Positions 1-64,000 of a stretch of 64,000 nt of DNA are shown here, one piece after another. Both the position numbers and the translations under genes were made by a program. The DNA is from Alphaproteobacteria bacterium UBA3760 (GTDB taxonomy: Bacteria > Pseudomonadota > Alphaproteobacteria > Rs-D84): NCBI GenBank assembly GCA_002371155.1, contig DFGC01000010.1, positions 740 through 64,739 of the forward strand, in the 5' to 3' direction. Under the pieces are notes generated by a model. That model made no database searches. It was not told where the DNA came from and was given only the letters and a program-made list of their open reading frames with translations. Within the stretch, counting starts at the first letter, position 1, and the number at the start of each line of letters is the position of its first letter.

Positions 1-1
1 A

Positions 2-853
2 ATCGCAACAACCCATTATAACGAAACCAAATTTGCGCCGGTGGAAACGCGGTTGGACGCGGCGGTTGCGGCGGTGGATACTGTCGTGACCCAGACGATG
101 AATCAGGCGCAGGCGATTGACCAAATTGCCACAAGCAAGCAAACCCGCCCGGACGAGGGCTGCACGGCGAAATATTGCCTGTTGGTCGAAGACGAAGACG
201 GCACGCCGCATTGGTATCCAATCGCCGGCGCGAACGGTGTAGAATATGTTTTACCCGCGGGGTATACTCAACTAACCTATATACAGTCTGATGGTAGTCA
301 GATGATAAATACAGGGTATGTTTTACAAGAAACTGATAGTGTCGAGGTTGATTATAAACTTACAGATTTGACCAGAACTAATGATAAATTTATACTGGGG
401 GCACAACCTGTTTCAGGTGCTTCAGGTTATTTTTGGGTTGAAACATATAACGACGCCAATAATTGGTATGTAAGGTATGGTTCTGGAACATCGGCAAATA
501 CTTATGGTTCTGTTACACCAACATCACAATTAAGCGGAACGCTGGCAGTTAGTAAAAACAGTTTTGTTGTAAATGGTGTAGAAATACTGACACCGGACTT
601 TGTCAGTATGCCAACAAACCCAATGACAATATTTAACAGAATTTCACTTGATGGTTCTATTGCGAATAATGGTGCTTCTGCCCAAATTAGTGAAGTGAGA
701 GTAAAAAATGGAAACAACCTTGTTCACAGATATATAGCCGTTCGTAATAGTAATAATGAACTGGGTATGTATGATTTAATGGATTCAAATCCGGCGACGG
801 CATTCTATACCAACGCCGGGACGGGAACATTTACCGCCGGGCCGGATATGTAG
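2..853 (+). CDS. Tail-fibre-like protein, C-terminal portion (5' end outside window)
   Basis: The frame is open from base 2 to the TAG at 851-853, so the GTG at 41 is probably internal. The C-terminal ~200 aa carry YIQSDGSQMINTGY ... ELGMYDLMD ... FYTNAGTGTFTAGPD, the same ordered motifs as the ORF at 58705-59634. I associate this pattern with prophage tail-fibre tips (from memory, unverified). Confidence 0.55.
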   Translation: MATTHYNETKFAPVETRLDAAVAAVDTVVTQTMNQAQAIDQIATSKQTRPDEGCTAKYCLLVEDEDGTPHWYPIAGANGVEYVLPAGYTQLTYIQSDGSQMINTGYVLQETDSVEVDYKLTDLTRTNDKFILGAQPVSGASGYFWVETYNDANNWYVRYGSGTSANTYGSVTPTSQLSGTLAVSKNSFVVNGVEILTPDFVSMPTNPMTIFNRISLDGSIANNGASAQISEVRVKNGNNLVHRYIAVRNSNNELGMYDLMDSNPATAFYTNAGTGTFTAGPDM

Positions 854-882
854 TTTGGTATTATATTCACATTATAAAAAAA

Positions 883-905
883 ATACCCCGGGTTGCCGGG
901 GGTAT
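883..905. terminator. Hairpin between convergent genes
   Basis: An ATACCCCGG / CCGGGGGTAT stem-loop with an A-run before it and a T-run after it. It lies between the stop at 853 (+) and the stop at 908 (-). Confidence 0.6.
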
Positions 906-907
906 TT

Positions 908-4507
<3,600 letters not shown>

Positions 4508-4518
4508 AGGGAAAAGAT

Positions 4519-6090
4519 ATGGTTCAATACTTAAACAATAATAATTCTGGTTTTTCTGCATGGATGGCGGCGCAAAATAATAATGCACCCCGTCGTTCGC
4601 GATTTGGAACATTTTTATGGTGGACATTTTTGTTCTTGGTTGCATGGTGGATTGTTGGTTTGTTTATAACCCCATCAACCCCAGAAAACAGTGCGCCTGT
4701 GTCTGATACAACGGTGTTGGTTGATGTGTCAAATGTGCCGTTAAACACAATTTCGTCTGACACTATTTCCGCAGATGTCCGCGGATTGCGTGTATCGAAC
4801 ATAGATTTGAAAAATTATGCGAAATCATCATCTGATGCAACGCCGGTGCGTTTGATTGACGGCAACGCATTTATTGAAATCGGATTGACACCAAATGGCA
4901 CAACCGCACCAACGGCAACAACGGTATGGAAAAAATCTGGGGACAATATGATTTGGCGCAACCCAGACGGTGTGGAATTTTCGCGCAATATTACAACAGA
5001 CGGCTATTTAATAAAAATCACAGATACAATAAAAAATAATTCTAAGCATAGTTTTTCATTTGCGCCATACGCGCGTGTTGTGCGTGCCGGAAATAATACT
5101 GATTCTGCAGGGGTATATACGGGTTCGGTTGCGTATGTCAATAATGATCTGGAACATAACGCGTGGCGTAAAATGGATAAAAAATCATACGCATACACAA
5201 CGACATCTGGGTTTGTTGGATTCGTTGACCAATATTGGGAAACGGTTGCGAACATTGATTCGCCTGACCAAACAATGCGCATAAAAAAGCAGGGCGATTT
5301 ATACGATGCGGGCGTTGTCGCGGCACCTGTGAATATTGCGGCGGGCGACACACGCACAATCACAACAAATGTTTTTGCCGGTCCCCGCGACAGAAATATT
5401 CTGAAAACGGCAAACACGACAATAAACGGTATTATTGAATCGGTTGATTATGGGTGGTTTTGGTTCTTGGCGCGTCCGATGTTGTGGTCAATAAATGCGA
5501 TTCATAAATTCGTAATGAATTACGGATTGTCGATAATCATATTTACAATTTTAATAAGAATTTTAATGTGGCCATTGACACGTAAATCATATACTTCGAT
5601 GATTGCAATGCAGAAAATGCAGCCTGAATTGCAACGCGTGCAAAAATTATATGCCAATGACAAATCGCGCATGCAAATGGAAATGATGCGTATATATCAA
5701 ACACATAAAACATCGCCGATGTCTGGGTGTTTGCCAATGTTGATTCAGATTCCCATTTTCTTTGCGTTATACAAGGCTTTATTGATATCGGTTCAAATGC
5801 GCAACGCACATTTTTTATGGATATCTGATTTGGCAACGATGGACCCATACTTTATATTGCCGATTTTAATGGGGGCAACAATGTGGTTGCAACAATATTT
5901 GCAATCGAACAAAACAGATACATCAAATCCAAATGACATCGCGGCACAAACGGCGAAAACGATGAAATGGATGCCGATTTTATTCACGATAATGTTTGCG
6001 TGGATGCCGGCGGGTTTGGTGTTATATTGGACTGTGTCGAACATATTTGGTATTGGTCAAATGATGTGGTTAAAACATAAATCAAAATAA
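4519..6090 (+). CDS. yidC: Membrane protein insertase YidC
   Basis: N-terminal TM segment, a large periplasmic domain, then the conserved core MQKMQPELQRVQKLYANDKSRMQMEMMRIYQTHKTSPMSGCLPMLIQIPIFFALY. Confidence 0.92.
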   Translation: MVQYLNNNNSGFSAWMAAQNNNAPRRSRFGTFLWWTFLFLVAWWIVGLFITPSTPENSAPVSDTTVLVDVSNVPLNTISSDTISADVRGLRVSNIDLKNYAKSSSDATPVRLIDGNAFIEIGLTPNGTTAPTATTVWKKSGDNMIWRNPDGVEFSRNITTDGYLIKITDTIKNNSKHSFSFAPYARVVRAGNNTDSAGVYTGSVAYVNNDLEHNAWRKMDKKSYAYTTTSGFVGFVDQYWETVANIDSPDQTMRIKKQGDLYDAGVVAAPVNIAAGDTRTITTNVFAGPRDRNILKTANTTINGIIESVDYGWFWFLARPMLWSINAIHKFVMNYGLSIIIFTILIRILMWPLTRKSYTSMIAMQKMQPELQRVQKLYANDKSRMQMEMMRIYQTHKTSPMSGCLPMLIQIPIFFALYKALLISVQMRNAHFLWISDLATMDPYFILPILMGATMWLQQYLQSNKTDTSNPNDIAAQTAKTMKWMPILFTIMFAWMPAGLVLYWTVSNIFGIGQMMWLKHKSK

Positions 6091-6108
6091 ATTGTCAGGG
6101 GAATAAAA

Positions 6109-7155
6109 ATGTTAAATATAATTAAAAGTTTATTTGGGCCGCGTGGCATAAAAATAACTGCGGGTGAATTGGCGGAAAAGTTTGGATTGGAATTGCGTGG
6201 TGATAAAAATGCGGTTGTGCGTGGTGTTGCACCAATCGCCGATGCACGCCCGGGACAACTGGCATTTTATTCAACTGAACAAAACAGCAGTGCATTCAAA
6301 ATATTGCCGATTGATGTGTTGCGCAAAACGCGTGCAACGGTAATTTTGTTGCAACCGGCGCAAATCAATGATGCACCAAATGGCGCGACATTGTTGATAA
6401 CCGATACTCCGCGCGGGAACATTGTAAAAATATTGGGTGAAATTTATCGTGAAAAACCGCGTTTCGGGGTCAGTTCCGATGCTCGTGTTGAACGCGGTGT
6501 GTTTTTTCGTTCACGCAAAACAAATTATGTTGGACAATTTGCAACGATTGAACGCGGCGCGGTGATTGAACCGGGGGTTAAAATTTATCCTGGTGCATAC
6601 ATTGGTCGCAATGTTTCGTTGGGGCGGGGCACAATCGTGCACAGTGGCGCACACATTGAAAACGCAACAATTGGCGCAGATTGTGTTATAAATGCAAACG
6701 CGGTAATTGGTAAAAACGGATTTGGATATACACGCCAAAACGGAAAAAATGTTTTTATCCCGCATGTCGGTCGCGTTGTATTGGGCGACCGTGTGTCTGT
6801 TGGTGCAAACACGTGTATTGACCGTGGCGCAATGACTGATACGGTTGTGGGCGACGGCACAAAAATAGATAACCTGTGCCAAATTGCACATGGTGTTGTT
6901 ATTGGTCAAGAATGTTTCTTGGCGGCATGCACCGGATTGGCGGGCGGAACGGTTATTGGTGATCGCACATTATTGGCGGGAAATGTTGGTGTCGCAAACG
7001 GTGTTCACATTGGCGACGATGTCGAAATTGGTGCAAAAAGTGGCGTGTTCAGAAATATTCCATCTGGGGCCCGGGCAATGGGATACCCTGCGGCGGTTGG
7101 TATGGAATTTTTCCGCAATTACGCATGGTTGCGCAAACATGCAAACAAAGATTAA
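6109..7155 (+). CDS. lpxD: UDP-3-O-acylglucosamine N-acyltransferase
   Basis: LpxD-type N-terminal domain ([12 protein letters not shown]...PGQLAFY) followed by long left-handed beta-helix hexapeptide repeats. Confidence 0.9.
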
Positions 7156-7160
7156 ATTTT

Positions 7161-7373
7161 TTATCGATACAGGTCGGCATTTGCCGACTTCTTTTTTGCA
7201 TTTTTTACATCAAACACAACCCAATCCCATGGCACAATCAATTTAACCTCGTTCTGGGTATCATACGGCACACCACCGGTTGCATCTGGTTCAGCGGGGG
7301 TACTGACCCATTCGGATACCTTGTTGCAACCAGAAAACATCAACATAAATAAAGACAGTAAAATAACTTTCAT
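7161..7373 (-). CDS. Small putative lipoprotein
   Basis: 70 aa. N-terminus MKVILLSLFMLMFSGC has a lipobox-like FSGC. No family recognised. Confidence 0.45.
   Translation of the reverse strand: MKVILLSLFMLMFSGCNKVSEWVSTPAEPDATGGVPYDTQNEVKLIVPWDWVVFDVKNAKKKSANADLYR
7173..7197 (+). terminator. Rho-independent terminator after lpxD
   Basis: GTCGGC-ATTT-GCCGAC hairpin followed by TTCTTTTTT. It overlaps the 3' end of the minus-strand small ORF. Confidence 0.7.
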
Positions 7374-7520
7374 CTATCGCCCGCAAATCACAATATAATT
7401 ATACCTAATTTTCGCAATTATTGCAATAGGCATAGATGTTTTGATTTGCTTTTGTTTCCAAAAAGTTGTATTTTTAACGAACTTGTCGTTTTTTTAATAT
7501 AAACAAGGGTGATGTTGATT

Positions 7521-8084
7521 ATGACCAGTATAGATAAAAATCCAGATATATCAGAAATCCGAAAACATTTTAATTTTTATCAAACACGCGTTTTACCACA
7601 TGTTGAATTATGCGCAACGCAAAGTCCGGACGGTTGCCATGCATTGCATAAACATACGGCATCTGTTGTTTTTCGTGGCATAGATTATGCGATGTCATTA
7701 AATGAAAATCCAATACCGGTTATATTTGCGTCGGCATTTCATGATATGGCGCGCACACATGACGCGTGGGATACGGCGCATGGCGCAAACGCGGTTGATG
7801 GCGCAAAAAAAATAATGAAAAATTTTTCAGGTATTTTATCAACCAATGACATGGAAAAAATAATTTATGCAATTATAAATCATACAACCGGAACGCGCGC
7901 CCCGGATTATGTGTCTGCGTGTCTGTGGGACGCGGACAGAACGCGCCTGTCGTGGTTATATGGATATGATGCCGGATTTTTCAATACCGAACGCGGAAAA
8001 TATGTTGCGTCCCACGATTGGAAAAATTATATAGATTTCCAAAAACAATGTTTTCCAAATTTATTTTGGTCGCATGAATGTTGA
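7521..8084 (+). CDS. HD-domain protein (putative metal-dependent phosphohydrolase)
   Basis: His...HD...D pattern (HALHKH, AFHDMAR, LWDADRTR). Start set at ATG 7521, which has AAGGGTGA 9 nt upstream. In-frame alternatives exist at 7509 and 7512. Confidence 0.55.
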   Translation: MTSIDKNPDISEIRKHFNFYQTRVLPHVELCATQSPDGCHALHKHTASVVFRGIDYAMSLNENPIPVIFASAFHDMARTHDAWDTAHGANAVDGAKKIMKNFSGILSTNDMEKIIYAIINHTTGTRAPDYVSACLWDADRTRLSWLYGYDAGFFNTERGKYVASHDWKNYIDFQKQCFPNLFWSHEC

Positions 8085-8116
8085 AAAAAACCGGCAATTT
8101 TGCCGGTGTTTTTTTT
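8084..8116. terminator. Bidirectional terminator
   Basis: A-run, ACCGGCA-ATTT-TGCCGGT hairpin, then T-run. Lies between the stop at 8084 (+) and the stop at 8118 (-). Confidence 0.8.
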
Positions 8117-8117
8117 G

Positions 8118-9137
8118 TTAAAATTCAACCTTTAATGCGGCGGCCAAAAATGGCTTTTTGCTGGTCAAACCGATGGATGTCCAAACCGATACATTTTCAC
8201 TGTATTTATACCGGGTTGAAAATATTGCGGTGTGGTCATAATATTTTTCCATGTCATCATGCCAAATGCCGGTATGCGAATACATATACGACAAAGACAA
8301 CGAATAATTCAGAACATCATAACTGACCCCGGTTCCCGCCGAAATACCATCGCCCGCAACACCGACCGGTTTTTCATCATAAATTGCGACCACAGATGTT
8401 CCCCAAATCCAACTGTTATATTGTAAATTAAATCCGACCGAACCTTGGGCGCGCCAATCGGCGAATATATCTGGGGCATATGTTGCGGCACTGAACCCAC
8501 GTGGGGAATCCATATACGATGCCCCCAATGATATTGCAGATTTTAATTTTCCATTTGGGAATCTGAATTTTATACCACCATCAATCGCGTAATCATAATC
8601 ATCGCCCAGACCACTGACCGACAAACCATATTGACCAATATTTGTTGGCACACTTACCAAATTTACACGCGGTGTATCATGTCCCGTTGTTACGGTTATA
8701 TCTGGAATAACCGCGCCTTTGGGTGAAATTTTTTTATAAAATAATGGTTTATGATTCACGCGCAATCCGCCAACATCAGGGATTCCAACACTTAATTTAC
8801 GTGCCACCGATGAAGTATATCCAACCTCGATACGACCAATATCTTGGATTTCCCACAATGCAAACGCATCGTGTGCAAAATCATGGTCATCTAAACTTTC
8901 CGAATCATATTCATAAACCAAACCCAATGTTTGTCCGCGTGCAACGGCATAGTTATATTTTGCACCAACCTCGAAATCACCCAAGAACAATGTGTCCTTG
9001 AATTCGGGTTCTATAACCCCCGCCGACCCTGATGCATCGAATCGAAACACATGGCGACCATTATTGTATTGCAACGCATTTGCAGAATTAACGACCGCAA
9101 ATGATAAAATAAAACCACCCAAAACGATTTTTTTCAT
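8118..9137 (-). CDS. Outer-membrane beta-barrel protein (porin-like)
   Basis: Signal peptide MKKIVLGGFILSFAVVNSANA, alternating beta-strand pattern, and a C-terminal AALKVEF ending in Phe. Its start ATG shares one base with the rpoH stop (TAATG). Confidence 0.7.
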   Translation of the reverse strand: MKKIVLGGFILSFAVVNSANALQYNNGRHVFRFDASGSAGVIEPEFKDTLFLGDFEVGAKYNYAVARGQTLGLVYEYDSESLDDHDFAHDAFALWEIQDIGRIEVGYTSSVARKLSVGIPDVGGLRVNHKPLFYKKISPKGAVIPDITVTTGHDTPRVNLVSVPTNIGQYGLSVSGLGDDYDYAIDGGIKFRFPNGKLKSAISLGASYMDSPRGFSAATYAPDIFADWRAQGSVGFNLQYNSWIWGTSVVAIYDEKPVGVAGDGISAGTGVSYDVLNYSLSLSYMYSHTGIWHDDMEKYYDHTAIFSTRYKYSENVSVWTSIGLTSKKPFLAAALKVEF

Positions 9138-10051
9138 TATTGTTCTCCATTTGTTTCTTTCAGTATAGCATCACGCAATTTTTGATATGCGCGTTCCTCA
9201 ATTTGTCGCACGCGTTCGCGCGAAATTCCGTATTTTTGTGATAAAAATTCCAAAGTTGGTGCGGGGTCCGACAATCGGCGCGCTTGTAATATTTCGCGTT
9301 CGCGTTGTGGTAAATCGCCCAGATGTTTTCGTAATAATTCATATCCGCGTTTTTTGAATTCCAACTGTTCTATTGCGTCTTCGATTCCGACCTTGTCATC
9401 AGACAAATTTGATAAAATATCATGTGCATCCGCATCATTATGTGCCGGCGAATTTAACGACACATCGCGCGCACCGATTCGACGCGACATGCGCGATACA
9501 TCATTTTCAGACACATTTAAATAATCCGCAATTTGTCGTGTTTGGTCCGAATTCAGGTTGTTATCCATAATTCCCAATGCGCGTTTTGCCCGTGCCAGGT
9601 TAAAGAATACGCGTTTCTGATTTGCCGATGTTCCAATTTTTACAATCGACCAATTATTCAGAATTGTTTCATAAATTTCAGCCTTGATCCAAAACATGGC
9701 ATATGTTGAAAATCGAAAACCGCGTTCGGGGTCAAATTTTTGTAACGCCTGCATCAAACCCATATTCCCAGACGCGATTAAATCAGCCACCGGCACGCCA
9801 TAATTTTTGAAATCATACGCAACCGACACAACCAACCTCAGGTGTGATGCCACCAATTTTTCAGCCGCCACCGAATCTTTATTTTTGACCCATTGGCTTG
9901 CATATTCATATTCTTGTTCGGCGGACAAAATAGGGTATTTCTGAATACTTTGTATATATTGTGCCAACCCCGATTCGTCACTGACCCCGCGGGCGGCGAC
10001 AATACCGTTATTTACATTTGCCGGCAAAGTATTCTTGATTTGCTTTTTCAT
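9137..10051 (-). CDS. rpoH: RNA polymerase sigma-32 (heat-shock sigma factor)
   Basis: Sigma-70 family regions 2 and 4 (YGISRERVRQIEERAYQKLR), plus an RpoH-box-like QKRVFFNLARAKRAL between regions 2 and 3. Confidence 0.88.
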   Translation of the reverse strand: MKKQIKNTLPANVNNGIVAARGVSDESGLAQYIQSIQKYPILSAEQEYEYASQWVKNKDSVAAEKLVASHLRLVVSVAYDFKNYGVPVADLIASGNMGLMQALQKFDPERGFRFSTYAMFWIKAEIYETILNNWSIVKIGTSANQKRVFFNLARAKRALGIMDNNLNSDQTRQIADYLNVSENDVSRMSRRIGARDVSLNSPAHNDADAHDILSNLSDDKVGIEDAIEQLEFKKRGYELLRKHLGDLPQREREILQARRLSDPAPTLEFLSQKYGISRERVRQIEERAYQKLRDAILKETNGEQ

Positions 10052-10103
10052 AACTTTTATAGTATATCATAAATTATGAATTATCAAGAACAGGAGATAA
10101 AAA

Positions 10104-10769
10104 ATGGCAAGCATCCTTGACAGGAAAAAAAATATGAAACCGGCAACCCCCAAAAAAACGCGCGAAGATTACGCCGAAGATGCACTTTATCGCGAGGTTT
10201 GGGAAGATGTGAACAACGAAAAAACAATCGCGTTTTTCAAGAAATATTCTAAACAAATGATTGGCGGTGTTTTGGCAATACTGATTATTGTTGCGGGATA
10301 CCAAATCGGTGTTCGCACATATCGCGCAAATCAAATGGAAATGGCGGTAAAATATGAAACCGCATTGGAAAAAACAGATGTAAATGCGCTGGCATCTATT
10401 GGGGAAAATGGACGCGGTGCAAATGCAGATTTGGCAATGTTTCAATCATACGCATTGGACAAAGATAACAAAGATATTAAAAAATTAGAAACATTGGCGG
10501 AACATGGAAATACTCGCGATTTTCGTGATTTGGCGCGTCTGCATGTTGTTGGTGCGCGCGGTGATGAAATGACGGGCCGCGATGTTGAAAAATATTTGTC
10601 TGAATTAAACACAAAATCATCGCCATTTTATTACACCGCAATGTTGACAATTGCACAAAAATATTTATCCGAAGGCGACACCGACGCGGCAAATAAATGG
10701 TTGGATAAAATTTTGTCTGACGACGATTGTCCGGCGGAAATAACCGGTGTCGCACAGACATTAAAATAA
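10104..10769 (+). CDS. YfgM-like TPR membrane protein
   Basis: Charged N-terminus, one TM (MIGGVLAILIIVAGYQIG), then a helical repeat region. It lies directly upstream of a BamB-like lipoprotein gene, matching the yfgM-bamB arrangement known from proteobacteria. Confidence 0.55.
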   Translation: MASILDRKKNMKPATPKKTREDYAEDALYREVWEDVNNEKTIAFFKKYSKQMIGGVLAILIIVAGYQIGVRTYRANQMEMAVKYETALEKTDVNALASIGENGRGANADLAMFQSYALDKDNKDIKKLETLAEHGNTRDFRDLARLHVVGARGDEMTGRDVEKYLSELNTKSSPFYYTAMLTIAQKYLSEGDTDAANKWLDKILSDDDCPAEITGVAQTLK

Positions 10770-10788
10770 ATCCCGGGGGGAAAACATT

Positions 10789-11520
10789 ATGCGTAAATTT
10801 GCATTGTTTTGTTGTTGTGTTTTTGCATTGGGCGCGTGTGATAAACACGACCCAATTTTGCCGGGTGTTCGGACGGCAATTTTTGATTCGTCGGATGATG
10901 TAAATATGTTAAATACATCTGTCCCAGATTTGCCGGACGCGGCACCTGTGCGTGTTGTAAAAAAATGCGAATTTACAATTGATGGAACAAATACGATTCG
11001 CGATGGTAATAATAACAAGATTTTTGTTGGTTTCCCATCGTCAAATTACATAGATATAAAAACATATCCGGTGTGTGATGATAATTATGTTTATGCGGGA
11101 TTAAATACGGGTAATGTTGTGAAAATCGCACCTAAATCGCGTCGTGTTATGTGGATGGCGGATGTGTATGCCGAATCGAATATGATGGGTGGCGCGGCAA
11201 ATGTTGATATTGTTGCCCCGATTGTATTGGATGGCGAATATTTATACGCCGGTGGTGTTGGCAATGCGTTTTGTAAAATAAAATCATCGAACGGTTCTAA
11301 AAAATGGTGCAATTCAATCGGCACGCGTTTTCCATTTGTAGTATTAAAAAATGTGGCATATATAACTGGTATGGATGACGCGTTATATGCGGTGCGTTTA
11401 ACCGATGGCGCGGTATATTGGAAAACAAAATTGAAAAATGTTGCGGCACCAAAATATGATAATACAAGAATAATCGTTGGGCGTGAAACATTTGACGCAT
11501 CAAACGGACAAAAATTATAA
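10789..11520 (+). CDS. Short BamB-like PQQ-repeat lipoprotein
   Basis: Lipobox FALGAC. Repeated beta-propeller-like units (YVYAGLNTGNVVKI, YLYAGGVGNAFCKIKSSNGSKKW, ALYAVRLTDGAVYWKTKL). Only 243 aa. Confidence 0.55.
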   Translation: MRKFALFCCCVFALGACDKHDPILPGVRTAIFDSSDDVNMLNTSVPDLPDAAPVRVVKKCEFTIDGTNTIRDGNNNKIFVGFPSSNYIDIKTYPVCDDNYVYAGLNTGNVVKIAPKSRRVMWMADVYAESNMMGGAANVDIVAPIVLDGEYLYAGGVGNAFCKIKSSNGSKKWCNSIGTRFPFVVLKNVAYITGMDDALYAVRLTDGAVYWKTKLKNVAAPKYDNTRIIVGRETFDASNGQKL

Positions 11521-11521
11521 A

Positions 11522-11550
11522 ATCTGACATTTTTATGTCAGATTTTTTTT
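11522..11550. terminator. Terminator hairpin
   Basis: ATCTGACAT-TTTT-ATGTCAGAT followed by a T-run. It overlaps the last codons of the minus-strand ORF that ends at 11533. Confidence 0.75.
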
Positions 11551-11874
11551 CAGATATTTATATAAAGCATCGGGTGTTTGAATCCAAAATTTTTTTATTC
11601 CAACCGATTGTTTTACATAGTTCACACATGTCCACGCGTGGCGGTTAAATTTTTGTGGTGTGCGGTGCATAAAAACAAAAACCCAACCGTGCGATTCCAG
11701 TTGGGCAATACCGCGTTCACTAATCGCGATACGAACAACATGATTCCGGTGAACAAATTGATGCAAAGACATTGTTTTTGCGCGCTTTGTAATAATAACA
11801 CAGTGTTTGAAATGCCGGCAAATTATACGCGGTATCAACTTTGATGTTTTATCAGAAAAACCAATGATGACCAT
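11533..11874 (-). CDS. Hypothetical protein (possible permuted papain-like hydrolase)
   Basis: Start ATG 11874 is preceded by GGGGG. A His-before-Cys arrangement (FKHCVIITK ... WTCVNYVKQSVGI) faintly recalls permuted NlpC/P60-type amidases. This is weak. Confidence 0.4.
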   Translation of the reverse strand: MVIIGFSDKTSKLIPRIICRHFKHCVIITKRAKTMSLHQFVHRNHVVRIAISERGIAQLESHGWVFVFMHRTPQKFNRHAWTCVNYVKQSVGIKKFWIQTPDALYKYLKKNLT

Positions 11875-11889
11875 GTTTACCCCCAATAT

Positions 11890-12234
11890 TTAATCTATCC
11901 AATTTTTTTTGCGTGCTGCATTTTCCAAAACATCCATCGCAGATTTCCATAAATTTGCGTCATGGTTTTCTTGCCATATATATTGATGTGGTGCGCGTCG
12001 TTTATCGCCATATTTTTTCATAACGCGTAATTGTTCTTCGCTTAAATTTCCAGACAAATACAGTTTTGTAATTAATGTTTCCACATCCAATAATTCACAA
12101 ATTTTTCTGGAACCGGACCGATGATTTTGGACAAATCCCGATTGAACATATTTGGAATAAATAAACCAGAACCACATTTGTTCGGCATCATGAAATTTTT
12201 CCAAATTATCATTTGGTTGAATTGCGTTATTCAT
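11890..12234 (-). CDS. Hypothetical protein
   Basis: Start ATG 12234 has AAGGAGA upstream (the ORF-track start at 12420 is unlikely). 114 aa, no family recognised. Confidence 0.5.
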   Translation of the reverse strand: MNNAIQPNDNLEKFHDAEQMWFWFIYSKYVQSGFVQNHRSGSRKICELLDVETLITKLYLSGNLSEEQLRVMKKYGDKRRAPHQYIWQENHDANLWKSAMDVLENAARKKNWID

Positions 12235-12408
12235 ATTATTTCTCCTTTGTTTTTTCAAGTTGTTGTTTTTTATACAAAAACCGATTGTGTTTGCCAAATA
12301 ATACAACCCGGGGTTGATGGTCGAATCGAAAAACTTGTTTATTAGCAATATTTTCCTATTTGACCGCGAATCGACAACACGCATGGTTTTTATATATGGT
12401 TTATTTAA

Positions 12409-12446
12409 TAAAAAAAACACACATCTTTCGATGTGTGTTTTTTTTT
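12409..12446. terminator. Bidirectional terminator immediately after virB10-like gene
   Basis: A8 run, ACACACATC-TTTC-GATGTGTGT perfect hairpin, then a T8 run. Located 18 nt beyond the stop at 12464. Confidence 0.85.
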
Positions 12447-12463
12447 ACACTGTATTCCCCGCA

Positions 12464-14851
12464 TCAGTTTACATCAAATGGGGGAAAACAATCGCCACCG
12501 TTATCCGGGCAACAATTAAACCCTTGGTCGCCCATATCGGTATATGTTTCGCCCGGACAGCATCCGTATTGATCGGGTGCAACGCCGTCGCAGTCCAATC
12601 CAGGAACCGCCACTTCCTGGACAGACGAATTTGTTTTTTCAAATGGATTTTTGATATTTCCATTTTCATCATATTGCAATCCCAAAATATCTTTATTGTA
12701 TGCATTGGTTTGTTCTTCTGTGCGGTTGTCGGCCGTTCCATATGTGTTTTGGAAAGCCTGTTGTTGACTGTTATAATACGCATCATATTTGGCCTGGTTT
12801 ATCGCTTGATAATTTTGCGATTGGCAATACGCCAAAACTGTTCTGTAATCATATCCCGCATTTGATATATCCAACGCCTTGTTTGAATCAACCGTCCATA
12901 CACCCTTGGAATCTTGGACACAATATTGTCCCAGATTAAACGAACGCACCTGACCGGTCCACGACGGGTCATTTAAATTTACGTCTATTTTGTTATTTAC
13001 ATCGGACCATTTACGACGCGTTTGTTCATTGTATGGGTGAAATGCGCATTTTTTACCCTCGTTTTCATCGCCACATGTTGCAATCAAATCGACCGGCGAA
13101 TACACCGTAATACGCGTTCCTGCCGCAATAGAAAACGGTGGCACGGTATTATCCAACGCATCCACAATCAGTTTTTGTGCGACCTGATTCCATGCAGAAA
13201 TAACCTCATTTTTTGCCAATTCAGACGAACGCACCGTTCCCGATTGCACAACGGTATTATTGTCCAAATCAATCTGATTTACAAATGTATCCGCAATTGG
13301 TGCAATCATATTCACCGCCGCCGGTATAATGGCGGTCAACAACGGCATAACCATTTGTTCGATATAATCGGTACTGCCATATCCGGGAACACCAACACGA
13401 CCCTGGGAATCACCAGAATACGGGTCTTGGTCTTTATCGAAATTAAATTCAACGCCATCTGGACGAATAAATTGATACCAATTTATTTGCATACGACCAA
13501 TTGTTTTATATGGTCCCGGCAATTCACCTTTTAGATACCCCAACAACAATGTTCCTGTCGGCAAAATTATCGTGCGCCCATTATCAGAATAAACATTTCT
13601 GTCCACCGTTGCACGAACCGGAATACCGCCACCATCACATTTGGTTTTGCCATTTTCGGTTTTGCAACCATAAATCGATGGGTCGGCGCGAACCTCGGAT
13701 ACAATTGTCGCCGGAATTGGTTTGAATTGGCGCAATATAAATGTGCGGTCATACGGACGCGATGAATACACGGATTCCGCCCCCTGGGCAGACCCCTGTA
13801 ATGCTTTTTTGTCGACTTCATTTGTTTTGAAATGCATACCCGCTGTACCGGATTCTTTGACAAATGTTCCCTTTAAATTTCCCATACCGTTTAATTTGCC
13901 ACCCGACACCGCCGCACCGCGCACAGCAACCGCCGACGGCTTTGATTTTAATGCCGGCACAGTATTTTCATCAAAACTCAATTTTATATGGTCGGCATCG
14001 GTTCCGATTTTGCGCCCAGATTCATCGGTTATAATCCCGGTATCTGGATTATAAATCCCCGTTGGATTATTGCAGTCAACATCAGAATACGGATGGAATT
14101 CATACCGACCACCATTTGGTTTTATCCAACCAATTTGCACACCCGACACATTATACCCCGGCATGGCAAAATCCGAACACCGTTCCGCCCGACGAAATAC
14201 CGGTTCGGGTTCTGGCAAATCTTGTCTGAAAATATTGTCGCCCGCACCGATAACGCCACTGTTGTTCGGTTGACTTGGTGTGGGGATGTCTGAAAAATCA
14301 ATATCCGGTTCTGATTCCACCGGCACAGGTTGCGCAACAACGGGGGCCTTGGTGCTGACCGGGATAATGATACTTGTGCTTTGTGGGTTTATTTCACGCG
14401 AATCACCCATATCATGCCATTCAACAACCAAAATAACATCACCCGCCGCATCGGTATCTTTTGGGGCAAATGCCACATCAATTTTGCACGCAATATCTTG
14501 ATTCACAGGTTGATTTTTGCAACCCGATGTTTGTGCCGAAAACCCAGGCACCGTTTTTTGCACCATAACCGAATCGATAACCACATTATCAGACGCACTG
14601 ATTTTGAAAACCTGTTTTGCCTTTTCGCCAATTTCCGTATCAGAAAAATCTGCATCACGCGGAACAATATTTAATTCAACGATTCGATTTTGTTGCACCG
14701 TTTGGACATCAGGCGTTTTTTTCTTGTGCATCAGTAAAAACAGTAAAACCAACACGACAACAAATGCGACCGCCAACAACATCCAACGGACATTGCGTGG
14801 CGTTGCATCAAATGTTTCCTTGAATTTGCCGGTTATAGTATTATTCGCCAT
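12464..14851 (-). CDS. virB10: VirB10/TrbI-family protein with extended N-terminal region and Cys-rich C-terminal tail
   Basis: TM segment (WMLLAVAFVVVLVLLFLL), Pro-rich linker (PVVAQPVPVESEPDIDFSDIPTPSQP) and a TrbI-like barrel core (IPVRATVDRNVYSDNGRTIILPTGTLLLGY ... GRMQINWYQFIRPDG ... DSQGRVGVPGY ... AAGTRITVY). A further 206 aa with many Cys follow the core. Confidence 0.82.
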   Translation of the reverse strand: MANNTITGKFKETFDATPRNVRWMLLAVAFVVVLVLLFLLMHKKKTPDVQTVQQNRIVELNIVPRDADFSDTEIGEKAKQVFKISASDNVVIDSVMVQKTVPGFSAQTSGCKNQPVNQDIACKIDVAFAPKDTDAAGDVILVVEWHDMGDSREINPQSTSIIIPVSTKAPVVAQPVPVESEPDIDFSDIPTPSQPNNSGVIGAGDNIFRQDLPEPEPVFRRAERCSDFAMPGYNVSGVQIGWIKPNGGRYEFHPYSDVDCNNPTGIYNPDTGIITDESGRKIGTDADHIKLSFDENTVPALKSKPSAVAVRGAAVSGGKLNGMGNLKGTFVKESGTAGMHFKTNEVDKKALQGSAQGAESVYSSRPYDRTFILRQFKPIPATIVSEVRADPSIYGCKTENGKTKCDGGGIPVRATVDRNVYSDNGRTIILPTGTLLLGYLKGELPGPYKTIGRMQINWYQFIRPDGVEFNFDKDQDPYSGDSQGRVGVPGYGSTDYIEQMVMPLLTAIIPAAVNMIAPIADTFVNQIDLDNNTVVQSGTVRSSELAKNEVISAWNQVAQKLIVDALDNTVPPFSIAAGTRITVYSPVDLIATCGDENEGKKCAFHPYNEQTRRKWSDVNNKIDVNLNDPSWTGQVRSFNLGQYCVQDSKGVWTVDSNKALDISNAGYDYRTVLAYCQSQNYQAINQAKYDAYYNSQQQAFQNTYGTADNRTEEQTNAYNKDILGLQYDENGNIKNPFEKTNSSVQEVAVPGLDCDGVAPDQYGCCPGETYTDMGDQGFNCCPDNGGDCFPPFDVN

Positions 14852-14880
14852 ATCTCAATCCATTTATTATAAATTCCAAA

Positions 14881-16392
14881 TTACTGTATTCTGACAACGC
14901 GACATCCGGAAACCTGGAATTTCATCAGTTTATCGCATAATGTTTGTGCCGTATCAATATCTTCGATTGGGCCGATACGCAATCTGTATAAACGCGCCGC
15001 CGATGCGTTTGAACCTAAATCGCCAACACCTTGTTCATCAACCGCATAAAACACTTTGTTTTGATACGGTGTCAACAAACCCGAACCATTGTCGCCACTG
15101 AATTTTGCCAATAATTCAGACCAATAATCGTCCAAAGCCTTGACCGATGTGTCGGACGCAAATTCAACCGCCACCCCCGATTGGTTTGATGAAATCAGTG
15201 GTATATTTGTTTGTGGCAAATATGACCCGGCGGTATCACGACTGGTTGGAATCATATATGGTGTACCCGATGCCGCACGCGCAGGTTGTGCGGGGGCCTG
15301 ATACCCAGCGGGGATATAAACACCATTGCCATACATATTTTGCGTGTTTGACATATAGATTGGTGTGCCGGTGTAATCCATAACCGACGCATTCATTGCC
15401 GCCGTATCATCCGCATATGCAATGTTGTTCAACGATTGACCAGACATCATACTCTGCGCAACATTCGCCTCGGCCAAAGCCATAACCGATGCCGTGTCGG
15501 CAATCAAGAACGGTTTTTCGCGTTTTTTAATGCAAACAATGCGTTGACCACTACGCAAAACCATATCGCCCACCGCTTCGACAATCAGCAATCTGCCGTC
15601 TTGACCATCGGTGCGGAAACCGACCGGCGATTCGCCACCTTCGATTAAAAGTGATACGACCGGACGCTGTGTCATTGCGATAACTTTGTCGCCAAAGTCA
15701 ATATATGTGAAAATCTTGTCGCGCCACACGCGTTCAGGTGCAATTACATAATCGTCCGGATTTGGAACAAAAATATCCAAATCAAATCTGAATTCAGACG
15801 GGTCAATTTTCATAGATTTAATCCACGCATAATCTTCGCCATCAACACCAACGGTATTCGATGCCGGTGCCGCCTTTTTGAATATAGAATTCATTCCGCC
15901 CGATGTCCGCGCAGATGTTGCCCCGCCATTGGATATTGTTGCGCCATTATCCAAAACAACATCAACCTGGGAATAAGAAATTTCGGACGAATCTATACCA
16001 GAACTGGTTAAATAGAATATGTATTTATTTCCCGATTGTCCCGTCACAATCATATTTGTATCCGATTCGGTTGCCTCAATCGGGGTTATATATAATGTTT
16101 TGTCGCCCTGGGTTGCCTCGATTTGGAACAAAGATTGGTCGCCCACCACCGCGTCGGCAATTTGTTCACCGTTTGGCAATGTGACCATGGTCACCATACC
16201 ATTACGCAATTTTAATGGTAAAACAGTCCCCTTGGACCATGCCAGTTGCGCATATCCCGGTTTAATACTGCCCGATGCCATATTTGCATTTGGATTTTCC
16301 CATGCGCGCTGAATTCCCGCACCATACGCCACCCCCACAGATGATAACGCAATCATGCAAATCAACCCATTCAATCTCAAAAATCTAAGCAT
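14881..16392 (-). CDS. virB9: VirB9/CagX/TrbG-family protein fused to a C-terminal SPOR-like domain
   Basis: Signal peptide. N-domain: LPLKLRNGMVTMVTLPNGEQIADAVVGD ... TNMIVTGQSGNKYIFYL. C-domain: VWRDKIFTYIDFGD ... GFRTDGQDGRLLIVEAVGDMVLRSGQRIVCI. The tail VAVEFASDTSVKALDDYWSELLAKF ... LYRLRIGPIEDIDTAQTLCDKLMKFQVSGCRVVRI matches the SPOR pattern. Confidence 0.8.
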   Translation of the reverse strand: MLRFLRLNGLICMIALSSVGVAYGAGIQRAWENPNANMASGSIKPGYAQLAWSKGTVLPLKLRNGMVTMVTLPNGEQIADAVVGDQSLFQIEATQGDKTLYITPIEATESDTNMIVTGQSGNKYIFYLTSSGIDSSEISYSQVDVVLDNGATISNGGATSARTSGGMNSIFKKAAPASNTVGVDGEDYAWIKSMKIDPSEFRFDLDIFVPNPDDYVIAPERVWRDKIFTYIDFGDKVIAMTQRPVVSLLIEGGESPVGFRTDGQDGRLLIVEAVGDMVLRSGQRIVCIKKREKPFLIADTASVMALAEANVAQSMMSGQSLNNIAYADDTAAMNASVMDYTGTPIYMSNTQNMYGNGVYIPAGYQAPAQPARAASGTPYMIPTSRDTAGSYLPQTNIPLISSNQSGVAVEFASDTSVKALDDYWSELLAKFSGDNGSGLLTPYQNKVFYAVDEQGVGDLGSNASAARLYRLRIGPIEDIDTAQTLCDKLMKFQVSGCRVVRIQ

Positions 16393-16414
16393 CTTTCCTT
16401 CCTTTGTTCTTTTA

Positions 16415-17113
16415 TTATTCTTTTGATGCCCAATTTAACGGGTCATCGTCCAGAACACGCCCTTGGTTATCAATAACATCATATTCGATAACACGAATTC
16501 CCAATGGGTTTTCCATACGATCCGCCCATTTAACCGCACCCGCCGCCGTCGATTGTAATTTTACCCGCAATTTATACTGTTGTATATACTGTTGGTTTTT
16601 TAATGCCCCATATCGACAAATATATGTAAAATTCACCGTATATGTATCTTGGGCATTGGTTTGCGGCACGACATAGAATTTTTCAGGAAATTCCACATCG
16701 CATTTGATATTAAACGCCTCGTCTAAATCTTGACGGATGATATTTACCATATCGGTCATGGCAAATTTTCCAAACACCGCATCCGACGAACGGGTTTTGA
16801 CCGTGCCCGTTGGACTGTTTGCCCATTTTGCGCGCATAATCGCCAAATCAGGCACAATTTCGTTTCTTTCGCGCACATATTCGCGAATGAAATCGACCTT
16901 GTATTTTGTCAAATCCTGGGGTTTTGGCATTTCGGTCAGCGTCAATTCACGATTTTCCGTCATTTGCGTGGTCAAGAAAAACACCTGGGGGCGATTCAAC
17001 GGGAACATTTTATCCAGTGTTAAAACCAACACAAACAGCACGACCGACGCAACAGCCATGACAAACGTCATCAGACGAGATATTAAAATTGGCGGTTCTA
17101 TGCGGTCTTGCAC
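16415..17113 (-). CDS. virB8: VirB8-family protein
   Basis: A single N-terminal TM, then a periplasmic domain ending in the VirB8-type NPLG motif (RMENPLGIRVIEYDV). Start set at GTG 17113, which has GGGGGAG 7 nt upstream. The ORF-track start at 17170 is a TTG. Confidence 0.78.
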   Translation of the reverse strand: MQDRIEPPILISRLMTFVMAVASVVLFVLVLTLDKMFPLNRPQVFFLTTQMTENRELTLTEMPKPQDLTKYKVDFIREYVRERNEIVPDLAIMRAKWANSPTGTVKTRSSDAVFGKFAMTDMVNIIRQDLDEAFNIKCDVEFPEKFYVVPQTNAQDTYTVNFTYICRYGALKNQQYIQQYKLRVKLQSTAAGAVKWADRMENPLGIRVIEYDVIDNQGRVLDDDPLNWASKE

Positions 17114-17140
17114 AGTTTTTCTCCCCCTTGGATTATTTTG

Positions 17141-17170
17141 ATTGTAGACAAAATAAATATACCCGCGCAA
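17141..17170 (-). promoter_or_regulatory. Candidate sigma-70 promoter for the virB8-10 operon
   Basis: On the minus strand: TTGCGC, 18 nt, TACAAT. Located about 28 nt upstream of the GTG start. Confidence 0.35.
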
Positions 17171-17226
17171 GTAAAAAATACACGAATATTTAATTGAATA
17201 TTGAAAATGAATATCGAAAATTTCAC

Positions 17227-17255
17227 TTGCGCAAAGATAATTAAAAATTTATAAT
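17227..17255 (+). promoter_or_regulatory. Candidate sigma-70 promoter for tRNA-Trp/secE block
   Basis: TTGCGC, 17 nt, TATAAT. Located about 80 nt upstream of tRNA-Trp. Confidence 0.4.
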
Positions 17256-17337
17256 ATTTTCACTTGATTTTTATTATGCGTGTGCTAGCCTTGTCAAGAA
17301 TATCGGTTGTATCGCGCGTAAAAATCGGTTTCTATTC

Positions 17338-17411
17338 AGGGGCTTAGTTCAACGGTAGAATATCGGTCTCCAAAACCGCGGATAAGGGTTCGATTCCTTT
17401 AGCCCCTGCCA
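17338..17411 (+). tRNA. trnW: tRNA-Trp (anticodon CCA)
   Basis: Cloverleaf: AGGGGCT acceptor, anticodon loop CTCCAAA, T-loop TTCGATT, encoded CCA end. It has one U-C mismatch at the top of the anticodon stem. The position upstream of secE-nusG is classical. Confidence 0.85.
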
Positions 17412-17492
17412 AAATACCGGCAAACCAAGGGTGAACCCGGGTTTTTTTACCTGTGATATGCCGTGTGGTCATGACAAACAAGTGGTTGCTGA

Positions 17493-17672
17493 ATGAAAAA
17501 AATATTGGAATATATAAAATCTGTTCGTGCCGAATGGTTCAAAATTGTTTGGCCGTCGCGCGATACGGTTGTTCGTTCTACTATAATGATTTTGGTTTTT
17601 TCCGGGTTGGCGGCACTGTTTTTCTTTGTCGTGGACAGTATTCTGAACGCGTTGATGAACTGGATTTTCTAA
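17493..17672 (+). CDS. secE: Preprotein translocase subunit SecE
   Basis: A 59-aa ORF absent from the track: MKKILEYIKSVRAEWFKIVWPSRDTVVRSTIMILVFSGLAALFFFVVDSILNALMNWIF. This is the typical single-TM SecE, sited between tRNA-Trp and nusG. Confidence 0.85.
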   Translation: MKKILEYIKSVRAEWFKIVWPSRDTVVRSTIMILVFSGLAALFFFVVDSILNALMNWIF

Positions 17673-17694
17673 CAAATACCAAAGGATACATGAA

Positions 17695-18228
17695 ATGGAA
17701 GATAAAATGCAATGGTTTGTTGTAAATGTTCATACCGGATGCGAGGACAAGGTTGCGCGTCAATTACGTGAACAAATTGATAAACGTCGTTTGAATGCTT
17801 ACTTTGGTGAAATTTTGGTCCCCACGCGTGAGGTTGCAGAAATCAAGGGCAACAAACGTGTTGTGTCTGAAAAAAAGTTTTTTCCTGGCTATATCGTTGT
17901 TCAAATGGTTTTGAATAACGAAACTTTTTCTTTGGTGAAACTGATGCCGTTGGTTGTTATGTTTTTGGGTGCAAAAAATAAACCAATCCCTGTCAGTGAA
18001 GAAGAGGCGCGCCGCCTGTTGAAACAGGTCGAAGAAGGTTCAACCGTTCCCGAAGATATTACATACGAGGTCGGGCAAGAGGTTCATGTTATCGATGGTC
18101 CGTTTTCTGGATTTAATGGTATTATTTCCGAGGTTGATAATGTGAAACAAAAAATGAACGTGACCGTGTTGGTGTTTGGTCGCGAAACGGGAATGGAACT
18201 GGATTACAGCCAGGTCGAAAGGGTTTAA
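17695..18228 (+). CDS. nusG: Transcription termination/antitermination factor NusG
   Basis: NGN domain (QWFVVNVHTGCEDKV) and KOW motif (GQEVHVIDGPFSGFNGIISEV). AAGGA lies 8 nt upstream. Confidence 0.95.
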   Translation: MEDKMQWFVVNVHTGCEDKVARQLREQIDKRRLNAYFGEILVPTREVAEIKGNKRVVSEKKFFPGYIVVQMVLNNETFSLVKLMPLVVMFLGAKNKPIPVSEEEARRLLKQVEEGSTVPEDITYEVGQEVHVIDGPFSGFNGIISEVDNVKQKMNVTVLVFGRETGMELDYSQVERV

Positions 18229-18316
18229 CCCGAACATATCGGGCTAAAAAAAACGCCGTGGTAGATGGCCATATCGTACCACGGGATTACTTAAAATAAA
18301 AAAGAGGTAAAACAAA

Positions 18317-18748
18317 ATGGCAAAAAAAGAAGTCAAAGGGATAGTTAAACTGGTTGTCCCTGCAAAACAAGCAAACCCAGCGCCACCAATCGGGCCGGCT
18401 TTGGGTGCGGCGGGTGTGAATATCGCCGAATTCTGCAAACAATTTAATGACAAAACAGCCGATAAAAAACCTGGAATGCCGATTCCATGTATAATCACTG
18501 TTTATACAGACCGCAGTTTCGAATTTATTATGAAATTGCCACCTGTGTCATATTTGATTAAAGAGGCTCTAAAGGCTAAAATTGGTTCTCACAAGCCTGG
18601 TCGTGAATTTATTGGAACATTGAATAAATCGCAAATCAAAGAAATTGCTGAATTTAAAATGCCTGATTTGAATTGCTCTACCATTGAATCTGCGATGAAT
18701 ATCGTTGCGGGTCAGTGCCGTTCTATGGGCGTCAAGGTGGAGGATTAA
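18317..18748 (+). CDS. rplK: 50S ribosomal protein L11
   Basis: MAKKEVKGIVKLVVPAKQANPAPPIGPALGAAGVNIAEFCKQFN is canonical L11. Confidence 0.97.
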   Translation: MAKKEVKGIVKLVVPAKQANPAPPIGPALGAAGVNIAEFCKQFNDKTADKKPGMPIPCIITVYTDRSFEFIMKLPPVSYLIKEALKAKIGSHKPGREFIGTLNKSQIKEIAEFKMPDLNCSTIESAMNIVAGQCRSMGVKVED

Positions 18749-18750
18749 TC

Positions 18751-19425
18751 ATGAAACAGACAAAAAAACAAAAAACAATGATGGCATTGGATAAAACCAA
18801 GGTTTATTCCATCGCCGATGCAATTGACGCTTTGCGTGAATATTGTTCCAAAAAATTTGATGAAACATTGGAAATTTCTGTGCGTTTGGGCATTGATGTG
18901 ACAAAAAATGACCAAAATATTCGTGGAATGTTGTCATTACCAAACGGAACCGGCAAAACCGTTCGCGTTGCTGTCTTTACTGAAAACAGCCAAGACGATG
19001 CAAAAAAGGCGGGTGCCGATGTTGTTGGTGGCGAAGATTTAATCGCCCGTGTGTTGGACGGTAATATTGATTTTGATCGTGTTATCGCAACACCGGATAT
19101 GATGCCAAAAATGTCGAAAGTTGCACGCGTTTTGGGTCCCAAGGGCTTGATGCCGAATCCAAAATTAGGAACGGTCACAACCAATGTTGCCGATGCGGTT
19201 AAAACTGCCAAGGCTGGACAAATTGAATACCGTGCTGATAAAAGTGGTATTGTTCACGCGGGTGTTGGCAAAATGTCATTCGAAACATCTAAATTGGTTG
19301 AAAACGTAAACGCATTGATTGACCAATTGAAAAAGGTTAAACCTGCATCGTCCAAGGGTCAATATATCCTGGGATGCAGCATCGCAACAACCCAAGGCGC
19401 TGGCCTGAAAGTTGATGTGAAATAA
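18751..19425 (+). CDS. rplA: 50S ribosomal protein L1
   Basis: Start set at ATG 18751, after GGTGGAGGA. L1 motifs are present (LPNGTGKTVRVAVF, GPKGLMPNPKLGTVT). Confidence 0.95.
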   Translation: MKQTKKQKTMMALDKTKVYSIADAIDALREYCSKKFDETLEISVRLGIDVTKNDQNIRGMLSLPNGTGKTVRVAVFTENSQDDAKKAGADVVGGEDLIARVLDGNIDFDRVIATPDMMPKMSKVARVLGPKGLMPNPKLGTVTTNVADAVKTAKAGQIEYRADKSGIVHAGVGKMSFETSKLVENVNALIDQLKKVKPASSKGQYILGCSIATTQGAGLKVDVK

Positions 19426-19607
19426 TATTTGCGGGCACGCGTTTTGTGTGTCCGCAATGGAAATTTCTGTCCAAGACTGATGGTGTGGCAACACTTAATT
19501 TCCATCATAGACAAAGACAATTCTTTGGGGCAGGAAGAACAAGCCCCACCCATGGCAACATGGATGGATAAGTTAAACAAAAAAACAGAAGAAGTAAGGG
19601 TATATAG
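19426..19607 (+). promoter_or_regulatory. Structured rplJ leader (candidate L10-L12 autoregulatory leader)
   Basis: A 182-nt untranslated spacer with strong hairpins (ATGGAAATT...AATTTCCAT; GGGGC...GCCCC), in the position of the known L10 leader. Confidence 0.45.
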
Positions 19608-20087
19608 ATGAGACGCGAAGAAAAATCAGATTTGATTTCATCGTTGCAGTCATCATTGAAATCCGCAAACGGTGTTTTCGTTATTGAAAACCACGGTTTG
19701 ACTGTGCGTGAAATGGAAACATTGCGCAATGAATTACGTCCATTGGTGTCGTTGTTCAAGGTTGTCAAAAACCGTTTGATGAAATTGGCTTTGGCTGATA
19801 CCGATTTCGCACCTGTATCCGACATGATGAAACGTCCAACGGCGGTTGCAATTGCAACAGACGCATTGGCGGTCACCAAAGTTTTGGCAAAATTCGCAGA
19901 TGAACATCCGAATTTGACAATCGTTGGTGGAAAAATGGACGCGGATGTATTGGGTGTTGATGACATCGTGCAATTATCCAAGCTTCCTTCCCTGTTGGAA
20001 ATTCGTTCAACAATTGCGCGTATATTGGTCGAACCTGCATCGCGTTTGGCACGTGTTTCCGCAGAGTATGGAAAAAAAGAAAATTAA
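19608..20087 (+). CDS. rplJ: 50S ribosomal protein L10
   Basis: 159 aa in the L10 position, with the expected pattern (VFVIENHGLTVREMETLRNELR). Confidence 0.93.
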   Translation: MRREEKSDLISSLQSSLKSANGVFVIENHGLTVREMETLRNELRPLVSLFKVVKNRLMKLALADTDFAPVSDMMKRPTAVAIATDALAVTKVLAKFADEHPNLTIVGGKMDADVLGVDDIVQLSKLPSLLEIRSTIARILVEPASRLARVSAEYGKKEN

Positions 20088-20115
20088 ATAAAAACTCAGA
20101 GCAAGGAGTAATAAA

Positions 20116-20481
20116 ATGGCAGACATTCAAAAATTAGTTGAAGAATTGTCAAAATTGACTGTTATGGAAGCAGTTGAACTGTCCAAAGCATTGGAAGAAA
20201 CATGGGGCGTCAGTGCGGCGGCCGCGGTTGCGGTTGCTGCGGGTCCGGCGGCGGCGGCGGCTGAAGAAAAAACAGAATTTGATGTTGTTTTGGCCGAGGC
20301 CGGTGCAAACAAATTGGCTGTTATCAAAGCGGTCAAAGACATCACAGGTTTGGGTTTGAGCGAAGCCAAGGCTTTGGTTGAATCTGCACCTAAGGCTGTC
20401 AAAGAAGGCGTTGCCAAAGAAGAAGCCGAAAAAATGAAGGCAACTTTGGAAGCCGCTGGCGCAAAAGTAGAAATGAAATAA
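20116..20481 (+). CDS. rplL: 50S ribosomal protein L7/L12
   Basis: N-terminal dimerisation helix, Ala-rich hinge, and C-terminal domain [24 protein letters not shown]. Confidence 0.97.
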
Positions 20482-20527
20482 TTTTTACAAAAATTGCTAA
20501 TCGCACAAACTTGCGATTCGTGTCCAT

Positions 20528-20555
20528 GCCCGCCGGAATTTTTTTCCAGGCGGGC
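20528..20555 (+). terminator. rplL-rpoB intergenic hairpin (attenuator-like)
   Basis: GCCCGCCGG / CCAGGCGGGC stem with a T-rich loop and no clear T-run after it. Located where a partial terminator is known in other bacteria. Confidence 0.45.
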
Positions 20556-20622
20556 GTTGGGCGAAAAATACATACGAAAAATTTCGTTTGCAAAACGCAC
20601 ATAAAAAAAAGGATTTATACCC

Positions 20623-23600
20623 ATGGCAGTTATCCAGAAATTTAGAAAATCTTTTGGCAAAAGTTTTTTGCAAACTCCACTTCCCGATTTGGTTGAAATT
20701 CAATACAACTCTTACAAAGATTTTTTGCAGGCCGATGTTGCCCCACAAAATCGTGAAAACAAAGGGTTGCAGGCCGTTTTCACATCTATGTTTCCGATTA
20801 AAGATTATGCCGGAATCGCGGATTTGGAATTTGTTGAATATACACTGGAAAAACCCGTATATAACGTCAAAGAATGTATGTTGCGCAATTTGACATATTC
20901 GCGCAGATTAAAGGTCAAATTAAGACTTATCTTGTGGGATGTCGCCGAAGATGGCAAAAAAACATTGCGTGATATCAAAGACCAAGAAATATTCATGGGT
21001 GATGTTCCGTTAATGACCGAACGTGGCAGTTTTATTGCCGCCGGTGTGGAACGCGTTATCGTTTCCCAAATGCATCGTGCCCAAGGTGTCGTTTTTGCAA
21101 CAACCAAAGAGGCCAAAATTGCTGGCAATCCAACAACATATACGGCGCGTATTATTCCCGAACATGGGTCATGGATTGATTTCGAAGAATCCAAAGGCGT
21201 GATTTATGTTCGTATCGACCGTCGTCGCAAAATTCCGGCAACGGTTTTGTTGCGTTGCTTGCCCTGTGCCGAAGATGAAAAGAAATGGGCGGCTGACCCG
21301 CGCAAGGCAAATGTTCGCGGAATGTCTGATACGGAAATTTTGTCGGCATTTTATAAATCAATTCCATTGTCATTTGATGGCAAGGTTTGGGTTGGCGACA
21401 CATCTGTATTCGACGGATTGGATAAATACCGTTTGAATTACGATTTGTTGTCGGTCAAAGGCGACAAAGAATTGGCAAACAAAGGCGACAGATTGTCTGC
21501 AAAACGTTTGTCGAAATTGATGTCATCTGCAAAACAATTTGGTATTAAACCTGAATCATTGGTTGGTGAATTTTTGTTCGAACCAATTACATCTGCGGGC
21601 GAAGTTGTATATCCATCTGGAACCGAAATCACCGAAGAAATTTTGTCTGATTTGGATAAAATGGGTGTTAAAAAGATTTCGATTATCGCGATTGATAACA
21701 CAACAATCACCGCGCATATGCGTAATACATTGGCGGCGGACAAAATCACAAATCGCGATGATGCATTGATTGAAATTTATAATGTTATCAGACCAGGTGA
21801 ACGTCCCACGGTCGAGGCTGCATTGGGATTATTCCTGCGCCAAGGATTCGACGCGGCATATTATGATTTATCGGCGGTTGGTCGTTTCAAGATGAACAAA
21901 CGTTTGAAAATCGATTCTGGTAAACGCCCCGAAGATGAACGTTTATTGACCAAGGCTGATTTCTTGGCGGTATTGAAAACATTAACAAATATTATTGACC
22001 ACAAAGATACAATTGATGATATCGATAATTTGTCGAACCGTCGTGTTCGCGCGGTTGGCGAATTGTTGGAACAAACTTTCCGCACGGGGATGTTGCGTAT
22101 TGAACGTCTGGTTCGCGAAAGTTTGTCTTCGCCGAATATCGCAAATATGCAACCCCAAGATGTTATCAATGTTAAACCTTTGATGTCATTGGTTTCTGAA
22201 TTTTTGGGAACATCACAATTATCTCAGTTTATGGATGCGTATAATCCATTGTCTGAATTGGAACACAAACGTCGTATTTCTGCATTGGGGCCTGGCGGGT
22301 TAAATCGTGAACGCGCGGGTATCGATGTCCGCGACGTGCATCCAACACACTATGGTCGTTTATGCCCAATTCACACCCCCGAAGGTGCCAACATCGGTTT
22401 GATAAACCATTTGGCATCATATGCGCGTGTGAACAAATACGGATTTATCACAACCCCATATTACGAGGTTAAAAACGGCAAAGTCACCGATAAAATCGTG
22501 TATTTGACGGCTGATGAAGAAATGGGACACAAAATCGCCCAGGGTAATACACCAACTAATAAAGATGGTAAATTGACTGGCGATGTCGTGACTGCGCGTG
22601 TTGATGGCGAATTTACGATGGTTCCAACCGAAGAAATTGATTTAATTGACGTTGAACCGCGTCAGGTGGTGTCCATTGCAACCGGATTGATTCCGTTCGT
22701 TGAAAACGACGACGCGAACCGTGCGTTGATGGGTTCGAACATGCAACGCCAAGGCGTTCCATTATTGCGGGTCCAGGCCCCATTGGTCGGAACCGGTATC
22801 GAACGCGAGGTTGCACGTGATTCCCGCACCGGCAAGGTTGCAAAACACAGTGGTGTTGTGGAATCTGTGGATGCAAACCGTATCGTGGTTAAATGTATGA
22901 ATTCACGCAATGTTGTGACCGGTGTTGATATTTACAACTTGGAAAAATTCGAACGTTCCAACAGTGAGACATTGATTCATCAAAAACCGTTGGTCAAGGT
23001 TGGCGACCGCGTATCGGCGGGCGATGTTATTGCCGATGGTTCGTCAATGAATTATGGTGAATTGGCATTGGGTCGCAATGTGTTGGTTGCATTCGTGCCA
23101 TGGCGTGGTTATAACTATGAAGACGCGATTGTGATTTCCGAACGCATTTCACGTGAAGACGCATTCACATCTGTCAAAATCGTTGAAAAAGAATTCAAGG
23201 TTCGTGATACCCAATTGGGCCCAGAAAGTTTCACTCGCGACATTCCAAATGTCAGTGAAGAGGCGGTTAAAAACCTGGACGAATCTGGTATCATCTATGT
23301 TGGTGCGCGTGTAAAGCAGGGCGATATTTTGGTCGGTCGTGTTTCCCCAAAATCGGAAACATTATTGACCCCCGAAGAGGCACTGCTGCGCAACATCTTT
23401 GGTGAAAAGGCATTAAATGTCAAAGATACATCTTTGCGCGTTGGTCCAAATGAAGAAGGAACCGTTATCGGTGTCAATGTTTTAACCCGTCATGGTGTTA
23501 AAAAAGACGAACGCACACAAATGATTGAATTGGAAAAAATCGCCAAAATCAACAAAGACAGAAACGAAGAAATCGCAATCATCGAAAAAGGTTTTGCTGA

Positions 23601-24759
23601 TCAAATTTTCCAATTGGCGGAAAACGAAACAATCGAAGATGGCACAGGTTCGTTAAAACCATTTATTGGTAAAAAATTGACTGCCGAGGTTTTCGACGGT
23701 ATTCGTGCGACCGATGTTAAAAAATTGGTTGTTAAAAATCCCGAAGTCCAGGCGAAAATTGCTGAATTGTGCGAACAACACATCATCAAATTGAACCAAT
23801 TAAATGAAAAAGCCGATGCCGAGGTTGCCAAGGTGACCGAAAGCAATTCTTTGAGTGCGGGCGTCTTGAAAGAGGTCAAGGTTTATATCGCGCACAAAAT
23901 GAAATTGCAACCGGGTGATAAAATGGCGGGTCGTCACGGAAACAAAGGTATCGTGTCCAAGGTTGTTCCAATCGAAGATATGCCATACATGGAAGATGGA
24001 ACCCCGGTCGATATTGTGTTGAATCCGTTGGGTGTGCCGTCCCGTATGAATATTGGTCAGATTTTGGAAACTCACTTGGGAATGGCGGCGCGCACATTGG
24101 GTCAACAAATTGGCGCGGTTCTGGACGAGGTCAAACAAAAACGTGCTGTGACCGACGATTTGCGCAATATTATGGGCAAAATCTATGGCAAAGAAGTGGC
24201 GGAAAAATTGGAAAAGATGACCGACACTGATGTCCGTGCCGAGGCCGCATTATTGCGTGATGGTGTGCCAATGGCAACGCCAACATTCGACGGTGCAAAC
24301 CCAGACGATATTAAATCGATGTTGAAATTGGCAAAGTTGCCTGAAACGGGACAATTCACATTGTATGACGGTATGACGGGTGAAAAATTTGCACGTCCGG
24401 TGACCGTTGGTGTTATGTACATGTTGAAATTGCATCACTTTGTGGATGAAAAGATTCACGCGCGTTCCGTGGGCAGTTATTCACTTGTCACACAACAGCC
24501 ATTGTCTGGTAAGGCCCACATGGGTGGCCAGAGATTAGGTGAAATGGAGGTCTGGGCGTTAGAGGCCCACGGTGCCGCACATCTGTTGCGCGAAATGTTG
24601 ACGGTTAAATCCGACGATATTACCGGCCGTAACAAGATGTACGAAGCCATCATTTCTGGCAGTAACGATATCCAAACCGGCACACCCGAAGCGTTCAATG
24701 TATTTGTTCGCGAATTGCGTGGTTTGGGATTGGCAATGACACCGAAAAAAATAGACTAA
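20623..24759 (+). CDS. rpoB: DNA-directed RNA polymerase beta subunit
   Basis: 1378 aa with conserved beta-subunit blocks throughout (e.g. [32 protein letters not shown]). Confidence 0.99.
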
Positions 24760-24767
24760 TTGTTGGG

Positions 24768-24803
24768 GTGCGAACGGGCGCGTCGCTTTCGCCCGGGGCG
24801 CAC
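24768..24803 (+). other. GC-rich hairpin in the rpoB-rpoC spacer
   Basis: GTGCG-AA-CGGGCG ... CGCCCG-GGG-CGCAC two-part stem, which stands out in an AT-rich genome. It may be a processing or pausing structure. Confidence 0.35.
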
Positions 24804-24843
24804 ACCAATGGCAACTTTAAAGCGACTTAAAGGAGCAAAATAA

Positions 24844-27800
24844 ATGACAAATATGTTGCAAAAGATATTTGGACAAATCGAAACCAAAGAACAGTTTGAT
24901 GCGTTGCGTATCACAATCGCCAGCCCAGAAGAAATTCTGTCTTGGTCCCATGGCGAGGTTAAAAAACCTGAAACAATCAACTATCATTCTTTGAAACCAG
25001 AACCCGAAGGATTGTTTTGCCAGGAAATTTTTGGCCCGGTCAAAGATTTCGAATGTGCATGCGGAAAATATAAACGCATTAAAAATCGTGGTGTCATTTG
25101 CGAAAAATGCCATGTCGAGGTTGGACCATCATCTGTTCGTCGTGAACGCATGGGGCACATCAAATTGGCGATGCCGGTTGCACACACTTGGTTTTTACGC
25201 GAAGGCAAAATTGCTGTTTTGTTGAACAATTTGCCACAAAAGAAATTGGAACAGGTTATTTCATACGACGCATATATCGTTATTGAACCGGGTTTAACCA
25301 ACCTGAAATTATACGATGTTATCAGTGAAGATGAATACCAGGCCAAGGTCGAAGAATTTGGCGCGGACGCGTTCCGTGTTGGCATCGGTGCCGAAGGTGT
25401 GCGCAGCATTATCGCAAATTTGGATATGGGCGATGAACGCACTCGTCTGCGCGCAGAATTGGCGGAAACAAAATCTGAACAAAAACGCAAATTATTGATT
25501 AAACAATTAAAATTGGTTGAATCGTTCTTGGATTCTAAAACAGAACCTGCATGGATGTTGCCGGATGTTTTGCCGGTTATTCCACCAGATATGCGCCCAT
25601 TGGTCACATTGGATGCGGGACATGTCGCGGCATCTGATTTGAACGATTTGTATCGTCGCGTAATTATTCGTAATAATCGTTTGAAAAGATTTATGGAAAT
25701 GCATGCCCCAGACATCATTATTCGTAATGAAAAACGCATGTTGCAAGAGGCGGTCGATTCTTTGTTCGATAATGGACACAAAGCGCGCCCAATGGTTTCC
25801 CAAAACCGTCGTCCATTGAAGTCTTTGTCTGATTCATTGCGTGGTAAATCTGGACGTTTCCGTATGAATATGTTGGGTAAACGTGTGGATTATTCGGGGC
25901 GTTCGGTTATTACACCGGGACCAACACTGCGCATGCACCAGGTTGGATTGCCAAAAACAATGGCATTGGAATTGTTCAAACCATTTGTATTTGCGAAACT
26001 GTTGGCGGGTGGTTATGCAAACACATTGAAAACCGCACGCAAAATGGTTGAAAATGGCGAAGACATTGTTTGGGAAATTTTGGAAAAGGTTATTTATCAA
26101 CATCCTGTGTTGTTAAACCGTGCGCCATCGTTGCACAGATTGTCATTGATTGCGTTCGAACCTGTTTTAATCGAAGGCAAGGCAATCCGTTTGCACCCAT
26201 TGGTCTGTAAAGGATTCAATGCGGACTTTGACGGTGACCAGATGTCTGTGCACGTGCCAATTTCATTAGAGGCACAGTTAGAGGCACGCACATTGATGTT
26301 ATCAACAAACAACGTTATGTCCCCCGCCAGTGGCGACCCAATGACTGTGCCGTCCCAAGACATGGTGTTGGGGGTGTATTACATATCGCTGATGAATGGC
26401 GAACATGACGAAAAGAAATCACCACGCTTTTCCGGCATGGACGAGGTTAAATTGGCATTGGAAAATAAACTTATCACTTTGCACACACCAATTTATGCGC
26501 GTGTAAATGGTAAAACATATGCCACAACCGCGGGTCGTATGATTTTGGGCGAATTGTTGCCAAAATCTGACAATATGCCGTTTGATTTGGTGAACAAGGT
26601 TATGCCGGCCAAAGAAATCAAAAAATTGTTGGCAACAACATATGAACGTTGCGGGGACAAGGCAATGATTTTATTGGCGGACGCATTGAAAGATACCGGT
26701 TTTGAACAGGCTGCACGCAGTGGTATTTCAATTGGATTTAACGATATTGTTATTCCAGAAGAAAAGAAAGAAATGATTGCCGAATCAACCAAGGCAGCCG
26801 AAGAAATCGAAGAACAATATCAAAACGGTTTGTTATCCGGTGGTGAACGTCACAATAAATTGATTGACCTGTGGCAAAAAACAACCGATAAATTGGGTGA
26901 TTTGGCATACGCCACATTGGGTAAAACAACGGGCGACAATTGGAATTCTGTATATATGATGGCTTTGTCCGGTGCGCGTGGTTCCAAAGGTCAGATTCAA
27001 CAGTTGGCGGGTATGCGTGGTATGATGCAGAAACCAGACGGTTCAATTATCGAAGTTCCAATTATTTCGAACTTCAAAGAAGGTTTGACCATGTCTGAAT
27101 ACTTTACATCCACCCACGGTGCGCGCAAAGGTATGTCGGATACGGCATTGAAAACCGCATCGGCTGGATATTTGACTCGTCGTTTGGTTGAATTGGCACA
27201 AAATACAGTTATCACCGAACACGATTGTGGCACACACGAATTTATCACGGCAAAACCTGTGTACCAAGGTTCAACATTGGTTGTGCCATTGGGCGATGTG
27301 GTTTTAGGCCGTACCGCGGCACACGATATCGTCAATCCAATGACCAAAGAGGTCATCGTGCCGGCTGGCGAATTGGTGACAAAATCCGCGGCCAAGGCGA
27401 TAAACGAATGTGGTTTGCCATCGGTTGATGTGCGCAGTGTCTTGACATGTCAAAGTGATGGTTTGTGTGCGAAATGTTATGGTATGGATTTGTCGCGAAA
27501 TGCGCTGGTGCATGTTGGTGAACCGGTTGGTGTTATCGCGGGTCAATCTATTGGTGAACCAGGAACCCAGTTGACATTGCGGACCTTCCACATTGGTGGT
27601 ATTGCGGAAAGTAGTGCGGAAAGCCACTTTATCGAAATGCCGGTTGCGGGTAAAATCAAATTGATTGGCGTAAATACCATTAAAAACAAGGCTGGCCGTG
27701 TTGTTGTGTTGTCGCGCAATGGCGAAATTGCGGTTGTTGATGACAAAGATAACAAATTGTTCAGTTGTGCATTGCCATACGCATCAAAAATGATTGTATC

Positions 27801-28956
27801 TGATGGCGACATGGTGGACAAGGGTGCCAAGGTTGCTGAATGGGATCCGTATTCCAACGATATTATCGCGGAAAAAGACGGCACGGTATGCTTTAACGAT
27901 TTGATTGAAAATGTGTCTTTCCAAGAAGAGGTTGACCCGACAACTGGAATCATCTCGCGCAAGGTCACAAATTGGAAAAACGTAACCAAAAAGCCGTTAA
28001 ATCCATCTATTACATTGGTCGATGCCAATGGCGAGGTTATTTCGTTGGGCGGCAAAAAAATTGCCGAATATATGGTTCCAATGTATTCCGTATTGACTGT
28101 TGCCAACGGGGACAAGGTTTCTGCGGGTGATATTTTGGCGCGTATCCCTGTCCAGGCGAAAAAGACGGGCGATATTACCGGTGGTTTGCCACGCGTCGAA
28201 GAATTGTTAGAGGTTCGCCGTCCTGCAAATCCGGCTTTGTTGGCGGAAATTGACGGAACAATCGAATTAGAGGATGCGAAATCTAAAATCATTATTCGCA
28301 TTGAACCGACCGACGGAACGGCGCCTGTGGAATATGCCGTGCCCAAGGGAACAAATTTATTGGTTCGCAGTGGCGATGTCGTGAAAAAGGCTGAAAAATT
28401 GGTTGACGGTGAACCCGTGCCCCAGGATATTTTGCGTATTTTGGGACAAAAGGCATTGGCGACATTTATGGTCGAACAAGTGCAACAGGTTTATCGTTTA
28501 CAGGGTGTGACCATCAACGACAAACACATCGAAATTTTGATTCGTGAAATGACGCGTCGTGTTGAAATCGCAAACCCAGGCGATACTGGATTCTTGATGG
28601 GTTCGGTTGTTGACCGTGTTGATTTCGAAGAAGAAAATGCGCGTGTGATACGCGATGGTGGTCGCCCAGCCGAAGCGTCCCAGGTTTTGGTTGGTTTGAC
28701 GCGTGCGTCTTTGACATCGCGTTCGTTCATATCCAACGCATCGTTCCAACAAACAACCAAGGTTTTGGTGGACGCGGCAATCAATGGTTCAACCGACAAA
28801 TTGGTTGGTATCAACGAAAATTTGATTGTTGGTCGTCTGATTCCAATTGGCACCGGTGCATATGTTCGTCGTGTGCGTGAAATCGCCAAGGAAGAAGAAC
28901 GCGCTGAAAAAATTGCCCGCGAAGGTGGCGAACACCAACAATTGTTGGATATTTAA
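24844..28956 (+). CDS. rpoC: DNA-directed RNA polymerase beta' subunit
   Basis: 1370 aa with a zinc-binding N-terminus (CACGKYKRIKNRGVICEKC), the NADFDGD catalytic motif, and conserved trigger loop and bridge helix regions. Confidence 0.99.
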   Translation: MTNMLQKIFGQIETKEQFDALRITIASPEEILSWSHGEVKKPETINYHSLKPEPEGLFCQEIFGPVKDFECACGKYKRIKNRGVICEKCHVEVGPSSVRRERMGHIKLAMPVAHTWFLREGKIAVLLNNLPQKKLEQVISYDAYIVIEPGLTNLKLYDVISEDEYQAKVEEFGADAFRVGIGAEGVRSIIANLDMGDERTRLRAELAETKSEQKRKLLIKQLKLVESFLDSKTEPAWMLPDVLPVIPPDMRPLVTLDAGHVAASDLNDLYRRVIIRNNRLKRFMEMHAPDIIIRNEKRMLQEAVDSLFDNGHKARPMVSQNRRPLKSLSDSLRGKSGRFRMNMLGKRVDYSGRSVITPGPTLRMHQVGLPKTMALELFKPFVFAKLLAGGYANTLKTARKMVENGEDIVWEILEKVIYQHPVLLNRAPSLHRLSLIAFEPVLIEGKAIRLHPLVCKGFNADFDGDQMSVHVPISLEAQLEARTLMLSTNNVMSPASGDPMTVPSQDMVLGVYYISLMNGEHDEKKSPRFSGMDEVKLALENKLITLHTPIYARVNGKTYATTAGRMILGELLPKSDNMPFDLVNKVMPAKEIKKLLATTYERCGDKAMILLADALKDTGFEQAARSGISIGFNDIVIPEEKKEMIAESTKAAEEIEEQYQNGLLSGGERHNKLIDLWQKTTDKLGDLAYATLGKTTGDNWNSVYMMALSGARGSKGQIQQLAGMRGMMQKPDGSIIEVPIISNFKEGLTMSEYFTSTHGARKGMSDTALKTASAGYLTRRLVELAQNTVITEHDCGTHEFITAKPVYQGSTLVVPLGDVVLGRTAAHDIVNPMTKEVIVPAGELVTKSAAKAINECGLPSVDVRSVLTCQSDGLCAKCYGMDLSRNALVHVGEPVGVIAGQSIGEPGTQLTLRTFHIGGIAESSAESHFIEMPVAGKIKLIGVNTIKNKAGRVVVLSRNGEIAVVDDKDNKLFSCALPYASKMIVSDGDMVDKGAKVAEWDPYSNDIIAEKDGTVCFNDLIENVSFQEEVDPTTGIISRKVTNWKNVTKKPLNPSITLVDANGEVISLGGKKIAEYMVPMYSVLTVANGDKVSAGDILARIPVQAKKTGDITGGLPRVEELLEVRRPANPALLAEIDGTIELEDAKSKIIIRIEPTDGTAPVEYAVPKGTNLLVRSGDVVKKAEKLVDGEPVPQDILRILGQKALATFMVEQVQQVYRLQGVTINDKHIEILIREMTRRVEIANPGDTGFLMGSVVDRVDFEEENARVIRDGGRPAEASQVLVGLTRASLTSRSFISNASFQQTTKVLVDAAINGSTDKLVGINENLIVGRLIPIGTGAYVRRVREIAKEEERAEKIAREGGEHQQLLDI

Positions 28957-28960
28957 CAGG

Positions 28961-28989
28961 TTATTTCCCCGCGATACGCGGGGAAATAA
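28961..28989 (+). terminator. Hairpin after rpoC
   Basis: Perfect 13-bp stem TTATTTCCCCGCG-ATA-CGCGGGGAAATAA, 5 nt after the stop. No long T-run follows. Confidence 0.6.
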
Positions 28990-29058
28990 CAAACTTTTCC
29001 TTGCAAAACGGGAATAATAGAATAAAATATAACAAGTTTATTAAAAAAGGATTATAAA

Positions 29059-29208
29059 ATGGCAACACCCAGAAGTAAAACAAGTAAGGCACGCAGTGCA
29101 CAACGTCAATCACATGATGCTTTGAAAATTATGCCGGTTGGTGTATGCAAATCTTGTGGCGAAAAGAAACGTCCACATCATGTTTGCCCTGCATGTGGTG
29201 CAAAATAA
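29059..29208 (+). CDS. rpmF: 50S ribosomal protein L32
   Basis: A 49-aa ORF absent from the track: MATPRSKTSKARSAQRQSHDALKIMPVGVCKSCGEKKRPHHVCPACGAK. It lies upstream of plsX, as in many bacteria. Confidence 0.88.
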   Translation: MATPRSKTSKARSAQRQSHDALKIMPVGVCKSCGEKKRPHHVCPACGAK

Positions 29209-29296
29209 TAAAACAAAAAATAAATGTGGCAGAATTGGTAATCCTGTGTCATAATAGGTTTATCAATCTGCTTTTTTATTTGGCGGGGGATAAATT

Positions 29297-30346
29297 ATGA
29301 CCAAGGTTATATCCATTGACGCGTTTGGTGGTGACAAAGGACCCAAGGTTGTTTTGGGCGGTATCAACCAATTTTTATACCAAAATGCCGATGCTGATGT
29401 TCATTTTCGTATTTTTGGCAAACAATCGGTATTAAGGAAATTGTTGGCGAAATTTCCGCGTGTTGCGCGCAATTCCACGATTATAGATGCCCCCGATGTA
29501 ATTCGCGGAACGGATAAAATTCGCGATGTGGTGCGCCATGCGGATGGAACATCCATGTTTATGGCAATTCGTGATGTTCGTGCGGGCAATGCGTCCGCGG
29601 TGGTCAGTGCTGGAAATACCGGGGTTTTAATGTCTTTATCAAAATTGGCATTAAAGACCGTTGATGGCATATCGCGTCCGGCGATAACAACAATGTTGCC
29701 GTCCGGCGGTGGTGATTCGCGTGTGGTTGTGCTGGATTTGGGTGCAAATGTTCAATGCGATGCCCAAAATTTGTTTGATTTTGCGATATTGGGTTCTGTC
29801 TATGCCGATGTTATAGGTGGTATGTCGCGCCCGCGTGTTGGTATTCTGAATATCGGTACCGAAGAAACCAAGGGCAACGAAACATTGCAAGAATTAAATC
29901 GTGTTTTGACCGAACACCGTGATGAATTGCCATACGAATATGTCGGTTTTGTCGAGGCCACCGATATCAGTGCCGGCCGGGTCCAGGTTGTCGTGACCGA
30001 CGGATTTACCGGCAATATCGTTCTGAAAACGGTCGAAGGAACGGCGAAATTGATAAAACGCGTCATAATGGAAAATTTCAAGAAATCCATATTGGCAATG
30101 GTTGGTGCATTTTTCTTGGTGCATGTGTTCAAACGGTTAAAGCATAAAATTGACCCGCGTTCATATGCCGGTGCGACATTTTTGGGTTTGAACGGATTTT
30201 CGGTCAAAACCCACGGGAACAGTGACGCATTGGCATTCGCAAACGCAATCAGATACGCGGTTGATTTAAGTAATGCCGATTTCAATGGTGTGATTCGCGA
30301 ACGGGTTGCGTCGGTCGCACACATCCGCGACAAATTGGCAAAATAA
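29297..30346 (+). CDS. plsX: Phosphate acyltransferase PlsX
   Basis: N-terminal DAFGGDKGPKVVLGG, and later VVTDGFTGNIVLKTVEG, both typical of PlsX. Confidence 0.93.
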   Translation: MTKVISIDAFGGDKGPKVVLGGINQFLYQNADADVHFRIFGKQSVLRKLLAKFPRVARNSTIIDAPDVIRGTDKIRDVVRHADGTSMFMAIRDVRAGNASAVVSAGNTGVLMSLSKLALKTVDGISRPAITTMLPSGGGDSRVVVLDLGANVQCDAQNLFDFAILGSVYADVIGGMSRPRVGILNIGTEETKGNETLQELNRVLTEHRDELPYEYVGFVEATDISAGRVQVVVTDGFTGNIVLKTVEGTAKLIKRVIMENFKKSILAMVGAFFLVHVFKRLKHKIDPRSYAGATFLGLNGFSVKTHGNSDALAFANAIRYAVDLSNADFNGVIRERVASVAHIRDKLAK

Positions 30347-30443
30347 TTCTGGTTTTATAATAAATTTCCTAGGTTGATATCCTGATACAAAAACGCGCAA
30401 ATGCGGGGTATAATAATTTGGCATACAACCAAAGGAACGAATT

Positions 30444-30740
30444 ATGGAAAAAACAAAACGCAATACAACAAAATCCCCAAAAAATATAAAAAACATTAAA
30501 TCGGTCAAACCAAAAACACATGCAAAAACCGCGATGTCGGCGAAAAACGCCAAGCTTATGAAAAACATCAAAACAACAAAGTCCCCAAAACCGGCAAAAA
30601 AACAAACCAAATCGCCCACAACAGCAGCCCATTGGATAGAATCCCGCGCCCGATTGGTCAAGATTTTAGAGGCAACCGGCATCCAACCCGAATCCAGTGT
30701 TGTTATGATTGGTTGTTATAAAAAAGAACAACGCGCATAA
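30444..30740 (+). CDS. Lys-rich basic protein, unknown function
   Basis: 98 aa. The first ~70 aa are K/T/S/P-rich (KSPKNIKNIKSVKPKTHAKT...), reminiscent of histone-H1-like basic tails. AAAGGAAC lies upstream. The antisense ORF is less plausible because it overlaps plsX. Confidence 0.4.
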   Translation: MEKTKRNTTKSPKNIKNIKSVKPKTHAKTAMSAKNAKLMKNIKTTKSPKPAKKQTKSPTTAAHWIESRARLVKILEATGIQPESSVVMIGCYKKEQRA

Positions 30741-30777
30741 TATTACACATATAAAATAGTGTTTGTTTGCAAATATT

Positions 30778-30852
30778 TCGCCCCACATTGCAATATTGTT
30801 ATAATAATGATATTCTTATTGCTAATAACAATAAAATCGCATTGTGGGGCGA
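30778..30852. other. Long compound stem-loop between convergent genes
   Basis: Outer 14-bp stem with one mismatch (TCGCCCCACATTGC / GCATTGTGGGGCGA), plus an inner perfect 9-bp stem (TATTGTTAT / ATAACAATA) around a 22-nt loop. Confidence 0.5.
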
Positions 30853-30862
30853 GTTTTGATAT

Positions 30863-30892
30863 AAAAAACCGCCGGCAATTACTTGACGGCGG
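30863..30892 (-). terminator. Rho-independent terminator of the minus-strand gene ending at 30929
   Basis: On the minus strand: CCGCCG-12 nt-CGGCGG hairpin followed by TTTTTT. Confidence 0.7.
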
Positions 30893-30928
30893 CTTCTCCT
30901 CTCCTTCCGGTCTCCCGGAAACTGTAAA

Positions 30929-31261
30929 TTATGCAGCCTTGATATGGCGTTCTGAACACTCGGTATCACTGTCCATAATCTTTTTAGCCTCGGCAAACAC
31001 CATTTCTTTAACTTTCAATGCCAAATCATGTGTTTCCAAAGTTTCGGCGGCAACATCGAAATTGTCGGTTCTGATTTGTAAAGACACATATGCCCCGACC
31101 AACGACGCGCGTGGCAAATCTTCGATAGAACGTGGTGCATTATTGTTGCCAACATGCAATTCATCACTTAGTGAAATGATTTGTCTATCTTGATTTACCC
31201 AAACGGTGGTGGTCAAAACCTGGTCCAGTGCAATCATAATTTGTTTGATATTTTTTTGCAT
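30929..31261 (-). CDS. Hypothetical protein
   Basis: Start set at ATG 31261, preceded by AAGGAGGG. 110 aa (MQKNIKQIMIALDQVL...), no family recognised. Confidence 0.55.
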   Translation of the reverse strand: MQKNIKQIMIALDQVLTTTVWVNQDRQIISLSDELHVGNNNAPRSIEDLPRASLVGAYVSLQIRTDNFDVAAETLETHDLALKVKEMVFAEAKKIMDSDTECSERHIKAA

Positions 31262-31548
31262 TGTGTGGGTCCCTCCTTGATGGGTGTATATTGTTTTTTG
31301 ATGGCTTTTGCTGTATTTACATGCGTATTTACAAAACATCGGCCATCGTTTGGTTGTTTTTATTTGTTTTTGCCGGAAAACCAGTGTTTTCTGGCGGTTT
31401 AGAACTCTTTCCCCATGTCTATACAAACATCTTAGAACAAAAACGATTCGCAGGTCAAGAGAAAAATATAATTATTTTCAAAATATTTTGAAAAAATTTA
31501 ATTTGTCTTGAAAAACCATAAAATCCCATAATTTGATTATGAATTGTC

Positions 31549-31577
31549 ATTGACAATGTGAAAAACAAATGCTAAAC
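31549..31577 (+). promoter_or_regulatory. Candidate sigma-70 promoter of mraZ with overlapping palindrome
   Basis: TTGACA, 17 nt, TAAACT. The -35 element sits inside the perfect palindrome ATTGTCA-T-TGACAAT (31542-31556). Confidence 0.5.
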
Positions 31578-31630
31578 TGACACCGAAACGCGGGCGATAC
31601 TGACGAAAAAACAAAAAAATATGGAATAAA

Positions 31631-32074
31631 ATGTCTTTGTTTCTCTCATCTTATGAAAATCGTTTGGATGCCAAAGGGCGCATTTCTGTCCCGGCATCCT
31701 TTCGCGCCGCGTTAAACAATGAAAAATTTGCGGGTGTGGTGCTGTATCGTTCGTTTACAAATAAATGTATCGATGGGTTATCCATGTCGCGCATGGAAAG
31801 TTTGGCGGCGGCAACCGATAAAATGGGCGTGTTTGATAATGCGTTGGACGATTTGTCGGCTATGCTGTTTGCGGATGCGCGTCCCATACAATTTGATGTG
31901 ACGGGGCGGATTATAATCCCGGCGGATTTATTGGCGCATGCCGGAATAACCAACACTGCGTTATTTGTTGGTCGTGGAAATTCTTTTCAGATATGGAATC
32001 CGGACGCATTTCGTGCAGCACAGAATAAATCATTGGAAAATCTGCGTGCGTCGCGCCCAAATTTAATTATATAG
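31631..32074 (+). CDS. mraZ: Transcriptional regulator MraZ
   Basis: Two SpoVT/AbrB-like halves with the diagnostic DxxGR motifs (RLDAKGRISVPASFR and QFDVTGRIIIPADL). Confidence 0.92.
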   Translation: MSLFLSSYENRLDAKGRISVPASFRAALNNEKFAGVVLYRSFTNKCIDGLSMSRMESLAAATDKMGVFDNALDDLSAMLFADARPIQFDVTGRIIIPADLLAHAGITNTALFVGRGNSFQIWNPDAFRAAQNKSLENLRASRPNLII

Positions 32075-32106
32075 TTTTTGGTAAAAATAAATTTATAAAA
32101 CAAAAT

Positions 32107-32134
32107 AAAAAACCTTGGTTTCCCAAGGTTTTTT
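32107..32134. terminator. Bidirectional terminator
   Basis: AACCTTGG-TTTC-CCAAGGTT flanked by an A-run and a T-run, between convergent stops at 32074 (+) and 32139 (-). Confidence 0.8.
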
Positions 32135-32138
32135 ATTT

Positions 32139-34412
32139 TTAGTTGCATGTTTGTTTAGCTGTACACTTTGTAGTATCATTCCACTGACATAATTGAGTAG
32201 ATCCATAGGAATCCGATATGATACCAACGGAACCTGTTTGGGCATCCATGCAATATCCACGTTTTTCTTCACAGACACTTTCATCAAGTGTTTGGCAATA
32301 CGAAACAATTTCTGCGCTTGATGTAAATGTTTCAATCGAACTGTATGTGCCGGTGACCCATGTGCGCAATGCTTCTGGACTTACCGAACCAAACACATTC
32401 CCGTTGACCGACATACATGTTTTGATTTGTGAATAACATGAATTGATTGCGGTTCTGGATTTTGTGCTTTCGGGTCTGTCGACCTCGTAATTATTCGATG
32501 TCAGGCAACTGGATACATCACTAACGCAATCTTCGGCATAGGATGCCAACAATTCGTCCTGGGCCATTTTGATTTGAACCAATGCCCGTTGCAGGAATTG
32601 TTTGATAACATCGTTATCTGCTTTATATTTACCCTTGGAATCATATGTGTAATTTTGGCATTTGTTCAACACAGACATGCACATACCATAATCTTTATTG
32701 GTTTTGCTGTCGTGCCAACCGATTTTATTTTGCAAATATGCAATCATTTTATCAGATGAATTTTGTGCCGCGTTTGAATTCACACCATTGTCAATATAAT
32801 TTACCAACGATATATAAGATGGTGTACTTGATGTACTTGTCCCCGATGATGTTCTTGATGGGTCTGTCCATGGGGTTTGATTGTTGATTTTCCATGTGCT
32901 GAACAGGTTATCATGTGAATATGTATGACTAATCGCACTTGGGTCAGCGTCGGCATCGGTGTTATTACCCGGCATACTGCCAATAACAACCGCGCCATTT
33001 ACAATATATTGACCGGTTGGGTCCAGGCATCCCTCGTATCCATTTCCGCATACATAATCATCCTGCATACATGATTCCAACGCGCTGACACAACCACGCA
33101 AATCATAAGAATTCTTGTTTTGTGCGACCATCAAACGCGCCTTTTTCAATACTTCTTTGGCGTTCGCAACGGTTTGTGTCATTTGGGTATTCGAATCGGT
33201 CAATGCGCGTTCGTATGCCAAACATGCTTTATCGATTTCCAAATCGTATGAATTCGTGACGACCGCGGCATCAACGCCTTGGGCGACGCAAGAATTCAAC
33301 ACCGATGCCTTGCACCGTGATGCGGCGGTTTTATACAAACTTTCGCCACGTTGATTGGAAATGCTGTTTGTGTTGGACGATGTTGTCGCCAACAAAGACG
33401 ATAAATCAAATCCGGTGCTGCTGATATCGAAATCCAACAAACCCGACAAATCGAAATTCATCGAACTGGTTGTTTCGGACGATGTTGCCGTTCCCGATTT
33501 TACATCAACAATCATACGTTTAACTTTATCCAAACTGGAACGAATAGCCGAACTGTCCTTGGCATTTTTCATTGCCAATTCAGCCTCGGTTTCCGCAAAT
33601 AATGTTGTGATTTGATCCGCCGGCAAACCAATATATTGAATACTGCGTGCGACATCTTGTAATGCCTCGGTTGCCGCCGCCAATGCAGCCTCGGTTTTTT
33701 CATAATTCGCTATGTTTTTCGAGCACGAGCAACGACCCTGGTTATCGTCCAGCACATTGCAATAATTATCCATACATGATGCGTATTGTGCCTGGCAATA
33801 TTCGGTCAAAGATTTCATTGCATCTAACTCTGTGGTTGTTGCCGCGGCGGTTTCTGCAACCGTTGTTGGTGTGACCGATGCCGAACGAATTGTTGCACCG
33901 CGTGTCGAAACGACCAATGGACGCACCGTTGATACGCGTGATTGCACGACCGGATTTGCATTATATACCGGTGTTGTCGATGTTATTGTTGAAACGCGAG
34001 CCTTGACCCCCGGTGTATTGCTGGTTGCGCGCGCAGATTGCGCGGTGCCGTTTGCACTGCGCGTCTGTATCACGCCCGAACGCGTTGCGGTTGTTGTCCC
34101 ACGCCCAGAAATATTGCGCGACGGTGTCGTTGTTGTGCGTGTTGCCGCCGTTCTGGGTTGGGCCACGCCTGAACGTAATGTTGTTGCACGCCCCATGGTG
34201 TTTGTCCGGGCACTGCGCACCGTTGGCGCACTCTTTTGCACCGGCATTACATTCGTATCGTCCGTCGCAATCTCTGTTTCCATTGCGCCGGTATCAACAT
34301 CGCCAACATCGACATCGGAAAACAACAATTCCGTATCGTCAAAAGACGGTGCAACCTCGGCAAATGCGGGCAAAACCAACAAACTGCTGACAACAAAAAC
34401 TAATCTTTTCAT
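32139..34412 (-). CDS. Large secreted Cys-rich protein with Arg/Thr/Ser-rich N-terminal region
   Basis: Signal peptide MKRLVFVVSSLLVLPAFA and strong RBS (GGAAGGA). About 130 aa of R/T/S low complexity, then a helical region studded with Cys pairs (YCQAQYASCMDNYCNVLDDNQGRCSCS, GCVSALESCMQDDYVCGNGYEGC). No family recognised. Confidence 0.7.
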   Translation of the reverse strand: MKRLVFVVSSLLVLPAFAEVAPSFDDTELLFSDVDVGDVDTGAMETEIATDDTNVMPVQKSAPTVRSARTNTMGRATTLRSGVAQPRTAATRTTTTPSRNISGRGTTTATRSGVIQTRSANGTAQSARATSNTPGVKARVSTITSTTPVYNANPVVQSRVSTVRPLVVSTRGATIRSASVTPTTVAETAAATTTELDAMKSLTEYCQAQYASCMDNYCNVLDDNQGRCSCSKNIANYEKTEAALAAATEALQDVARSIQYIGLPADQITTLFAETEAELAMKNAKDSSAIRSSLDKVKRMIVDVKSGTATSSETTSSMNFDLSGLLDFDISSTGFDLSSLLATTSSNTNSISNQRGESLYKTAASRCKASVLNSCVAQGVDAAVVTNSYDLEIDKACLAYERALTDSNTQMTQTVANAKEVLKKARLMVAQNKNSYDLRGCVSALESCMQDDYVCGNGYEGCLDPTGQYIVNGAVVIGSMPGNNTDADADPSAISHTYSHDNLFSTWKINNQTPWTDPSRTSSGTSTSSTPSYISLVNYIDNGVNSNAAQNSSDKMIAYLQNKIGWHDSKTNKDYGMCMSVLNKCQNYTYDSKGKYKADNDVIKQFLQRALVQIKMAQDELLASYAEDCVSDVSSCLTSNNYEVDRPESTKSRTAINSCYSQIKTCMSVNGNVFGSVSPEALRTWVTGTYSSIETFTSSAEIVSYCQTLDESVCEEKRGYCMDAQTGSVGIISDSYGSTQLCQWNDTTKCTAKQTCN

Positions 34413-34523
34413 GGCAAATTCCTTCCTACTTTATACCCTATTTTATCATATATTGGGGCATAAAACAAATAAAAAATAAAGTGCATAAATTGCACTTTGG
34501 ACTTTGTGTATTGAATTTTGGTA

Positions 34524-34853
34524 TTAGTGATGTGCAACAATATGCAAAATCACACTGGTTATAAATAGCACCGTAATAATAGATAAAATTATTTTCTGGG
34601 TTTTATGGTGGTCAATATCACAATGTTCATCATGGCAACACGGACAATCACGCAGGACAAAAATCCAAGACACCCCCAACATCAGGCTCGAAAAAACAAA
34701 AATCCATGGTTCAATCCAGTGGGGAATGTATTCGGTGTGCGCAACCTCGGGCGCAAACAGCCCAACGATTCCCAACACAATCGGCAATACACAGCAAAAC
34801 AAATGTGGTAATACCGTTGCAATAATTCCAAATTTTACAGCCTTGTTTTTCAT
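34524..34853 (-). CDS. Small membrane protein with vicinal Cys pairs (MerC/MerT-like?)
   Basis: Start ATG 34853 is preceded by AAGGG. Three to four TM segments, with CC in TM1 (HLFCCVLPIVLG), CPCCHDEHCDIDHH in a loop, and an HH terminus. A metal-handling role is inferred only. Confidence 0.45.
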   Translation of the reverse strand: MKNKAVKFGIIATVLPHLFCCVLPIVLGIVGLFAPEVAHTEYIPHWIEPWIFVFSSLMLGVSWIFVLRDCPCCHDEHCDIDHHKTQKIILSIITVLFITSVILHIVAHH

Positions 34854-34891
34854 ATTGAACCCTTTTATATTGTGCATTCATCACAACGCAC

Positions 34892-34970
34892 CGCGTCCTA
34901 AACTGGCGACGATAAATCAAAATTTCACACCTGCGGTGTGAAACTTTAATTTATGGCGTCCCCAGCAGGA
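34892..34970. repeat. 79-bp direct repeat, copy 1 (tRNA-Arg 3' end plus downstream flank)
   Basis: Identical to 35084-35162 except for 3 positions. It contains the hairpin TTTCACACC-TGC-GGTGTGAAA. Confidence 0.9.
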
Positions 34971-35005
34971 TTCCCTCGGTCGGCAATGCCGACACTACGG
35001 GGAAA
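34954..35005 (-). pseudogene. Internally deleted tRNA-Arg relic (minihelix-like)
   Basis: On the minus strand: TTCCCCGTAGT...GAATCCTGCTGGGGACGCCA. It keeps the 5' acceptor/D-stem start and the 3' T-stem/acceptor/CCA of the neighbouring tRNA-Arg. The D-loop, anticodon arm and part of the T arm are replaced by an unrelated hairpin (GTCGGCATTGCCGAC). Confidence 0.45.
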
Positions 35006-35083
35006 CCGTAACGATTTGATTGCACTGCGTTTATCAAATCTACTTGTTTTCGAACCAGGCAAACTTGTTGTTTGCCAAGGTGT

Positions 35084-35162
35084 CGCGTCCTAAACTGGCG
35101 ACGATAAATCAAACTTTCACACCTGCGGTGTGAAACTTTAATTTATGGTATCCCCAGCAGGA
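35084..35162. repeat. 79-bp direct repeat, copy 2
   Basis: See copy 1. The last 17 nt are the 3' end of the intact tRNA-Arg. Confidence 0.9.
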
Positions 35163-35221
35163 ATCGAACCTGCATCAGAGGTTTAGGAAACCCCCGTTCT
35201 ATCCAGTTGAACTATGGGGAC
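35146..35221 (-). tRNA. trnR: tRNA-Arg (anticodon CCT)
   Basis: 76-nt cloverleaf on the minus strand: GTCCCCA acceptor, anticodon loop TTCCTAA, T arm GCAGG-TTCGATT-CCTGC, encoded CCA. Confidence 0.85.
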
Positions 35222-35337
35222 ACATAAAATAATTTTAATAAAATAAAAAACAAAATCAACCGATTGTTATGTATTGTGAAAAATGTTGATTTTTGGGTAT
35301 GTGTCTGTATAATGAAATCATAAACCCGGGGGATAAA

Positions 35338-35625
35338 ATGAATAAATTGACACGTGTTGAATTGGCTGGACGGTTGCGGGAACAATTTGGTTTAACCGCG
35401 GCGGATGCCAATCGCATGATTGAAATTATTTTCCAAGAAATATCGGATGCGCTAATCAATGGCGAAGATGTAAAAATTTCTGGATTTGGCACTTTCAAGA
35501 TTCTGAATAAATCCGCGCGCATTGGGCGCAACCCAAAAACGGGGATTCCGGCGGTGATTTCCGCACGCCGCGTGACATCGTTCCGCCCCAGTACTGAATT
35601 TCGCGCCCGCGTCAATAATAAATAA
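35338..35625 (+). CDS. ihfA: Integration host factor alpha subunit
   Basis: HU/IHF fold with GFGTFKILNKSARIGRNPKTG and ARRVTSFRPS, which is the alpha-type pattern. Start set at ATG 35338. Confidence 0.8.
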   Translation: MNKLTRVELAGRLREQFGLTAADANRMIEIIFQEISDALINGEDVKISGFGTFKILNKSARIGRNPKTGIPAVISARRVTSFRPSTEFRARVNNK

Positions 35626-35635
35626 TTGAATAAAA

Positions 35636-35660
35636 AATCCCCACAACATTGTGGGGATTT
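35636..35660. terminator. Bidirectional terminator
   Basis: AATCCCCAC / GTGGGGATT hairpin with a flanking A-run and T-run, between convergent stops at 35625 and 35665. Confidence 0.75.
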
Positions 35661-35664
35661 ATTT

Positions 35665-37644
35665 TTACCATATCTTAACCCTGTTTTCTGGGGCAACATA
35701 TAATTTATTTTTTGGTCCGACATTAAACGCGTCATACCATGCGTCGATATGTGGCAATATGCCATTTACGCGCCACCGTTCCAACGAATGTTCGTTTGTT
35801 TTTGTTTGCTTTAACGCGGCATCATCGCGAATGTTTCCCGCCCAATTTGTCGCATATGATATAAAGAACCGTTGTATATCTGTAAAACCATCGGCATCGC
35901 CACTGCGATTGCCAAAATTCACATATGCGGTATATGCAACGGTGACCCCACCATAGTCTGCCAAATTTTCGCCCAGTGTAAATTCACCATTTGCGTGCAC
36001 ACCTGGGGCGACCAAAATATTATCGAAAAATTCCCGCATAACATTTGCGCGCGCGTTAAAAGATTTCGCGTCCGCATCCCCCCACCAATCGCGCATATTG
36101 CCATCTTTGTCAAAATGGCGGCCGCTGTCATCAAATCCGTGTGTCATTTCATGCCCAATAACCGCGCCAATCGCGCCATAGTTAAACGCGTCATCCGCCG
36201 TCATATCAAAGAACGGATATTGCAAAATTCCCGCTGGAAAACAAATTTCGTTTGTTGTTGGGTCATAATATGCGTTGACCTCGTGCGCGTTCATAAACCA
36301 AATGTTTGGGTCTTTTTCTTGTTCGATTTTATCCAACCAAAAACGGTCCTCGAACTGTGCAACACGCAACATGTTTTCGAAAAACGAATCGTCGCGTATT
36401 TCCAGATTTGAATAATCGCGCCACACATCCGGGTATCCGATTTTCGCATGGAAAGTATTTAATTTTTCCAACGCATGGTGCCGGGTTTCATCCGACATCC
36501 AATCCAATTTTTCAATACGCATTTTTAACGCAGATTGCAAATCATTTACTAATTTTTGCATGCGTTTTTTTGCGGCATCCGGAAAATATTTTTTTGTATA
36601 CAATCGACCGATTTCTTCGCCCAATGACGCATCCAATGTTGCAACCGCGCGTTTCCAACGTGGTTTCTTTTCGGGTTGTCCCGATAACACGCGTGAAAAA
36701 TCAAACGCAATATCATATGTTTTGTCGTCCAATACACCGGTTGATGAATTTATCAATCTGAATTTCAGATATGTTTTCAATAAACCCAAATCAACGGTAT
36801 TCATAATTTTTACAGATTCCGCAATCGGTTCAATTTGATTTACATTTACATATGTCGGTTTAATACCACGCGCGGCAAAATATTTATCCCAATCAAACCC
36901 GGGAAATTCTGTGCGCAATTGCGCGATTGGCATTTTGTGATAATTTGCAATCGGGTCGCGCAACTGTTCTTTTTTATAGAAAGATTTTGCCATGCGTTTT
37001 TCTAAATCAAATAATTTTTTTGCATCGACCGGTATGTTAAAATTCGCCATAATTTTTTCAATATATTCGATGTATTTTTCACGCACCTGAATAGATTTTT
37101 CGTCATCGTCAAAATAATAATCACGCGCCAGGCCGATGCCGTCTTGACCGATATTATATAAATAGTGTTCGCTGTCTTTTTCATCCAATCCCACACCGTC
37201 GCCAAAAAATCCATCGGCAAATGCGTGAAATTTTCCCAAAAATGCGGGCAATTCATCGCGTGATTTAATTGCATCAATTTCATCGATATATTTCTGCACA
37301 GGTTTTATTCCATCGGCATTTAACTTTTTTTCATCCATCGCGATTTTATATAATAATCCAATTTTTCCATCATCGTGTTCGGCAATATCACGCACGCGTT
37401 CCAGGTTAGTATTTACCAAAACATCGAACATACCATAACGCGAATAATCCGCCGGTATTGGATTTGCGATACGCCATCCGCGTGTTGCAAAATCATAAAA
37501 ATCATCGCCCGGGACAACGGTTGTATCCATATCTTGTAATTTAATTCCTGTACTCATTTGTCTCCCCTTTGTAAAAACGCCAACCATAATCAGACTTGCC
37601 ACCACTGCGCAAATTCCAATAATGTTCAGAAATTTATGTTCCAT
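35665..37644 (-). CDS. pepO: M13-family zinc metallopeptidase (PepO/neprilysin-like)
   Basis: N-terminal anchor, HExxH in VIGHEMTHGFDD, downstream GENLADYGG, and C-terminal W. These are the M13 hallmarks. Confidence 0.85.
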   Translation of the reverse strand: MEHKFLNIIGICAVVASLIMVGVFTKGRQMSTGIKLQDMDTTVVPGDDFYDFATRGWRIANPIPADYSRYGMFDVLVNTNLERVRDIAEHDDGKIGLLYKIAMDEKKLNADGIKPVQKYIDEIDAIKSRDELPAFLGKFHAFADGFFGDGVGLDEKDSEHYLYNIGQDGIGLARDYYFDDDEKSIQVREKYIEYIEKIMANFNIPVDAKKLFDLEKRMAKSFYKKEQLRDPIANYHKMPIAQLRTEFPGFDWDKYFAARGIKPTYVNVNQIEPIAESVKIMNTVDLGLLKTYLKFRLINSSTGVLDDKTYDIAFDFSRVLSGQPEKKPRWKRAVATLDASLGEEIGRLYTKKYFPDAAKKRMQKLVNDLQSALKMRIEKLDWMSDETRHHALEKLNTFHAKIGYPDVWRDYSNLEIRDDSFFENMLRVAQFEDRFWLDKIEQEKDPNIWFMNAHEVNAYYDPTTNEICFPAGILQYPFFDMTADDAFNYGAIGAVIGHEMTHGFDDSGRHFDKDGNMRDWWGDADAKSFNARANVMREFFDNILVAPGVHANGEFTLGENLADYGGVTVAYTAYVNFGNRSGDADGFTDIQRFFISYATNWAGNIRDDAALKQTKTNEHSLERWRVNGILPHIDAWYDAFNVGPKNKLYVAPENRVKIW

Positions 37645-37649
37645 TGTTG

Positions 37650-38702
37650 CTACCTTGTTAAATTTACCAATAAATCATCCAAGATTAAAATGCCTTTATT
37701 GGTTGCGATTAAACGATTGTCTTTGATTTGAACCAAATCATTATTATTTTTTATGAAATCTATATCAAGAATATTTTTTGTTTTATCATCCAACGCAACG
37801 CCGTAAATAGTCCTTAGTCCCGTAATTATCCGTTCCAACGCGCGCGTATCATCATCAATTTTTTGATATTTTATATCACCACCATATTGTTCGAACCATG
37901 CGTTATTCATAAACACGCGTCCACGCGCACCATGTCCCAATCCGATATATGCGCCACCCAACCACACATTTTTATTATGAACGCAAATGTTTTCATTGGT
38001 TGCATAATTGGAAACCTCGTATCGGGGTAAATTCAGATTTTTTTCAATCGCCAAATACATGTCTGCCATTTCATCGTTATTCGGCATGCTAAGATTCATT
38101 TGCCCAAACGGAGTATTTTTTTCAATCGTCAATTCATATAATGATGCGTGTTTTAACCCAATCTGATTTATTTTATCACACACAGAAATTATATGCCTAA
38201 CATTATGTCCCGGCAGTCCATATATAAAATCGGCACTGACATTGATATTCATGCTTTGCGCCGATTCCAGAATTTTTATTGCGGTTGCGGCATCGTGTTG
38301 TCGCCCCAGAAATTTCAATTCATCATCATCAAACGATTGCACACCAACAGACAACCGTGTCAATCCGCAATCGATAAATTCGCGTAATTTCGTTTCGTCC
38401 AAAGTTCCCGGGTTTGATTCCAATGTAATCTCAGAGCAATTTTGTAAATCAAATTTTTCAGAAATATGTTTTATAATTTTATTAAAAATTTTTGTTGGCA
38501 TTAAACTGGGGGTGCCACCACCAAAAAAAATCGTTGGCACCGAAACGCGTCCCAACCGTTGCGCCCAAAAATCAACCTCGGATAAAATTTGTGTGGCATA
38601 ACAATCCCAATCTGGCGAAATTGCACGCGAAAAAAAAGCACAATAATTGCACTTGGAAATACAAAATGGGACATGTATATATATATTATGTGGGATACTC
38701 AT
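37650..38702 (-). CDS. hemW: Radical SAM heme chaperone HemW (HemN-like, oxygen-independent coproporphyrinogen oxidase family)
   Basis: CxxxCxxC radical SAM motif (YIHVPFCISKCNYCAF) and a HemN C-terminal-like region. Start set at ATG 38702. Confidence 0.85.
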   Translation of the reverse strand: MSIPHNIYIHVPFCISKCNYCAFFSRAISPDWDCYATQILSEVDFWAQRLGRVSVPTIFFGGGTPSLMPTKIFNKIIKHISEKFDLQNCSEITLESNPGTLDETKLREFIDCGLTRLSVGVQSFDDDELKFLGRQHDAATAIKILESAQSMNINVSADFIYGLPGHNVRHIISVCDKINQIGLKHASLYELTIEKNTPFGQMNLSMPNNDEMADMYLAIEKNLNLPRYEVSNYATNENICVHNKNVWLGGAYIGLGHGARGRVFMNNAWFEQYGGDIKYQKIDDDTRALERIITGLRTIYGVALDDKTKNILDIDFIKNNNDLVQIKDNRLIATNKGILILDDLLVNLTR

Positions 38703-38793
38703 ACATGTTATGTTAAAACACAAAATAAAAAAATCCAGTAAATCATTTTTTTTAGTTGCATTGGATATAAAAATTGTTTCATAATGGTTGCAA

Positions 38794-40266
38794 ATGAGGA
38801 AGGATTATATTTCAATTTTGTTGGGAATTTGCGCGTCAATGCCGGCAATGGCCAGCAACGAAGGTGCCCCGGCATACTATCAAAAACAAACAACAAATAT
38901 GAATCGTGCGGCGTATCCTGAATATAAAAATCGTGGATATACCGATTATGTCGGACAATCTGGCCCGAAACAGGTTATCGCGACATCGTCCCGCACATAC
39001 CAGGTTCCGCGTCCGGTTCAACCTGAAATATCATACACCGGCACGACAACCAAAAATGGTATTGCGCGACCGGCGTCTGACGATAACGGTTTTTCAATTT
39101 ATGGTGGGTATTCGCGTCGATTCGCTGATTTTCAATTTACCACATCGGTCAATTCGATTTTGGAATGGGACGATATGATATTCAACGAATTGACGGCGGG
39201 TGCGCGTTATAATTTTTCACTGCGCAATTTTGATATGTTATTGTTTGGTGAATATACATATGGCAATATGGCATCTGCGGGATTATCTATGGATTATGAT
39301 TTGAAACCGTATGATGAAAATTTGTTGAACGAGGGGATATTTACCGTATCTGTTGGTGAACAAAGTGGTGATACGCATCGCATGCGTTTTGGGTTTGGTG
39401 CACATAATATTTGGGATATTGGTGGTTGGAAATTCAGTCCGATATTTGGATACGAAATTTTCAAGCATAATTTGCAAATGAACGACCATTATTATCCAAA
39501 TCCGGGTGTATATATACCGCTGATGACGGTTGATGGTGATTATGTTTTTGCCGATGAAACGGCGGGTGTGTATTTTCCTGTGCCACTAGACCAGGCCCAA
39601 GATTATGCTGATTCCGGATATTACCAGGTTTGTGTGTCGCCGGCCGAGATTAAGGTTGCATCCGTTGATGCGTCGGGCGGGTTGATTATGAATGATTTGC
39701 CAGAACCGGCGGATCCAAATTCAACGGTGCCATGGGGTGTGACATATGATGAATGTATTGTTATTGGTGGTGATGGTCCGATTGTGATACCTGGGAAAAC
39801 GCATGAATACAATACAACATGGTCTGGATTTTTTATTGGGTTGGAAATTGAAAAGCAAATGACATGGAACGACAAATTGCGTTTGTATGGTCAAATCGGT
39901 TTGCCGAAATATTCATCCGAAGGTATATGGCCAAATCGCACGGATTGGCAACAAAACCCCAGTTTCCTGGACGAAGGCGATGCCAGTGCGTTGACATATT
40001 CGTTGGAAATGGAATACGAGTTAAAATTGTCTGACCGGTTGCAATTATCGTTGCGTGCGGACACAAATTATTTCCATGTTGGCAAAATTGGTGGTGAAAT
40101 TTATTGGGCACCATATACGGAATACAGTTATGCAACAAATGCCGATGGCGACATAGACATTATTGCAACAACATATCCGGCATACACCGAACATGTGTCT
40201 GATGCATTAAAAGAGGCCACATGGCAATCATTTGGGTTGCGCCTGGGGTTAAAGTGTTCTTTCTAA
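38794..40266 (+). CDS. Outer-membrane beta-barrel protein
   Basis: Signal peptide (ILLGICASMPAMA), alternating strands, and a C-terminal LRLGLKCSF ending in Phe. Confidence 0.65.
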   Translation: MRKDYISILLGICASMPAMASNEGAPAYYQKQTTNMNRAAYPEYKNRGYTDYVGQSGPKQVIATSSRTYQVPRPVQPEISYTGTTTKNGIARPASDDNGFSIYGGYSRRFADFQFTTSVNSILEWDDMIFNELTAGARYNFSLRNFDMLLFGEYTYGNMASAGLSMDYDLKPYDENLLNEGIFTVSVGEQSGDTHRMRFGFGAHNIWDIGGWKFSPIFGYEIFKHNLQMNDHYYPNPGVYIPLMTVDGDYVFADETAGVYFPVPLDQAQDYADSGYYQVCVSPAEIKVASVDASGGLIMNDLPEPADPNSTVPWGVTYDECIVIGGDGPIVIPGKTHEYNTTWSGFFIGLEIEKQMTWNDKLRLYGQIGLPKYSSEGIWPNRTDWQQNPSFLDEGDASALTYSLEMEYELKLSDRLQLSLRADTNYFHVGKIGGEIYWAPYTEYSYATNADGDIDIIATTYPAYTEHVSDALKEATWQSFGLRLGLKCSF

Positions 40267-40291
40267 CATAAAAAATATGCGGGGTTGGCGA

Positions 40292-41320
40292 ATGAATAAA
40301 TTTTGCGTTTGTTTTTTTGGCGCAGTATTTTTTGTGATGTTTGGGGCGGCGCACGCAAACGGTGATTTTGATTTTGACCGTTGGGATGAAATCCAGCAAA
40401 ATATTCGCAGTTCTGCGGCGGCGGATGGTGTGTCGCAAACAACGATTGATGCAACATTAAAAAATCCTGTTTTTATTCCGCGTATTGTTTATAACGATAA
40501 AAATCAATCTGAATTCAAATTGACAATGTCTGAATATCTGAATCGCACGACGGGTGCAACGCGTGTTAAAACTGGTCGCGAAATGGCAAAAAAATATCCG
40601 ACATTGTTAAATAAAACATACAACAAATACGGTGTTCCAAAACATGTTATGTTGGCGTTTTGGGGAATGGAATCAAATTATGGCGCAACAAAGTCTGCAT
40701 ATAAATTAAAGGACGCGTTTTTCACATTGATGTATGATGGTCGTCGCGAAAAATTTTTTACAAACCAATTATTGGCATTGATGAAAATCGCCGATAAAAA
40801 TAAATTGGATATAAATAATATTTATGGCAGTTGGGCGGGCGCCATGGGGCATTTTCAATTTATCCCGACAACATTGGCGACATACGGTGCCGACGGTAAT
40901 AACGACGGAAAAATTGATATTATAAATAATATCAGTGATGCGATGTTCAGTGCCGGAAACTATCTGAATAAATTGGGCTGGAACGCGAACGAGAAAATCA
41001 TACAACCGGTTTTAATACCATACGATTTTGATTTTGGGTTATTAAACGGCAAAAAAAAATACAGTATTTCTGATTGGTCGAAAATGGGTGTTATGAATAC
41101 CGATGGTTCGCCATTATCGCGCGATGCAACGGTCGTTGGCATTGTTGGTGATATGGACGCGGATACATCAAACCAAAATTTGGTTCCATCCCCGGACAAT
41201 GATGTTGTTGCCGGTCGCGTTGCATATTTGACATATCCGAATTTTTACAGAATAAAAAAATGGAATAATTCTAATTGGTATGCCATCGCCATTGGTGTGT
41301 TATCTGAAAAATTAAAATAA
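40292..41320 (+). CDS. Lytic murein transglycosylase (MltB-like)
   Basis: Signal peptide, catalytic-region motifs AFWGMESNYG and GAMGHFQFIPTT, then a C-terminal peptidoglycan-binding-like region. Confidence 0.8.
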   Translation: MNKFCVCFFGAVFFVMFGAAHANGDFDFDRWDEIQQNIRSSAAADGVSQTTIDATLKNPVFIPRIVYNDKNQSEFKLTMSEYLNRTTGATRVKTGREMAKKYPTLLNKTYNKYGVPKHVMLAFWGMESNYGATKSAYKLKDAFFTLMYDGRREKFFTNQLLALMKIADKNKLDINNIYGSWAGAMGHFQFIPTTLATYGADGNNDGKIDIINNISDAMFSAGNYLNKLGWNANEKIIQPVLIPYDFDFGLLNGKKKYSISDWSKMGVMNTDGSPLSRDATVVGIVGDMDADTSNQNLVPSPDNDVVAGRVAYLTYPNFYRIKKWNNSNWYAIAIGVLSEKLK

Positions 41321-41330
41321 AGAGAAATAT

Positions 41331-42119
41331 ATGGCATTTAAATTAGGCGATTATGAAGTAAAAATTGCTAATAGTCTAGAAGAACGTCGCCAGGTTCGCG
41401 CGTTGCGATACAGATGTTTTGTTCAGGAAGAGGGCGCGTCTGCCACCCCAGAGCAAAAAAAACTGCGCGAAGAATGGGATAAATATGATGTTTTTGCGGA
41501 ATATTTAATCGTTTTGCATAATGGAAATGTTGTGGGAACATATCGTATAATAAATCGTGATGCGGCAGAAAAAATGGGCGGTTTTTATACAGAAACAGAA
41601 TTCGATATTTCTAAAATAAAAAAATCTGGGGCAAATATTGCGGAAATGTCGCGCGCATGTGTTGCACCCGAATATCGCGACAAGAAAATAATATTGCGAT
41701 TATTGTGGGCGGGATTGGATGAGTATATAAAAAATAACAATATCGACATATTGTTTGGTATGGCATCTTTTATGGGAACAAATCCAGAAAAATCGGCAAT
41801 GGCTTTGTCGTATCTGTATCATAATCATTTGGCATCCCCAGATTTACGCGCCAATGTTAAAAAAGCGCAAAATAACAAGAATCAAGATTTTACTAAAATG
41901 AATTTGGTGGCCCCTGATTTATTAGATTTAAGAACGGCACGTAATGAAATGCCCCCATTAATCAAAGGTTATTTGAATTTAAATGCAAAATTTGGCGATG
42001 GCGTATTCATTGATAAGAAGTTCAATTCTTACGAGGTTTTTGTTGTATTGCGAACACGCGATATAAACCCAGAATACAAACAACGTTTTTTATCGGGCTT
42101 GACACGTGCACGTAATTAA
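41331..42119 (+). CDS. olsB: OlsB-like GNAT N-acyltransferase (ornithine/amino-lipid synthesis; 'hemolysin-like'), copy 1
   Basis: RQVRALRYRCFVQEEGA ... VGTYRIINRD ... GFYTETEFD ... AEMSRACVAPEYR, the pattern of the OlsB/putative hemolysin acyltransferase family. It is followed by a PlsC-type acyltransferase. Confidence 0.75.
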   Translation: MAFKLGDYEVKIANSLEERRQVRALRYRCFVQEEGASATPEQKKLREEWDKYDVFAEYLIVLHNGNVVGTYRIINRDAAEKMGGFYTETEFDISKIKKSGANIAEMSRACVAPEYRDKKIILRLLWAGLDEYIKNNNIDILFGMASFMGTNPEKSAMALSYLYHNHLASPDLRANVKKAQNNKNQDFTKMNLVAPDLLDLRTARNEMPPLIKGYLNLNAKFGDGVFIDKKFNSYEVFVVLRTRDINPEYKQRFLSGLTRARN

Positions 42120-42206
42120 AGATATTTAGTAATTAAAATAAATCTGTTGATATATGGGGTTTGTTTTGCTATTCTTTTTACACAATATATAAAGGATAAA
42201 AAATAA

Positions 42207-43169
42207 ATGACTATAAAAGTTCGTGATTTCGAGGTGCGTTTAACCCGCACCAAAGAAGAACGTCGCCAGGTTCGCGCCTTGCGATATGCGGTCTTTGTCG
42301 AAGAAGAGGGTGCGTCTGCCACCGAAGAACAAAAAAACCTGCGCGAAGAATATGATTCTTATGACCGGTTTGCGGAATATTTGGGCGTGTTTCACAATGG
42401 GAAAATCGTTGGAACATATCGCATAATAAATCGCGATGCGGCGGAAAAAATGGGCGGTTTTTATACCGAAACAGAATTTGATATTTCTAAAATAAAAAAA
42501 TCTGGGGCAAATATTGCGGAAATGTCGCGCGCATGTGTTGCACCCGAATATCGCGAAAATGCGCTGGTTATGCGCCTGTTATGGGCGGGGTTGGGCGAAT
42601 ATATTGTTCGAAATAAAATTGGTATTGTTTTTGGTGTTGCGTCATGGACGGGAACAAATCCGGCGGCATCTGCCCAGGCGATTTCGTATTTGTATTATAA
42701 TCATTTATCACCATTGCGTTTGCGTGCGACGGTTGATACAACAAAATTGGTTGATGGGGTAAATCCGAAATTGACCCGCATGAATATTTTGCCGGCTGTT
42801 TTTGTTGATTCAAATATGGCGCGTCGTGAAATGACCCCGTTAATCAAGGGGTATCTGCGTATAAACGCGACATTTGGTCGTGGTGTGTTTATCGACAAAC
42901 CGTTTAACACATACGATGTGTTTGTCATGTTGCGAACCCGTGATATGAATGCGGTATATAAAAAACATTTTTTGGGAACAGATGAAACTTTTGACGGCGA
43001 AGATTTCGAATTGCCATCGAACTTTATCCAAACATTGGGTAAATTTATAACCACACCTGCCAAGGGTGCGGTGCGTGTTGTGCGTTCTGTATTCGCGTTT
43101 TTATTACGCGAAGATGCGGCGGATGCCGAATTTATCCAAGAAGACAAACCAACCGAAGAAGAGGAATAA
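42207..43169 (+). CDS. olsB: OlsB-like GNAT N-acyltransferase, copy 2 (longer C-terminus)
   Basis: Same motifs as copy 1, plus about 60 extra acidic C-terminal residues. Confidence 0.75.
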   Translation: MTIKVRDFEVRLTRTKEERRQVRALRYAVFVEEEGASATEEQKNLREEYDSYDRFAEYLGVFHNGKIVGTYRIINRDAAEKMGGFYTETEFDISKIKKSGANIAEMSRACVAPEYRENALVMRLLWAGLGEYIVRNKIGIVFGVASWTGTNPAASAQAISYLYYNHLSPLRLRATVDTTKLVDGVNPKLTRMNILPAVFVDSNMARREMTPLIKGYLRINATFGRGVFIDKPFNTYDVFVMLRTRDMNAVYKKHFLGTDETFDGEDFELPSNFIQTLGKFITTPAKGAVRVVRSVFAFLLREDAADAEFIQEDKPTEEEE

Positions 43170-43171
43170 AA

Positions 43172-44008
43172 ATGCGTGTTATGGCTGATAAATGCAAAAC
43201 AAATATTTTTGATAATATATCGGCGGTGTTTCGTGCGGTATTTTTTGTTGTAATTGTGTTTCTGCATTTGCCGATTTTGGTGATAATTCCACGCGGGCGG
43301 CTTTCTGTGAAATATATGCGGTTTTTTATGTGGACAATCGGGCTGCCGGTTGGTGTCCGGGTCAGAACGCATGGTAATTTATCAAAAAAACGTCCACTGA
43401 TGTGTGTTGCAAATCATATATCGGTGTTTGAATTATTTTCTATACCAATCGGATATGGTTGTTCATTTGTGGGAAAAATCGATATTGCATCATATCCATT
43501 GGTTGGTTGGATTGCAAAAAAGTTTGGTGTTGTGTTTGTTGACCGTCGCCCATCCCACGCGATTGAGGCTTTGGCGGCGATGTCAAAACAATTGCATACC
43601 GCGTCATACCCCGTTGTCATTTTTCCCGAGGGTACCACAACCAACGGCGCATATGTTCGCGAATTCAAATCTGCGATGTTTAATATGGTCGAAGAAATAA
43701 AAGATTTGACAATTCAACCATTGGTTATAACATATAAAACCCGTCGTGGCAAATGTGTTAATGACCAGGTTTTGGCAAACGATTACGCGTATTTTGACAA
43801 CGCGAAACAAACCGCCGGCCCCCGTTGCGAGGTTGAACGCAGTGCGTTTGGTCAAATATTTCATATTGCAAAACTGGGCGGAATTACGGTTGATATAACG
43901 GCATTGGAACCTGTATCGGTTGCCGGCAAAGACCGCAAAGAAATTGCAAAAATCTTGCATGATATAGTATCAAACAAATACATGGAATTAAAAGATAAAG
44001 AGATATAA
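43172..44008 (+). CDS. olsA: PlsC-family lysolipid O-acyltransferase (OlsA-like)
   Basis: N-terminal TM, acyltransferase block I (CVANHISVFE) and block III (VVIFPEGTTTNG). It is adjacent to the olsB-like genes. Confidence 0.75.
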   Translation: MRVMADKCKTNIFDNISAVFRAVFFVVIVFLHLPILVIIPRGRLSVKYMRFFMWTIGLPVGVRVRTHGNLSKKRPLMCVANHISVFELFSIPIGYGCSFVGKIDIASYPLVGWIAKKFGVVFVDRRPSHAIEALAAMSKQLHTASYPVVIFPEGTTTNGAYVREFKSAMFNMVEEIKDLTIQPLVITYKTRRGKCVNDQVLANDYAYFDNAKQTAGPRCEVERSAFGQIFHIAKLGGITVDITALEPVSVAGKDRKEIAKILHDIVSNKYMELKDKEI

Positions 44009-44010
44009 AA

Positions 44011-45447
44011 ATGAAAACGGCAATAACACCAACCAGAACTGAAAATTTTAGTGAATGGTATCAAAATTTAATTGTTGCGGCGGATTTGGCGGAAAATGCG
44101 CCTGTGCGTGGTTGCATGACGATAAAGCCATATGGTTGGGCAATTTGGGAACTGATGCGCGAACAAATGGACAAACGCATCAAGGCCGCGGGTGTTCAAA
44201 ATGCGAATTTCCCATTACTGATACCAATTGCATATTTTAATCGCGAGGCGGAACATGTCGCGGGTTTTGCCAAAGAGGCGGCGGTTGTCACACATTATCG
44301 TTTGAAAATGATTGACGGTAAATTGCAACCGGACCCCGATGCAGAATTAACGGAACCTTATGTTATTCGTCCAACATCCGAAACCATTATTGGCGAGGCT
44401 ATGTCCCGTTGGGTGCAATCTTGGCGTGATTTGCCGATGAAGTTGAATCAGTGGGTAAATGTTATGCGCTGGGAAATGCGGCCGCGTATGTTTTTGCGCA
44501 CATCGGAATTTAATTGGCAAGAAGGTCATAATGTTTTTGCAACCCACGAAGACGCAAATGCCGACGCAAAAAAAATGCACAAAATGTATGCGGACTATAT
44601 GCGGGATGTTTTGGCGGCCCCGGTTATTGCCGGTGAAAAAACACCCGAAGAAAGATTTGCCGGTGCCGACCACACATACACCGTCGAACAAATTATGCAA
44701 GATGGCAAGGCTTTACAGGCGGGCACATCACACGATTTGGGACAACATTTTGCAAAATCTTTTAATATTCAATATCTGGGAACCGATGGCAAATTACAAT
44801 ACGCATGGACGACATCTTGGGGAACATCAACCCGTATGATGGGCGGACTGTTTATGATTCATTCGGACGATGATGGTTTGGTTTTACCACCGGCCGTTGC
44901 GCCATATCAAATTGTGATTATTCCAATCGTTCGCGAAGAAAACACAGATGCATTAAATAAATATGCCGAAGATCTGGGCGAAAAATTGCGTGAATTGGAT
45001 TTGCGTGTTTTGGTGGACACGACCGATATGCGCGCACCTGATAAAATGTGGAAATGGATTAAACGCGGTGTGCCATTGCGTGTTGAAATCGGCGCGCGTG
45101 AAATGGAAAATAATTCTGTCACAATTACCCGTCGTGATTTGGGCAAAGAATCCAAACAAACGGTATCTGTGGACGAATTGTTGAAAACCGCACCCGATTT
45201 GATGAAACAAATGCAACGCGAAATGTATGAACGGGCGTTGGCGCGCCAGCAATCACAAATTCACGATGTTGCAACATTGGCGGATTTGGAACAAGAATTA
45301 GAACGCGGCACAACGGGATTTTTCCGCATTAAATATGATTTAACATTAAATGCGGAATTTGACGGATTGATTGAAAAATATAAAATCAGTCGCCGGTGTC
45401 TGGATGCGAATGACCCAAGTTTTGTCTATGTTGCAAAATCATATTAA
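44011..45447 (+). CDS. proS: Prolyl-tRNA synthetase (archaeal/eukaryote-like short type)
   Basis: 478 aa. The N-terminus FSEWYQNLIVAADLAENAPVRGCMTIKPYG, class II motifs and the terminal ...VAKSY are typical of the insertion-less ProRS type. Confidence 0.93.
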   Translation: MKTAITPTRTENFSEWYQNLIVAADLAENAPVRGCMTIKPYGWAIWELMREQMDKRIKAAGVQNANFPLLIPIAYFNREAEHVAGFAKEAAVVTHYRLKMIDGKLQPDPDAELTEPYVIRPTSETIIGEAMSRWVQSWRDLPMKLNQWVNVMRWEMRPRMFLRTSEFNWQEGHNVFATHEDANADAKKMHKMYADYMRDVLAAPVIAGEKTPEERFAGADHTYTVEQIMQDGKALQAGTSHDLGQHFAKSFNIQYLGTDGKLQYAWTTSWGTSTRMMGGLFMIHSDDDGLVLPPAVAPYQIVIIPIVREENTDALNKYAEDLGEKLRELDLRVLVDTTDMRAPDKMWKWIKRGVPLRVEIGAREMENNSVTITRRDLGKESKQTVSVDELLKTAPDLMKQMQREMYERALARQQSQIHDVATLADLEQELERGTTGFFRIKYDLTLNAEFDGLIEKYKISRRCLDANDPSFVYVAKSY

Positions 45448-45454
45448 AAAATAT

Positions 45455-45479
45455 CAGGGATTTTCATCCCTGTTTTTTT
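45455..45479 (+). terminator. Rho-independent terminator after proS
   Basis: CAGGGAT-TTTC-ATCCCTG followed by T7. Confidence 0.85.
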
Positions 45480-45542
45480 ATTAAAACAAATCCGGTTAAA
45501 TATGATATAATAAACAAAAAAAACAAGAGCAGGGGGGATTTT

Positions 45543-46466
45543 ATGAAAGTCGCAATTATTGGTTTGGGTTCGGTTGGTTCGGCGGTTGCAACCGCAATTA
45601 AAAATACAGGCCTGGTTCACGAAATGGTTTTGTTTGACCGCGATGCGGTCCGTAGTCAAGCGGCCGCGGCGGATTTGGGGCATGCGGCGGCTTTTTCGTT
45701 TGATGTAAAAATAACGGCTGCAAATTCGTATCGTGAAATCCGTGGTTCTGAAATAGTGGTGATTGCCGCCGGCGCGAATCAAAAACCGGGACAAACACGC
45801 ACAGATTTATTGTCGGCAAATGCAAATGTCATTCGCGATATTATCCCACGCGTCATGGCAAATACAGACCCCAAAACGATTAAAATAATTATCGTCACCA
45901 ATCCGTTGGATGTTATGGTGATGTTGGCGCGTGATTTGTCCGGCCTGCCATCCGCGCGGGTTATTGGAACGGGGACAATGTTGGATTCGGCGCGCCTGCG
46001 CACGATATTGGCACGTGCATTGGATGTGTCCCCAATGTCGATAAATGCGTATGTTTTGGGTGAACATGGCGATTCGTCGGTTGTGAATTGGGAATCGGCA
46101 TGTGTTGGTGCGATTCCATTAAATGATTTTTGTCGCACGACAAAAATACCTTTATCCCAAACAACGCGTCGCACGATTGAATATCGGGTTCACAACGCAG
46201 CCTATGAGATTATAAACGGTCGTGGTGCAACATGGGACGGTATTGGTGCCGCGGTAAATGATTTGTTGCGTTGCATAATAAACGATGAAAAAAGAATTTT
46301 AACTGTATCAACATGCGCGCCCAAAACAAACCTGGCGATGTCGATGCCAACGATTGTTGGTGCCGCCGGTGCAGTGCGTGTTTTGACACCACACCTGGCC
46401 CCCACAGAAAGCAAGGCTTTACATGCCAGTTCGCGCATCATCAAAAAAAATTACAACAATATTTAA
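45543..46466 (+). CDS. ldh: L-lactate dehydrogenase-type 2-hydroxyacid dehydrogenase
   Basis: Rossmann motif KVAIIGLGSVGSA, substrate Arg in LDSARLR, and catalytic His in LGEHGDS. The GEHGDS pattern points to LDH rather than MDH. Confidence 0.8.
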   Translation: MKVAIIGLGSVGSAVATAIKNTGLVHEMVLFDRDAVRSQAAAADLGHAAAFSFDVKITAANSYREIRGSEIVVIAAGANQKPGQTRTDLLSANANVIRDIIPRVMANTDPKTIKIIIVTNPLDVMVMLARDLSGLPSARVIGTGTMLDSARLRTILARALDVSPMSINAYVLGEHGDSSVVNWESACVGAIPLNDFCRTTKIPLSQTTRRTIEYRVHNAAYEIINGRGATWDGIGAAVNDLLRCIINDEKRILTVSTCAPKTNLAMSMPTIVGAAGAVRVLTPHLAPTESKALHASSRIIKKNYNNI

Positions 46467-46531
46467 TGGATTTTAATCGTATTTATTTGCATTAAATTTG
46501 CATTTATAATTGTGTCATAAGGAATTCTGAT

Positions 46532-46834
46532 ATGACACATGACGATATTGAATACGAAGTTTTGCCAGATGGATGTGGTTTTTGTGCCAAATGTCATGGC
46601 GAAAATATTGGTGAAATAACTTTCGTAAAAATTGGTATAGACAAATTGATGATTGACCACACATTCATAGAATCGAATTATCAAAATTTTCCGATTGCAT
46701 TTAACCTGGTAAATCGTGTTGTGAAATTGGCCCGCACCCAACATCGCAAGGTTTTAACAATATGTCCATCTGTTTTAAATGTTTTTGCCGGACATCCAGA
46801 ATTTGATGATGTGCGATTGATGAACGCACAATAA
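46532..46834 (+). CDS. Small GNAT-like N-acetyltransferase (YjdJ-type)
   Basis: 100 aa. The pattern GEITFVKIGIDKLMIDHTFIE ... LTICPSVLNVFAGHPEFDD matches the single-domain GNAT-like family. Confidence 0.6.
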   Translation: MTHDDIEYEVLPDGCGFCAKCHGENIGEITFVKIGIDKLMIDHTFIESNYQNFPIAFNLVNRVVKLARTQHRKVLTICPSVLNVFAGHPEFDDVRLMNAQ

Positions 46835-46917
46835 AATAAATGCAAATTTTTCATAAAAATATCTTGCGTGATTTGTATAGTATTTTCTATAATACCATCA
46901 CGATAAAAGGAGAATTT

Positions 46918-47499
46918 ATGAAAAATACATTTTTTGTGGCATTGATGGGGTTATGCTTGATTGGTGGGGCGAACGCCGCCAATATGACGATTTATTATTC
47001 GCCGACATGCCCGCATTGTCATCATGTCAAAGATTTCACAAACAACAATTTTATTTATGAATATCCAACAATAACGGTGACATTGGTTGATGCAACATTA
47101 CCTGAAAACAGAACAATGTTTATGGATACATTAAAGGCTTGTGATTTTTCATCGGGTGGTGTACCGGTGATTAAAATTGGCGACAAATGTTTCCAGGGAT
47201 TTTTGGAAACAATGGCGGACGAAATGCGTGCCGCGATAGAGGTTGACTTGTCCGATATGGAAAAGAAAAATGCATTGGATGTAAAAAATGCAATCGCGGC
47301 GGACGGGGACGCATATCGCGATGAACATCCAACACCGGTTGCGTCGGTTGTGGAATATACGGCGCAAACGGCGGATGTGGATACTGAAAAAAAAACTAGT
47401 GCATCTGATAACAAATTTGCATCGTGGACATTGGCGATTTTGGCATTTGTAATTTTGGTATTCAGTGTTGCCATGTCGCATCGCAAATCAAAAAAATAA
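46918..47499 (+). CDS. Exported thioredoxin/glutaredoxin-fold oxidoreductase with CPHC motif and C-terminal membrane anchor
   Basis: Start ATG 46918 follows AAAGGAG. Signal peptide, YYSPTCPHCHH active site, GVPVIKIG cis-Pro region, and a C-terminal TM (WTLAILAFVILVFSVAM). Confidence 0.65.
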   Translation: MKNTFFVALMGLCLIGGANAANMTIYYSPTCPHCHHVKDFTNNNFIYEYPTITVTLVDATLPENRTMFMDTLKACDFSSGGVPVIKIGDKCFQGFLETMADEMRAAIEVDLSDMEKKNALDVKNAIAADGDAYRDEHPTPVASVVEYTAQTADVDTEKKTSASDNKFASWTLAILAFVILVFSVAMSHRKSKK

Positions 47500-47517
47500 A
47501 AACAACAGGGTTAAATA

Positions 47518-48318
47518 ATGTTTGATTTAACAAGTCTGGATTATATTTATATTGTCGTGCTGTTGGCATCAACGGTGTGGGCAACGATTCGTGGTGGTGT
47601 ATATGAAACAATCGCAACATTGTCGTGGATTGCGGCGGCGATTGCGGCGCGTTTTGCATCCCCATGGTTGGATGGTGTTTTTCAATCATGGTTCAAATTG
47701 CCTGATTCCACCGTCGTGACATTGGTTGCGTCATATTTTGTTGTGTTCTTTGTAATATTGTTGATGGTGGGGTTTGTGAACCAAAGGTTGCGCGACAGAA
47801 TCCAAGAATCCATGATGAATGTGACCGACCATACATTGGGGGTTATATTTGGAATTATACGCGGAATTGTCGTTATGGGAATTGCGTATTGGGTTATGTT
47901 GTGGTATTTTTCAGATATCCCGCATATGCCTGCATGGATTGAAAATGCGCGCACGCGTCCGGTGATGCAATTGACGGCGGTGAAATTAGACGAATGGTTT
48001 TTACCGGGTGGTGAAAATAAATTGTTGGCGCGTGATGTGGCGGGCACGAAACAGGCGGACGAAATTTATAAAAATTTAATAAACCCGGCGGTGTCTGCGG
48101 TGAATGAAATTAAAAACGGTGAACCGCGTTCGCGTGATACAAATAAAAAATCTGAAACGACTAATCCTGCAACAAATGCCGCGACAAAACCGGCAACGCA
48201 AAAAAACGATGCCGATACCGGATACAAATCATCTGAACGGACCGCATTGGAAAACCAGTTGTTGCAAATCGAAACATCTGCGCGGGCGCATATGGAACGG
48301 GACAAAAATCAGAAATAA
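47518..48318 (+). CDS. cvpA: CvpA-family membrane protein with long hydrophilic tail
   Basis: CvpA-like N-terminus (LDYIYIVVLLASTVWATIRGGVYETIATLSWIAAAIAA) and four TM segments. Confidence 0.75.
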   Translation: MFDLTSLDYIYIVVLLASTVWATIRGGVYETIATLSWIAAAIAARFASPWLDGVFQSWFKLPDSTVVTLVASYFVVFFVILLMVGFVNQRLRDRIQESMMNVTDHTLGVIFGIIRGIVVMGIAYWVMLWYFSDIPHMPAWIENARTRPVMQLTAVKLDEWFLPGGENKLLARDVAGTKQADEIYKNLINPAVSAVNEIKNGEPRSRDTNKKSETTNPATNAATKPATQKNDADTGYKSSERTALENQLLQIETSARAHMERDKNQK

Positions 48319-48330
48319 TGATATATATAA

Positions 48331-48356
48331 AATCCCCGATTTATTGGGGATTTTTT
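48331..48356 (+). terminator. Rho-independent terminator after cvpA
   Basis: AATCCCC...GGGGATT hairpin followed by a T-run. Confidence 0.75.
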
Positions 48357-48431
48357 CTTGGGCAAATGTTCTTGGGGCGCATGCGTAATTTTTATGTCAA
48401 AATACAAGTGTAAAGCCCCAAAGGATAAAAA

Positions 48432-48929
48432 ATGTTATTAAAACCAAAAATATATATCACCGTATTATTTATCTATGAAATCGTCGCAGTAATGTTTTTG
48501 CATTGTCAAAACATGTGCACGCCTGTGCTTGGGATGACCGCATGCCAAGATTGGTTTCGGTATTTTGCCGCATGTATAGTTATCCCGGGATTAGTATCTT
48601 TGATATGGATGTGGGTTGACACAATATGTCATGCCTATCGCAACAGGTTTTTCCGCCGTGCGCGTGGCGCATTGGTTGATATATTGGACGGATTGCGCGA
48701 CCGGTTGTCTGAAAAAATATCGCGCGAAGATATTGAACGTTATATAACCGTTGCGTCATTATATGGCATAAAATACTATATGTCGCACAATGAAAAGTTC
48801 AGGGCGGTCTTGCACGAAATAGCCCCCGAAACCCGCGAATGGGATTTGGACGAAGACACGGAAACCAAACAAAATCGCGCCCGCAAAAATAAATCGAATC
48901 AAAATAAATCAAACCGTCGCAAAAAATAA
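48432..48929 (+). CDS. Hypothetical membrane protein with basic tail
   Basis: Two hydrophobic segments, several Cys, and a C-terminal K/R/N-rich tail. No family recognised. Confidence 0.45.
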   Translation: MLLKPKIYITVLFIYEIVAVMFLHCQNMCTPVLGMTACQDWFRYFAACIVIPGLVSLIWMWVDTICHAYRNRFFRRARGALVDILDGLRDRLSEKISREDIERYITVASLYGIKYYMSHNEKFRAVLHEIAPETREWDLDEDTETKQNRARKNKSNQNKSNRRKK

Positions 48930-48976
48930 AATTAAACGACGCAAAATTTATCCCCTTTTGTTTTGCCAAAAACGAC

Positions 48977-49005
48977 CACGCCGCATCTCGCGGCGTGTTT
49001 TTTTT
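48977..49005 (+). terminator. Rho-independent terminator
   Basis: CACGCCGC-ATCTC-GCGGCGTG followed by T8. Confidence 0.85.
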
Positions 49006-49060
49006 ATGAAAAATATATGCAATAAAAAAAATCCCACACAACATGCGGGACTTTTATTCC

Positions 49061-49136
49061 TGGTGCCAGTTGTCGGACTTGAACCAACGACCCTCTGATT
49101 ACAAATCAGATGCTCTACCAGCTGAGCTAAACTGGC
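49061..49136 (-). tRNA. trnT: tRNA-Thr (anticodon TGT)
   Basis: On the minus strand: GCCAGTTTAGCTCAGCTGGTAGAGC...TCTGA-TTTGTAA-TCAGA...GGTTCAAGTCC...CACCA. Standard 76-nt cloverleaf. Confidence 0.9.
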
Positions 49137-49466
49137 AATGTGAAATCATCTTATAATTTTTGTTTGATAAAATCAAGCATTTTTTATACGAAACTTGCTT
49201 TTTATGAAACGTTTAGTAAAATGACAGCGAAATAGTCAAAGGATTTAGCGATGATTTGTTTTGTAGAGTATTTGATTTTTCGCGAATTGCATCACCAATT
49301 AAAAATTTCGTATAAAGTCAGAGGAGAATCTGCACAATCTGATAGCAAAAATTCCCTTATTAAAATGGCACGTTTACAAGAATTGTTTATTGTGTTGCAT
49401 TCAATAAAACGAGCATATTATCAGGCTTGGCGCGACAACGAGGCGCGGGATTATTAAAAATGATTT

Positions 49467-49494
49467 TTGATAAATTGGCAAAATGTGCTATAAT
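49467..49494 (+). promoter_or_regulatory. Near-consensus sigma-70 promoter giving an apparently leaderless transcript
   Basis: TTGATA, 16 nt (ending TGC), TATAAT. The -10 element ends only 7 nt before the ATG at 49502, and no Shine-Dalgarno sequence is present. Confidence 0.55.
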
Positions 49495-49501
49495 TTAGCA
49501 T

Positions 49502-50494
49502 ATGTCGATATATAAACGAATTTTGCCTTGTTTTATTGCGCTATCCTGTATTCATAACGCGTATGCTGATGATACGGGTATGGCTTTGGCAGATTTGTAT
49601 TCTGTATATGAAACAACTTCTCAATTTTGTGATGGAATATCCGACCGGATATCGGCTGTGTCTGGGATATCAAAAATAAATACCGGGATAACGGCAACGG
49701 GAACTGTGGCGGCGGGTGGTGCATTATATGCCGGTATAAAAAAATCTGAAACCGATCAAGAAATCGCCGAATTGGCAAAGCAATTATGTGCCGATGGCGG
49801 TTGCGACCCAGACAAAGTCGAGGCGATGTCTGATCAAGAATTTTTCGATAAAATATTACCAACATTGATCGAAATGATATCGCGTTCCGAGTCAAATGCC
49901 GCTGAAAAAATGGCACAAAAATCTGAACTGGATGCCATGGTTGCAAAATCGAAACGGCTGGGAAATTGGCGCACAGGTTTATTGGCGGGAACGGTCGGCA
50001 CAAATGTTGCGTCGGCAATAATATCGGGATTAAATAAAAACCAATCTGATTTGATACAACAAATTTCTGCGTGCAATGTGGCGGTGGCACGATTGCGCGA
50101 ATATTATAATGCGGCATTGCAAAATGGTGTAAATCCAATTGAAAATCCGGTTATGCAAACATTCCAGACGACTATAACAAATTGTGGAACATTACAAATA
50201 TCTGATGTTGAAAAAATAGAAAAACGTATGACGGCGGTTTTTGGAACATCGATTGCGGGCGCGACGATTGGTGCGGTCGGGACCGGGACATCGATTGTGG
50301 CGAATACTGATAAAATTCGCAACGATAATTCTGATGCCGGTAAACAAACAGAAAAAACATTAAACACAATTTCAAATGTTGCGGCAGGAACAAATATCGC
50401 CACTGGAATCGTTGGAACAGGATTAAATATATCATTGATAACATTGACGCGCGATTTAATGCGCACTGCACAAAATTGCGAGGATACATTATGA
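49502..50494 (+). CDS. Secreted protein with glycine-zipper-like segments
   Basis: Signal peptide MSIYKRILPCFIALSCIHNAYA. Repeated G/A/T small-residue stretches (GTVAAGGALYAG, GTSIAGATIGAVGTGTS, AAGTNIATGIVGTG) and scattered Cys. No family recognised. Confidence 0.65.
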   Translation: MSIYKRILPCFIALSCIHNAYADDTGMALADLYSVYETTSQFCDGISDRISAVSGISKINTGITATGTVAAGGALYAGIKKSETDQEIAELAKQLCADGGCDPDKVEAMSDQEFFDKILPTLIEMISRSESNAAEKMAQKSELDAMVAKSKRLGNWRTGLLAGTVGTNVASAIISGLNKNQSDLIQQISACNVAVARLREYYNAALQNGVNPIENPVMQTFQTTITNCGTLQISDVEKIEKRMTAVFGTSIAGATIGAVGTGTSIVANTDKIRNDNSDAGKQTEKTLNTISNVAAGTNIATGIVGTGLNISLITLTRDLMRTAQNCEDTL

Positions 50495-59691: not shown

Positions 59692-60003
59692 TTATTCAAA
59701 CCAAATTTCAACACGATCGTCCCCAGATATCGTCCCGGACGATGTTTTAACGGGAATTGTCACCTCGCTTTTTGATACGGTCACGGTTCCGTTATTCGCA
59801 GTGACCCCGGTCACAATCGCCCCCGTCCCAGATTCAACAACATTTGTTGATGTCAATTTGTCTTGTTTTGTTGCGTCCATATGGTTGTATGCACCATCAA
59901 CATATGATGCCGCCGCAACCACAGACGATTTGTCCACTTCGCCCGCGGCAAACGCCGGGATGACCAAGAATATTGCAACAAAAACACAAAGCAACTCTCT
60001 CAT
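59692..60003 (-). CDS. Small secreted fibre-like protein
   Basis: Signal peptide MRELLCVFVAIFLVIPAFA, then ASYVDGAYNHMDATKQDKL and T/V/G/S-rich beta-like repeats. Confidence 0.6.
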   Translation of the reverse strand: MRELLCVFVAIFLVIPAFAAGEVDKSSVVAAASYVDGAYNHMDATKQDKLTSTNVVESGTGAIVTGVTANNGTVTVSKSEVTIPVKTSSGTISGDDRVEIWFE

Positions 60004-60091
60004 ATCGTATAAAAAAATCTGGAAATTTTATCGAACATCATTATACACGATATTGATAAAATTGTCCAGATTAAAAATTAATATTTTATTA

Positions 60092-61141
60092 TTAGTTTGC
60101 CTTGTATGTGACCGTTCCTGCCGAAATCGTGGCTGTTTTGTCTGATGTATTGCCGGTCAATCCGGTAACGGCCTGGGTTTGTGTCAAATCAACATTGGCC
60201 AAAATCTTGTCTGTTGCCGGTGTATCAGACCCCCATGTGTCCATAACGGTAATCTTGGCATTTGCCGTGCCGGTAACCGCACCCGTTTGAACCCCCAATC
60301 CGCTAAGGTCATATGTCACCGTTGCACCATTTACCGCCGCCGCAGCAGTTGCCGCCGCGCCTGTCGTTGTTGCATAGTTGCCAGACAAACCGTCGATTGC
60401 CGTTCTAACCGCTTTTTCGGTCACCAATTTATTTTCACTCGCGTTGGCAGCGTCTGCGGCAATTGAATTAACAACTGTGCCGGTCTTGAAATTGTCGGTC
60501 TCTAAATTACTGATGGTTGTGGAATCTGCATCGATTGTGCCACCGGTAATCGTTGCACCCGAAACCGTCCCACCAGAAATCGCTGCATTTTGAACCGTGC
60601 CACCGGAAATATTTTTGTTTGTCAATGTCTGTGTCCCGGTTTCTGTGACCATGCCATTGATTGCGGTTGCGACGGCTTTCTCGGTCACCAATTTTTCATC
60701 AGATGCAGTGGTATCGGTTTTGATACCCGCCGATGTTGCCAATGCGGCACTGTTGAAATTATCTGTTTCCAAATTGGTAATAGAATTTCCCGTGCCATTC
60801 GCATCAATTGTTTTGTTGGTCAATGTTGCCTTGCCATCTGCGGTCAATGCCCCAGATGCGGTTTCCGAAACTTTATTGATTGCACGGATTGCCGCGTTAT
60901 ATGCACCCTTGACATATCCAGCCGTTGCGACATTGCCGTCATTTTGACCCTCGAGTGCCAACGCATATTTTGGACCATCACCCGCAGTGACGTTATCCGC
61001 CGTCTGGACAGCCGCCTGTTCCACTGGGACCTTGGTAATATTGGTTGGCGCGCCGGGGACAATCTCGCCCACGGCCGCATTTGCCGCCATCGGTAAAATC
61101 GCCAAAGCCGCAATAACCGAAATATTCAAAAATTTTTTCAT
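60092..61141 (-). CDS. Secreted repeat-containing fibre/adhesin-like protein
   Basis: Start ATG 61141 has GGAGAG upstream (the track start at 61156 is TTG). Signal peptide present. TAGYVKGAYNAAI, and two internal modules each with TLTNK..., (I/S)(T/S)NLETDNF and (E/N)KLVTEKAV.TAI.G. Confidence 0.7.
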   Translation of the reverse strand: MKKFLNISVIAALAILPMAANAAVGEIVPGAPTNITKVPVEQAAVQTADNVTAGDGPKYALALEGQNDGNVATAGYVKGAYNAAIRAINKVSETASGALTADGKATLTNKTIDANGTGNSITNLETDNFNSAALATSAGIKTDTTASDEKLVTEKAVATAINGMVTETGTQTLTNKNISGGTVQNAAISGGTVSGATITGGTIDADSTTISNLETDNFKTGTVVNSIAADAANASENKLVTEKAVRTAIDGLSGNYATTTGAAATAAAAVNGATVTYDLSGLGVQTGAVTGTANAKITVMDTWGSDTPATDKILANVDLTQTQAVTGLTGNTSDKTATISAGTVTYKAN

Positions 61142-61158
61142 TCTCGTTCTCTCCAATC

Positions 61159-61198
61159 GTTTGTTTGTTTGTTTGTTTGTTTGTTTGTTTGTTTGTTT
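61159..61198. repeat. Tetranucleotide microsatellite (GTTT)10, i.e. (AAAC)10 on the coding strand of the downstream gene
   Basis: Ten perfect tandem units counted in the sequence. They end 18 nt upstream of the ATG at 61141, immediately 5' of its RBS. Confidence 0.98.
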
Positions 61199-61275
61199 GA
61201 CCGTTTTTATTTAACTACATTATATCACAAAACGGGTTCTAAAAAAAACGATATAATGCATAAATTTTTACTTTT

Positions 61276-61746
61276 TTATGGTTTCAAGAATCCTGAATCC
61301 CAACTGTCTTCAACTTCGACGGCTTGCCACGAACCAACACCGTTTGCATCGGTTTTGAAAACATATGTTGCGTTGTTTTCGGTTTCACCCAAATTCAGCC
61401 CGACAACATTTTTTCCGTCTTGTGTTTTGGTTATTTCGATACCTGTCCCATCAGTGTATTCCTGAGCATTGTTAATGTTAGTTATCGCGGTTTTCAATTC
61501 ACTAATTGCACCGGTGACGGTTTCTGCCTTTGTCCCCATTGCGGTATCGCCAACCTTGTCGGATATTGCTTTGGCATCATCCTTGGCGGATTTATACACA
61601 TATTGCAAACCTTCATCTACATACCCCTTGGTCGTCAATGCCGCCGCCGTTGCATCCGGTTGACTAACGGGGTCATCTGCGTATGCTGCGCCGACCGAAA
61701 CCGCTGATATTGATGCCATCAAAGTCCATAAAACGCTTTTCTTCAT
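61276..61746 (-). CDS. Secreted fibre-like protein
   Basis: Signal peptide, TKGYVDEGLQYVYKS, YTDGTGIEITKTQDGKNVVGLNL, and a C-terminal SWDSGFLKP. Confidence 0.65.
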   Translation of the reverse strand: MKKSVLWTLMASISAVSVGAAYADDPVSQPDATAAALTTKGYVDEGLQYVYKSAKDDAKAISDKVGDTAMGTKAETVTGAISELKTAITNINNAQEYTDGTGIEITKTQDGKNVVGLNLGETENNATYVFKTDANGVGSWQAVEVEDSWDSGFLKP

Positions 61747-61782
61747 CTATTTCTCCTCCATTTTTTTGTTCATTTAATTTTT

Positions 61783-62406
61783 TTATTGTAATAAAAATCC
61801 TGGGTCAAAATTATGCACGACATTTGCGCCGGGAATTTGACTGATTTTTTGGTTCAGATTATCGATTTCTTGATTTATTTCGTCAATTTCGTTTGGCAAA
61901 GTCATGATTTCATCAGTCAAACTAATTGTTTTGCCGTCAAAAACGATACCGTCCCCAGATTCTAAATTTTCTTGTTTTGTAGATATTTCCGTTTCTAAAT
62001 CCGTAACGCGTTGCGCCAAATCCAATGTGGCGGGACTGTCAATCACGGGTTGTTGTTGCTGTTGTTGCTGTTGCGCAGAACTTGTTGATAACTTGGAACT
62101 CAATCCCTTGATAACACTATTATGCAGGGCGGACAACCGCATCGAATTATTGTTGTTGACCGGTTTTTCTGCAACACTTATCGAATTGTTTGTGTTTGTC
62201 GGTGTGCTTGACAATCCAAACGCACGCACAGACGATGCGCGCGGACTCGCCGGTAATTTGGTCAGGCTTGTTTTGTTGATATTATTTTGGGTGTTATTGG
62301 TTGTGTTGATGCCAAATTTTTTTACTGTTGGCGCTGCGAACACCTGGGATGCCGACATACCCAAAATAACCGACACAAACATCAAAAACATCGCGCTTTG
62401 ACGCAA
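61783..62406 (-). CDS. Secreted coiled-coil/fibre-like protein with poly-Gln tract
   Basis: TTG start at 62406 is preceded by AAGGAG at 6 nt. Signal peptide, N/T/S-rich region, Q8, heptad-like LDLAQRVTDLETEISTKQENL, GDGIVFDGKTISL, and a C-terminal NFDPGFLLQ. Confidence 0.6.
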   Translation of the reverse strand: MRQSAMFLMFVSVILGMSASQVFAAPTVKKFGINTTNNTQNNINKTSLTKLPASPRASSVRAFGLSSTPTNTNNSISVAEKPVNNNNSMRLSALHNSVIKGLSSKLSTSSAQQQQQQQQPVIDSPATLDLAQRVTDLETEISTKQENLESGDGIVFDGKTISLTDEIMTLPNEIDEINQEIDNLNQKISQIPGANVVHNFDPGFLLQ

Positions 62407-62528
62407 TATGAACTCCTTTGTGTGTTGTATTATATCATAAAAATGCCTTAAAAATAGTGTTGCGATAAATATAATTTTAATATTTTATGCTTGACTTTCG
62501 GCTTTTTGTTGGAAACCCCGAAATATTA

Positions 62529-62557
62529 TTGAATTTATTTTTTGTGGTTATTATAAT
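62529..62557 (+). promoter_or_regulatory. Candidate sigma-70 promoter for the OMP gene
   Basis: TTGAAT, 17 nt, TATAAT. Located about 30 nt upstream of the start. Confidence 0.5.
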
Positions 62558-62589
62558 GATTTTCGTCATATGGTTATAGGGAGATGTTT

Positions 62590-63279
62590 ATGAAAAAAAT
62601 TCTTTTGTTCTTGTGTATGGTTTTTATTACAAATACCGCCAATGCCCGGGTTGAATATTACGCGTCGGCAAAATTTGGGTTGGGGGACACAACAATATAT
62701 TTGGATGGCGATACCAATTTGGGTGATTGGTTGGTCCAAGAATCTGAACATAATACCGGACTCGATGGATTTAATTATGATGCGTCGGGATTGTTATTTG
62801 AAATATCTCCGGCGGTTGGCATTGATTGGAGCATGAATAATACATACGGCACAAAAAGCAAATATGGTTGGTTTCATCTGCGGTTAGAGGGCGAAATCGG
62901 ATACAATCATTATAATGAGAAAGGAGACCTAAAATATTTTTATGCGGTTACCGATAAAACAAAAATCAGTTTTAATCAAATGTTTATATTGACGAACGGA
63001 TATATGGATTTTCATATTGATAACATTATTCCGTATGTTGGTGCGGGAATTGGATATGGTTTTGGCAACCAAGATGTGACATTGGAAAATGAATTTGGCG
63101 AATTCAATGATTCTGGGTCAGATGACGGAATAATTTATGCATTGCATTTGGGTATGGCATATAAATATTCCGATATAACAACATTCGATTTAGGATTCCG
63201 TCGCGTTTGGGCACCAACCACGGACGACGGCAAATATGTTTTTGATTCTGTGCGTTTTGGGGCGCGGTTCCGGATATAA
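62590..63279 (+). CDS. Small outer-membrane beta-barrel protein (OmpA-beta-barrel/opacity-like)
   Basis: Start ATG 62590 lies 6 nt after AGGGAG. Signal peptide MKKILLFLCMVFITNTANA, about 8 amphipathic strands, and a terminal VRFGARFRI. Confidence 0.65.
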   Translation: MKKILLFLCMVFITNTANARVEYYASAKFGLGDTTIYLDGDTNLGDWLVQESEHNTGLDGFNYDASGLLFEISPAVGIDWSMNNTYGTKSKYGWFHLRLEGEIGYNHYNEKGDLKYFYAVTDKTKISFNQMFILTNGYMDFHIDNIIPYVGAGIGYGFGNQDVTLENEFGEFNDSGSDDGIIYALHLGMAYKYSDITTFDLGFRRVWAPTTDDGKYVFDSVRFGARFRI

Positions 63280-63303
63280 ATCAACAACATAAATTGTGAT
63301 AAT

Positions 63304-63339
63304 AAAACGGGCAAGTTCATGATATATCTGCCCGTTTTT
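63304..63339 (+). terminator. Rho-independent terminator
   Basis: AAAACGGGCA...TGCCCGTTTT 10-bp stem with a 15-nt loop, then a T-run. Confidence 0.7.
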
Positions 63340-63488
63340 ATATCGATACAATTACTCAGTTTATTGTTGTTTTTTATACAATGTGATATATGGCAATTTG
63401 TCCATGTTTACATAGTTAAACATTCTGTAGTTTGGTCTTTTTGTACTGGGCGATAAAGTATATTTTTTTAAATGAGATTTTGGAAGAT

Positions 63489-64000
63489 ATGGATAAAGCA
63501 TATGTTCGTAGATTTTCGGTTGCGCTGGAAGTATCTAACCCAGATGAACGTGCAAAAATTAATGCGTGGAAACGTGTGTTTCAAAAGTACGATATGGAAA
63601 TTTCTGACGAAGATATCAAAGGGTTGATAAATAAATATCAGGTTCCAATATCTATGATTGAAACGGCTGTCAAAAATGCAAAAATCGTGAACAATATCAA
63701 TTTCGTTGATTATACTTTGGAACATTTAACAATGGCTATGACTGGCAAAGTAAAGAGACAGAAAAAGTCAAACAGTGTAAAATTTAATACAAAACTGTTG
63801 AATACGGATATTGATTTAGAAAAATTAGCAAATCAAATCAATAACAAGAAATTGCATAATTTTTCGTTATGCCTTTATGGTGCGCCTGGAACCGGAAAAA
63901 CAGCTTTTTGTGAACATTTGGCGGACTTGTTAGGATTAAATATAATAAAAAAACGTGCAAGCGATATAAATAGTAAATGGGTTGGTGAAACCGAACAAAA
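63489..64000 (+). CDS. AAA+ ATPase, 5' part (continues beyond window)
   Basis: Not in the ORF track because no stop is reached. The frame is open from the stop at 63417-63419, and the first ATG is 63489. Walker A in FSLCLYGAPGTGKTAFCEHLADLLG, followed by SKWVGETEQ. Confidence 0.7.
   Translation, partial: MDKAYVRRFSVALEVSNPDERAKINAWKRVFQKYDMEISDEDIKGLINKYQVPISMIETAVKNAKIVNNINFVDYTLEHLTMAMTGKVKRQKKSNSVKFNTKLLNTDIDLEKLANQINNKKLHNFSLCLYGAPGTGKTAFCEHLADLLGLNIIKKRASDINSKWVGETEQ

Follow-up and report, generated by a model that had tools for sequence, protein, structure and literature searches.

A three-gene virB8-virB9-virB10 operon of Candidatus Enterousia encodes the putative trans-envelope scaffold of a divergent type IV secretion system

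The 64-kb stretch of DNA that we analysed (the window) harbors three consecutive open reading frames on its minus strand, spanning positions 12464-17113, which encode a VirB8-like protein of 232 aa (16415..17113), a VirB9-like protein of 503 aa (14881..16392) and a VirB10-like protein of 795 aa (12464..14851). The genes are separated by gaps of 22 and 29 nt, both of which contain a Shine-Dalgarno (SD)-like motif (AAGGAAGGA and GGATTGAG), and the GC content of the operon is that of its surroundings. On the virB8 side the trio is flanked by tRNA-Trp (17338-17411) and secE (about 17495-17675), with nusG and rplKAJL-rpoBC as further genes on the same side, and beyond virB10 lie a terminator and two unrelated small ORFs, just as an earlier, sequence-only reading of this DNA had described.

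That reading had also proposed a three-gene transcription unit with a promoter upstream and an intrinsic terminator downstream, and this anatomy was recovered here. The promoter (17141..17176, minus strand) consists of a T-run, a CTTGCG/TTGCGC -35 element (17171-17165), an 18-nt spacer and a TACAAT -10 element (17146-17141). The TTGCGC-N18-TACAAT site was absent from the list produced by a generic consensus promoter scan; in an alignment of 10 species, both hexamers, the upstream T-run and the SD form invariant islands amid variable intergenic DNA, and a like promoter, CTTGCG-N18-TATAAT, points towards tRNA-Trp, secE and nusG on the opposite strand. The operon promoter is probably of the housekeeping type, and the operon would be expressed constitutively. 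The start of virB8 required correction: it had been placed at 17170, where the ORF 16415..17170 opens with a TTG, but this TTG is the -35 hexamer itself, and the true start is the GTG at 17113, 7 nt past the SD GGGGGAG (17127-17121). Gene callers give the 232-aa product in near-identical strains, and GTG and TTG alternate as the virB8 start codon among relatives. At the other end of the operon, a hairpin begins 17 nt past the TGA stop of virB10 and forms the intrinsic terminator (12410..12446, minus strand), in which A9 (12446-12438) precedes the stem halves CACACATC and GATGTGTG, joined by a GAAA loop and followed by T8 (12417-12410); it could potentially act in both directions. A hairpin with a T-run is located within 150 nt past virB10 in 77 of 80 species (a raw count), the stem sequences differing between species.

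The three products had been assigned to the VirB8, CagX/VirB9 and TrbI/VirB10 families, and Pfam, clade profiles and fold comparison all agree with this assignment, each protein scoring above the Pfam cutoff of its family. The VirB8-like protein comprises a hydrophobic N-terminal TM segment (residues 12-33) followed by a periplasmic VirB8 domain. It matched Pfam VirB8 (PF04335) at 24.4-24.7 bits (cutoff 23.2) over profile positions 17-210 of 213, all 40 orthologues tested matched the same profile (best E 1e-17), and among solved structures the clade profile matched those of VirB8/TrwG (4kz1, E 3.9e-10). In known systems VirB8 is part of the inner-membrane complex and contacts VirB4. Residues N202-P203-L204-G205 and Y211 (NPLG...Y) are invariant in the 40 sequences, and Y211 would correspond to the conserved Tyr in strand beta4 of VirB8 that is reported to contact VirB4 (PMC4676284).

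The VirB9-like protein is composed of a signal peptide, an N-terminal domain (NTD, 46-147), a VirB9 C-terminal domain (CTD, about 181-300), a low-complexity linker and a SPOR-like domain (400-503). It matched Pfam CagX (PF03524) at 79.8 bits (cutoff 34.2; E 3e-22) over profile positions 5-197 of 198, and its score on the NCBIfam VirB9 equivalog was 56 bits, below the cutoff of 217.7, so we regard it as a member of the family and not as an equivalog. In Foldseek, the model of the NTD aligned with the TrwF/VirB9 NTD (TM 0.74-0.76, rmsd 2.0-3.7 Å), and further matches of the protein were Xanthomonas VirB9, DotH and CagX. The CTD, where AlphaFold pLDDT is below 35, was recognised by profile alone; its sequence identity amounts to 96% within Enterousia, 68-86% for tier-2 lineages, 55% for tier-3 relatives and 47% against the VirB9 of a conjugative Erythrobacter plasmid. 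In core complexes of known structure, the VirB9 CTD forms the contact with VirB10 and VirB7, and this extreme conservation therefore indicates that selection acts on the canonical assembly interface. The SPOR profile (PF05036) scored 20.6 bits on the window protein, just short of the cutoff of 21, and passed it in orthologues (22-29 bits), family members also carrying the precomputed annotation. Residues 400-503 were modelled at a pLDDT of about 80 with a C-terminal beta-alpha-beta-beta-alpha-beta fold, and matched the SPOR domain of RlpA (6i09; TM 0.73, Foldseek). By profile and fold, VirB9 thus ends in a predicted peptidoglycan-binding SPOR domain.

The VirB10-like protein is twice the canonical size. 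A short cytoplasmic tail, a TM helix (19-41) and an ASH/PapD-like Ig domain (60-168) are followed by a Pro/Glu-rich linker (169-222), a Cys module (223-290), the TrbI beta-barrel (about 363-592), a helical C-extension (about 640-735) and a Cys-rich tail (751-795; CCPGE...CCP...DCFPP), and AlphaFold places two long helices of low pLDDT (495-525 and 544-568) at the antenna position. The TM anchor, Pro-rich linker and barrel with two-helix antenna that characterise VirB10/TrbI proteins are all present. Pfam TrbI (PF03743) matched at 53.9 bits (cutoff 35; E 2.8e-14), NCBIfam VirB10 at E 2e-15 (56.9 bits, below its equivalog-domain cutoff of 220) and NCBIfam choice-of-anchor-D at E 1.6e-4. Foldseek returned CagY (E 6.6e-9), TrwE, Xanthomonas VirB10, ComB10 and TraF, at E 7e-9 to 1e-5, as well as the ASH domains of HYDIN/CEP192. 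The non-canonical domains, namely the SPOR of VirB9 and the Ig domain, Cys module, C-extension and Cys-rich tail of VirB10, had gone unmentioned in the earlier reading. Separately, a 20-bp tandem duplication frameshifts virB10 in one strain (1 of about 160 loci), an otherwise identical sister strain being intact.

The ComB10 match bears on a suggestion of the sequence-only reading, that the operon serves DNA uptake, in which case the trio would correspond to comB8-10, one half of a competence type IV secretion system (T4SS) that is split in two. The ComB system is split into two operons, Foldseek matched 2bhv, a ComB10 structure, and NCBIfam ComB10 matched VirB10 at E 1.5e-10, yet at 40.8 bits this match falls far short of the cutoff of 300 and below that of the generic VirB10 model. 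Moreover, the operon contains no ComB6/ComB7-like ORF, and the closest sequences are alphaproteobacterial rvh-like and plasmid VirB9 and VirB10 proteins rather than epsilonproteobacterial ComB. We therefore consider ComB-like uptake very unlikely, and since ComB4 would still be needed, it would in any case be a sub-case of a scattered T4SS. A second suggested use, the anchoring of surface fibres whose genes lie about 43 kb away, found no support.

The trio had been described as the only T4SS genes within 64 kb, and our searches bear this out. VirB4, VirB11, VirD4, VirB6, VirB2 and VirB3 were not found in the window by Pfam, tblastn and Walker-A scans, where the Pfam scans took in the ambiguous ORFs and the remaining genes were judged housekeeping by eye, not all being scanned singly; with two full reference T4SS operons as queries, tblastn gave no other T4SS gene in the window, and the Walker-A scan no T4SS ATPase. 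The single VirB3-like tblastn match was an antisense shadow ORF. In roughly 155 genomes, the DNA up to about 10 kb from the trio likewise yielded none of these six components. As for VirB7, positions 11000-18000 contain no lipobox ORF of 25-120 aa and the interval from tRNA-Trp to virB8 is too short for a virB7, a lipoprotein gene that tier-2 and tier-3 relatives carry upstream of virB8. Within the window, the core genes are thus contiguous neither with VirB11/VirD4 ATPases, nor with VirB6/VirB3 channel parts or VirB2/VirB5 pilins, and the rvh-type order virB8-virB9-virB10-virB11(-virD4) is cut off by the terminator that follows virB10.

The trio, its spacing, the promoter footprint and the terminator recur in Candidatus Enterousia. 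The trio itself was present, with contiguous housekeeping flanks, in 80/80 reference species fetched from the 170 GTDB species with a relative, gap sizes of 20-30 nt being conserved across Enterousia-type species, and more distant relatives carry it in unrelated chromosomal contexts (altogether, we counted >890 VirB10-like and >1,500 VirB9-like protein clusters). Its recurrence in every one of these species, and in divergent lineages whose flanks are different, rules out an assembly artefact: the break after virB10, for which an interrupted assembly had been considered, is real. The trio is a vertically inherited tricistronic operon, chromosomal and syntenic in gene order and accompanied by no relaxase, integrase or repeats, and it takes up about 0.5% of an Enterousia-size genome. 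It could still be argued that such an operon, shortened relative to its relatives and frameshifted in one strain, is a decaying remnant of a lost T4SS or integrated conjugative element, devoid of current function. This is most improbable: in genomes smaller than 1 Mb the ORFs have stayed intact through divergence at the level of the order, the VirB9 CTD is held at the identities given above within the genus and beyond it, the promoter, SD and terminator are conserved, the GC content matches the surroundings, the syntenic order lacks any mobile-element genes or repeats of the kinds named, and the frameshift, absent from the sister strain, affects 1 of about 160 loci.

Among the relatives, five tier-3 loci (L155, L157, L166, L170 and L171) display the order B8-B7-B8-B9(SPOR)-giant B10-B11 between housekeeping flanks; these are rvh-like islets and the nearest relatives with an ATPase. 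VirB4 and VirD4 were not found within 10 kb in any of the five, and so the nearby absence of other T4SS genes is the norm in this subfamily. An opposite-strand yidC neighbourhood is common to L170, L171 and Enterousia, which keeps it but without virB11 and virB7. In tier-2 lineages, new accessory secreted proteins, sA and sB, occupy the place where virB11 would stand, and together with the new VirB10 domains they fit a functional shift.

We infer that the products of the trio make up the trans-envelope scaffold of a P-type T4SS of Candidatus Enterousia that is divergent and related to rvh, and give a probability of about one half to the operon being the core-complex islet of a scattered T4SS. 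The folds of the proteins, their conservation, the constraint on the assembly interface, the antenna helices of VirB10, the NPLG...Y motif of VirB8, the scattered T4SSs of the nearest relatives and the yidC neighbourhood shared with L170 and L171 favor this reading, whereas the absence of an ATPase nearby, the terminator located where Rickettsiales and tier-3 loci have virB11, the new VirB10 domains and the tier-2 proteins sA and sB weigh against it. The single genome paper on the lineage (PMC12306168) speaks of no secretion system, but it passes over VirB9 and VirB10 too, so that its silence is weak evidence against this reading. In such a machine, VirB8 would reside in the inner membrane, and VirB10 would be anchored there, cross the periplasm and, with its barrel and antenna helices, enter an outer-membrane ring together with the VirB9 CTD. 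The SPOR domain of VirB9 would pin this ring to the peptidoglycan, an anchoring that may replace the VirB7 lipoprotein missing from the operon. Other islets would contain the genes for the energising and inner-membrane components, VirB4 and perhaps also VirB3, VirB6 and VirB11, an arrangement known from Rickettsiales. The uncoupling of virB11 from virB10 makes for an unusual break point. The assembled machine may mediate contact-dependent exchange with a partner cell, which would fit the partner-dependent lifestyle that has been proposed.

Alternatively, Enterousia and the tier-2 lineages may have lost the T4SS motors together with the inner-membrane channel and kept VirB8-VirB9-VirB10 as an exapted scaffold that would assemble by itself, be anchored to peptidoglycan and span both membranes. 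Such a scaffold would work as a conduit, passive or energised in another way, or would tether the envelope or mediate contact between cells. We hold this to be possible, at roughly one chance in three. It is in line with the loss of virB11 from the very slot that it fills in the nearest relatives while the yidC neighbourhood was kept, with the terminator that closes the operon in 77 of the 80 species, with the lack of any T4SS ATPase within 10 kb in about 155 genomes of several lineages with differing flanks, and with the gain of the Ig domain, Cys module, C-extension and Cys tail by VirB10 and of sA and sB by tier-2 lineages. Furthermore, no ATPases are needed for assembly of the pKM101 VirB7/9/10 core complex, whose structure, 3jqo, is among the Foldseek matches of VirB10. 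The lifestyle of these bacteria is relevant here: Enterousia (order Rs-D84) and its relatives occur widely in the guts of humans, ruminants, birds and insects, and their genomes are smaller than 1 Mb and encode almost no biosynthesis, respiration or standard transporters. Small genomes of about 850-900 genes without standard uptake transporters, for which intercellular connections have been proposed (PMC12306168), would suit such a scaffold. On the other hand, the nearest relatives are scattered anyway, so that a local absence of ATPases is to be expected. VirB8, a VirB4 contact in known systems, was retained with its invariant motif, and a T4SS derivative without VirB4 would be without known precedent, as to our knowledge no such system has been described. 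Slightly less probable is the notion that the whole order Rs-D84, Enterousia and relatives, dropped the motors and kept a remodelled, peptidoglycan-anchored and constitutively expressed VirB8-VirB9(SPOR)-VirB10(Ig/Cys) trans-envelope device.

The operon is among the most conserved envelope loci that we encountered, and no other trans-envelope machine could be recognised in this region. Its products are therefore concrete candidates for Enterousia's interaction apparatus. Its architecture is new in that VirB9 is fused to a SPOR domain, maybe in place of VirB7, and VirB10 carries ASH-Ig and Cys modules. If the ATPases are encoded elsewhere, rvh-style scattered T4SSs extend beyond Rickettsiales. 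If they are absent, the trio would represent the first T4SS core complex retained without VirB4 and the first ATPase-less T4SS derivative, a parallel to the flagellar and injectisome relics of other reduced genomes, and the motor-less scaffold might, as a conduit or attachment organelle, serve metabolite acquisition from partner cells.

Compared with known systems, CagY of Helicobacter pylori is the top structural and sequence match of the VirB10 barrel, CagX, at about 500 aa, matches the window VirB9 in length, and the core proteins of both systems are enlarged and elaborated; Cag, however, is a 27-gene island with three ATPases in an unrelated organism, and the extra mass of CagY consists of repeats, not of Ig/Cys modules. 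The best plasmid match, from Erythrobacter aureus (NZ_CP031358; MPF-T), is 30.6% identical in the VirB10 barrel and 47% in the VirB9 CTD, and its VirB9 (432 aa) and VirB10 (529 aa) are enlarged as well. This plasmid locus is complete, contiguous (VirB2-B11, VirD4 and relaxase) and mobile, whereas that of the window is chromosomal and consists of three genes, without relaxase or coupling protein.

The Rickettsiales vir homolog (rvh) system, with its islet rvhB7-rvhB8-rvhB9-rvhB10-rvhB11(-rvhD4), resembles the window operon in its chromosomal, vertically inherited P-type genes, its reduced alphaproteobacterial genome, its B8-B9-B10 order and its split islets with housekeeping genes on the flanks. 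In every Rickettsiales genome virB11 directly follows virB10, usually with virD4 after it (PMC4676284), in agreement with what had been stated earlier. The rvh islet has VirB7 before virB8 and virB11 after virB10, whereas the window operon is B8-B9-B10 alone with its own promoter and terminator, and its SPOR on VirB9 and its doubled VirB10 with Ig domain, Cys module, C-extension and Cys tail set it apart. The tier-3 relatives share with rvh the B8-B7-B8-B9-B10-B11 pattern with its duplicated VirB8, a likeness of layout. We found no published description of these giant-VirB10 islets of uncultured Alphaproteobacteria. They differ from the window operon in their VirB10 of 1,400-2,350 aa, which has beta-flower repeats in place of the Ig/Cys modules, in the virB11 that stands right after virB10, and in the presence of VirB7, whose lipoprotein is homologous to that of the tier-2 locus L085, and of a second VirB8; yet they share with it the SPOR fusion and a VirB9 CTD of 55% identity.

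The trio consists of three consecutive minus-strand ORFs, virB8 (called as 16415..17170, with a TTG start), virB9 (14881..16392) and virB10 (12464..14851), separated by gaps of 22 and 29 nt, the spacing that the sequence-only reading had claimed; ribosome-binding motifs AAGGAAGGA and GGATTGAG sit in the 22- and 29-nt gaps. The virB8 start of that reading had to be corrected, as the TTG at 17170 is that of the -35 hexamer and the real start is a GTG at 17113, after GGGGGAG, yielding a product of 232 aa, on which gene callers agree in near-identical strains. The promoter-like element TTGCGC-18-TACAAT itself was confirmed at 17170-17141, as was the hairpin said to follow virB10, which begins 17 nt past the stop codon and comprises A9, CACACATC-GAAA-GATGTGTG and T8 (12446-12410). 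Upstream of virB8, a T-run, CTTGCG, the 18-nt spacing, CTACAAT and the Shine-Dalgarno sequence were invariant in 10 species amid variable DNA, with the virB8 start codon alternating between GTG and TTG. A promoter-like CTTGCG-N18-TATAAT of the same type lies on the plus strand (17226-17255), divergent from the virB8 promoter and facing tRNA-Trp/secE/nusG, suggesting that the virB8 promoter is of a housekeeping type. Between this motif and the tRNA, a block at 17262-17310 (GATATTCTTGCCAAGGCTAGCACAC...AAAAATCAAGTG on the minus strand) is likewise conserved in 10 species; its candidate roles are those of a tRNA leader, a second promoter and a regulatory site.

More than 890 VirB10-like relatives (~820 aa) and more than 1,500 VirB9-like relatives were found, and all belong to uncultured Alphaproteobacteria that live in animal guts. 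A relative is encoded by 170 species of the GTDB collection, of which the best 80, either Candidatus Enterousia or unnamed MAGs from gut and rumen, were used for synteny counts. All 80 loci carry, in order, rpoB-rplJ-rplA-rplK-nusG, virB8-virB9-virB10, two small ORFs and yidC-lspA, the subclade of the window having an insertion before yidC; the isolation of the trio is thus not the product of an assembly break, the possibility raised against the original claim. Gaps within the trio are kept at 20-30 nt across Enterousia loci, and a strong hairpin with a T-run follows virB10 in 77 of the 80 Enterousia-type species, its stem sequences varying. The conserved order, spacing, promoter and terminator indicate that the three-gene unit is a genuine lineage-wide feature, and firmly support a functional, strongly constrained tricistronic operon. 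That the trio is a decaying T4SS remnant we consider the least probable of all readings.

Several loci (L-numbers, each with its own coordinates) differ locally. One or two extra genes lie between tRNA-Trp and virB8, in operon orientation, in L019 (6222-7675), L030 (6049-7746) and L055 (6124-7724), and encode secreted, Cys-containing proteins, one of them weakly similar to window ORF 41-853 (E 2.5e-4). In one Enterousia species (L050, 9709-9978) an 89-aa ORF, which from its sequence looks like a four-helix-bundle type protein, is inserted between virB9 and virB10, which brings their gap to 342 nt. The DNA added beside the trio in these four loci and in L038 and L078 was rejected as a source of T4SS parts, since it holds secreted proteins, repeats or the 89-aa ORF and gave no T4SS reference match. 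In a strain ~95% identical to that of the window (L172, ENA ERZ1024293 scaffold_837), virB10 carries a 20-bp tandem duplication at ~12940-12985 (AGATAAAGACCAAGACCCGT twice), which frameshifts the gene into ORFs of 474 and 298 aa; L173, otherwise 100% identical, has virB10 intact. This single case in ~160 loci may reflect inactivation in one strain, on/off switching of the slippage type or a misassembly.

The family assignments of the three proteins were borne out by profile searches, all scoring above the Pfam curated cutoffs: 24.7 bits for VirB8 (cutoff 23.2), 79.8 for CagX/VirB9 (34.2) and 53.9 for TrbI/VirB10 (35). The NCBIfam equivalog models VirB9, VirB10 and ComB10 were matched only far below their cutoffs, and we therefore regard the trio proteins as divergent family members. 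The VirB8 Pfam model was matched by 40/40 orthologues tested, in which an NPLG...Y motif is invariant, and a VirB8 clade profile matched solved VirB8/TrwG structures (E 4e-10); PDB searches with the single VirB8 and VirB9 sequences gave no match, and profiles and a fold search were needed. In VirB9, the AlphaFold model is confident for the N-terminal domain, which superposes on that of TrwF/VirB9 (TM 0.74-0.76), and for residues 400-503, whose beta-alpha-beta-beta-alpha-beta fold matches the SPOR domain of RlpA (TM 0.73) and passes the Pfam SPOR cutoff in orthologues. The central C-terminal domain (CTD) is poorly modelled, yet it is the most conserved part of VirB9: measured against the window protein, its identity is 96% among Enterousia, 68-86% for distant lineages, 55% in VirB11-keeping relatives, 47% in a conjugative plasmid (Erythrobacter aureus, NZ_CP031358) and 23% in textbook VirB9. 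A PBP5-type D-Ala-D-Ala carboxypeptidase encoded ~7 kb from the trio of a human-gut Enterousia (L169, 18943-20115) also bears a SPOR domain, and so this domain has been reused on several envelope proteins in the lineage.

VirB10 was modelled by AlphaFold with a TM helix (residues 19-41), an ASH/PapD-like Ig domain (60-168) followed by a Pro/Glu-rich linker, a beta-rich Cys module (223-290) and the TrbI barrel, in which two long helices occupy the position of the outer-membrane antenna of canonical VirB10. A helical C-extension leads to a Cys-rich tail (CCPGE...CCP...DCFPP) that is invariant across the family and has no second copy in the window. The best structural matches of the barrel were CagY, TrwE, Xanthomonas VirB10, ComB10 and TraF, with E values as low as 7e-9; a ComB-like role of the trio appears very improbable. 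In the mechanism proposed here, VirB10 would be anchored in the inner membrane and cross the periplasm, forming with the VirB9 CTD an outer-membrane ring that SPOR would fix to peptidoglycan, and VirB8 would be located at the inner-membrane base.

Other T4SS genes were lacking in the window, as the sequence-only reading had it: Pfam found no VirB2-7, VirB11, VirD4 or relaxase domains among all ambiguous ORFs, tblastn with two complete plasmid virB operons (L087, L088) returned only virB9 and virB10 as genuine matches, and a Walker-A scan gave no candidate ATPase. A VirB3-like tblastn match (30381-30512, minus strand, E 0.002) was rejected as a Phe-rich shadow frame lying antisense to a plus-strand, Lys-rich ORF that overlaps plsX. 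That ORF (30444-30740, 98 aa, downstream of plsX) is very lysine-rich with KSPK-type repeats, and its antisense frame also yields a spurious 138-aa ORF. The trio is flanked on one side by tRNA-Trp, secE, nusG, rplKAJL and rpoBC, and on the other by two small ORFs, genes for a BamB-like and a DUF2659 protein, rpoH, a gene for an outer-membrane protein, lpxD, yidC and lspA. The stretch 10104-11520 (+) encodes first the protein with DUF2659, restricted to Rickettsia according to its Pfam description, and then the BamB-like protein, which has only 243 aa and matches no more than the final third of the profile for the BamB propeller. The window is also rich in large secreted proteins with no Pfam match, many of them Cys-rich and one having a trypsin-like domain at 50476-51750, and it encodes Thr/Ala-rich repeat proteins (loci of both kinds: 32139-34412 (-), 49502-51750 (+), 56459-58240 (+), 58705-59634 (+) and 60092-62406 (-)); a putative DsbA-like CPHC protein was recognised by eye at 46840-47499. 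The Thr/Ala-rich repeat proteins are the "surface fibres" that the trio had been suggested to anchor, but nothing links any of these proteins to it. No mis-binned Enterousia DNA was found in a viral-contig collection. Of the genes at the window's ends, looked up by exact protein so as to extend it, one had no entry and the other mapped to a contig of 5 kb.

An exhaustive profile search combined with context look-ups defined three tiers of relatives. Tier 1, made up of Enterousia and its close kin, has the full architecture. Tier 2 (for instance L083, L085, L089, L094 and L098; GC 33 to 59%) retains the Ig domain, Cys module and barrel of VirB10 and the SPOR domain of VirB9, in widely differing housekeeping contexts (mutS/thrS, PBP1, gatAB or ATP synthase genes), with no ATPase within 8-10 kb. 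L083 and L085 have upstream of virB8 a gene for a 48-57-aa VirB7-like lipoprotein, which in L085 is homologous to VirB7 of tier 3. A secreted ~120-aa protein without a Pfam match, sB, is encoded downstream of the trio in 14/14 tier-2 loci, and L085 further encodes sA (secreted, 111 aa), whose Cys-rich motif is that of the VirB10 tail, showing that this module also exists as a free-standing protein (sA/sB coordinates: L085 10622-10957 and 10950-11300, L083 10882-11247, L089 4218-4577, L098 13004-13381). Tier 3 (L155, L157, L166, L170, L171) has the order VirB8, small lipoprotein, VirB8, VirB9 (~540 aa, with SPOR), giant VirB10 (1,400-2,350 aa, with beta-flower repeats) and VirB11, then housekeeping genes, with no VirB4 or VirD4 nearby.

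Beyond the end of the operon, L170 and L171 have engB-yidC-rnpA-rpmH on the opposite strand, and Enterousia has the two small ORFs with yidC after them; this common neighbourhood suggests that the loci are positionally orthologous, with virB11 removed from its slot. It is firmly supported that virB7 and virB11 are missing from the Enterousia locus. The small ORFs sitting in the slot of tier-3 virB11, o11890 (11890-12234, 114 aa) and o11533 (11533-11886, 117 aa), are minus-strand, cytoplasmic and without Pfam or NCBIfam matches, and directly follow the trio in ~76/80 Enterousia species at 35-79% identity. We rejected them as virB11 remnants (hhalign probability <1%, hmmsearch insignificant) and as module members, given that the post-trio ORFs of the divergent L083 and L085 are not homologous, that the whole region is syntenic, and that the terminator and a gap of 230-340 nt lie between virB10 and these ORFs. 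The terminator at the expected virB11 position, the remodelled domains and partners, the extremely small genomes and a lineage without transporters (few, per PMC12306168) speak for an exapted scaffold that lacks ATPases, a reading we hold to be possible and tentative.

In the published description of the order Rs-D84, to which Enterousia belongs, genomes are <1 Mb and lack respiration, few transporters are present and a partner-dependent lifestyle is probable; secretion systems are absent from this account (PMC12306168). A literature search, covering work other than a 2023 Enterousia paper, returned no link of Enterousia or Rs-D84 to T4SS and no description of an isolated three-gene operon, its lineage-wide conservation, a VirB9-SPOR fusion or this VirB10 architecture. 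The gene families as such are known, NCBI already labelling trio proteins as TrbI/VirB10 family and TrbG/VirB9 family. Whether motor ATPases are present or absent genome-wide is what separates an ordinary outcome from an unprecedented one.

Taken together, these data firmly support that the trans-envelope scaffold specified by the trio is that of a divergent T4SS subfamily related to rvh (the Rickettsiales vir homolog), in which VirB9-SPOR is an old feature and the Ig and Cys modules of VirB10 are newer additions. We put at roughly 0.5 the probability that it is the core operon of a scattered T4SS with motors encoded elsewhere in the genome, since its nearest relatives are scattered, VirB8 is retained with its invariant motif, and we know of no T4SS without VirB4. 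In Rickettsia, an rvh islet comprises rvhB8-II, rvhB7-rvhB8-I-rvhB9-rvhB10-rvhB11 and rvhD4, the remaining rvh genes lying in separate islets (PMC4676284), and the gene order of this islet matches that of the tier-3 loci.

Follow-up and report, generated by a model that had tools for sequence, protein, structure and literature searches.

A VirB9-family protein with a divergent SPOR-family domain at its C-terminus and its possible attachment to peptidoglycan

How type IVA secretion systems pass through the cell wall, and by what means they are fixed or positioned there, is poorly understood, and the clearest case available is that of DotK in the type IVB system of Legionella. A 64-kb stretch of alphaproteobacterial DNA (hereafter, the window) bears on this question through a gene for a VirB9-like protein that had been described, from inspection of its sequence, as ending in a SPOR-like peptidoglycan-binding domain. 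If so, VirB9-SPOR would be a natural case of a core subunit that itself carries a tethered wall-binding-type domain. The preliminary description knew of no such fusion. In the literature library searched, no publication names both VirB9 and a SPOR domain, and among the listed papers that join SPOR domains to type IV secretion no such fusion is apparent from titles and abstracts. The questions addressed here are whether the tail is a SPOR domain, whether it is truly part of VirB9, and what it might do for the secretion system.

The virB9 gene, its neighbours and its VirB9 domains

The gene lies in an operon with two other vir-type genes:

16415-17170, minus strand: virB8-like gene, directly upstream of virB9 in the same operon (Pfam VirB8, PF04335)
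14881-16392, minus strand: virB9-SPOR fusion gene, a single continuous open reading frame of 503 aa plus a stop codon
12464-14851, minus strand: virB10-like gene of 795 aa, directly downstream of virB9 in the same operon

The intergenic gaps are 22 nt between virB8 and virB9 and 29 nt between virB9 and virB10, and the same gene order, with virB9 flanked by virB8 and virB10, is conserved at loci L001, L083, and L084. The virB8-like product scored 24.7 bits against PF04335 (cut-off 23.2), and the syntenic virB8 gene at L001 also has this domain; the TTG at 17170 may be upstream of the real start of the window's gene. The virB10-like product matched both Pfam TrbI (PF03743, E 2.8e-14) and the NCBIfam model T4SS_VirB10 (E 2e-15). 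Within the 64-kb window, Pfam detected no virB4, virB11, virD4, or virB6; at the distant locus L083, a gene for a VirB11-like ATPase adjoins virB10. The preliminary description also proposed that the fusion could compensate for a missing VirB1; within the 64 kb analysed, positions 40277-41320 encode an MltB-like lytic transglycosylase.

By its sequence, the protein is a divergent member of the VirB9 family and not an equivalog of the Ti-plasmid proteins. Residues 49-290 matched Pfam CagX/VirB9 (PF03524) across profile positions 5-197 of 198 (E 3.1e-22; 79.8 bits, cut-off 34.2), and the equivalog level of NCBIfam was missed, with 56 bits for TIGR02781 (VirB9; cut-off 217.7) and 15.6 bits for TIGR02775 (TrbG; cut-off 180.85). 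The AlphaFold model of the full-length protein comprises three folded modules (an N-terminal domain, a C-terminal domain, and the tail), with pLDDT below 50 at residues 155-196 and 293-398, and its best Foldseek matches are Xanthomonas citri VirB9 (6gyb_B, E 3e-16) and the TrwF/VirB9 of R388. The parts of the protein are as follows:

16321-16392, minus strand: predicted Sec signal peptide, residues 1 to ~24 (...SSVGVAYG/AG), a hydrophobic N-terminus followed by A-x-G, read from the sequence
15952-16254, minus strand: VirB9 N-terminal (I-layer) domain, residues 47-147, an AlphaFold beta-sandwich matched by Foldseek
15523-15780, minus strand: VirB9 C-terminal (O-layer, VirB7-binding) domain, residues 205-290, matched by Foldseek
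15199-15516, minus strand: flexible linker, residues 293-398 (~105 aa), with pLDDT below 50 over 293-349 and 351-398
14884-15198, minus strand: divergent SPOR domain, residues ~399-503, from Pfam, AlphaFold, Foldseek, profile search, hhalign, and a residue census

AlphaFold additionally places a helix at residues 2-18, in the signal-peptide region. The N-terminal domain resembles that of TrwF/VirB9 (Foldseek target-normalised TM [TMt] 0.78 for 7o3t_B and 0.83 for 8rt6_v), and the C-terminal domain resembles TraO (2ofq, TMt 0.79) and X. citri VirB9 (2n01, TMt 0.69), with further matches to 3jqo_B and 7o3j_B. The protein thus has what VirB9, TraO, TrwF, and CagX of type IVA systems have, namely a signal peptide, N-terminal I-layer and C-terminal O-layer domains, the virB8-virB9-virB10 gene order, and the Pfam CagX domain (structures 6gyb, 8rt6, 7o3t, 2ofq, and 3jqo), and it differs from them in the addition of a disordered linker of about 105 aa and a SPOR domain of about 100 aa. 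Since the matched VirB9, TrwF, and TraO chains have at most about 250 residues, they leave no room for such a C-terminal tail.

The low confidence of the model at residues 293-398 bears out the low-complexity linker of about 100 aa noted previously. Within it, a helix at about residues 304-313, a variable low-complexity stretch (residues 331-385, rich in A, G, M, N, P, S, T, and Y), and a pre-SPOR motif, TAGSYLPQxNIPLIxSNQ, can be distinguished, with conservation of 0.92, 0.61, and 0.87, respectively. Mean column conservation is 0.84 in the tail and 0.83 in the VirB9 N-terminal domain, compared with the 0.61 of the variable linker; no part of the protein is more strongly conserved than the C-terminal domain (0.98). 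At about 105 residues, the linker would be long enough for the gap between outer membrane and peptidoglycan, roughly 8-10 nm.

Identity and distribution of the SPOR-family tail

Residues 405-503 (14884-15180, minus strand) read SGVAVEFASDTSVKALDDYWSELLAKF...LYRLRIGPIEDIDTAQTLCDKLMKFQVSGCRVVRIQ, as quoted in the preliminary description. Searched alone, the tail matched Pfam SPOR (PF05036) at 24.1 bits (cut-off 21; E 4.7e-5) over profile positions 40-73 of 76 only, and within the full-length protein the score was 20.6 bits, slightly under the cut-off. The same family was matched by all 20 tails in an alignment of the window's tail with 19 homologues (A1; best E 2.5e-7). An exhaustive search of 1.84 billion representative proteins with a profile of the tail gave 62 hits, consisting of the same family, more distant tailed VirB9 proteins, canonical SPOR proteins, and a small number of LRR proteins from plants; PF05036 was found in 30 of the 33 further hits that were scanned (best E 2.5e-34). 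The plant proteins (P0183, P0185, and P0190) were set aside as repeat-driven false positives. An hhalign comparison of the VirB9 tails with canonical SPOR domains, the latter set being itself picked from the tail-profile hits, gave a probability of 99.3% and an E-value of 3.2e-20 over 80 columns from b1 to b4.

The predicted structure points the same way. AlphaFold models the tail as beta-alpha-beta-beta-alpha-beta (b1, 406-414; a1, 417-431; b2, 447-454; b3, 466-476; a2, 479-491; b4, 498-502) with a pLDDT of 79 and a pTM of 0.70, and the top Foldseek match in the PDB is the SPOR domain of RlpA (6i09_A, also 6i05), at a probability of 1.00, a target-normalised TM of 0.63, and an E-value that is weak (9e-3), with other ferredoxin-like folds close behind. 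The RlpA match was also recovered from the full-length model. Both Pfam and local HMMs (hmmalign of FtsN and of the tail to a canonical SPOR model) align the C-terminal half of the tail alone, and hence the N-terminal half, which includes the cleft strand b1, is the divergent part.

Other searches reached less far. No NCBIfam model matched the tail, and a word-indexed protein search with it returned same-family fragments only, the distant relatives being reached by the exhaustive profile search. Neither the tail nor its profile retrieved a SPOR chain from the PDB by sequence; as the same holds for an undisputed SPOR domain (from P0207), this outcome carries no information. It should be noted that SPOR domains share less than 20% identity with one another (10.1101/2022.07.01.498525). 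Taken on sequence and predicted structure, the tail is a true SPOR homologue, albeit an altered one, and the protein a bona fide VirB9 to which this tail is fused; the SPOR-like domain that had been proposed from its strand and helix pattern is thereby upheld. Annotation can be corrected to match, as full-length proteins have been labelled "TrbG/VirB9 family" only and fragments "SPOR domain-containing protein".

With the SPOR domains of FtsN, DamX, DedD, and RlpA (PF05036), the tail has in common the fold, a b3 strand of the form y-R-L-R-x-G-P with its Arg pair, and a helix a2 followed by a Cys-containing b4. Its nearest sequence relatives are multi-SPOR alphaproteobacterial proteins, and with canonical alphaproteobacterial SPOR proteins it shares a Cys pair between a2 and b4 (C486 and C497, a probable disulfide). 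It differs in its b1 strand, where W-V-Q-L-G-s-F/Y becomes v-A-v-E-L-x-s-D in the VirB9 tails, in a long and poorly ordered b2-b3 loop in the AlphaFold model, and in its carrier, which is a secretion-system subunit instead of a division protein or wall enzyme and for which glycan binding is putative.

Scanning the window and 67 related loci, mostly from Candidatus Enterousia (order Rs-D84), showed the tail in the VirB9 reading frame at all 68, and the same is true of the best 120 protein homologues. Among alphaproteobacterial VirB9-type proteins, about 19 more distant clusters have it too, and it is retained by VirB9 proteins with just 33-45% identity to that of the window. Conservation of the fusion extends over an order of gut bacteria that are uncultured and have reduced genomes, and reaches more distant Alphaproteobacteria whose vir clusters are Rickettsiales-like. 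A tblastn search of 72,556 plasmids with the tail gave no match and, at that sensitivity, the plasmid conjugation systems in this set lack the fusion. An artefact, whether a likeness to SPOR that arose by chance or a pair of genes merged by a sequencing or assembly frameshift, can be dismissed as refuted: the partial, near-threshold Pfam match and the empty PDB sequence searches could be cited for it, and against it stand the same uninterrupted frame at 68 independently assembled loci and in over 120 protein clusters, the hhalign result, the canonical SPOR proteins retrieved by the profile, the predicted SPOR fold, and the equal failure of a bona fide SPOR domain in the PDB.

The glycan-binding cleft

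The residue most strongly conserved in the SPOR cleft, a Gln on strand b1 (FtsN Q251, RlpA Q270), hydrogen-bonds the glycan, and in RlpA, Q270 contacts the NAM(1) lactyl moiety along with the N-acetyl moiety of NAG(2). In the tail encoded in the window this residue is replaced by Glu410, and of 188 distinct VirB9-type tails, 187 have Glu at this position and the remaining one has Asp, with Gln absent throughout. The mapping of Glu to Gln on b1 was obtained from hhalign, from the HMMER alignment of the L083 protein, and from the motif correspondence MVQCGSF / WVQLGSF / VAVEFASD. Further, where RlpA has the aromatic F274, the protein of the window has Asp414, and the clade has Asp or another small or polar residue there. 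The Arg pair of RlpA (R309/R311) is kept, within YRLRIGP, with R470 present in 209 and R472 in 213 of the 215 aligned sequences; the pair maps to FtsN R285. The SPOR domain of a cell-wall enzyme from a related genome retains the canonical cleft motif.

These substitutions matter because of what is reported for other SPOR domains. In FtsN, the Q251E change decreases both septal localisation and binding to denuded glycan (bioRxiv 10.1101/2024.05.13.594014). In RlpA, R309 and R311 form a basic patch for the lactyl carboxylate of MurNAc, and contact between SPOR and glycan is made largely through main-chain atoms (PMC6895207). Given the replacement of Gln by Glu and the loss of the aromatic, canonical glycan binding by the VirB9 tail is doubtful, and the expectation that it would bind denuded strands as division SPOR domains do loses ground accordingly. 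Since the wild-type VirB9 tail bears the very change that disables FtsN, it offers a ready test of the determinants of SPOR specificity and affinity, and also of whether multiple weak sites can together substitute for one strong site.

Possible functions of the tail

Solved VirB9 rings contain 14-16 copies, and a core complex would therefore show 14-16 tethered SPOR domains. It is judged somewhat probable that such a ring, by many weak contacts acting in concert, attaches the core complex to the peptidoglycan of its own cell or positions it there. In this model, VirB9 is the core subunit at the outer membrane in a type IV secretion system that is chromosomal, inherited vertically, and similar to the Rickettsiales vir system, and the host is a reduced-genome, uncultured gut alphaproteobacterium, Candidatus Enterousia of the order Rs-D84. 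We infer that the SPOR-family domain would sit in the periplasm beyond the disordered linker, probably stabilised by its disulfide, that its copy number would follow that of the ring, and that multivalent weak contacts would hold or place the complex on peptidoglycan. The cleft remodelled across the clade, with Gln changed to Glu, the aromatic lost, and the Arg pair kept, therefore probably means that each domain has weaker binding than SPOR domains from division proteins, or recognises a different form of glycan.

Two known systems are instructive. First, Legionella DotK likewise represents a peptidoglycan-binding-type module in a type IV secretion outer-membrane core; its binding to peptidoglycan has been shown, and it is required for polar localisation of Dot/Icm (PMC10266036). 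DotK is a separate OmpA-like lipoprotein, described as homologous to domains that bind meso-diaminopimelate in the stem peptide (PMC10266036), in contrast to the VirB9 tail, which has a SPOR (glycan-strand-binding) fold, is covalently tethered to VirB9, and belongs to a type IVA-like system. Second, PilQ, the secretin of the type IVa pilus, has AMIN domains, which are also wall-binding-type modules inside an outer-membrane channel or core subunit; they bind septal and polar peptidoglycan, bring the secretin to nascent poles, and determine where the machine is assembled (PMC10653833; PMC5285504). Unlike the VirB9 tail, AMIN domains are N-terminal, their fold and machine are unrelated, and their role in localisation is demonstrated, that of the tail being hypothesised.

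Both precedents, along with septal targeting as the characterised role of SPOR domains (10.1101/2022.07.01.498525), would also suit a tail that acts as a positioning cue and not as a static anchor, such that a restricted feature of the wall (septal or new-pole glycan, or an acetylation state) directs the site of core assembly. Binding by DotK tracks the acetylation state of peptidoglycan (PMC10266036), and a Gln-to-Glu change that is fixed across the clade is more in keeping with an altered specificity than with a decaying site. The same change is the one that weakens septal localisation of FtsN, however, and no peptidoglycan deacetylase or amidase was identified within the 64-kb window; this reading, while worth keeping in view, is considered unlikely. 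It overlaps with the anchor reading and predicts localisation beyond attachment. A related and more doubtful proposal is that the Gln-to-Glu change and the loss of the aromatic are an adaptive re-tuning, as opposed to decay, by which a wall feature other than that of the division SPOR domains is recognised, deciding where the machine is built. The ligand could be de-N-acetylated glycan, with the carboxylate pairing with a free amine; the glycan ends bordering the hole through which the machine passes are another candidate. A more extreme version would have the Glu at the RlpA Q270 position confer a predicted wall-cleaving activity, making the tail a built-in substitute for VirB1.

It also seems improbable, if not strongly so, that the SPOR fold has been reused for contact with a protein, such as VirB10, a VirB7-like lipoprotein, another envelope protein, or neighbouring VirB9 subunits, with no binding of peptidoglycan. 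Both glycan-recognition side chains of b1 are lost, one through a known loss-of-binding lesion, and the clade has conserved features of its own that are absent from canonical SPOR domains (the pre-SPOR motif TAGSYLPQxNIPLI and a C-terminal R501-x-Q503); additionally, the VirB10 partners are unusually large, at 795 aa in the window and 2274 aa at L083. Against this, the Arg pair of the basic patch is nearly invariant, the main-chain nature of the glycan contacts means that side-chain changes need not end binding, and a long flexible tether fits a distant layer better than an interface within the complex.

Very unlikely is a surface adhesin, in which the tail would lie outside the cell of an obligate symbiont or parasite and bind wall glycan of a partner or host, or another polysaccharide, for contact-dependent secretion. 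No route is known by which a folded C-terminal domain of VirB9 could cross the outer membrane, and in solved core complexes the VirB9 domains lie on the periplasmic side, with VirB10 forming the outer-membrane channel. The Cys pair is compatible with an extracytoplasmic site but, being present in canonical alphaproteobacterial SPOR proteins as well, is uninformative on exposure. What speaks for an adhesin is that the changes in the cleft hint at some ligand different from canonical denuded glycan and that Rs-D84/Enterousia genomes are smaller than 1 Mb, with a predicted dependence on a partner organism (PMC12306168).

The preliminary description also raised the idea that the tail could compensate for a missing VirB7. 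At the distant VirB9-SPOR locus L083, a gene for a VirB7-like lipoprotein of 58 aa (lipobox LALVAC) lies directly upstream of the virB8 that precedes virB9. As the fusion and a VirB7-like lipoprotein gene coexist there, the proposal that the tail replaces VirB7 is weakened, and the tail would be no simple VirB7 replacement.

The virB8-virB9-virB10 operon

A compact operon of three minus-strand genes in the window encodes VirB8-, VirB9-, and VirB10-like proteins and is flanked upstream by divergent genes:

12464..14851, minus strand: virB10-like gene, 795 aa (TrbI, E 2.8e-14; NCBIfam VirB10, E 2e-15)
14881..16392, minus strand: virB9-SPOR ORF, 503 aa (CagX/VirB9 match and SPOR tail)
16415..17170, minus strand: virB8-like gene (Pfam VirB8, 24.7 bits)
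17338-17411, divergent, upstream: tRNA-Trp
17493-17672, divergent, upstream: candidate secE-like ORF, read by eye
divergent, upstream: nusG
divergent, upstream: two ORFs of ~1,370 aa, putative rpoB and rpoC judging from the syntenic region of L001, a contig of a related genome

These neighbors indicate that the vir cluster is chromosomal, and its position is the same in L001. Pfam detected no virB4, virB11, virD4, or virB6 within the 64-kb window, where the operon (12464-17170) is isolated from other secretion-system genes; any remaining ones must be dispersed, as they are in Rickettsiales. The VirB10 homolog is unusually large. Its residues 59-135 resemble an Ig-like 'choice-of-anchor D' domain (E 1.6e-4, under the curated cut-off) and, past the TrbI domain, a Q/N/Y-rich C-terminal extension of ~200 aa terminates in a Cys-rich stretch, ...CDGVAPDQYGCCPGETYTDMGDQGFNCCPDNGGDCFPPFDVN. 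In L083, a more distant VirB9-SPOR locus, VirB10 (4115-10939) reaches 2274 aa.

Residues 49-290 of the 503-aa protein match Pfam CagX/VirB9 (E 3.1e-22), and in the full-length AlphaFold model residues 47-147, 205-290, and 399-503 each form a folded module, the three being separated by low-confidence segments (residues 155-196 and 293-398). The first two modules superpose in Foldseek on solved VirB9 structures, including X. citri VirB9 (6gyb_B, E 3e-16), the N-terminal domain of R388 TrwF (TM 0.78-0.83), and the C-terminal domains of TraO and X. citri VirB9 (TM 0.69-0.79). The VirB9, TrwF, and TraO chains behind these matches do not exceed ~250 residues, leaving no space for such a tail. The score is far under the NCBIfam equivalog cut-offs, and the protein is a divergent VirB9 rather than an ortholog of the Ti-plasmid protein.

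A SPOR domain fused to VirB9

A preliminary description had placed a SPOR-like domain at 14884-15180 (minus strand), which corresponds to residues 405-503, and the translation is identical to that quoted there. Four independent lines concur that this tail is a SPOR-family domain. First, Pfam SPOR gives the isolated tail 24.1 bits (E 4.7e-5), above the gathering score of 21, and the model matches all 20 tails of an alignment of the window protein and 19 homologs (best E 2.5e-7), the match being confined to the second half of the model. Second, an exhaustive search of 1.84 billion representative proteins with a profile from these 20 tails (E <= 1e-3) returned 62 hits, including members of the same family. 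About 19 more distant clusters share the tail, and all those of sufficient length to reveal a CagX (VirB9) domain have one (P0182, P0184, P0189, P0193, P0194, P0198, P0200, P0203, and P0204). Canonical SPOR proteins were also recovered, PF05036 being present in 30 of 33 further hits scanned (best E 2.5e-34). A few plant LRR proteins among the hits were false positives driven by repeats. Third, profile-profile comparison of VirB9 tails with canonical C-terminal SPOR domains, a set drawn from the tail-profile hit list, gave a probability of 99.3% with E 3e-20, the 80 aligned columns running from strand b1 through b4. Fourth, AlphaFold modeled the tail alignment as beta-alpha-beta-beta-alpha-beta (pLDDT 79, pTM 0.70), with the P. 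aeruginosa RlpA SPOR domain as its top PDB match in Foldseek (6i09 and 6i05; probability 1.00, TM 0.63 by target length, modest E 9e-3), matched anew starting from the full-length model. Generic ferredoxin-like folds rank just below; the fold is insufficient by itself for a SPOR assignment and sufficient alongside the other three lines. The protein is a secreted VirB9 in which a long disordered tether leads to a conserved domain of SPOR fold.

In each of the 68 scanned loci, the window and 67 related ones, the tail is in frame with VirB9; the fusion is therefore real rather than a separate ORF created by a frameshift, and an artefactual tail or fusion deserves virtually no credence. The best 120 protein homologs are all ~500 aa, with at least 69% identity to the window protein. 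A genome scan matched 563 stretches that encode a relative; the 80 best come from gut or rumen MAGs, many of them under the name Candidatus Enterousia. Enterousia belongs to order Rs-D84, and members of this order have genomes of less than ~1 Mb and are predicted to be obligately symbiotic or parasitic (PMC12306168). Over 121 family members, column conservation of the SPOR tail is 0.84, close to the 0.83 of the N-terminal domain, and indicates that the tail is under purifying selection; the C-terminal domain scores 0.98, the pre-SPOR motif 0.87, and the variable linker 0.61. A conserved motif, TAGSYLPQxNIPLIxSNQ, lies N-terminal of the SPOR domain. The fusion extends beyond one genus, as the tail is retained in VirB9 proteins at just 33-45% identity to the window protein. 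Distant VirB9-SPOR proteins carry the source names 'TrbG/VirB9 family', [Alphaproteobacteria bacterium] or [Rickettsiales bacterium], tail fragments are named 'SPOR domain-containing protein, partial', and precomputed Pfam annotation gives PF05036 and PF03524 together for some homologs. The tail was not found on any PLSDB plasmid at tblastn sensitivity.

Remodeling of the binding cleft

In RlpA, Q270 hydrogen bonds to the lactyl group of MurNAc and the N-acetyl group of GlcNAc, F274 stacks against the sugar, and a basic patch is made up of R302, R309, and R311; in FtsN, Q251 corresponds to Q270 and R285 to R309 (PMC6895207). The FtsN sequence and residue numbering were verified against MG1655. 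Strand b1 reads W-V-Q-L-G-s-F/Y in an alignment of canonical SPOR domains (A4) and V-A-V-E410-F-A-S-D414 in the window tail. In an alignment of 215 distinct sequences to the tail model, the cleft Gln position (FtsN Q251) is Glu in 187, Asp in 1, and Gln in none of the 188 VirB9-type tails, and is Gln, His, or Asn in the canonical SPOR proteins of the set. Four residues on, the aromatic position (RlpA F274) holds Asp, Gly, Asn, His, or other small or polar residues in VirB9-type tails and Tyr or Phe in canonical proteins. The b3 Arg pair is retained (R470 in 209/215, R472 in 213/215). On this alignment evidence, the VirB9 SPOR domain has its basic patch intact, its Gln and aromatic replaced, and its cleft remodeled, which is the principal correction to the earlier reading.

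The contig L001 also encodes (20311-21462, minus strand) a PBP5-type DD-carboxypeptidase (Peptidase_S11) whose C-terminal SPOR domain has a canonical b1, VQFGAF versus VAVEL/F in VirB9 tails, indicating that the cleft change is VirB9-tail-specific and not group-wide. The near-invariance of C486 (helix a2, 214/215) and C497 (strand b4, 215/215), a pair common to the closest canonical SPOR domains, makes a disulfide likely. VirB9-type tails terminate in R-x-Q-COOH (R in 195/215, Q in 201/215; residues 501-503, window 14884-14892, minus strand), whereas canonical SPOR domains do not.

None of the components is of a new kind, and secretion machines with wall-binding modules are already known. We found no description of the specific combination, in which VirB9 carries a covalently tethered SPOR domain, conserved order-wide, with a natural 'Q251E-like' cleft; a literature search found no paper pairing 'VirB9' with 'SPOR domain'.

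Possible roles of the tail and other genes in the window

Every solved complex has VirB9 in the periplasm, and on that basis the tail would be periplasmic as well. The 14-16 subunits of a VirB9 ring would display 14-16 tails, and the ~105-residue linker could span to peptidoglycan ~8-10 nm beneath the outer membrane. Given this location, copy number, and reach, we lean towards a model in which the tails act multivalently to attach the core complex to the wall of the cell itself, or to position it there, with sites weakened or re-tuned relative to division SPOR domains. Such logic has precedents in DotK, whose peptidoglycan binding is acetylation-state dependent and which is required for polar Dot/Icm placement (PMC10266036), and in the PilQ AMIN domains, which bring the secretin to nascent poles (PMC10653833). 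A tail acting as a positioning cue instead of an anchor, which overlaps the attachment model, is possible if doubtful. Re-use of the SPOR fold as a protein-protein module appears rather unlikely, and an extracellular adhesin highly improbable.

The tail had also been proposed as a possible stand-in for a missing VirB7 or VirB1. No small lipoprotein gene is recognizable inside the Enterousia cluster. L083 is a Rickettsiales-vir-like cluster whose VirB9-SPOR is among those retaining the tail at low identity, and its gene order is virB8 paralog, 58-aa lipoprotein, virB8, virB9-SPOR, 2274-aa virB10, and virB11:

L083 1395-1571, plus strand: VirB7-like candidate, 58-aa ORF between two virB8 paralogs, lipobox LALVAC

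The sequence of this lipoprotein includes MKKYVFLLGIASVLALVAC, and its coexistence with a fused VirB9 argues that the tail is not simply a VirB7 substitute. The observation made in the preliminary description was borne out, and its interpretation in part.

Elsewhere, many sizeable ORFs of the window (up to 757 aa) gave no match to Pfam at the applied thresholds; they are listed here with three further loci that did match:

8118-9137, minus strand: ORF without Pfam match
32139-34412, minus strand: ORF without Pfam match
46840-47499, 48432-48929, 49502-50494, 53555-59634, and 60092-62406: regions with ORFs without Pfam match
38788-40266, plus strand: 492-aa ORF adjoining the MltB-like gene (weak Pom PF17251 match, E 7.6e-9)
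40277-41320: housekeeping-type MltB-like lytic transglycosylase (SLT_2, E 1.6e-84)
41331-44008, plus strand: tandem paralogous GNAT gene pair, then a PF01553 acyltransferase

PF17251 is the Protochlamydia outer-membrane protein family (Pom). The GNAT pair is of the Acetyltransf_5 / FeeM-like N-acyl amino acid synthase type, and the cluster presumably resembles OlsB/OlsA-type aminolipid (ornithine-lipid) synthesis with the first enzyme duplicated.

Follow-up and report, generated by a model that had tools for sequence, protein, structure and literature searches.

A conserved four-gene locus encoding Sec-exported, fibre-type proteins in gut Alphaproteobacteria is a candidate variable adhesive surface structure

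Mosaic adhesive trimer (MAT) fibres of Bdellovibrio bacteriovorus provide a precedent for adhesins that resemble phage fibres and yet are exported through Sec (PMC10769870). Here, we describe a conserved and previously undescribed locus of four genes, P4-P3-P2-P1, in a 64,000-nucleotide stretch of DNA from Alphaproteobacteria bacterium UBA3760 (GCA_002371155.1; the window), and the MAT fibres appear to be its closest known analogue. As with MAT, the proteins are encoded by the cell and not by a phage, and an N-terminal signal peptide is followed by a family-conserved region, to which the N-terminal region that P1 and P2 have in common may be analogous. The fibrous body would likewise consist of phage-tail-fibre-like modules, with mosaic, swappable variable parts and several paralogues, and in both cases the host organism must attach to other cells. 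There are also clear differences. We detected no sequence relationship to MAT, and the host belongs to another class; P1-P4 are 100-350 aa long, compared to roughly 600-1100 aa or more for described MAT constructs, and their four genes stand together in a fixed arrangement. In P2, it is the centre that varies, between two conserved ends, whereas MAT varies at the C-terminal tip. Unlike MAT, neither P1-P4 nor the P2 homologues matched Peptidase_S74 in Pfam, and no MAT fragment was recovered in a PDB profile search.

Other kinds of fibre also bear comparison. The centre of P2 is homologous to phage tail fibres, and residues 46-209 of another member of the P2 family (P0064) matched the PHROG tail-fibre family phrog_28766 with E=7e-20; phage fibres and the locus also have a motif vocabulary in common (KQDKL, GxGIxI..ISL, YTKxYVD, and NDxGFL-like). 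Unlike phage tail fibres, P1-P4 have signal peptides and are encoded on the chromosome, outside a prophage, in surroundings that stay the same from species to species, and P1, P3, and P4 are without phage homologues. P3 resembles T4 fibritin in its short coiled-coil segments split by Gly-rich loops, with a weak PDB profile match to 1aa0 (E=0.07) over the coiled-coil part only. Lastly, the proteins are reminiscent of the type Vc trimeric autotransporters YadA and UspA: both kinds are fibrous and built of modules, both are exported, and their coiled-coil stalks differ in length; variation as surface antigens is another putative parallel. Unlike the autotransporters, P1-P4 have no YadA-type C-terminal anchor, head, or neck motifs, and the strands at their C termini have neither the length nor the apolar character that a membrane barrel would require. 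An autotransporter-like anchor at the C terminus of P2 (a predicted helix and four strands) was rejected on the same grounds, and neither YadA_anchor nor any other autotransporter Pfam domain was found in P1-P4 or in 64 P2 homologues.

The four adjoining minus-strand genes with signal-peptide-like N termini that the earlier note had proposed are all present as open reading frames, from 62406 to 59692 (Table 1). P2w most likely starts at the downstream ATG (61141), which gives a protein of 349 aa, because all homologues begin MKK(F/L)LNIS. An exact-sequence look-up of the 354-aa TTG form returned no match, as expected if the real start lies downstream. P4 and P3, with P3 downstream, are probably co-transcribed because the gap between them is only ∼36 nt. 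The divergent beta-barrel outer-membrane protein gene reported beside the cluster, OMP231, is also real, with a weak Pfam OmpA_like match (E=6.6e-5, below cut-off).

Table 1. Features of the P4-P3-P2-P1 locus and its immediate neighbours, numbered along the window; extended -10 elements were read from the sequence.
Feature	Coordinates	Strand	Description
OMP231	62584..63279	+	small beta-barrel outer-membrane protein gene, divergent from the cluster
Extended -10 element upstream of P4 (P4-P3 unit)	62429..62437	-	TGATATAAT
P4 (P4w)	61783..62406	-	207 aa, predicted exported; TTG start, 6 nt after AGGAG
P3 (P3w)	61276..61746	-	156 aa, predicted exported
Extended -10 element upstream of P2	61219..61227	-	TGATATAAT
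(CAAA)10 microsatellite	61159..61198	-	presumed P2 5' leader, between the extended -10 and the ribosome-binding site
P2 (P2w), longer TTG form	60092-61156	-	354 aa
P2, likely true form	60092..61141	-	349 aa, predicted exported, major variable protein
Sigma-70-like promoter upstream of P1	60040..60068	-	TGGACA-17-TATAAT, 11/12 matches
P1 (P1w)	59692..60003	-	103 aa, predicted exported
Intrinsic-terminator-like hairpin and T-run	59646..59672	-	after P1, end of locus
S309	58705..59634	+	309-aa protein, predicted exported, convergent with P1

We observed the gene order OMP231, P4, P3, P2, P1 in ∼30 species-level MAGs, all of them gut or rumen Alphaproteobacteria/Enterousia. Synteny of OMP231 with the cluster extends to at least 16 MAGs, and the gene is under strong purifying selection, with 50-64% identity across species. 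The flanks contain outer-membrane protein genes, peptidase U32, malate/lactate dehydrogenase, CvpA, and rpoBC. Apart from the shared P2 cassettes, no phage genes were found within ∼10 kb on either side, here or on related contigs, and the GC content of the locus is 0.44 against a window mean of 0.42. The earlier note had raised the prospect of an intact prophage around the genes; given the housekeeping flanks and an order fixed in ∼30 species-level MAGs, the locus is not a prophage. For one strain pair, dN/dS was 0.18-0.49 in P1-P4 versus 0.02-0.04 in the flanking outer-membrane protein and peptidase U32 genes. P1-P4 therefore evolve ∼10 times faster than their neighbours, and ratios that are raised and still below 1 are also compatible with relaxed constraint on repetitive proteins. 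The lineage concerned, Rs-D84/Candidatus Enterousia, consists of gut Alphaproteobacteria with reduced genomes (<1 Mb), for which a life at the expense of other cells is assumed (PMC12306168).

Each of P1-P4 has a single hydrophobic stretch, at the N terminus and nowhere else; the 12-residue Kyte-Doolittle maximum was 1.9-3.6 there versus at most 1.2 in the remainder. Lysine or arginine precedes this stretch and a small-x-small site follows it (AFA/AGE, ANA/AVG, AYA/DDP, and VFA/APT, the slash marking the site), and we infer that the signal peptides are cleaved. A motif soon after the signal peptide, which had been reported for three of the proteins, could be verified: YV-x-G-x-Y is common to P1, P2, and P3, which account for three of the five matches to a relaxed YV pattern among the six-frame open reading frames of the window. 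Y76 and V77 are invariant across 64 P2 homologues, and so is TTKGYV across 33 P3 homologues. Profile-profile comparison (hhalign) aligned the N-terminal regions of P1 and P2 with 98% probability (E=1e-13), and more weakly those of P1 and P3 (72%) and of P2 and P3 (78%). The YV motif is better viewed as the first element of a ∼75-aa module that makes up mature P1. The related C termini claimed for P3 and P4 survived in part. The motif [DN]-[PS]-G-F-L of the C-terminal region is conserved in both families (EVEDSW[DN][PS]GFL in P3, F-DP[GS]FL in P4), and the two C-terminal profiles matched with 69% probability (E=4.5e-5), but the motif is not strictly at the extreme C terminus, with up to ∼10 further residues after it in many relatives. 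We regard xDxGFL as a putative sorting signal.

P2 consists of a conserved signal peptide and N-terminal region (ATAGYVKGAYNAA), a phage-fibre-type module in two copies (approximately residues 104-163 and 195-252), and, at the C terminus, a beta domain that is likewise conserved, has an invariant W303, and ends in an alternating beta-strand with a conserved aromatic residue (..ISAGTVTY..). The internal repeat of P2w (TLTNK..NLETDNF..KLVTEKAV, twice) scored 130 compared to 43 ± 7 for shuffled sequences. Across the family, the N- and C-terminal parts are conserved and the centre is hypervariable. Residues 88-252 of P2w matched P0119 at 44% identity (E=7e-20). P0119 has 546 aa and lacks a signal peptide; on its 153-kb contig, the gene is surrounded by genes of the baseplate-wedge (GPW_gp25, PHROG baseplate wedge), tail-collar, and lysozyme types. 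The same module was present on seven IMG/VR viral contigs, and the P2 homologues in phages start MAE/MAQ..SHLNLGGNE, again without a signal peptide. Other members of the P2 family carry different central cassettes, some matching PHROG tail-fibre families, and P2 is tandemly duplicated in several MAGs. A tblastn search of P2w against 50,697 GenBank phage genomes gave no match, and no PHROG or IMG/VR match of significance was obtained for P1w, P3w, or P4w. Judged by these homologies, the phage link is real for P2. Tail-fibre modules, which the earlier note had attributed to the whole cluster, are thus supported for P2 but not for P1, P3, and P4. Its idea of domesticated fibres holds for the cassettes, which are common to phages, but not for the scaffold of signal peptide, N-terminal region, and C-terminal domain, which is lineage-specific.

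Of the four, P1 varies least between species (45-70% identity); it comprises a signal peptide and one ∼75-aa module with the consensus SYVxGAYN..KQDKL..SGxGxxVTxVTAxNGTVTVSKSEVTIPV..IWxE. We found that mature P1 recurs as the extreme C terminus of many exported proteins that are otherwise unrelated (of the LRR, S309-like, and fibre-repeat types, all with signal peptides), and that every genome encodes a free-standing copy. A beta-rich module of ∼75 aa at the extreme C terminus of unrelated Sec-exported proteins recalls the C-terminal domain of type IX secretion (T9SS) substrates, Por_Secre_tail. Unlike that domain, P1w matched neither Por_Secre_tail nor TIGR04183, nor any other Pfam or NCBIfam family, and T9SS is not known from Alphaproteobacteria. 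Because of the free-standing copy in every genome, a docking or co-assembly role fits P1 better than a cleaved export tag. The module profile gave no match in the PDB. Three long, repetitive matches to P1w (P0181, P0187, and P0234), which are Ig-like, MBG, or Listeria-Bacteroides repeat proteins, were set aside as due to repeat composition. Conceivably, the module is a new C-terminal docking or sorting domain of a lineage-specific display system for fibre, LRR/BspA-like, and S309-like (lectin-like) proteins, in which free P1, P3, P4, and OMP231 would form the base and P2 would contribute phage-derived, exchangeable receptor-binding cassettes by which a bacterium that depends obligately on partners could attach to other cells; we consider this extended scheme rather unlikely.

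In P4, the signal peptide is followed by an AAPTVKK motif and by a stretch rich in S, T, and N that includes a poly-Q run. Two heptad (coiled-coil) segments span residues 128-150 and 170-193, and the protein further has a GDGIVFDGKTISL motif and the C-terminal NFDPGFLLQ. P3 continues from its signal peptide with an invariant LTTKGYVD, a stalk of helical/heptad character, and a GTGIEI motif, and its C-terminal region, which is conserved and of beta type, reads TYVFKTDxNGxGSWQxVEVEDSWDSGFLKP; its relatives have 0-5 additional stalk repeats of ∼22 aa each. The heptad score of P4 was reached by none of 300 shuffles, heptads were likewise found in P3, and P1 and P2 showed no significant heptad pattern. 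A sub-threshold FIVAR match of P3w was not reproduced with family profiles. Set beside the T4 foldon (AYVRKDGEWVLLSTFL), the C terminus of P3 (TYVFKTDxNGxGSWQ..SGFL) looks foldon-like, a likeness that no search supports and that we offer as a lead.

The extended -10 element of P2, together with an upstream ATGCATTATAT box, is conserved in distant MAGs; a promoter scan gave no match to a -35 element for this promoter. The P2 leader is A/C-rich and takes a polymorphic (CAAA)n form in this species, with 10 copies in the window and 9, 11, 11, 11, 7, 2, and 1 in close strains whose P2 is 87-99% identical. As a perfect short tandem repeat of strain-variable copy number, it is a candidate simple-sequence contingency locus. 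A strain-variable tetranucleotide repeat in the 5' UTR of Moraxella uspA2 is described as tuning expression (PMC4679880), and the repeat before P2 may be a parallel case. When we folded the P2 leader with 0-15 repeat units, the repeat was predicted to be unpaired at any copy number and the predicted accessibility of the ribosome-binding site was nearly constant (0.25-0.36), so that no switching mechanism, and no structural switch of the leader in particular, was evident.

P1-P4 of the window gave nothing above threshold against Pfam, PHROGs, NCBIfam, and PDB sequences, and we found no outer-membrane translocator, lipobox, beta-barrel anchor, or known sorting domain for them. AlphaFold2 monomer models of P2w (pLDDT 69, pTM 0.35) and P3w (pLDDT 56) were extended and of low to moderate confidence. 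Foldseek returned nothing significant for the P2w model against the PDB and BFVD, the best viral matches being tail fibres at E∼0.15, and no match for the P3w model against the PDB. Neither the several sequence families of the locus nor its one recurrent C-terminal module is covered by Pfam, NCBIfam, PHROGs, or the PDB.

We favour, at about even chances, a lineage-specific, operon-like locus for a variable, adhesive structure on the cell surface, made of four non-enzymatic proteins of fibre type. P1-P4 would be exported by Sec and then cut by signal peptidase I. P3 and P4 would oligomerise via their heptad coiled coils, P3 with a stalk whose length varies with its repeats and P4 probably as a trimer, because both core positions are Ile (the GCN4-pII rule). 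P2 would be the main exposed component, with a central cassette swapped between species and common to phage tail fibres, and its expression may respond to (CAAA)n by analogy with uspA2. P1, as a free copy of the terminal module, would probably act as a common docking or co-assembly unit. Surface display of P1-P4 would entail presentation at the outer membrane, possibly via OMP231, as the synteny hints. Binding to partner cells or host material is suggested by how the organism lives, by the speed at which the genes evolve, and by modules of the phage receptor-binding type. The adhesin reading is supported by the signal peptides, the synteny in ∼30 MAGs, and the lifestyle and genome size of the lineage; by the homology of P2 to phage baseplate-cluster proteins and to IMG/VR contigs, the mosaic centres with PHROG tail-fibre matches in other family members, and the tandem duplications of P2; by the dN/dS contrast, the (CAAA)n polymorphism, the heptads, and the variable stalk repeats of P3; and by the P1 module at the C terminus of varied exported proteins and the Bdellovibrio precedent. 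It is weakened by the lack of a translocator or anchor, the poor monomer models, and the lack of significant fibre relatives in Foldseek, by P1, P3, and P4 having no phage homologues and P1 and P2 no significant heptads, and by a dN/dS below 1 that fits relaxed constraint and a (CAAA)n repeat with no evident switching mechanism.

Several features could also belong to a polymeric appendage or layer, such as a new pilus, fimbria, or S-layer, with P2 as the major subunit and P1, P3, and P4 as minor or adaptor subunits instead of independent trimeric fibres. The layout is operon-like, and one gene looks like that of an abundant product, with a promoter of its own and a leader rich in A and C; P2 has conserved ends and a hypervariable centre, as do flagellins and major pilins, and its C-terminal alternating strand carries a conserved aromatic; P1 is very small and very conserved. 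However, the surroundings of the locus, in the window and at 30 related loci, contain no gene for a chaperone, usher, secretin, sortase, or type I/II secretion, neighbouring window open reading frames have no PapD or usher domains (and no such Pfam match is on record in the related loci L001-L003 and L047), and P1-P4 matched no pilin or S-layer family. We rate an appendage as improbable. Slightly less probable again are periplasmic or envelope-structural proteins that are not surface-exposed, such as coiled coils that would space the outer membrane from the cell wall or tether the two together. A Sec signal alone with no identified route across the outer membrane, the coiled-coil segments of P3 and P4, and the lineage-wide conservation of the locus next to three outer-membrane protein genes would suit this role. 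Evolution ∼10 times faster than that of the neighbouring outer-membrane proteins, central cassettes exchanged with receptor-binding-type phage fibres, tandem duplications, and a polymorphic microsatellite count against it, since these are typical of exposed, selected antigens.

Two further explanations draw on similarity to known proteins. P1-P4 might be released effectors, either bacteriocin-like proteins or soluble lectins, and not bound to the cell, given a match of P1w to the Pfam PA-IIL fucose lectin (E=0.0055, 17.5 bits versus a cut-off of 21) and a very weak match of P2w to a bacteriocin in the PDB (E=0.23). Neither match reaches significance or could be reproduced with family profiles, and immunity and export genes are absent beside the locus, which makes release very unlikely. 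The homology of P2-family cassettes to phage tail-fibre proteins might alternatively mark what is left of a tail-fibre module from a prophage, tailocin, or gene-transfer agent, but the surroundings free of other phage genes, the signal peptides on all four proteins that phage homologues lack, the order fixed in ∼30 species, and the normal GC content largely refute this, and we give it the least credence of all.

Rs-D84/Enterousia are widespread in animal and human guts, and it has been proposed that they take up metabolites from partner cells. The presence of the locus in every sampled species of so small a genome makes it a concrete candidate for an attachment apparatus, one that is fast-evolving, exchanges cassettes with phage fibres, and has putative strain-variable expression signals. 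It offers a handle for identifying the partners, by antibodies or by FISH with immunolabelling, for following strain-level antigen variation in metagenomes, and for tracing the traffic of modules between phages and adhesins.

The neighbouring S309 is possibly associated with the locus as well. Its homologues lie directly after P1 on the same strand at two related loci (L016 and L044), and S309-like domains are fused to the P1 module in P0210 and P0221.

Four ORFs follow one another on the minus strand between 59692 and 62406, transcribed in the order P4w, P3w, P2w and P1w (the window copies of four protein families, P4 to P1). The earlier note had seen four signal-peptide genes in a row, and we observed in all four a basic N-terminus, a single strongly hydrophobic stretch with no second hydrophobic segment, and a small-x-small site (AFA↓AGE, ANA↓AVG, AYA↓DDP and VFA↓APT); by inspection, these appear to be ordinary signal peptidase I signal peptides. 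The ORF list places a TTG start for P2w five codons upstream of ours, and all P2w homologues open with MKK(F/L)LNIS. P4 and P3 are spaced by ~36 nt, and P2 and P1 each have promoter-like elements of their own. The best-supported reading of the locus is that these lineage-specific fibre proteins leave the cytoplasm by Sec, oligomerize and together build a variable, adhesive structure on the cell surface, in which P2 would be the exposed component with swapping cassettes.

Features of the locus and its neighbourhood
Feature	Coordinates	Strand	Details
P4w	62406-61783	-	207 aa; TTG start, 6 nt after AGGAG
Poly-glutamine run in P4w	~62045-62075		residues ~113-121; mixed CAA/CAG codons
P3w	61746-61276	-	156 aa
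(CAAA)10 perfect microsatellite (GTTT on + strand)	61159-61198	-	presumed P2 5' leader
P2w	61141-60092	-	349 aa; start set by homologues
P1w	60003-59692	-	103 aa
Extended -10 element TGATATAAT		-	upstream of P4 and of P2, one each; read from sequence
P1 promoter-like element		-	TGGACA-17-TATAAT
Hairpin and T-run		-	downstream of P1
S309	58705-59634	+	exported, 309 aa; neighbour of P1; ends ..MWDFVDKKLYYPAGTGQMGYGVDP
S593	56459-58240	+	exported, ~540 aa; probable start near 56606; Cys-rich middle part
OMP330, beta-barrel-like	54376-55368	+	330 aa; small outer-membrane protein
OMP357, beta-barrel-like	55498-56571	+	357 aa; small outer-membrane protein
OMP231, beta-barrel-like	62584-63279	+	231 aa; small outer-membrane protein

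The earlier note named a prophage setting as one finding that would speak against domesticated, surface-displayed fibre-like proteins. The window DNA is chromosomal; it carries rpoB- and rpoC-sized ORFs (1378 and 1370 aa, identified by size only), tRNAs, malate/lactate dehydrogenase, CvpA, peptidase U32 and three small OMP barrel genes, and the GC content of the locus is unremarkable. Scanning GTDB at one genome per species gave 35 loci, and by ORF-level BLAST the order OMP231 (divergent), P4, P3, P2, P1 recurred in ~30 species-level MAGs; the divergent OMP gene first noticed beside this one cluster is part of that order, and OMP231 may have a role in the locus. Given this context and conserved order, and because no phage genes were found near the locus in the window or in related contigs, a prophage origin is excluded. 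In several Rs-D84 MAGs P2 is duplicated in tandem: instead of one P2 there is an array of two to four P2-like genes, as in L015 (four copies, 6001-9350), L029, L030, L032, L038, L039 and L040.

With regard to fibrous character, two clean heptad segments are present in P4w (residues 128-150 and 170-193), with a score reached by 0/300 shuffles, and the second has Ile or Leu at all a and d positions. By the GCN4-pII rule, such a pattern favours trimers, and P4 would probably trimerize. P3w has one heptad segment (score reached by 1/300 shuffles), P1w and P2w have none that is significant, and the P3 profile gave weak matches to T4 fibritin (E=0.07) and the DC-SIGNR neck (E=0.003). The P3 stalk varies in length because 0-5 copies of a ~22-aa repeat (GNTPGTGLTGDVEALQDxVG) are inserted among relatives. 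The P2w monomer model (pLDDT 69) was extended, most of it coil apart from a helix near the N-terminus and four strands near the C-terminus, and that of P3w was poor (pLDDT 56); Foldseek with both models returned nothing significant, as expected when intertwined fibres are modelled as monomers, and carries no weight either way. The poly-glutamine run of P4 differs in length by one residue between the window strain and its close relative L001.

The proposed kinship with phage tail fibres held for P2 and was not detected for P1, P3 and P4. P2w matched nothing in Pfam, PHROG, NCBIfam, PDB or GenBank phage genomes. A large protein search found that its central module is shared with ~550-aa proteins without a signal peptide (MAE/MAQ..SHLNLGGNE..; E=7e-20, with 44% identity across 159 residues). 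P0119, which is among them, is encoded on the 153-kb contig L004, where the products of neighbouring genes have Collar, Phage_tail_C, GPW_gp25, baseplate-wedge and lysozyme domains, and the module also occurs in seven IMG/VR viral contigs. On L004 (GC 0.35) and the IMG/VR contigs L005-L011, it is the LTNK/NLETDNF/LVTEKAV module that the fibre genes share with P2w. Between a conserved N-terminal part and a conserved C-terminal domain, the centre of the P2 family is a mosaic of differing cassettes: LTNK-type, AKIADSNVTT, GTTNGTV..GLGSAAY and fibritin-like VGDNTSGLVKDV repeats. Some match PHROG tail-fibre families (P0064 residues 46-209 to phrog_28766, E=7e-20; P0094 to phrog_25848, E=1e-4; P0045 to "fibritin neck whisker", E=9e-4), and single members match Pfam Fibritin_C and Av_adeno_fibre. 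For P1, P3 and P4, PHROG and IMG/VR searches detected no phage relatives, and resemblance to fibres was limited to short idioms (KQDKL and GxGIxI..ISL, with NYYTKQYVDQIVSQL in most P4 relatives).

The (S/T)xGYV-type motif that had been noted in three of the proteins is genuine: within the window, the YV motif is essentially confined to P1w, P2w and P3w, and each family conserves it (P1, SYV(E/D)GAYN, n=31 sequences; P2, Y76 and V77 invariant and ATAGYVKGAYNAA nearly so, n=64 homologues; P3, LTTKGYV invariant, n=33 homologues). Profile-profile comparison related the P1 and P2 N-terminal regions (98% probability, E=1e-13), P1 and P3 (72%), P2 and P3 (78%), and the P3 and P4 C-terminal regions (69%, E=4.5e-5). 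The last pair conserves the related C-terminus claimed for two proteins (P3, EVEDSW[DN][PS]GFL; P4, F-DP[GS]FL), a putative functional motif; it is often not the extreme end, however, since GFL is followed by a few further residues (TTPANP or ..GQP, for example). P2w also contains an internal duplication (residues ~104-163 and ~195-252; score 130 vs 43 +/- 7 for shuffles). P1 variants in L030 and L038 have a P2-type extended N-terminal region that bridges the two families.

An exhaustive HMMER search with P1w yielded 64 representative proteins, from which three repeat-composition artefacts were set aside. Some matches were P1-sized; others were longer signal-peptide proteins with the mature P1 sequence (~75 aa) as their extreme C-terminus. 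Their N-terminal parts (among P0195-P0243) are mutually unrelated, comprising S309-like domains (P0210, P0221), DUF285/BspA-like leucine-rich repeats (P0219, P0243), fibre-type repeats (P0216, P0224, P0240) or a P4-like N-terminal half (P0205). This suggests that the P1 module, which has no counterpart found in Pfam or PDB, might be a common docking or assembly unit; because they are fused with it in single proteins, P1, P4 and S309-type proteins may well work together. S309 matched no family, and its homologues in L016, L041 and L044 are 44-51% identical; in L016 and L044 they come immediately after P1 and share its strand. In the place of S309, L001 has a 1227-aa gene with no Pfam match on record. 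Next to its fibre genes, L004 also encodes DUF285/LRR proteins, a kind of domain that cellular proteins carry in fusion with the P1 module.

Comparison of the window strain with L001 showed that the four genes evolve fast: protein identity and dN/dS were 84% and 0.18 for P4, 87% and 0.36 for P3, 90% and 0.49 for P2, and 74% and 0.30 for P1, against 98.5-99.7% and 0.02-0.04 for OMP231, OMP357, OMP330 and peptidase U32. The three small OMPs are under strong purifying selection. The microsatellite is polymorphic, with 9, 11, 7, 2 or 1 copies of CAAA in strains from other metagenomes that have 87-99% identity in P2. In distant species the promoter box and the extended -10 element are retained with an imperfect, A/C-rich leader, so the repeat has expanded recently within an unstructured leader that is itself conserved. 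RNA folding predicted no structural switch in the P2 leader, the repeat being unstructured at all lengths. A precedent is Moraxella uspA2, which encodes a fibrous adhesin: according to the summary in PMC4679880, its 5' UTR has an AGAT repeat that varies between strains and tunes the adhesin's level.

In how it would work, the locus is closest to the MAT fibre adhesins of Bdellovibrio, in which a signal peptide and a conserved N-terminal domain precede a phage-like trimeric fibre with mosaic variable parts (PMC10769870). We found no sequence relationship to those parts that could be compared; P1-P4 are much smaller, lack the S74 domain and form a fixed four-gene locus, and the variable part is central in P2 rather than at the tip. 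The defining features of a trimeric autotransporter, a chaperone-usher pilus, T9SS cargo and a prophage module were looked for and were absent, and the locus belongs to none of these kinds. To form an adhesive surface structure, the proteins would have to cross the outer membrane. Two main rivals keep some probability: assembly into a polymer of the pilus or S-layer type, and a structural role within the periplasm. The signal peptides and heptads are read directly from the proteins, and the sequences likewise show the mosaic centres and phage homology of P2, the shared gene order, the rapid evolution and the variable microsatellite; adhesion by the exported proteins as fibres is the reading we favour. 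Every named homologue belongs to a MAG of gut or rumen origin that bears the label Alphaproteobacteria or Candidatus Enterousia, a lineage placed in the order Rs-D84, and the literature searched gave no description of the locus in Rs-D84/Enterousia. Rs-D84 genomes are < ~1 Mb, without flagella, TCA cycle or respiration, and the order has been proposed as an obligate symbiont or parasite drawing metabolites from other cells (PMC12306168). The locus is a concrete candidate for how this widespread, uncultured, partner-dependent gut lineage touches other cells.

The 330-, 357- and 231-aa OMPs gave weak matches to Autotransporter beta-domain (E=9.5e-4), Rickettsia adhesin Adr (E=3.9e-6, far below cut-off) and OmpA_like (E=6.6e-5). 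S593 matched no family and, unlike the adjoining OMP genes, evolves fast (dN/dS 0.36 vs L001).

Follow-up and report, generated by a model that had tools for sequence, protein, structure and literature searches.

A strain-variable AAAC repeat upstream of the ribosome-binding site of a fibre-like secreted protein gene in rumen Alphaproteobacteria

A perfect tetranucleotide microsatellite, C(AAAC)10, stands between a conserved promoter-like element and the ribosome-binding site of a gene for a fibre-like secreted protein in Alphaproteobacteria bacterium UBA3760. It was examined within a window of 64,000 nt (the whole stretch of DNA that was analysed, from contig DFGC01000010.1) and in related contigs. 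Judged from sequence comparison, the tract is a genuine and fast-evolving repeat of what should be an mRNA leader, and it would constitute a further case of a known type (exemplified by the AGAT repeat of uspA2 and the heptamer repeat of hmw) that is unlikely to surprise a specialist. We hypothesize that this slippage-prone (AAAC)n leader tunes expression of the downstream gene in a graded manner, which is the best of the explanations considered and is offered tentatively, as one that falls just short of probable.

On the gene strand (minus) the repeat runs from 61199 to 61159, equivalent on the plus strand to (GTTT)10 at 61159-61198 plus one G. TRF reports a single array at 61159-61199 (period 4, 10.2 copies, 100% matches), and a regex scan of the whole window for mono- to octanucleotide repeats returned nothing comparable at any period, the runner-up among tetranucleotide repeats being TTGG x3; the claim of the preliminary description that the window holds no other perfect microsatellite of such size is thus borne out. 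Across ~295 kb of related and unrelated loci, tetranucleotide repeats of at least four units are likewise confined to this locus. With 10 units spanning 40 bp, the tract is a perfect repeat of the slip-capable kind expected of simple sequence repeat (SSR) contingency loci. Read along the minus strand, the order of elements is an extended -10 box TGATATAAT (61227-61219), GTAGTTAAATAAAAACGGT, C(AAAC)10, GATT, the Shine-Dalgarno (SD) sequence GGAGAG (61149-61154), AACGAGA and the ATG at 61141, such that the tract ends 4 nt before the SD and 18 nt before the A of the ATG, with the SD itself 7 nt before the start codon. Re-reading of the sequence confirmed every coordinate of the preliminary description, including those of the tract, the 18-nt gap, the SD and the complement of the -10 box at 61219-61227.

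The gene downstream of the tract (60092-61141, minus strand) encodes a 349-aa orphan secreted protein. Its longest open reading frame begins at a TTG at 61156, which we rejected in favour of the ATG at 61141 because the latter has the SD 7 nt upstream and because M1 and K2 are invariant in 45 homologues. A further upstream ORF through the tract and the plus-strand ORFs across it were set aside as spurious, as they lack an SD and have a repeat-driven composition. The protein starts with MKKFLNISVIAALAILPMAANA/AVGE, and its classical Sec signal peptide, MKKFLNISVIAALAILPMAANA/A, is invariant in the same 45 homologues. It contains two copies of a ~55-aa module (TLTNKTIDA..ISNLETDNF..KLVTEKAV..I(D/N)G) that aligns at 60% identity (E = 5e-13) with a segment of 363-aa proteins from metagenome-assembled genomes (MAGs) of Bacteroidales and Alphaproteobacteria, of which a Bacteroidales example (L002) matches the PHROG annotations tail protein, minor tail protein and tail collar fibre protein. 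Given these phage tail-type modules and the signal peptide, the label of a fibre-like secreted protein is reasonable. The preliminary description had spoken of a surface fibre gene; secretion and the tail-type modules uphold it in part, whereas the 349-aa protein and its neighbours have no match in Pfam, PHROGs or NCBIfam, and a PDB profile search with the 349-aa protein found no relative. The AlphaFold model is poor (pLDDT 62.5, pTM 0.26), and a Foldseek search with it returned no match. Compared with close alleles the gene has a dN/dS of 0.3-0.6, a range that reads as fast for a bacterial gene but gives no evidence of positive selection.

The window has a G+C content of 42%, and two long, adjacent and co-oriented ORFs at 20623-28956 (1378 aa and 1370 aa) are, to judge by their size and position side by side, candidates for rpoB and rpoC. 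The closest genome is a rumen MAG, 'uncultured proteobacterium RUG585' (L001), which has the same gene order and an orthologue 54% identical to the fibre-like protein; among the more distant homologues are MAG proteins entered as 'hypothetical protein [Alphaproteobacteria bacterium]'. Assemblies from the rumen of cows and sheep supplied the close relatives (PRJEB21624, a cow rumen project; labels STEW18, STEW19 and SHIW14), and the locus is absent from viral contigs. Data sets in which it occurs are SRR873606, SRR5322946, SRR29040548, SRR22585849, ERR2027923, the SHIW14 samples SAMN02144230 and SAMN02144231, and JGI 3300002641. The implication of the preliminary description that the organism is host-adapted is only a loose fit: the organism is an uncultured rumen alphaproteobacterium and not a pathogen.

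The fibre-like gene is the third of four co-oriented small signal-peptide genes (62406-61783, 61746-61276, 61141-60092 and 60003-59692), and this Sec-signal cluster (window 59692-62406, minus strand) is conserved in RUG585 (L001 4512-7326). None of the four proteins belongs to a known family; in three (156, 349 and 103 aa) a GYV/SYV motif recurs near the N-terminus (TKGYVDEGL, TAGYVKGAYN and ASYVDGAYN). The first cluster protein has 207 aa, a signal peptide and a coiled-coil-like region, and its gene (61783-62406, minus strand) carries a run of nine glutamine codons (a CAA/CAG trinucleotide repeat) at 62049-62073; its orthologues measure 188 to 241 aa among strains, so that this protein varies in length as well. 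In RUG585 the cluster adjoins the genes of two repeat proteins that are very large and rich in cysteine (919 and 837 aa), a module of which is resembled by a 309-aa ORF of the window (58705-59634, plus strand). Predicted outer-membrane beta-barrel-like proteins with C-terminal aromatic ends (..RF, ..QF, ..RI) are encoded at 54376-56571 and 62584-63279 (plus strand), with sub-threshold Pfam matches only (Autotransporter, OmpA_like). Their position on either side of the fibre cluster gives the region the look of an island of envelope or surface proteins.

Twenty related contigs, cow and sheep rumen metagenomes among their sources, were gathered by three routes: a scan of metagenome contigs for the SD-start sequence, searches for exact copies of the 156-aa product of the upstream neighbour (61276-61746, minus strand, used as bait for the allele series) and of its homologues, and look-ups with two homologues of the fibre protein. 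For the fibre protein of the window itself, whether read from the ATG or from the TTG, no exact copy is on record. Ten units are present in the window, in L033 and in L031 and L032, which form a 2-SNP sub-haplotype (flank identity 99.3-100%); nine in L027 and L048, which have two upstream SNPs in common (99.4-100%); two in L028 (96-98%); three in L036, L037 and L038 (88-94%) and in L041 (79-91%); six in L040 and L042 (86-95%); and eleven in L045, L046 and L047 (86-93%). In three Logan contigs (L029, L030 and L039; 88-100% identity, upstream flank only) the sequence stops after 7.5 units. Among the outgroups, L043/44 (63% identity) has three units behind a degenerate AAC-rich stretch, and RUG585 has the degenerate GGAACAAACAACAAGCAAACGAAGGAG only. 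Unit number thus takes the values 2, 3, 6, 9, 10, 11 and at least 8 next to the same promoter box and a near-identical SD and start, the combination of a variable repeat with conserved flanks that is looked for in SSR contingency loci. The preliminary description had named an invariant unit number among strains as the outcome that would speak against a switch; the number is not invariant, running from 2 to 11. The tract appears, from the alleles and outgroups, to have expanded from a short seed within an ancestrally A/C-rich leader.

The three Logan contigs, from independent assemblies, all break exactly 30 nt inside the tract, which is the one point in favour of an assembly or sequencing artefact. 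These assemblies were presumably built with k = 31, and a break after 30 nt of repeat fits a loop in a k=31 graph, so that the alleles concerned should have roughly 8 units or more. Moreover, at least nine complete contigs, drawn from ENA, JGI and further assemblies, carry the tract between unique flanking sequences, and the recurrence of the same tract and flanks in independently assembled public contigs argues that it is not an assembly artefact, the chance of which we regard as negligible. Short-k assemblies are broken by long AAAC alleles, and unit numbers of ~8 and above are systematically lost from such data.

In a neighbour-joining tree of the upstream flank, almost each haplotype lineage has its own unit number, and 9 and 10 units are separated at dS = 0.011 in the gene comparison, which makes the tract by far the fastest-changing feature of the locus. 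Contigs of the same haplotype, some of which are probably re-assemblies of identical reads, always agree in unit number (four with 10, two with 9, three with 11 and three with 3), a pattern that gives no sign of extremely high switching. The slippage rate typical of Haemophilus tracts is 1e-4 per generation. On a back-of-envelope calculation, slippage at this rate would leave lineages at dS 0.01 fully randomised; if it is assumed, the near-equal lengths of 10, 10 and 9 would point to a much lower rate here or to stabilising selection on length.

Upstream of the tract, a ten-allele alignment reveals three conserved elements. The first is the -10 box, whose T-TGAT-TAATG core is invariant across the ten alleles; its second hexamer position is conserved in 90% of them, the sole exception being RUG585 (A to G, TGATGTAAT), which keeps the core although its flanks are only 58% identical to those of the window. 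Throughout the species-level clade the -10 core GTTTTGTGATATAATG is identical. The second element is a T-rich stretch, a T8 run in the window, at the place expected of a -35 (61241-61248, minus strand). The third is a box, ATGCATTATATCG (61249-61261, minus strand), the first 11 nt of which, ATGCATTATAT, are invariant. Exact TGnTATAAT occurs at seven sites in the window, and five of the seven are located 7-78 nt upstream of the starts of co-oriented long ORFs: sites 45503, 49486, 55464, 62429 and 61219 precede ORF starts at 45543, 49502, 55498, 62406 (the first gene of the fibre cluster) and 61141, respectively. The leaders behind these five sites are A-rich or A/C-rich. Since the same type of box precedes other ORFs of the window, TGATATAAT represents the organism's usual promoter type, and the extended -10 that the preliminary description had placed just upstream of the tract is supported both by its conserved core and by these other occurrences. 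At one of the five sites, a perfect TGCTATAAT (49486-49502, plus strand) ends 7 nt before the ATG of a 330-aa ORF at 49502, a placement that suggests leaderless mRNA in this organism.

A conserved -10 of a type found upstream of other genes makes it almost certain that the AAAC tract belongs to a transcribed leader, in agreement with its earlier placement in the 5' UTR or just past the transcription start. We infer from the -10 a transcription start ~7 nt past it, near 61212, which would give a 71-nt leader with the tract at about +14 to +54. There is no terminator-like site between the upstream neighbour and the fibre-like gene, so read-through transcripts would carry the tract too; whether from its own promoter or by read-through, the repeat would be transcribed and end 4 nt before the SD.

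Placement of the tract bears directly on the idea of a true ON/OFF phase switch like those of classical contingency loci, in whose favour one may cite that 40 bp is within the range of high-rate switching in Haemophilus (De Bolle 2000, as quoted in PMC7302503), and that the downstream product is secreted and fast-evolving. The tract, however, is outside the ORF, with start codon, SD and signal peptide all downstream of it, and a 4-nt step in the leader produces no frameshift. It is also outside the -35/-10 spacer, for it begins 20 nt downstream of the -10 and does not share the promoter-spacer position of the SSR switches of opc, porA, hif and sabA. Promoter, SD and ORF are intact in all alleles from 2 to 11 units. 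With the tract outside both the reading frame and the -35/-10 spacer, an ON/OFF switch is very improbable, and the phase switch suggested in the preliminary description is left with no obvious mechanism.

The T run at 61241-61248 does occupy a promoter-spacer position and is nearer to the classical promoter-spacer switches than the AAAC tract. It measures T8 in the window, L048, L028 and L042, T7 in L040, L045, L036 and L037, and T6 in L038 and L041; L038 otherwise shares the haplotype of L036 and L037. The spacing from the invariant box to the -10 is accordingly 22, 21 or 20 nt with T8, T7 and T6, and 21 nt in the outgroups. The box and the -10 region (61217-61226) also form a 10-nt inverted repeat (GCATTATATC ... 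GATATAATGT) with arms 21-22 nt apart, which is retained in RUG585 and L043 with changes that stay G-U compatible. On the plus strand the box reads cGATATAATgcat, a perfect -10 whose antisense direction leads into the 3' end of the gene for the 156-aa protein. The box may serve as an activator site, operator or UP site, as an RNA hairpin arm, or as an antisense promoter.

An effect at the level of DNA, in which unit number alters transcription through the distance from the promoter to a downstream protein site or through promoter-proximal DNA properties, draws on these elements: the invariant ATGCATTATAT and its inverted repeat with the -10 suggest a regulator at the promoter, the T6-T8 run is a second small variable repeat in the promoter itself, and the nadA TAAA(n) and sabA poly-T rheostats are precedents (PMC2791445, PMC4081817). 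We consider such an effect improbable, as conservation past the tract points to no candidate operator apart from the SD region, and the tract starts at about +14, past the region that normally affects promoter escape.

The leader shows little sign of structure. The predicted fold of a 191-nt leader region is no more stable than that of shuffled sequence (z = +0.93), no known RNA family matched even at E <= 1, and models with 2, 6 and 10 units leave 98-99% of the tract unpaired. The modelled energy of opening the stretch from the SD to +13 is flat within ~0.1-0.2 kcal/mol from 3 to 20 units, both from the predicted transcription start and in a read-through transcript, and occlusion of the ribosome-binding site dependent on unit number was rejected because this energy is flat for 3 or more units. 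A hairpin of the hmw kind, processed by RNase III, was rejected as well: the repeats do not form the arm of a long stable hairpin, there is no complementary G/U-rich arm, and the unpaired tract and unstructured leader exclude a mechanism of that type. A predicted SD/AUG hairpin is present in the window, L042 and L043 and absent from L045 (11 units), L040, L036 and L028; as it is not conserved among alleles, the rationale of a ribosome standby site (an unstructured tail combined with an SD/AUG hairpin) is not general.

What unit number could still influence is the length of the leader. In our proposed scheme, (AAAC)n would have grown from an ancestral A/C-rich and unstructured leader, as outgroups with 2-3 units or a degenerate AAC-rich stretch suggest, with slippage as the presumed cause of variation in unit number. 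Gain or loss of units would alter only the length of the single-stranded A/C-rich stretch before the ribosome-binding site, leaving reading frame and promoter spacing untouched, so that a graded change in expression is likelier than ON/OFF switching. Such a change might arise through loading of the 30S subunit or of S1 on the unstructured leader, or through mRNA stability. Engineered CA-repeat 5' tails in E. coli raise translation in a length-dependent manner, with a maximum at 16-18 nt (PMC5934652); by that measure alleles with 2-3 units would differ from those with 6 or more, and alleles with 9, 10 and 11 units hardly at all. A longer single-stranded A/C-rich leader may, by analogy, act on translation independently of structure, and an effect of unit number at the mRNA level, as for uspA2 AGAT(n), is a further possible option. 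Any effect on expression probably saturates after about 4-5 units. The most specific form of this proposal, in which (AAAC)n is a structure-free, length-tunable translational enhancer or ribosome-loading platform, and hence a heritable and reversible rheostat for a secreted protein with phage tail-fibre modules, we regard as rather unlikely.

A neutral origin of the variation is quite possible, nearly as much so as graded tuning: in an A/C-rich leader tolerant of any length, a 3-unit seed would have crossed the slippage threshold to become a hypermutable microsatellite, its length drifting with no effect on expression. The modelled accessibility of the ribosome-binding site is independent of unit number, the leader has no conserved structure, a seed existed (as the outgroups attest), and the identical numbers in identical haplotypes fit a moderate rather than a very high mutation rate. 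Against neutrality, bacterial genomes normally purge long pure repeats unless they are maintained, and this tract is the sole tetranucleotide repeat of at least four units in the ~360 kb examined, window included; it retains at least six perfectly pure units in 6 of the 10 distinct haplotype lineages of the species-level clade; and at 4 nt from the SD it lies within the region contacted by the 30S subunit. A precedent for minimal effect is nonetheless available in Moraxella, where an upstream GTTC tract has anywhere between 6 and 27 units and yet makes a difference of no more than 1.2-1.4-fold in mRNA (PMC7302503), indicating that hypervariable tetranucleotide tracts upstream of a gene can be almost silent.

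To our knowledge, no genetics of any kind exists for the uncultured rumen Alphaproteobacteria. Were unit number to tune expression, the locus would offer a clean natural case of a leader repeat whose action needs no RNA structure and would bring repeat-based bet-hedging to these uncultured bacteria; selection could then come from predators, phage or protozoan, that target a fibre-like surface protein. If (AAAC)n is the enhancer or loading platform that we regard as rather unlikely, the AAAC tract and the T6-T8 promoter run would together make up a two-repeat control region, and the evolution of contingency loci would extend to a non-pathogenic rumen lineage by a post-transcriptional, hairpin-free mechanism. 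The allele series itself, with 2 to 11 units and otherwise conserved control elements, amounts to ready-made constructs for an expression test. Should unit number have no effect, the locus would show with good resolution how a microsatellite is born in an A/C-rich leader and then drifts, and would still be of practical use as a strain marker and as a place where k=31 assemblies are known to break.

By analogy with characterised systems, the AAAC locus is most like the leader repeats of uspA2, AGAT(n), and of hmw, a heptamer, minus the hmw hairpin. In Moraxella catarrhalis, uspA2 mRNA changes ~3-fold in a graded manner with the number of AGAT units (Attia and Hansen 2006, as cited in PMC7302503). 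Both loci place a tetranucleotide repeat of strain-variable unit number upstream of the start codon of a gene for a surface or secreted fibre-type protein; they differ in the unit (AGAT there, AAAC here), in the distance to the start (~132 bp in uspA2, 18 nt here), in the range of unit number (~6-23 against 2-11) and in the host, here an uncultured rumen alphaproteobacterium whose protein is unrelated to trimeric autotransporters. The ATCTTTC(n) repeat of hmw1A and hmw2A in Haemophilus influenzae is transcribed in the 5' UTR and grades expression with repeat number; its repeats base-pair with a G-rich arm, and the long hairpin so formed is cut by RNase III (PMC12721329). The likeness lies in a repeat within the 5' UTR of an adhesin-type gene, transcribed there and presumably so here, whereas a 7-nt unit with a hairpin is replaced in our locus by a 4-nt unit in a tract predicted to be unpaired. 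The TAAA(n) tract of nadA in Neisseria meningitidis and the poly-T tract of sabA in Helicobacter pylori likewise grade adhesin expression (PMC2791445, PMC4081817) and resemble our tract as A/T-rich simple repeats close to the promoter of an adhesin gene; those tracts, however, are upstream of or beside the -35 and act via protein binding or DNA geometry, while the AAAC tract is downstream of the -10, so that the closer analogue here is the T6-T8 run. Finally, CA-rich 5' tails share with the AAAC leader a single-stranded A/C-rich sequence directly 5' of the ribosome-binding site, but they are engineered and peak at 16-18 nt, whereas natural AAAC alleles extend up to 44 nt and the hairpin that gives a standby site its use is not conserved among them.
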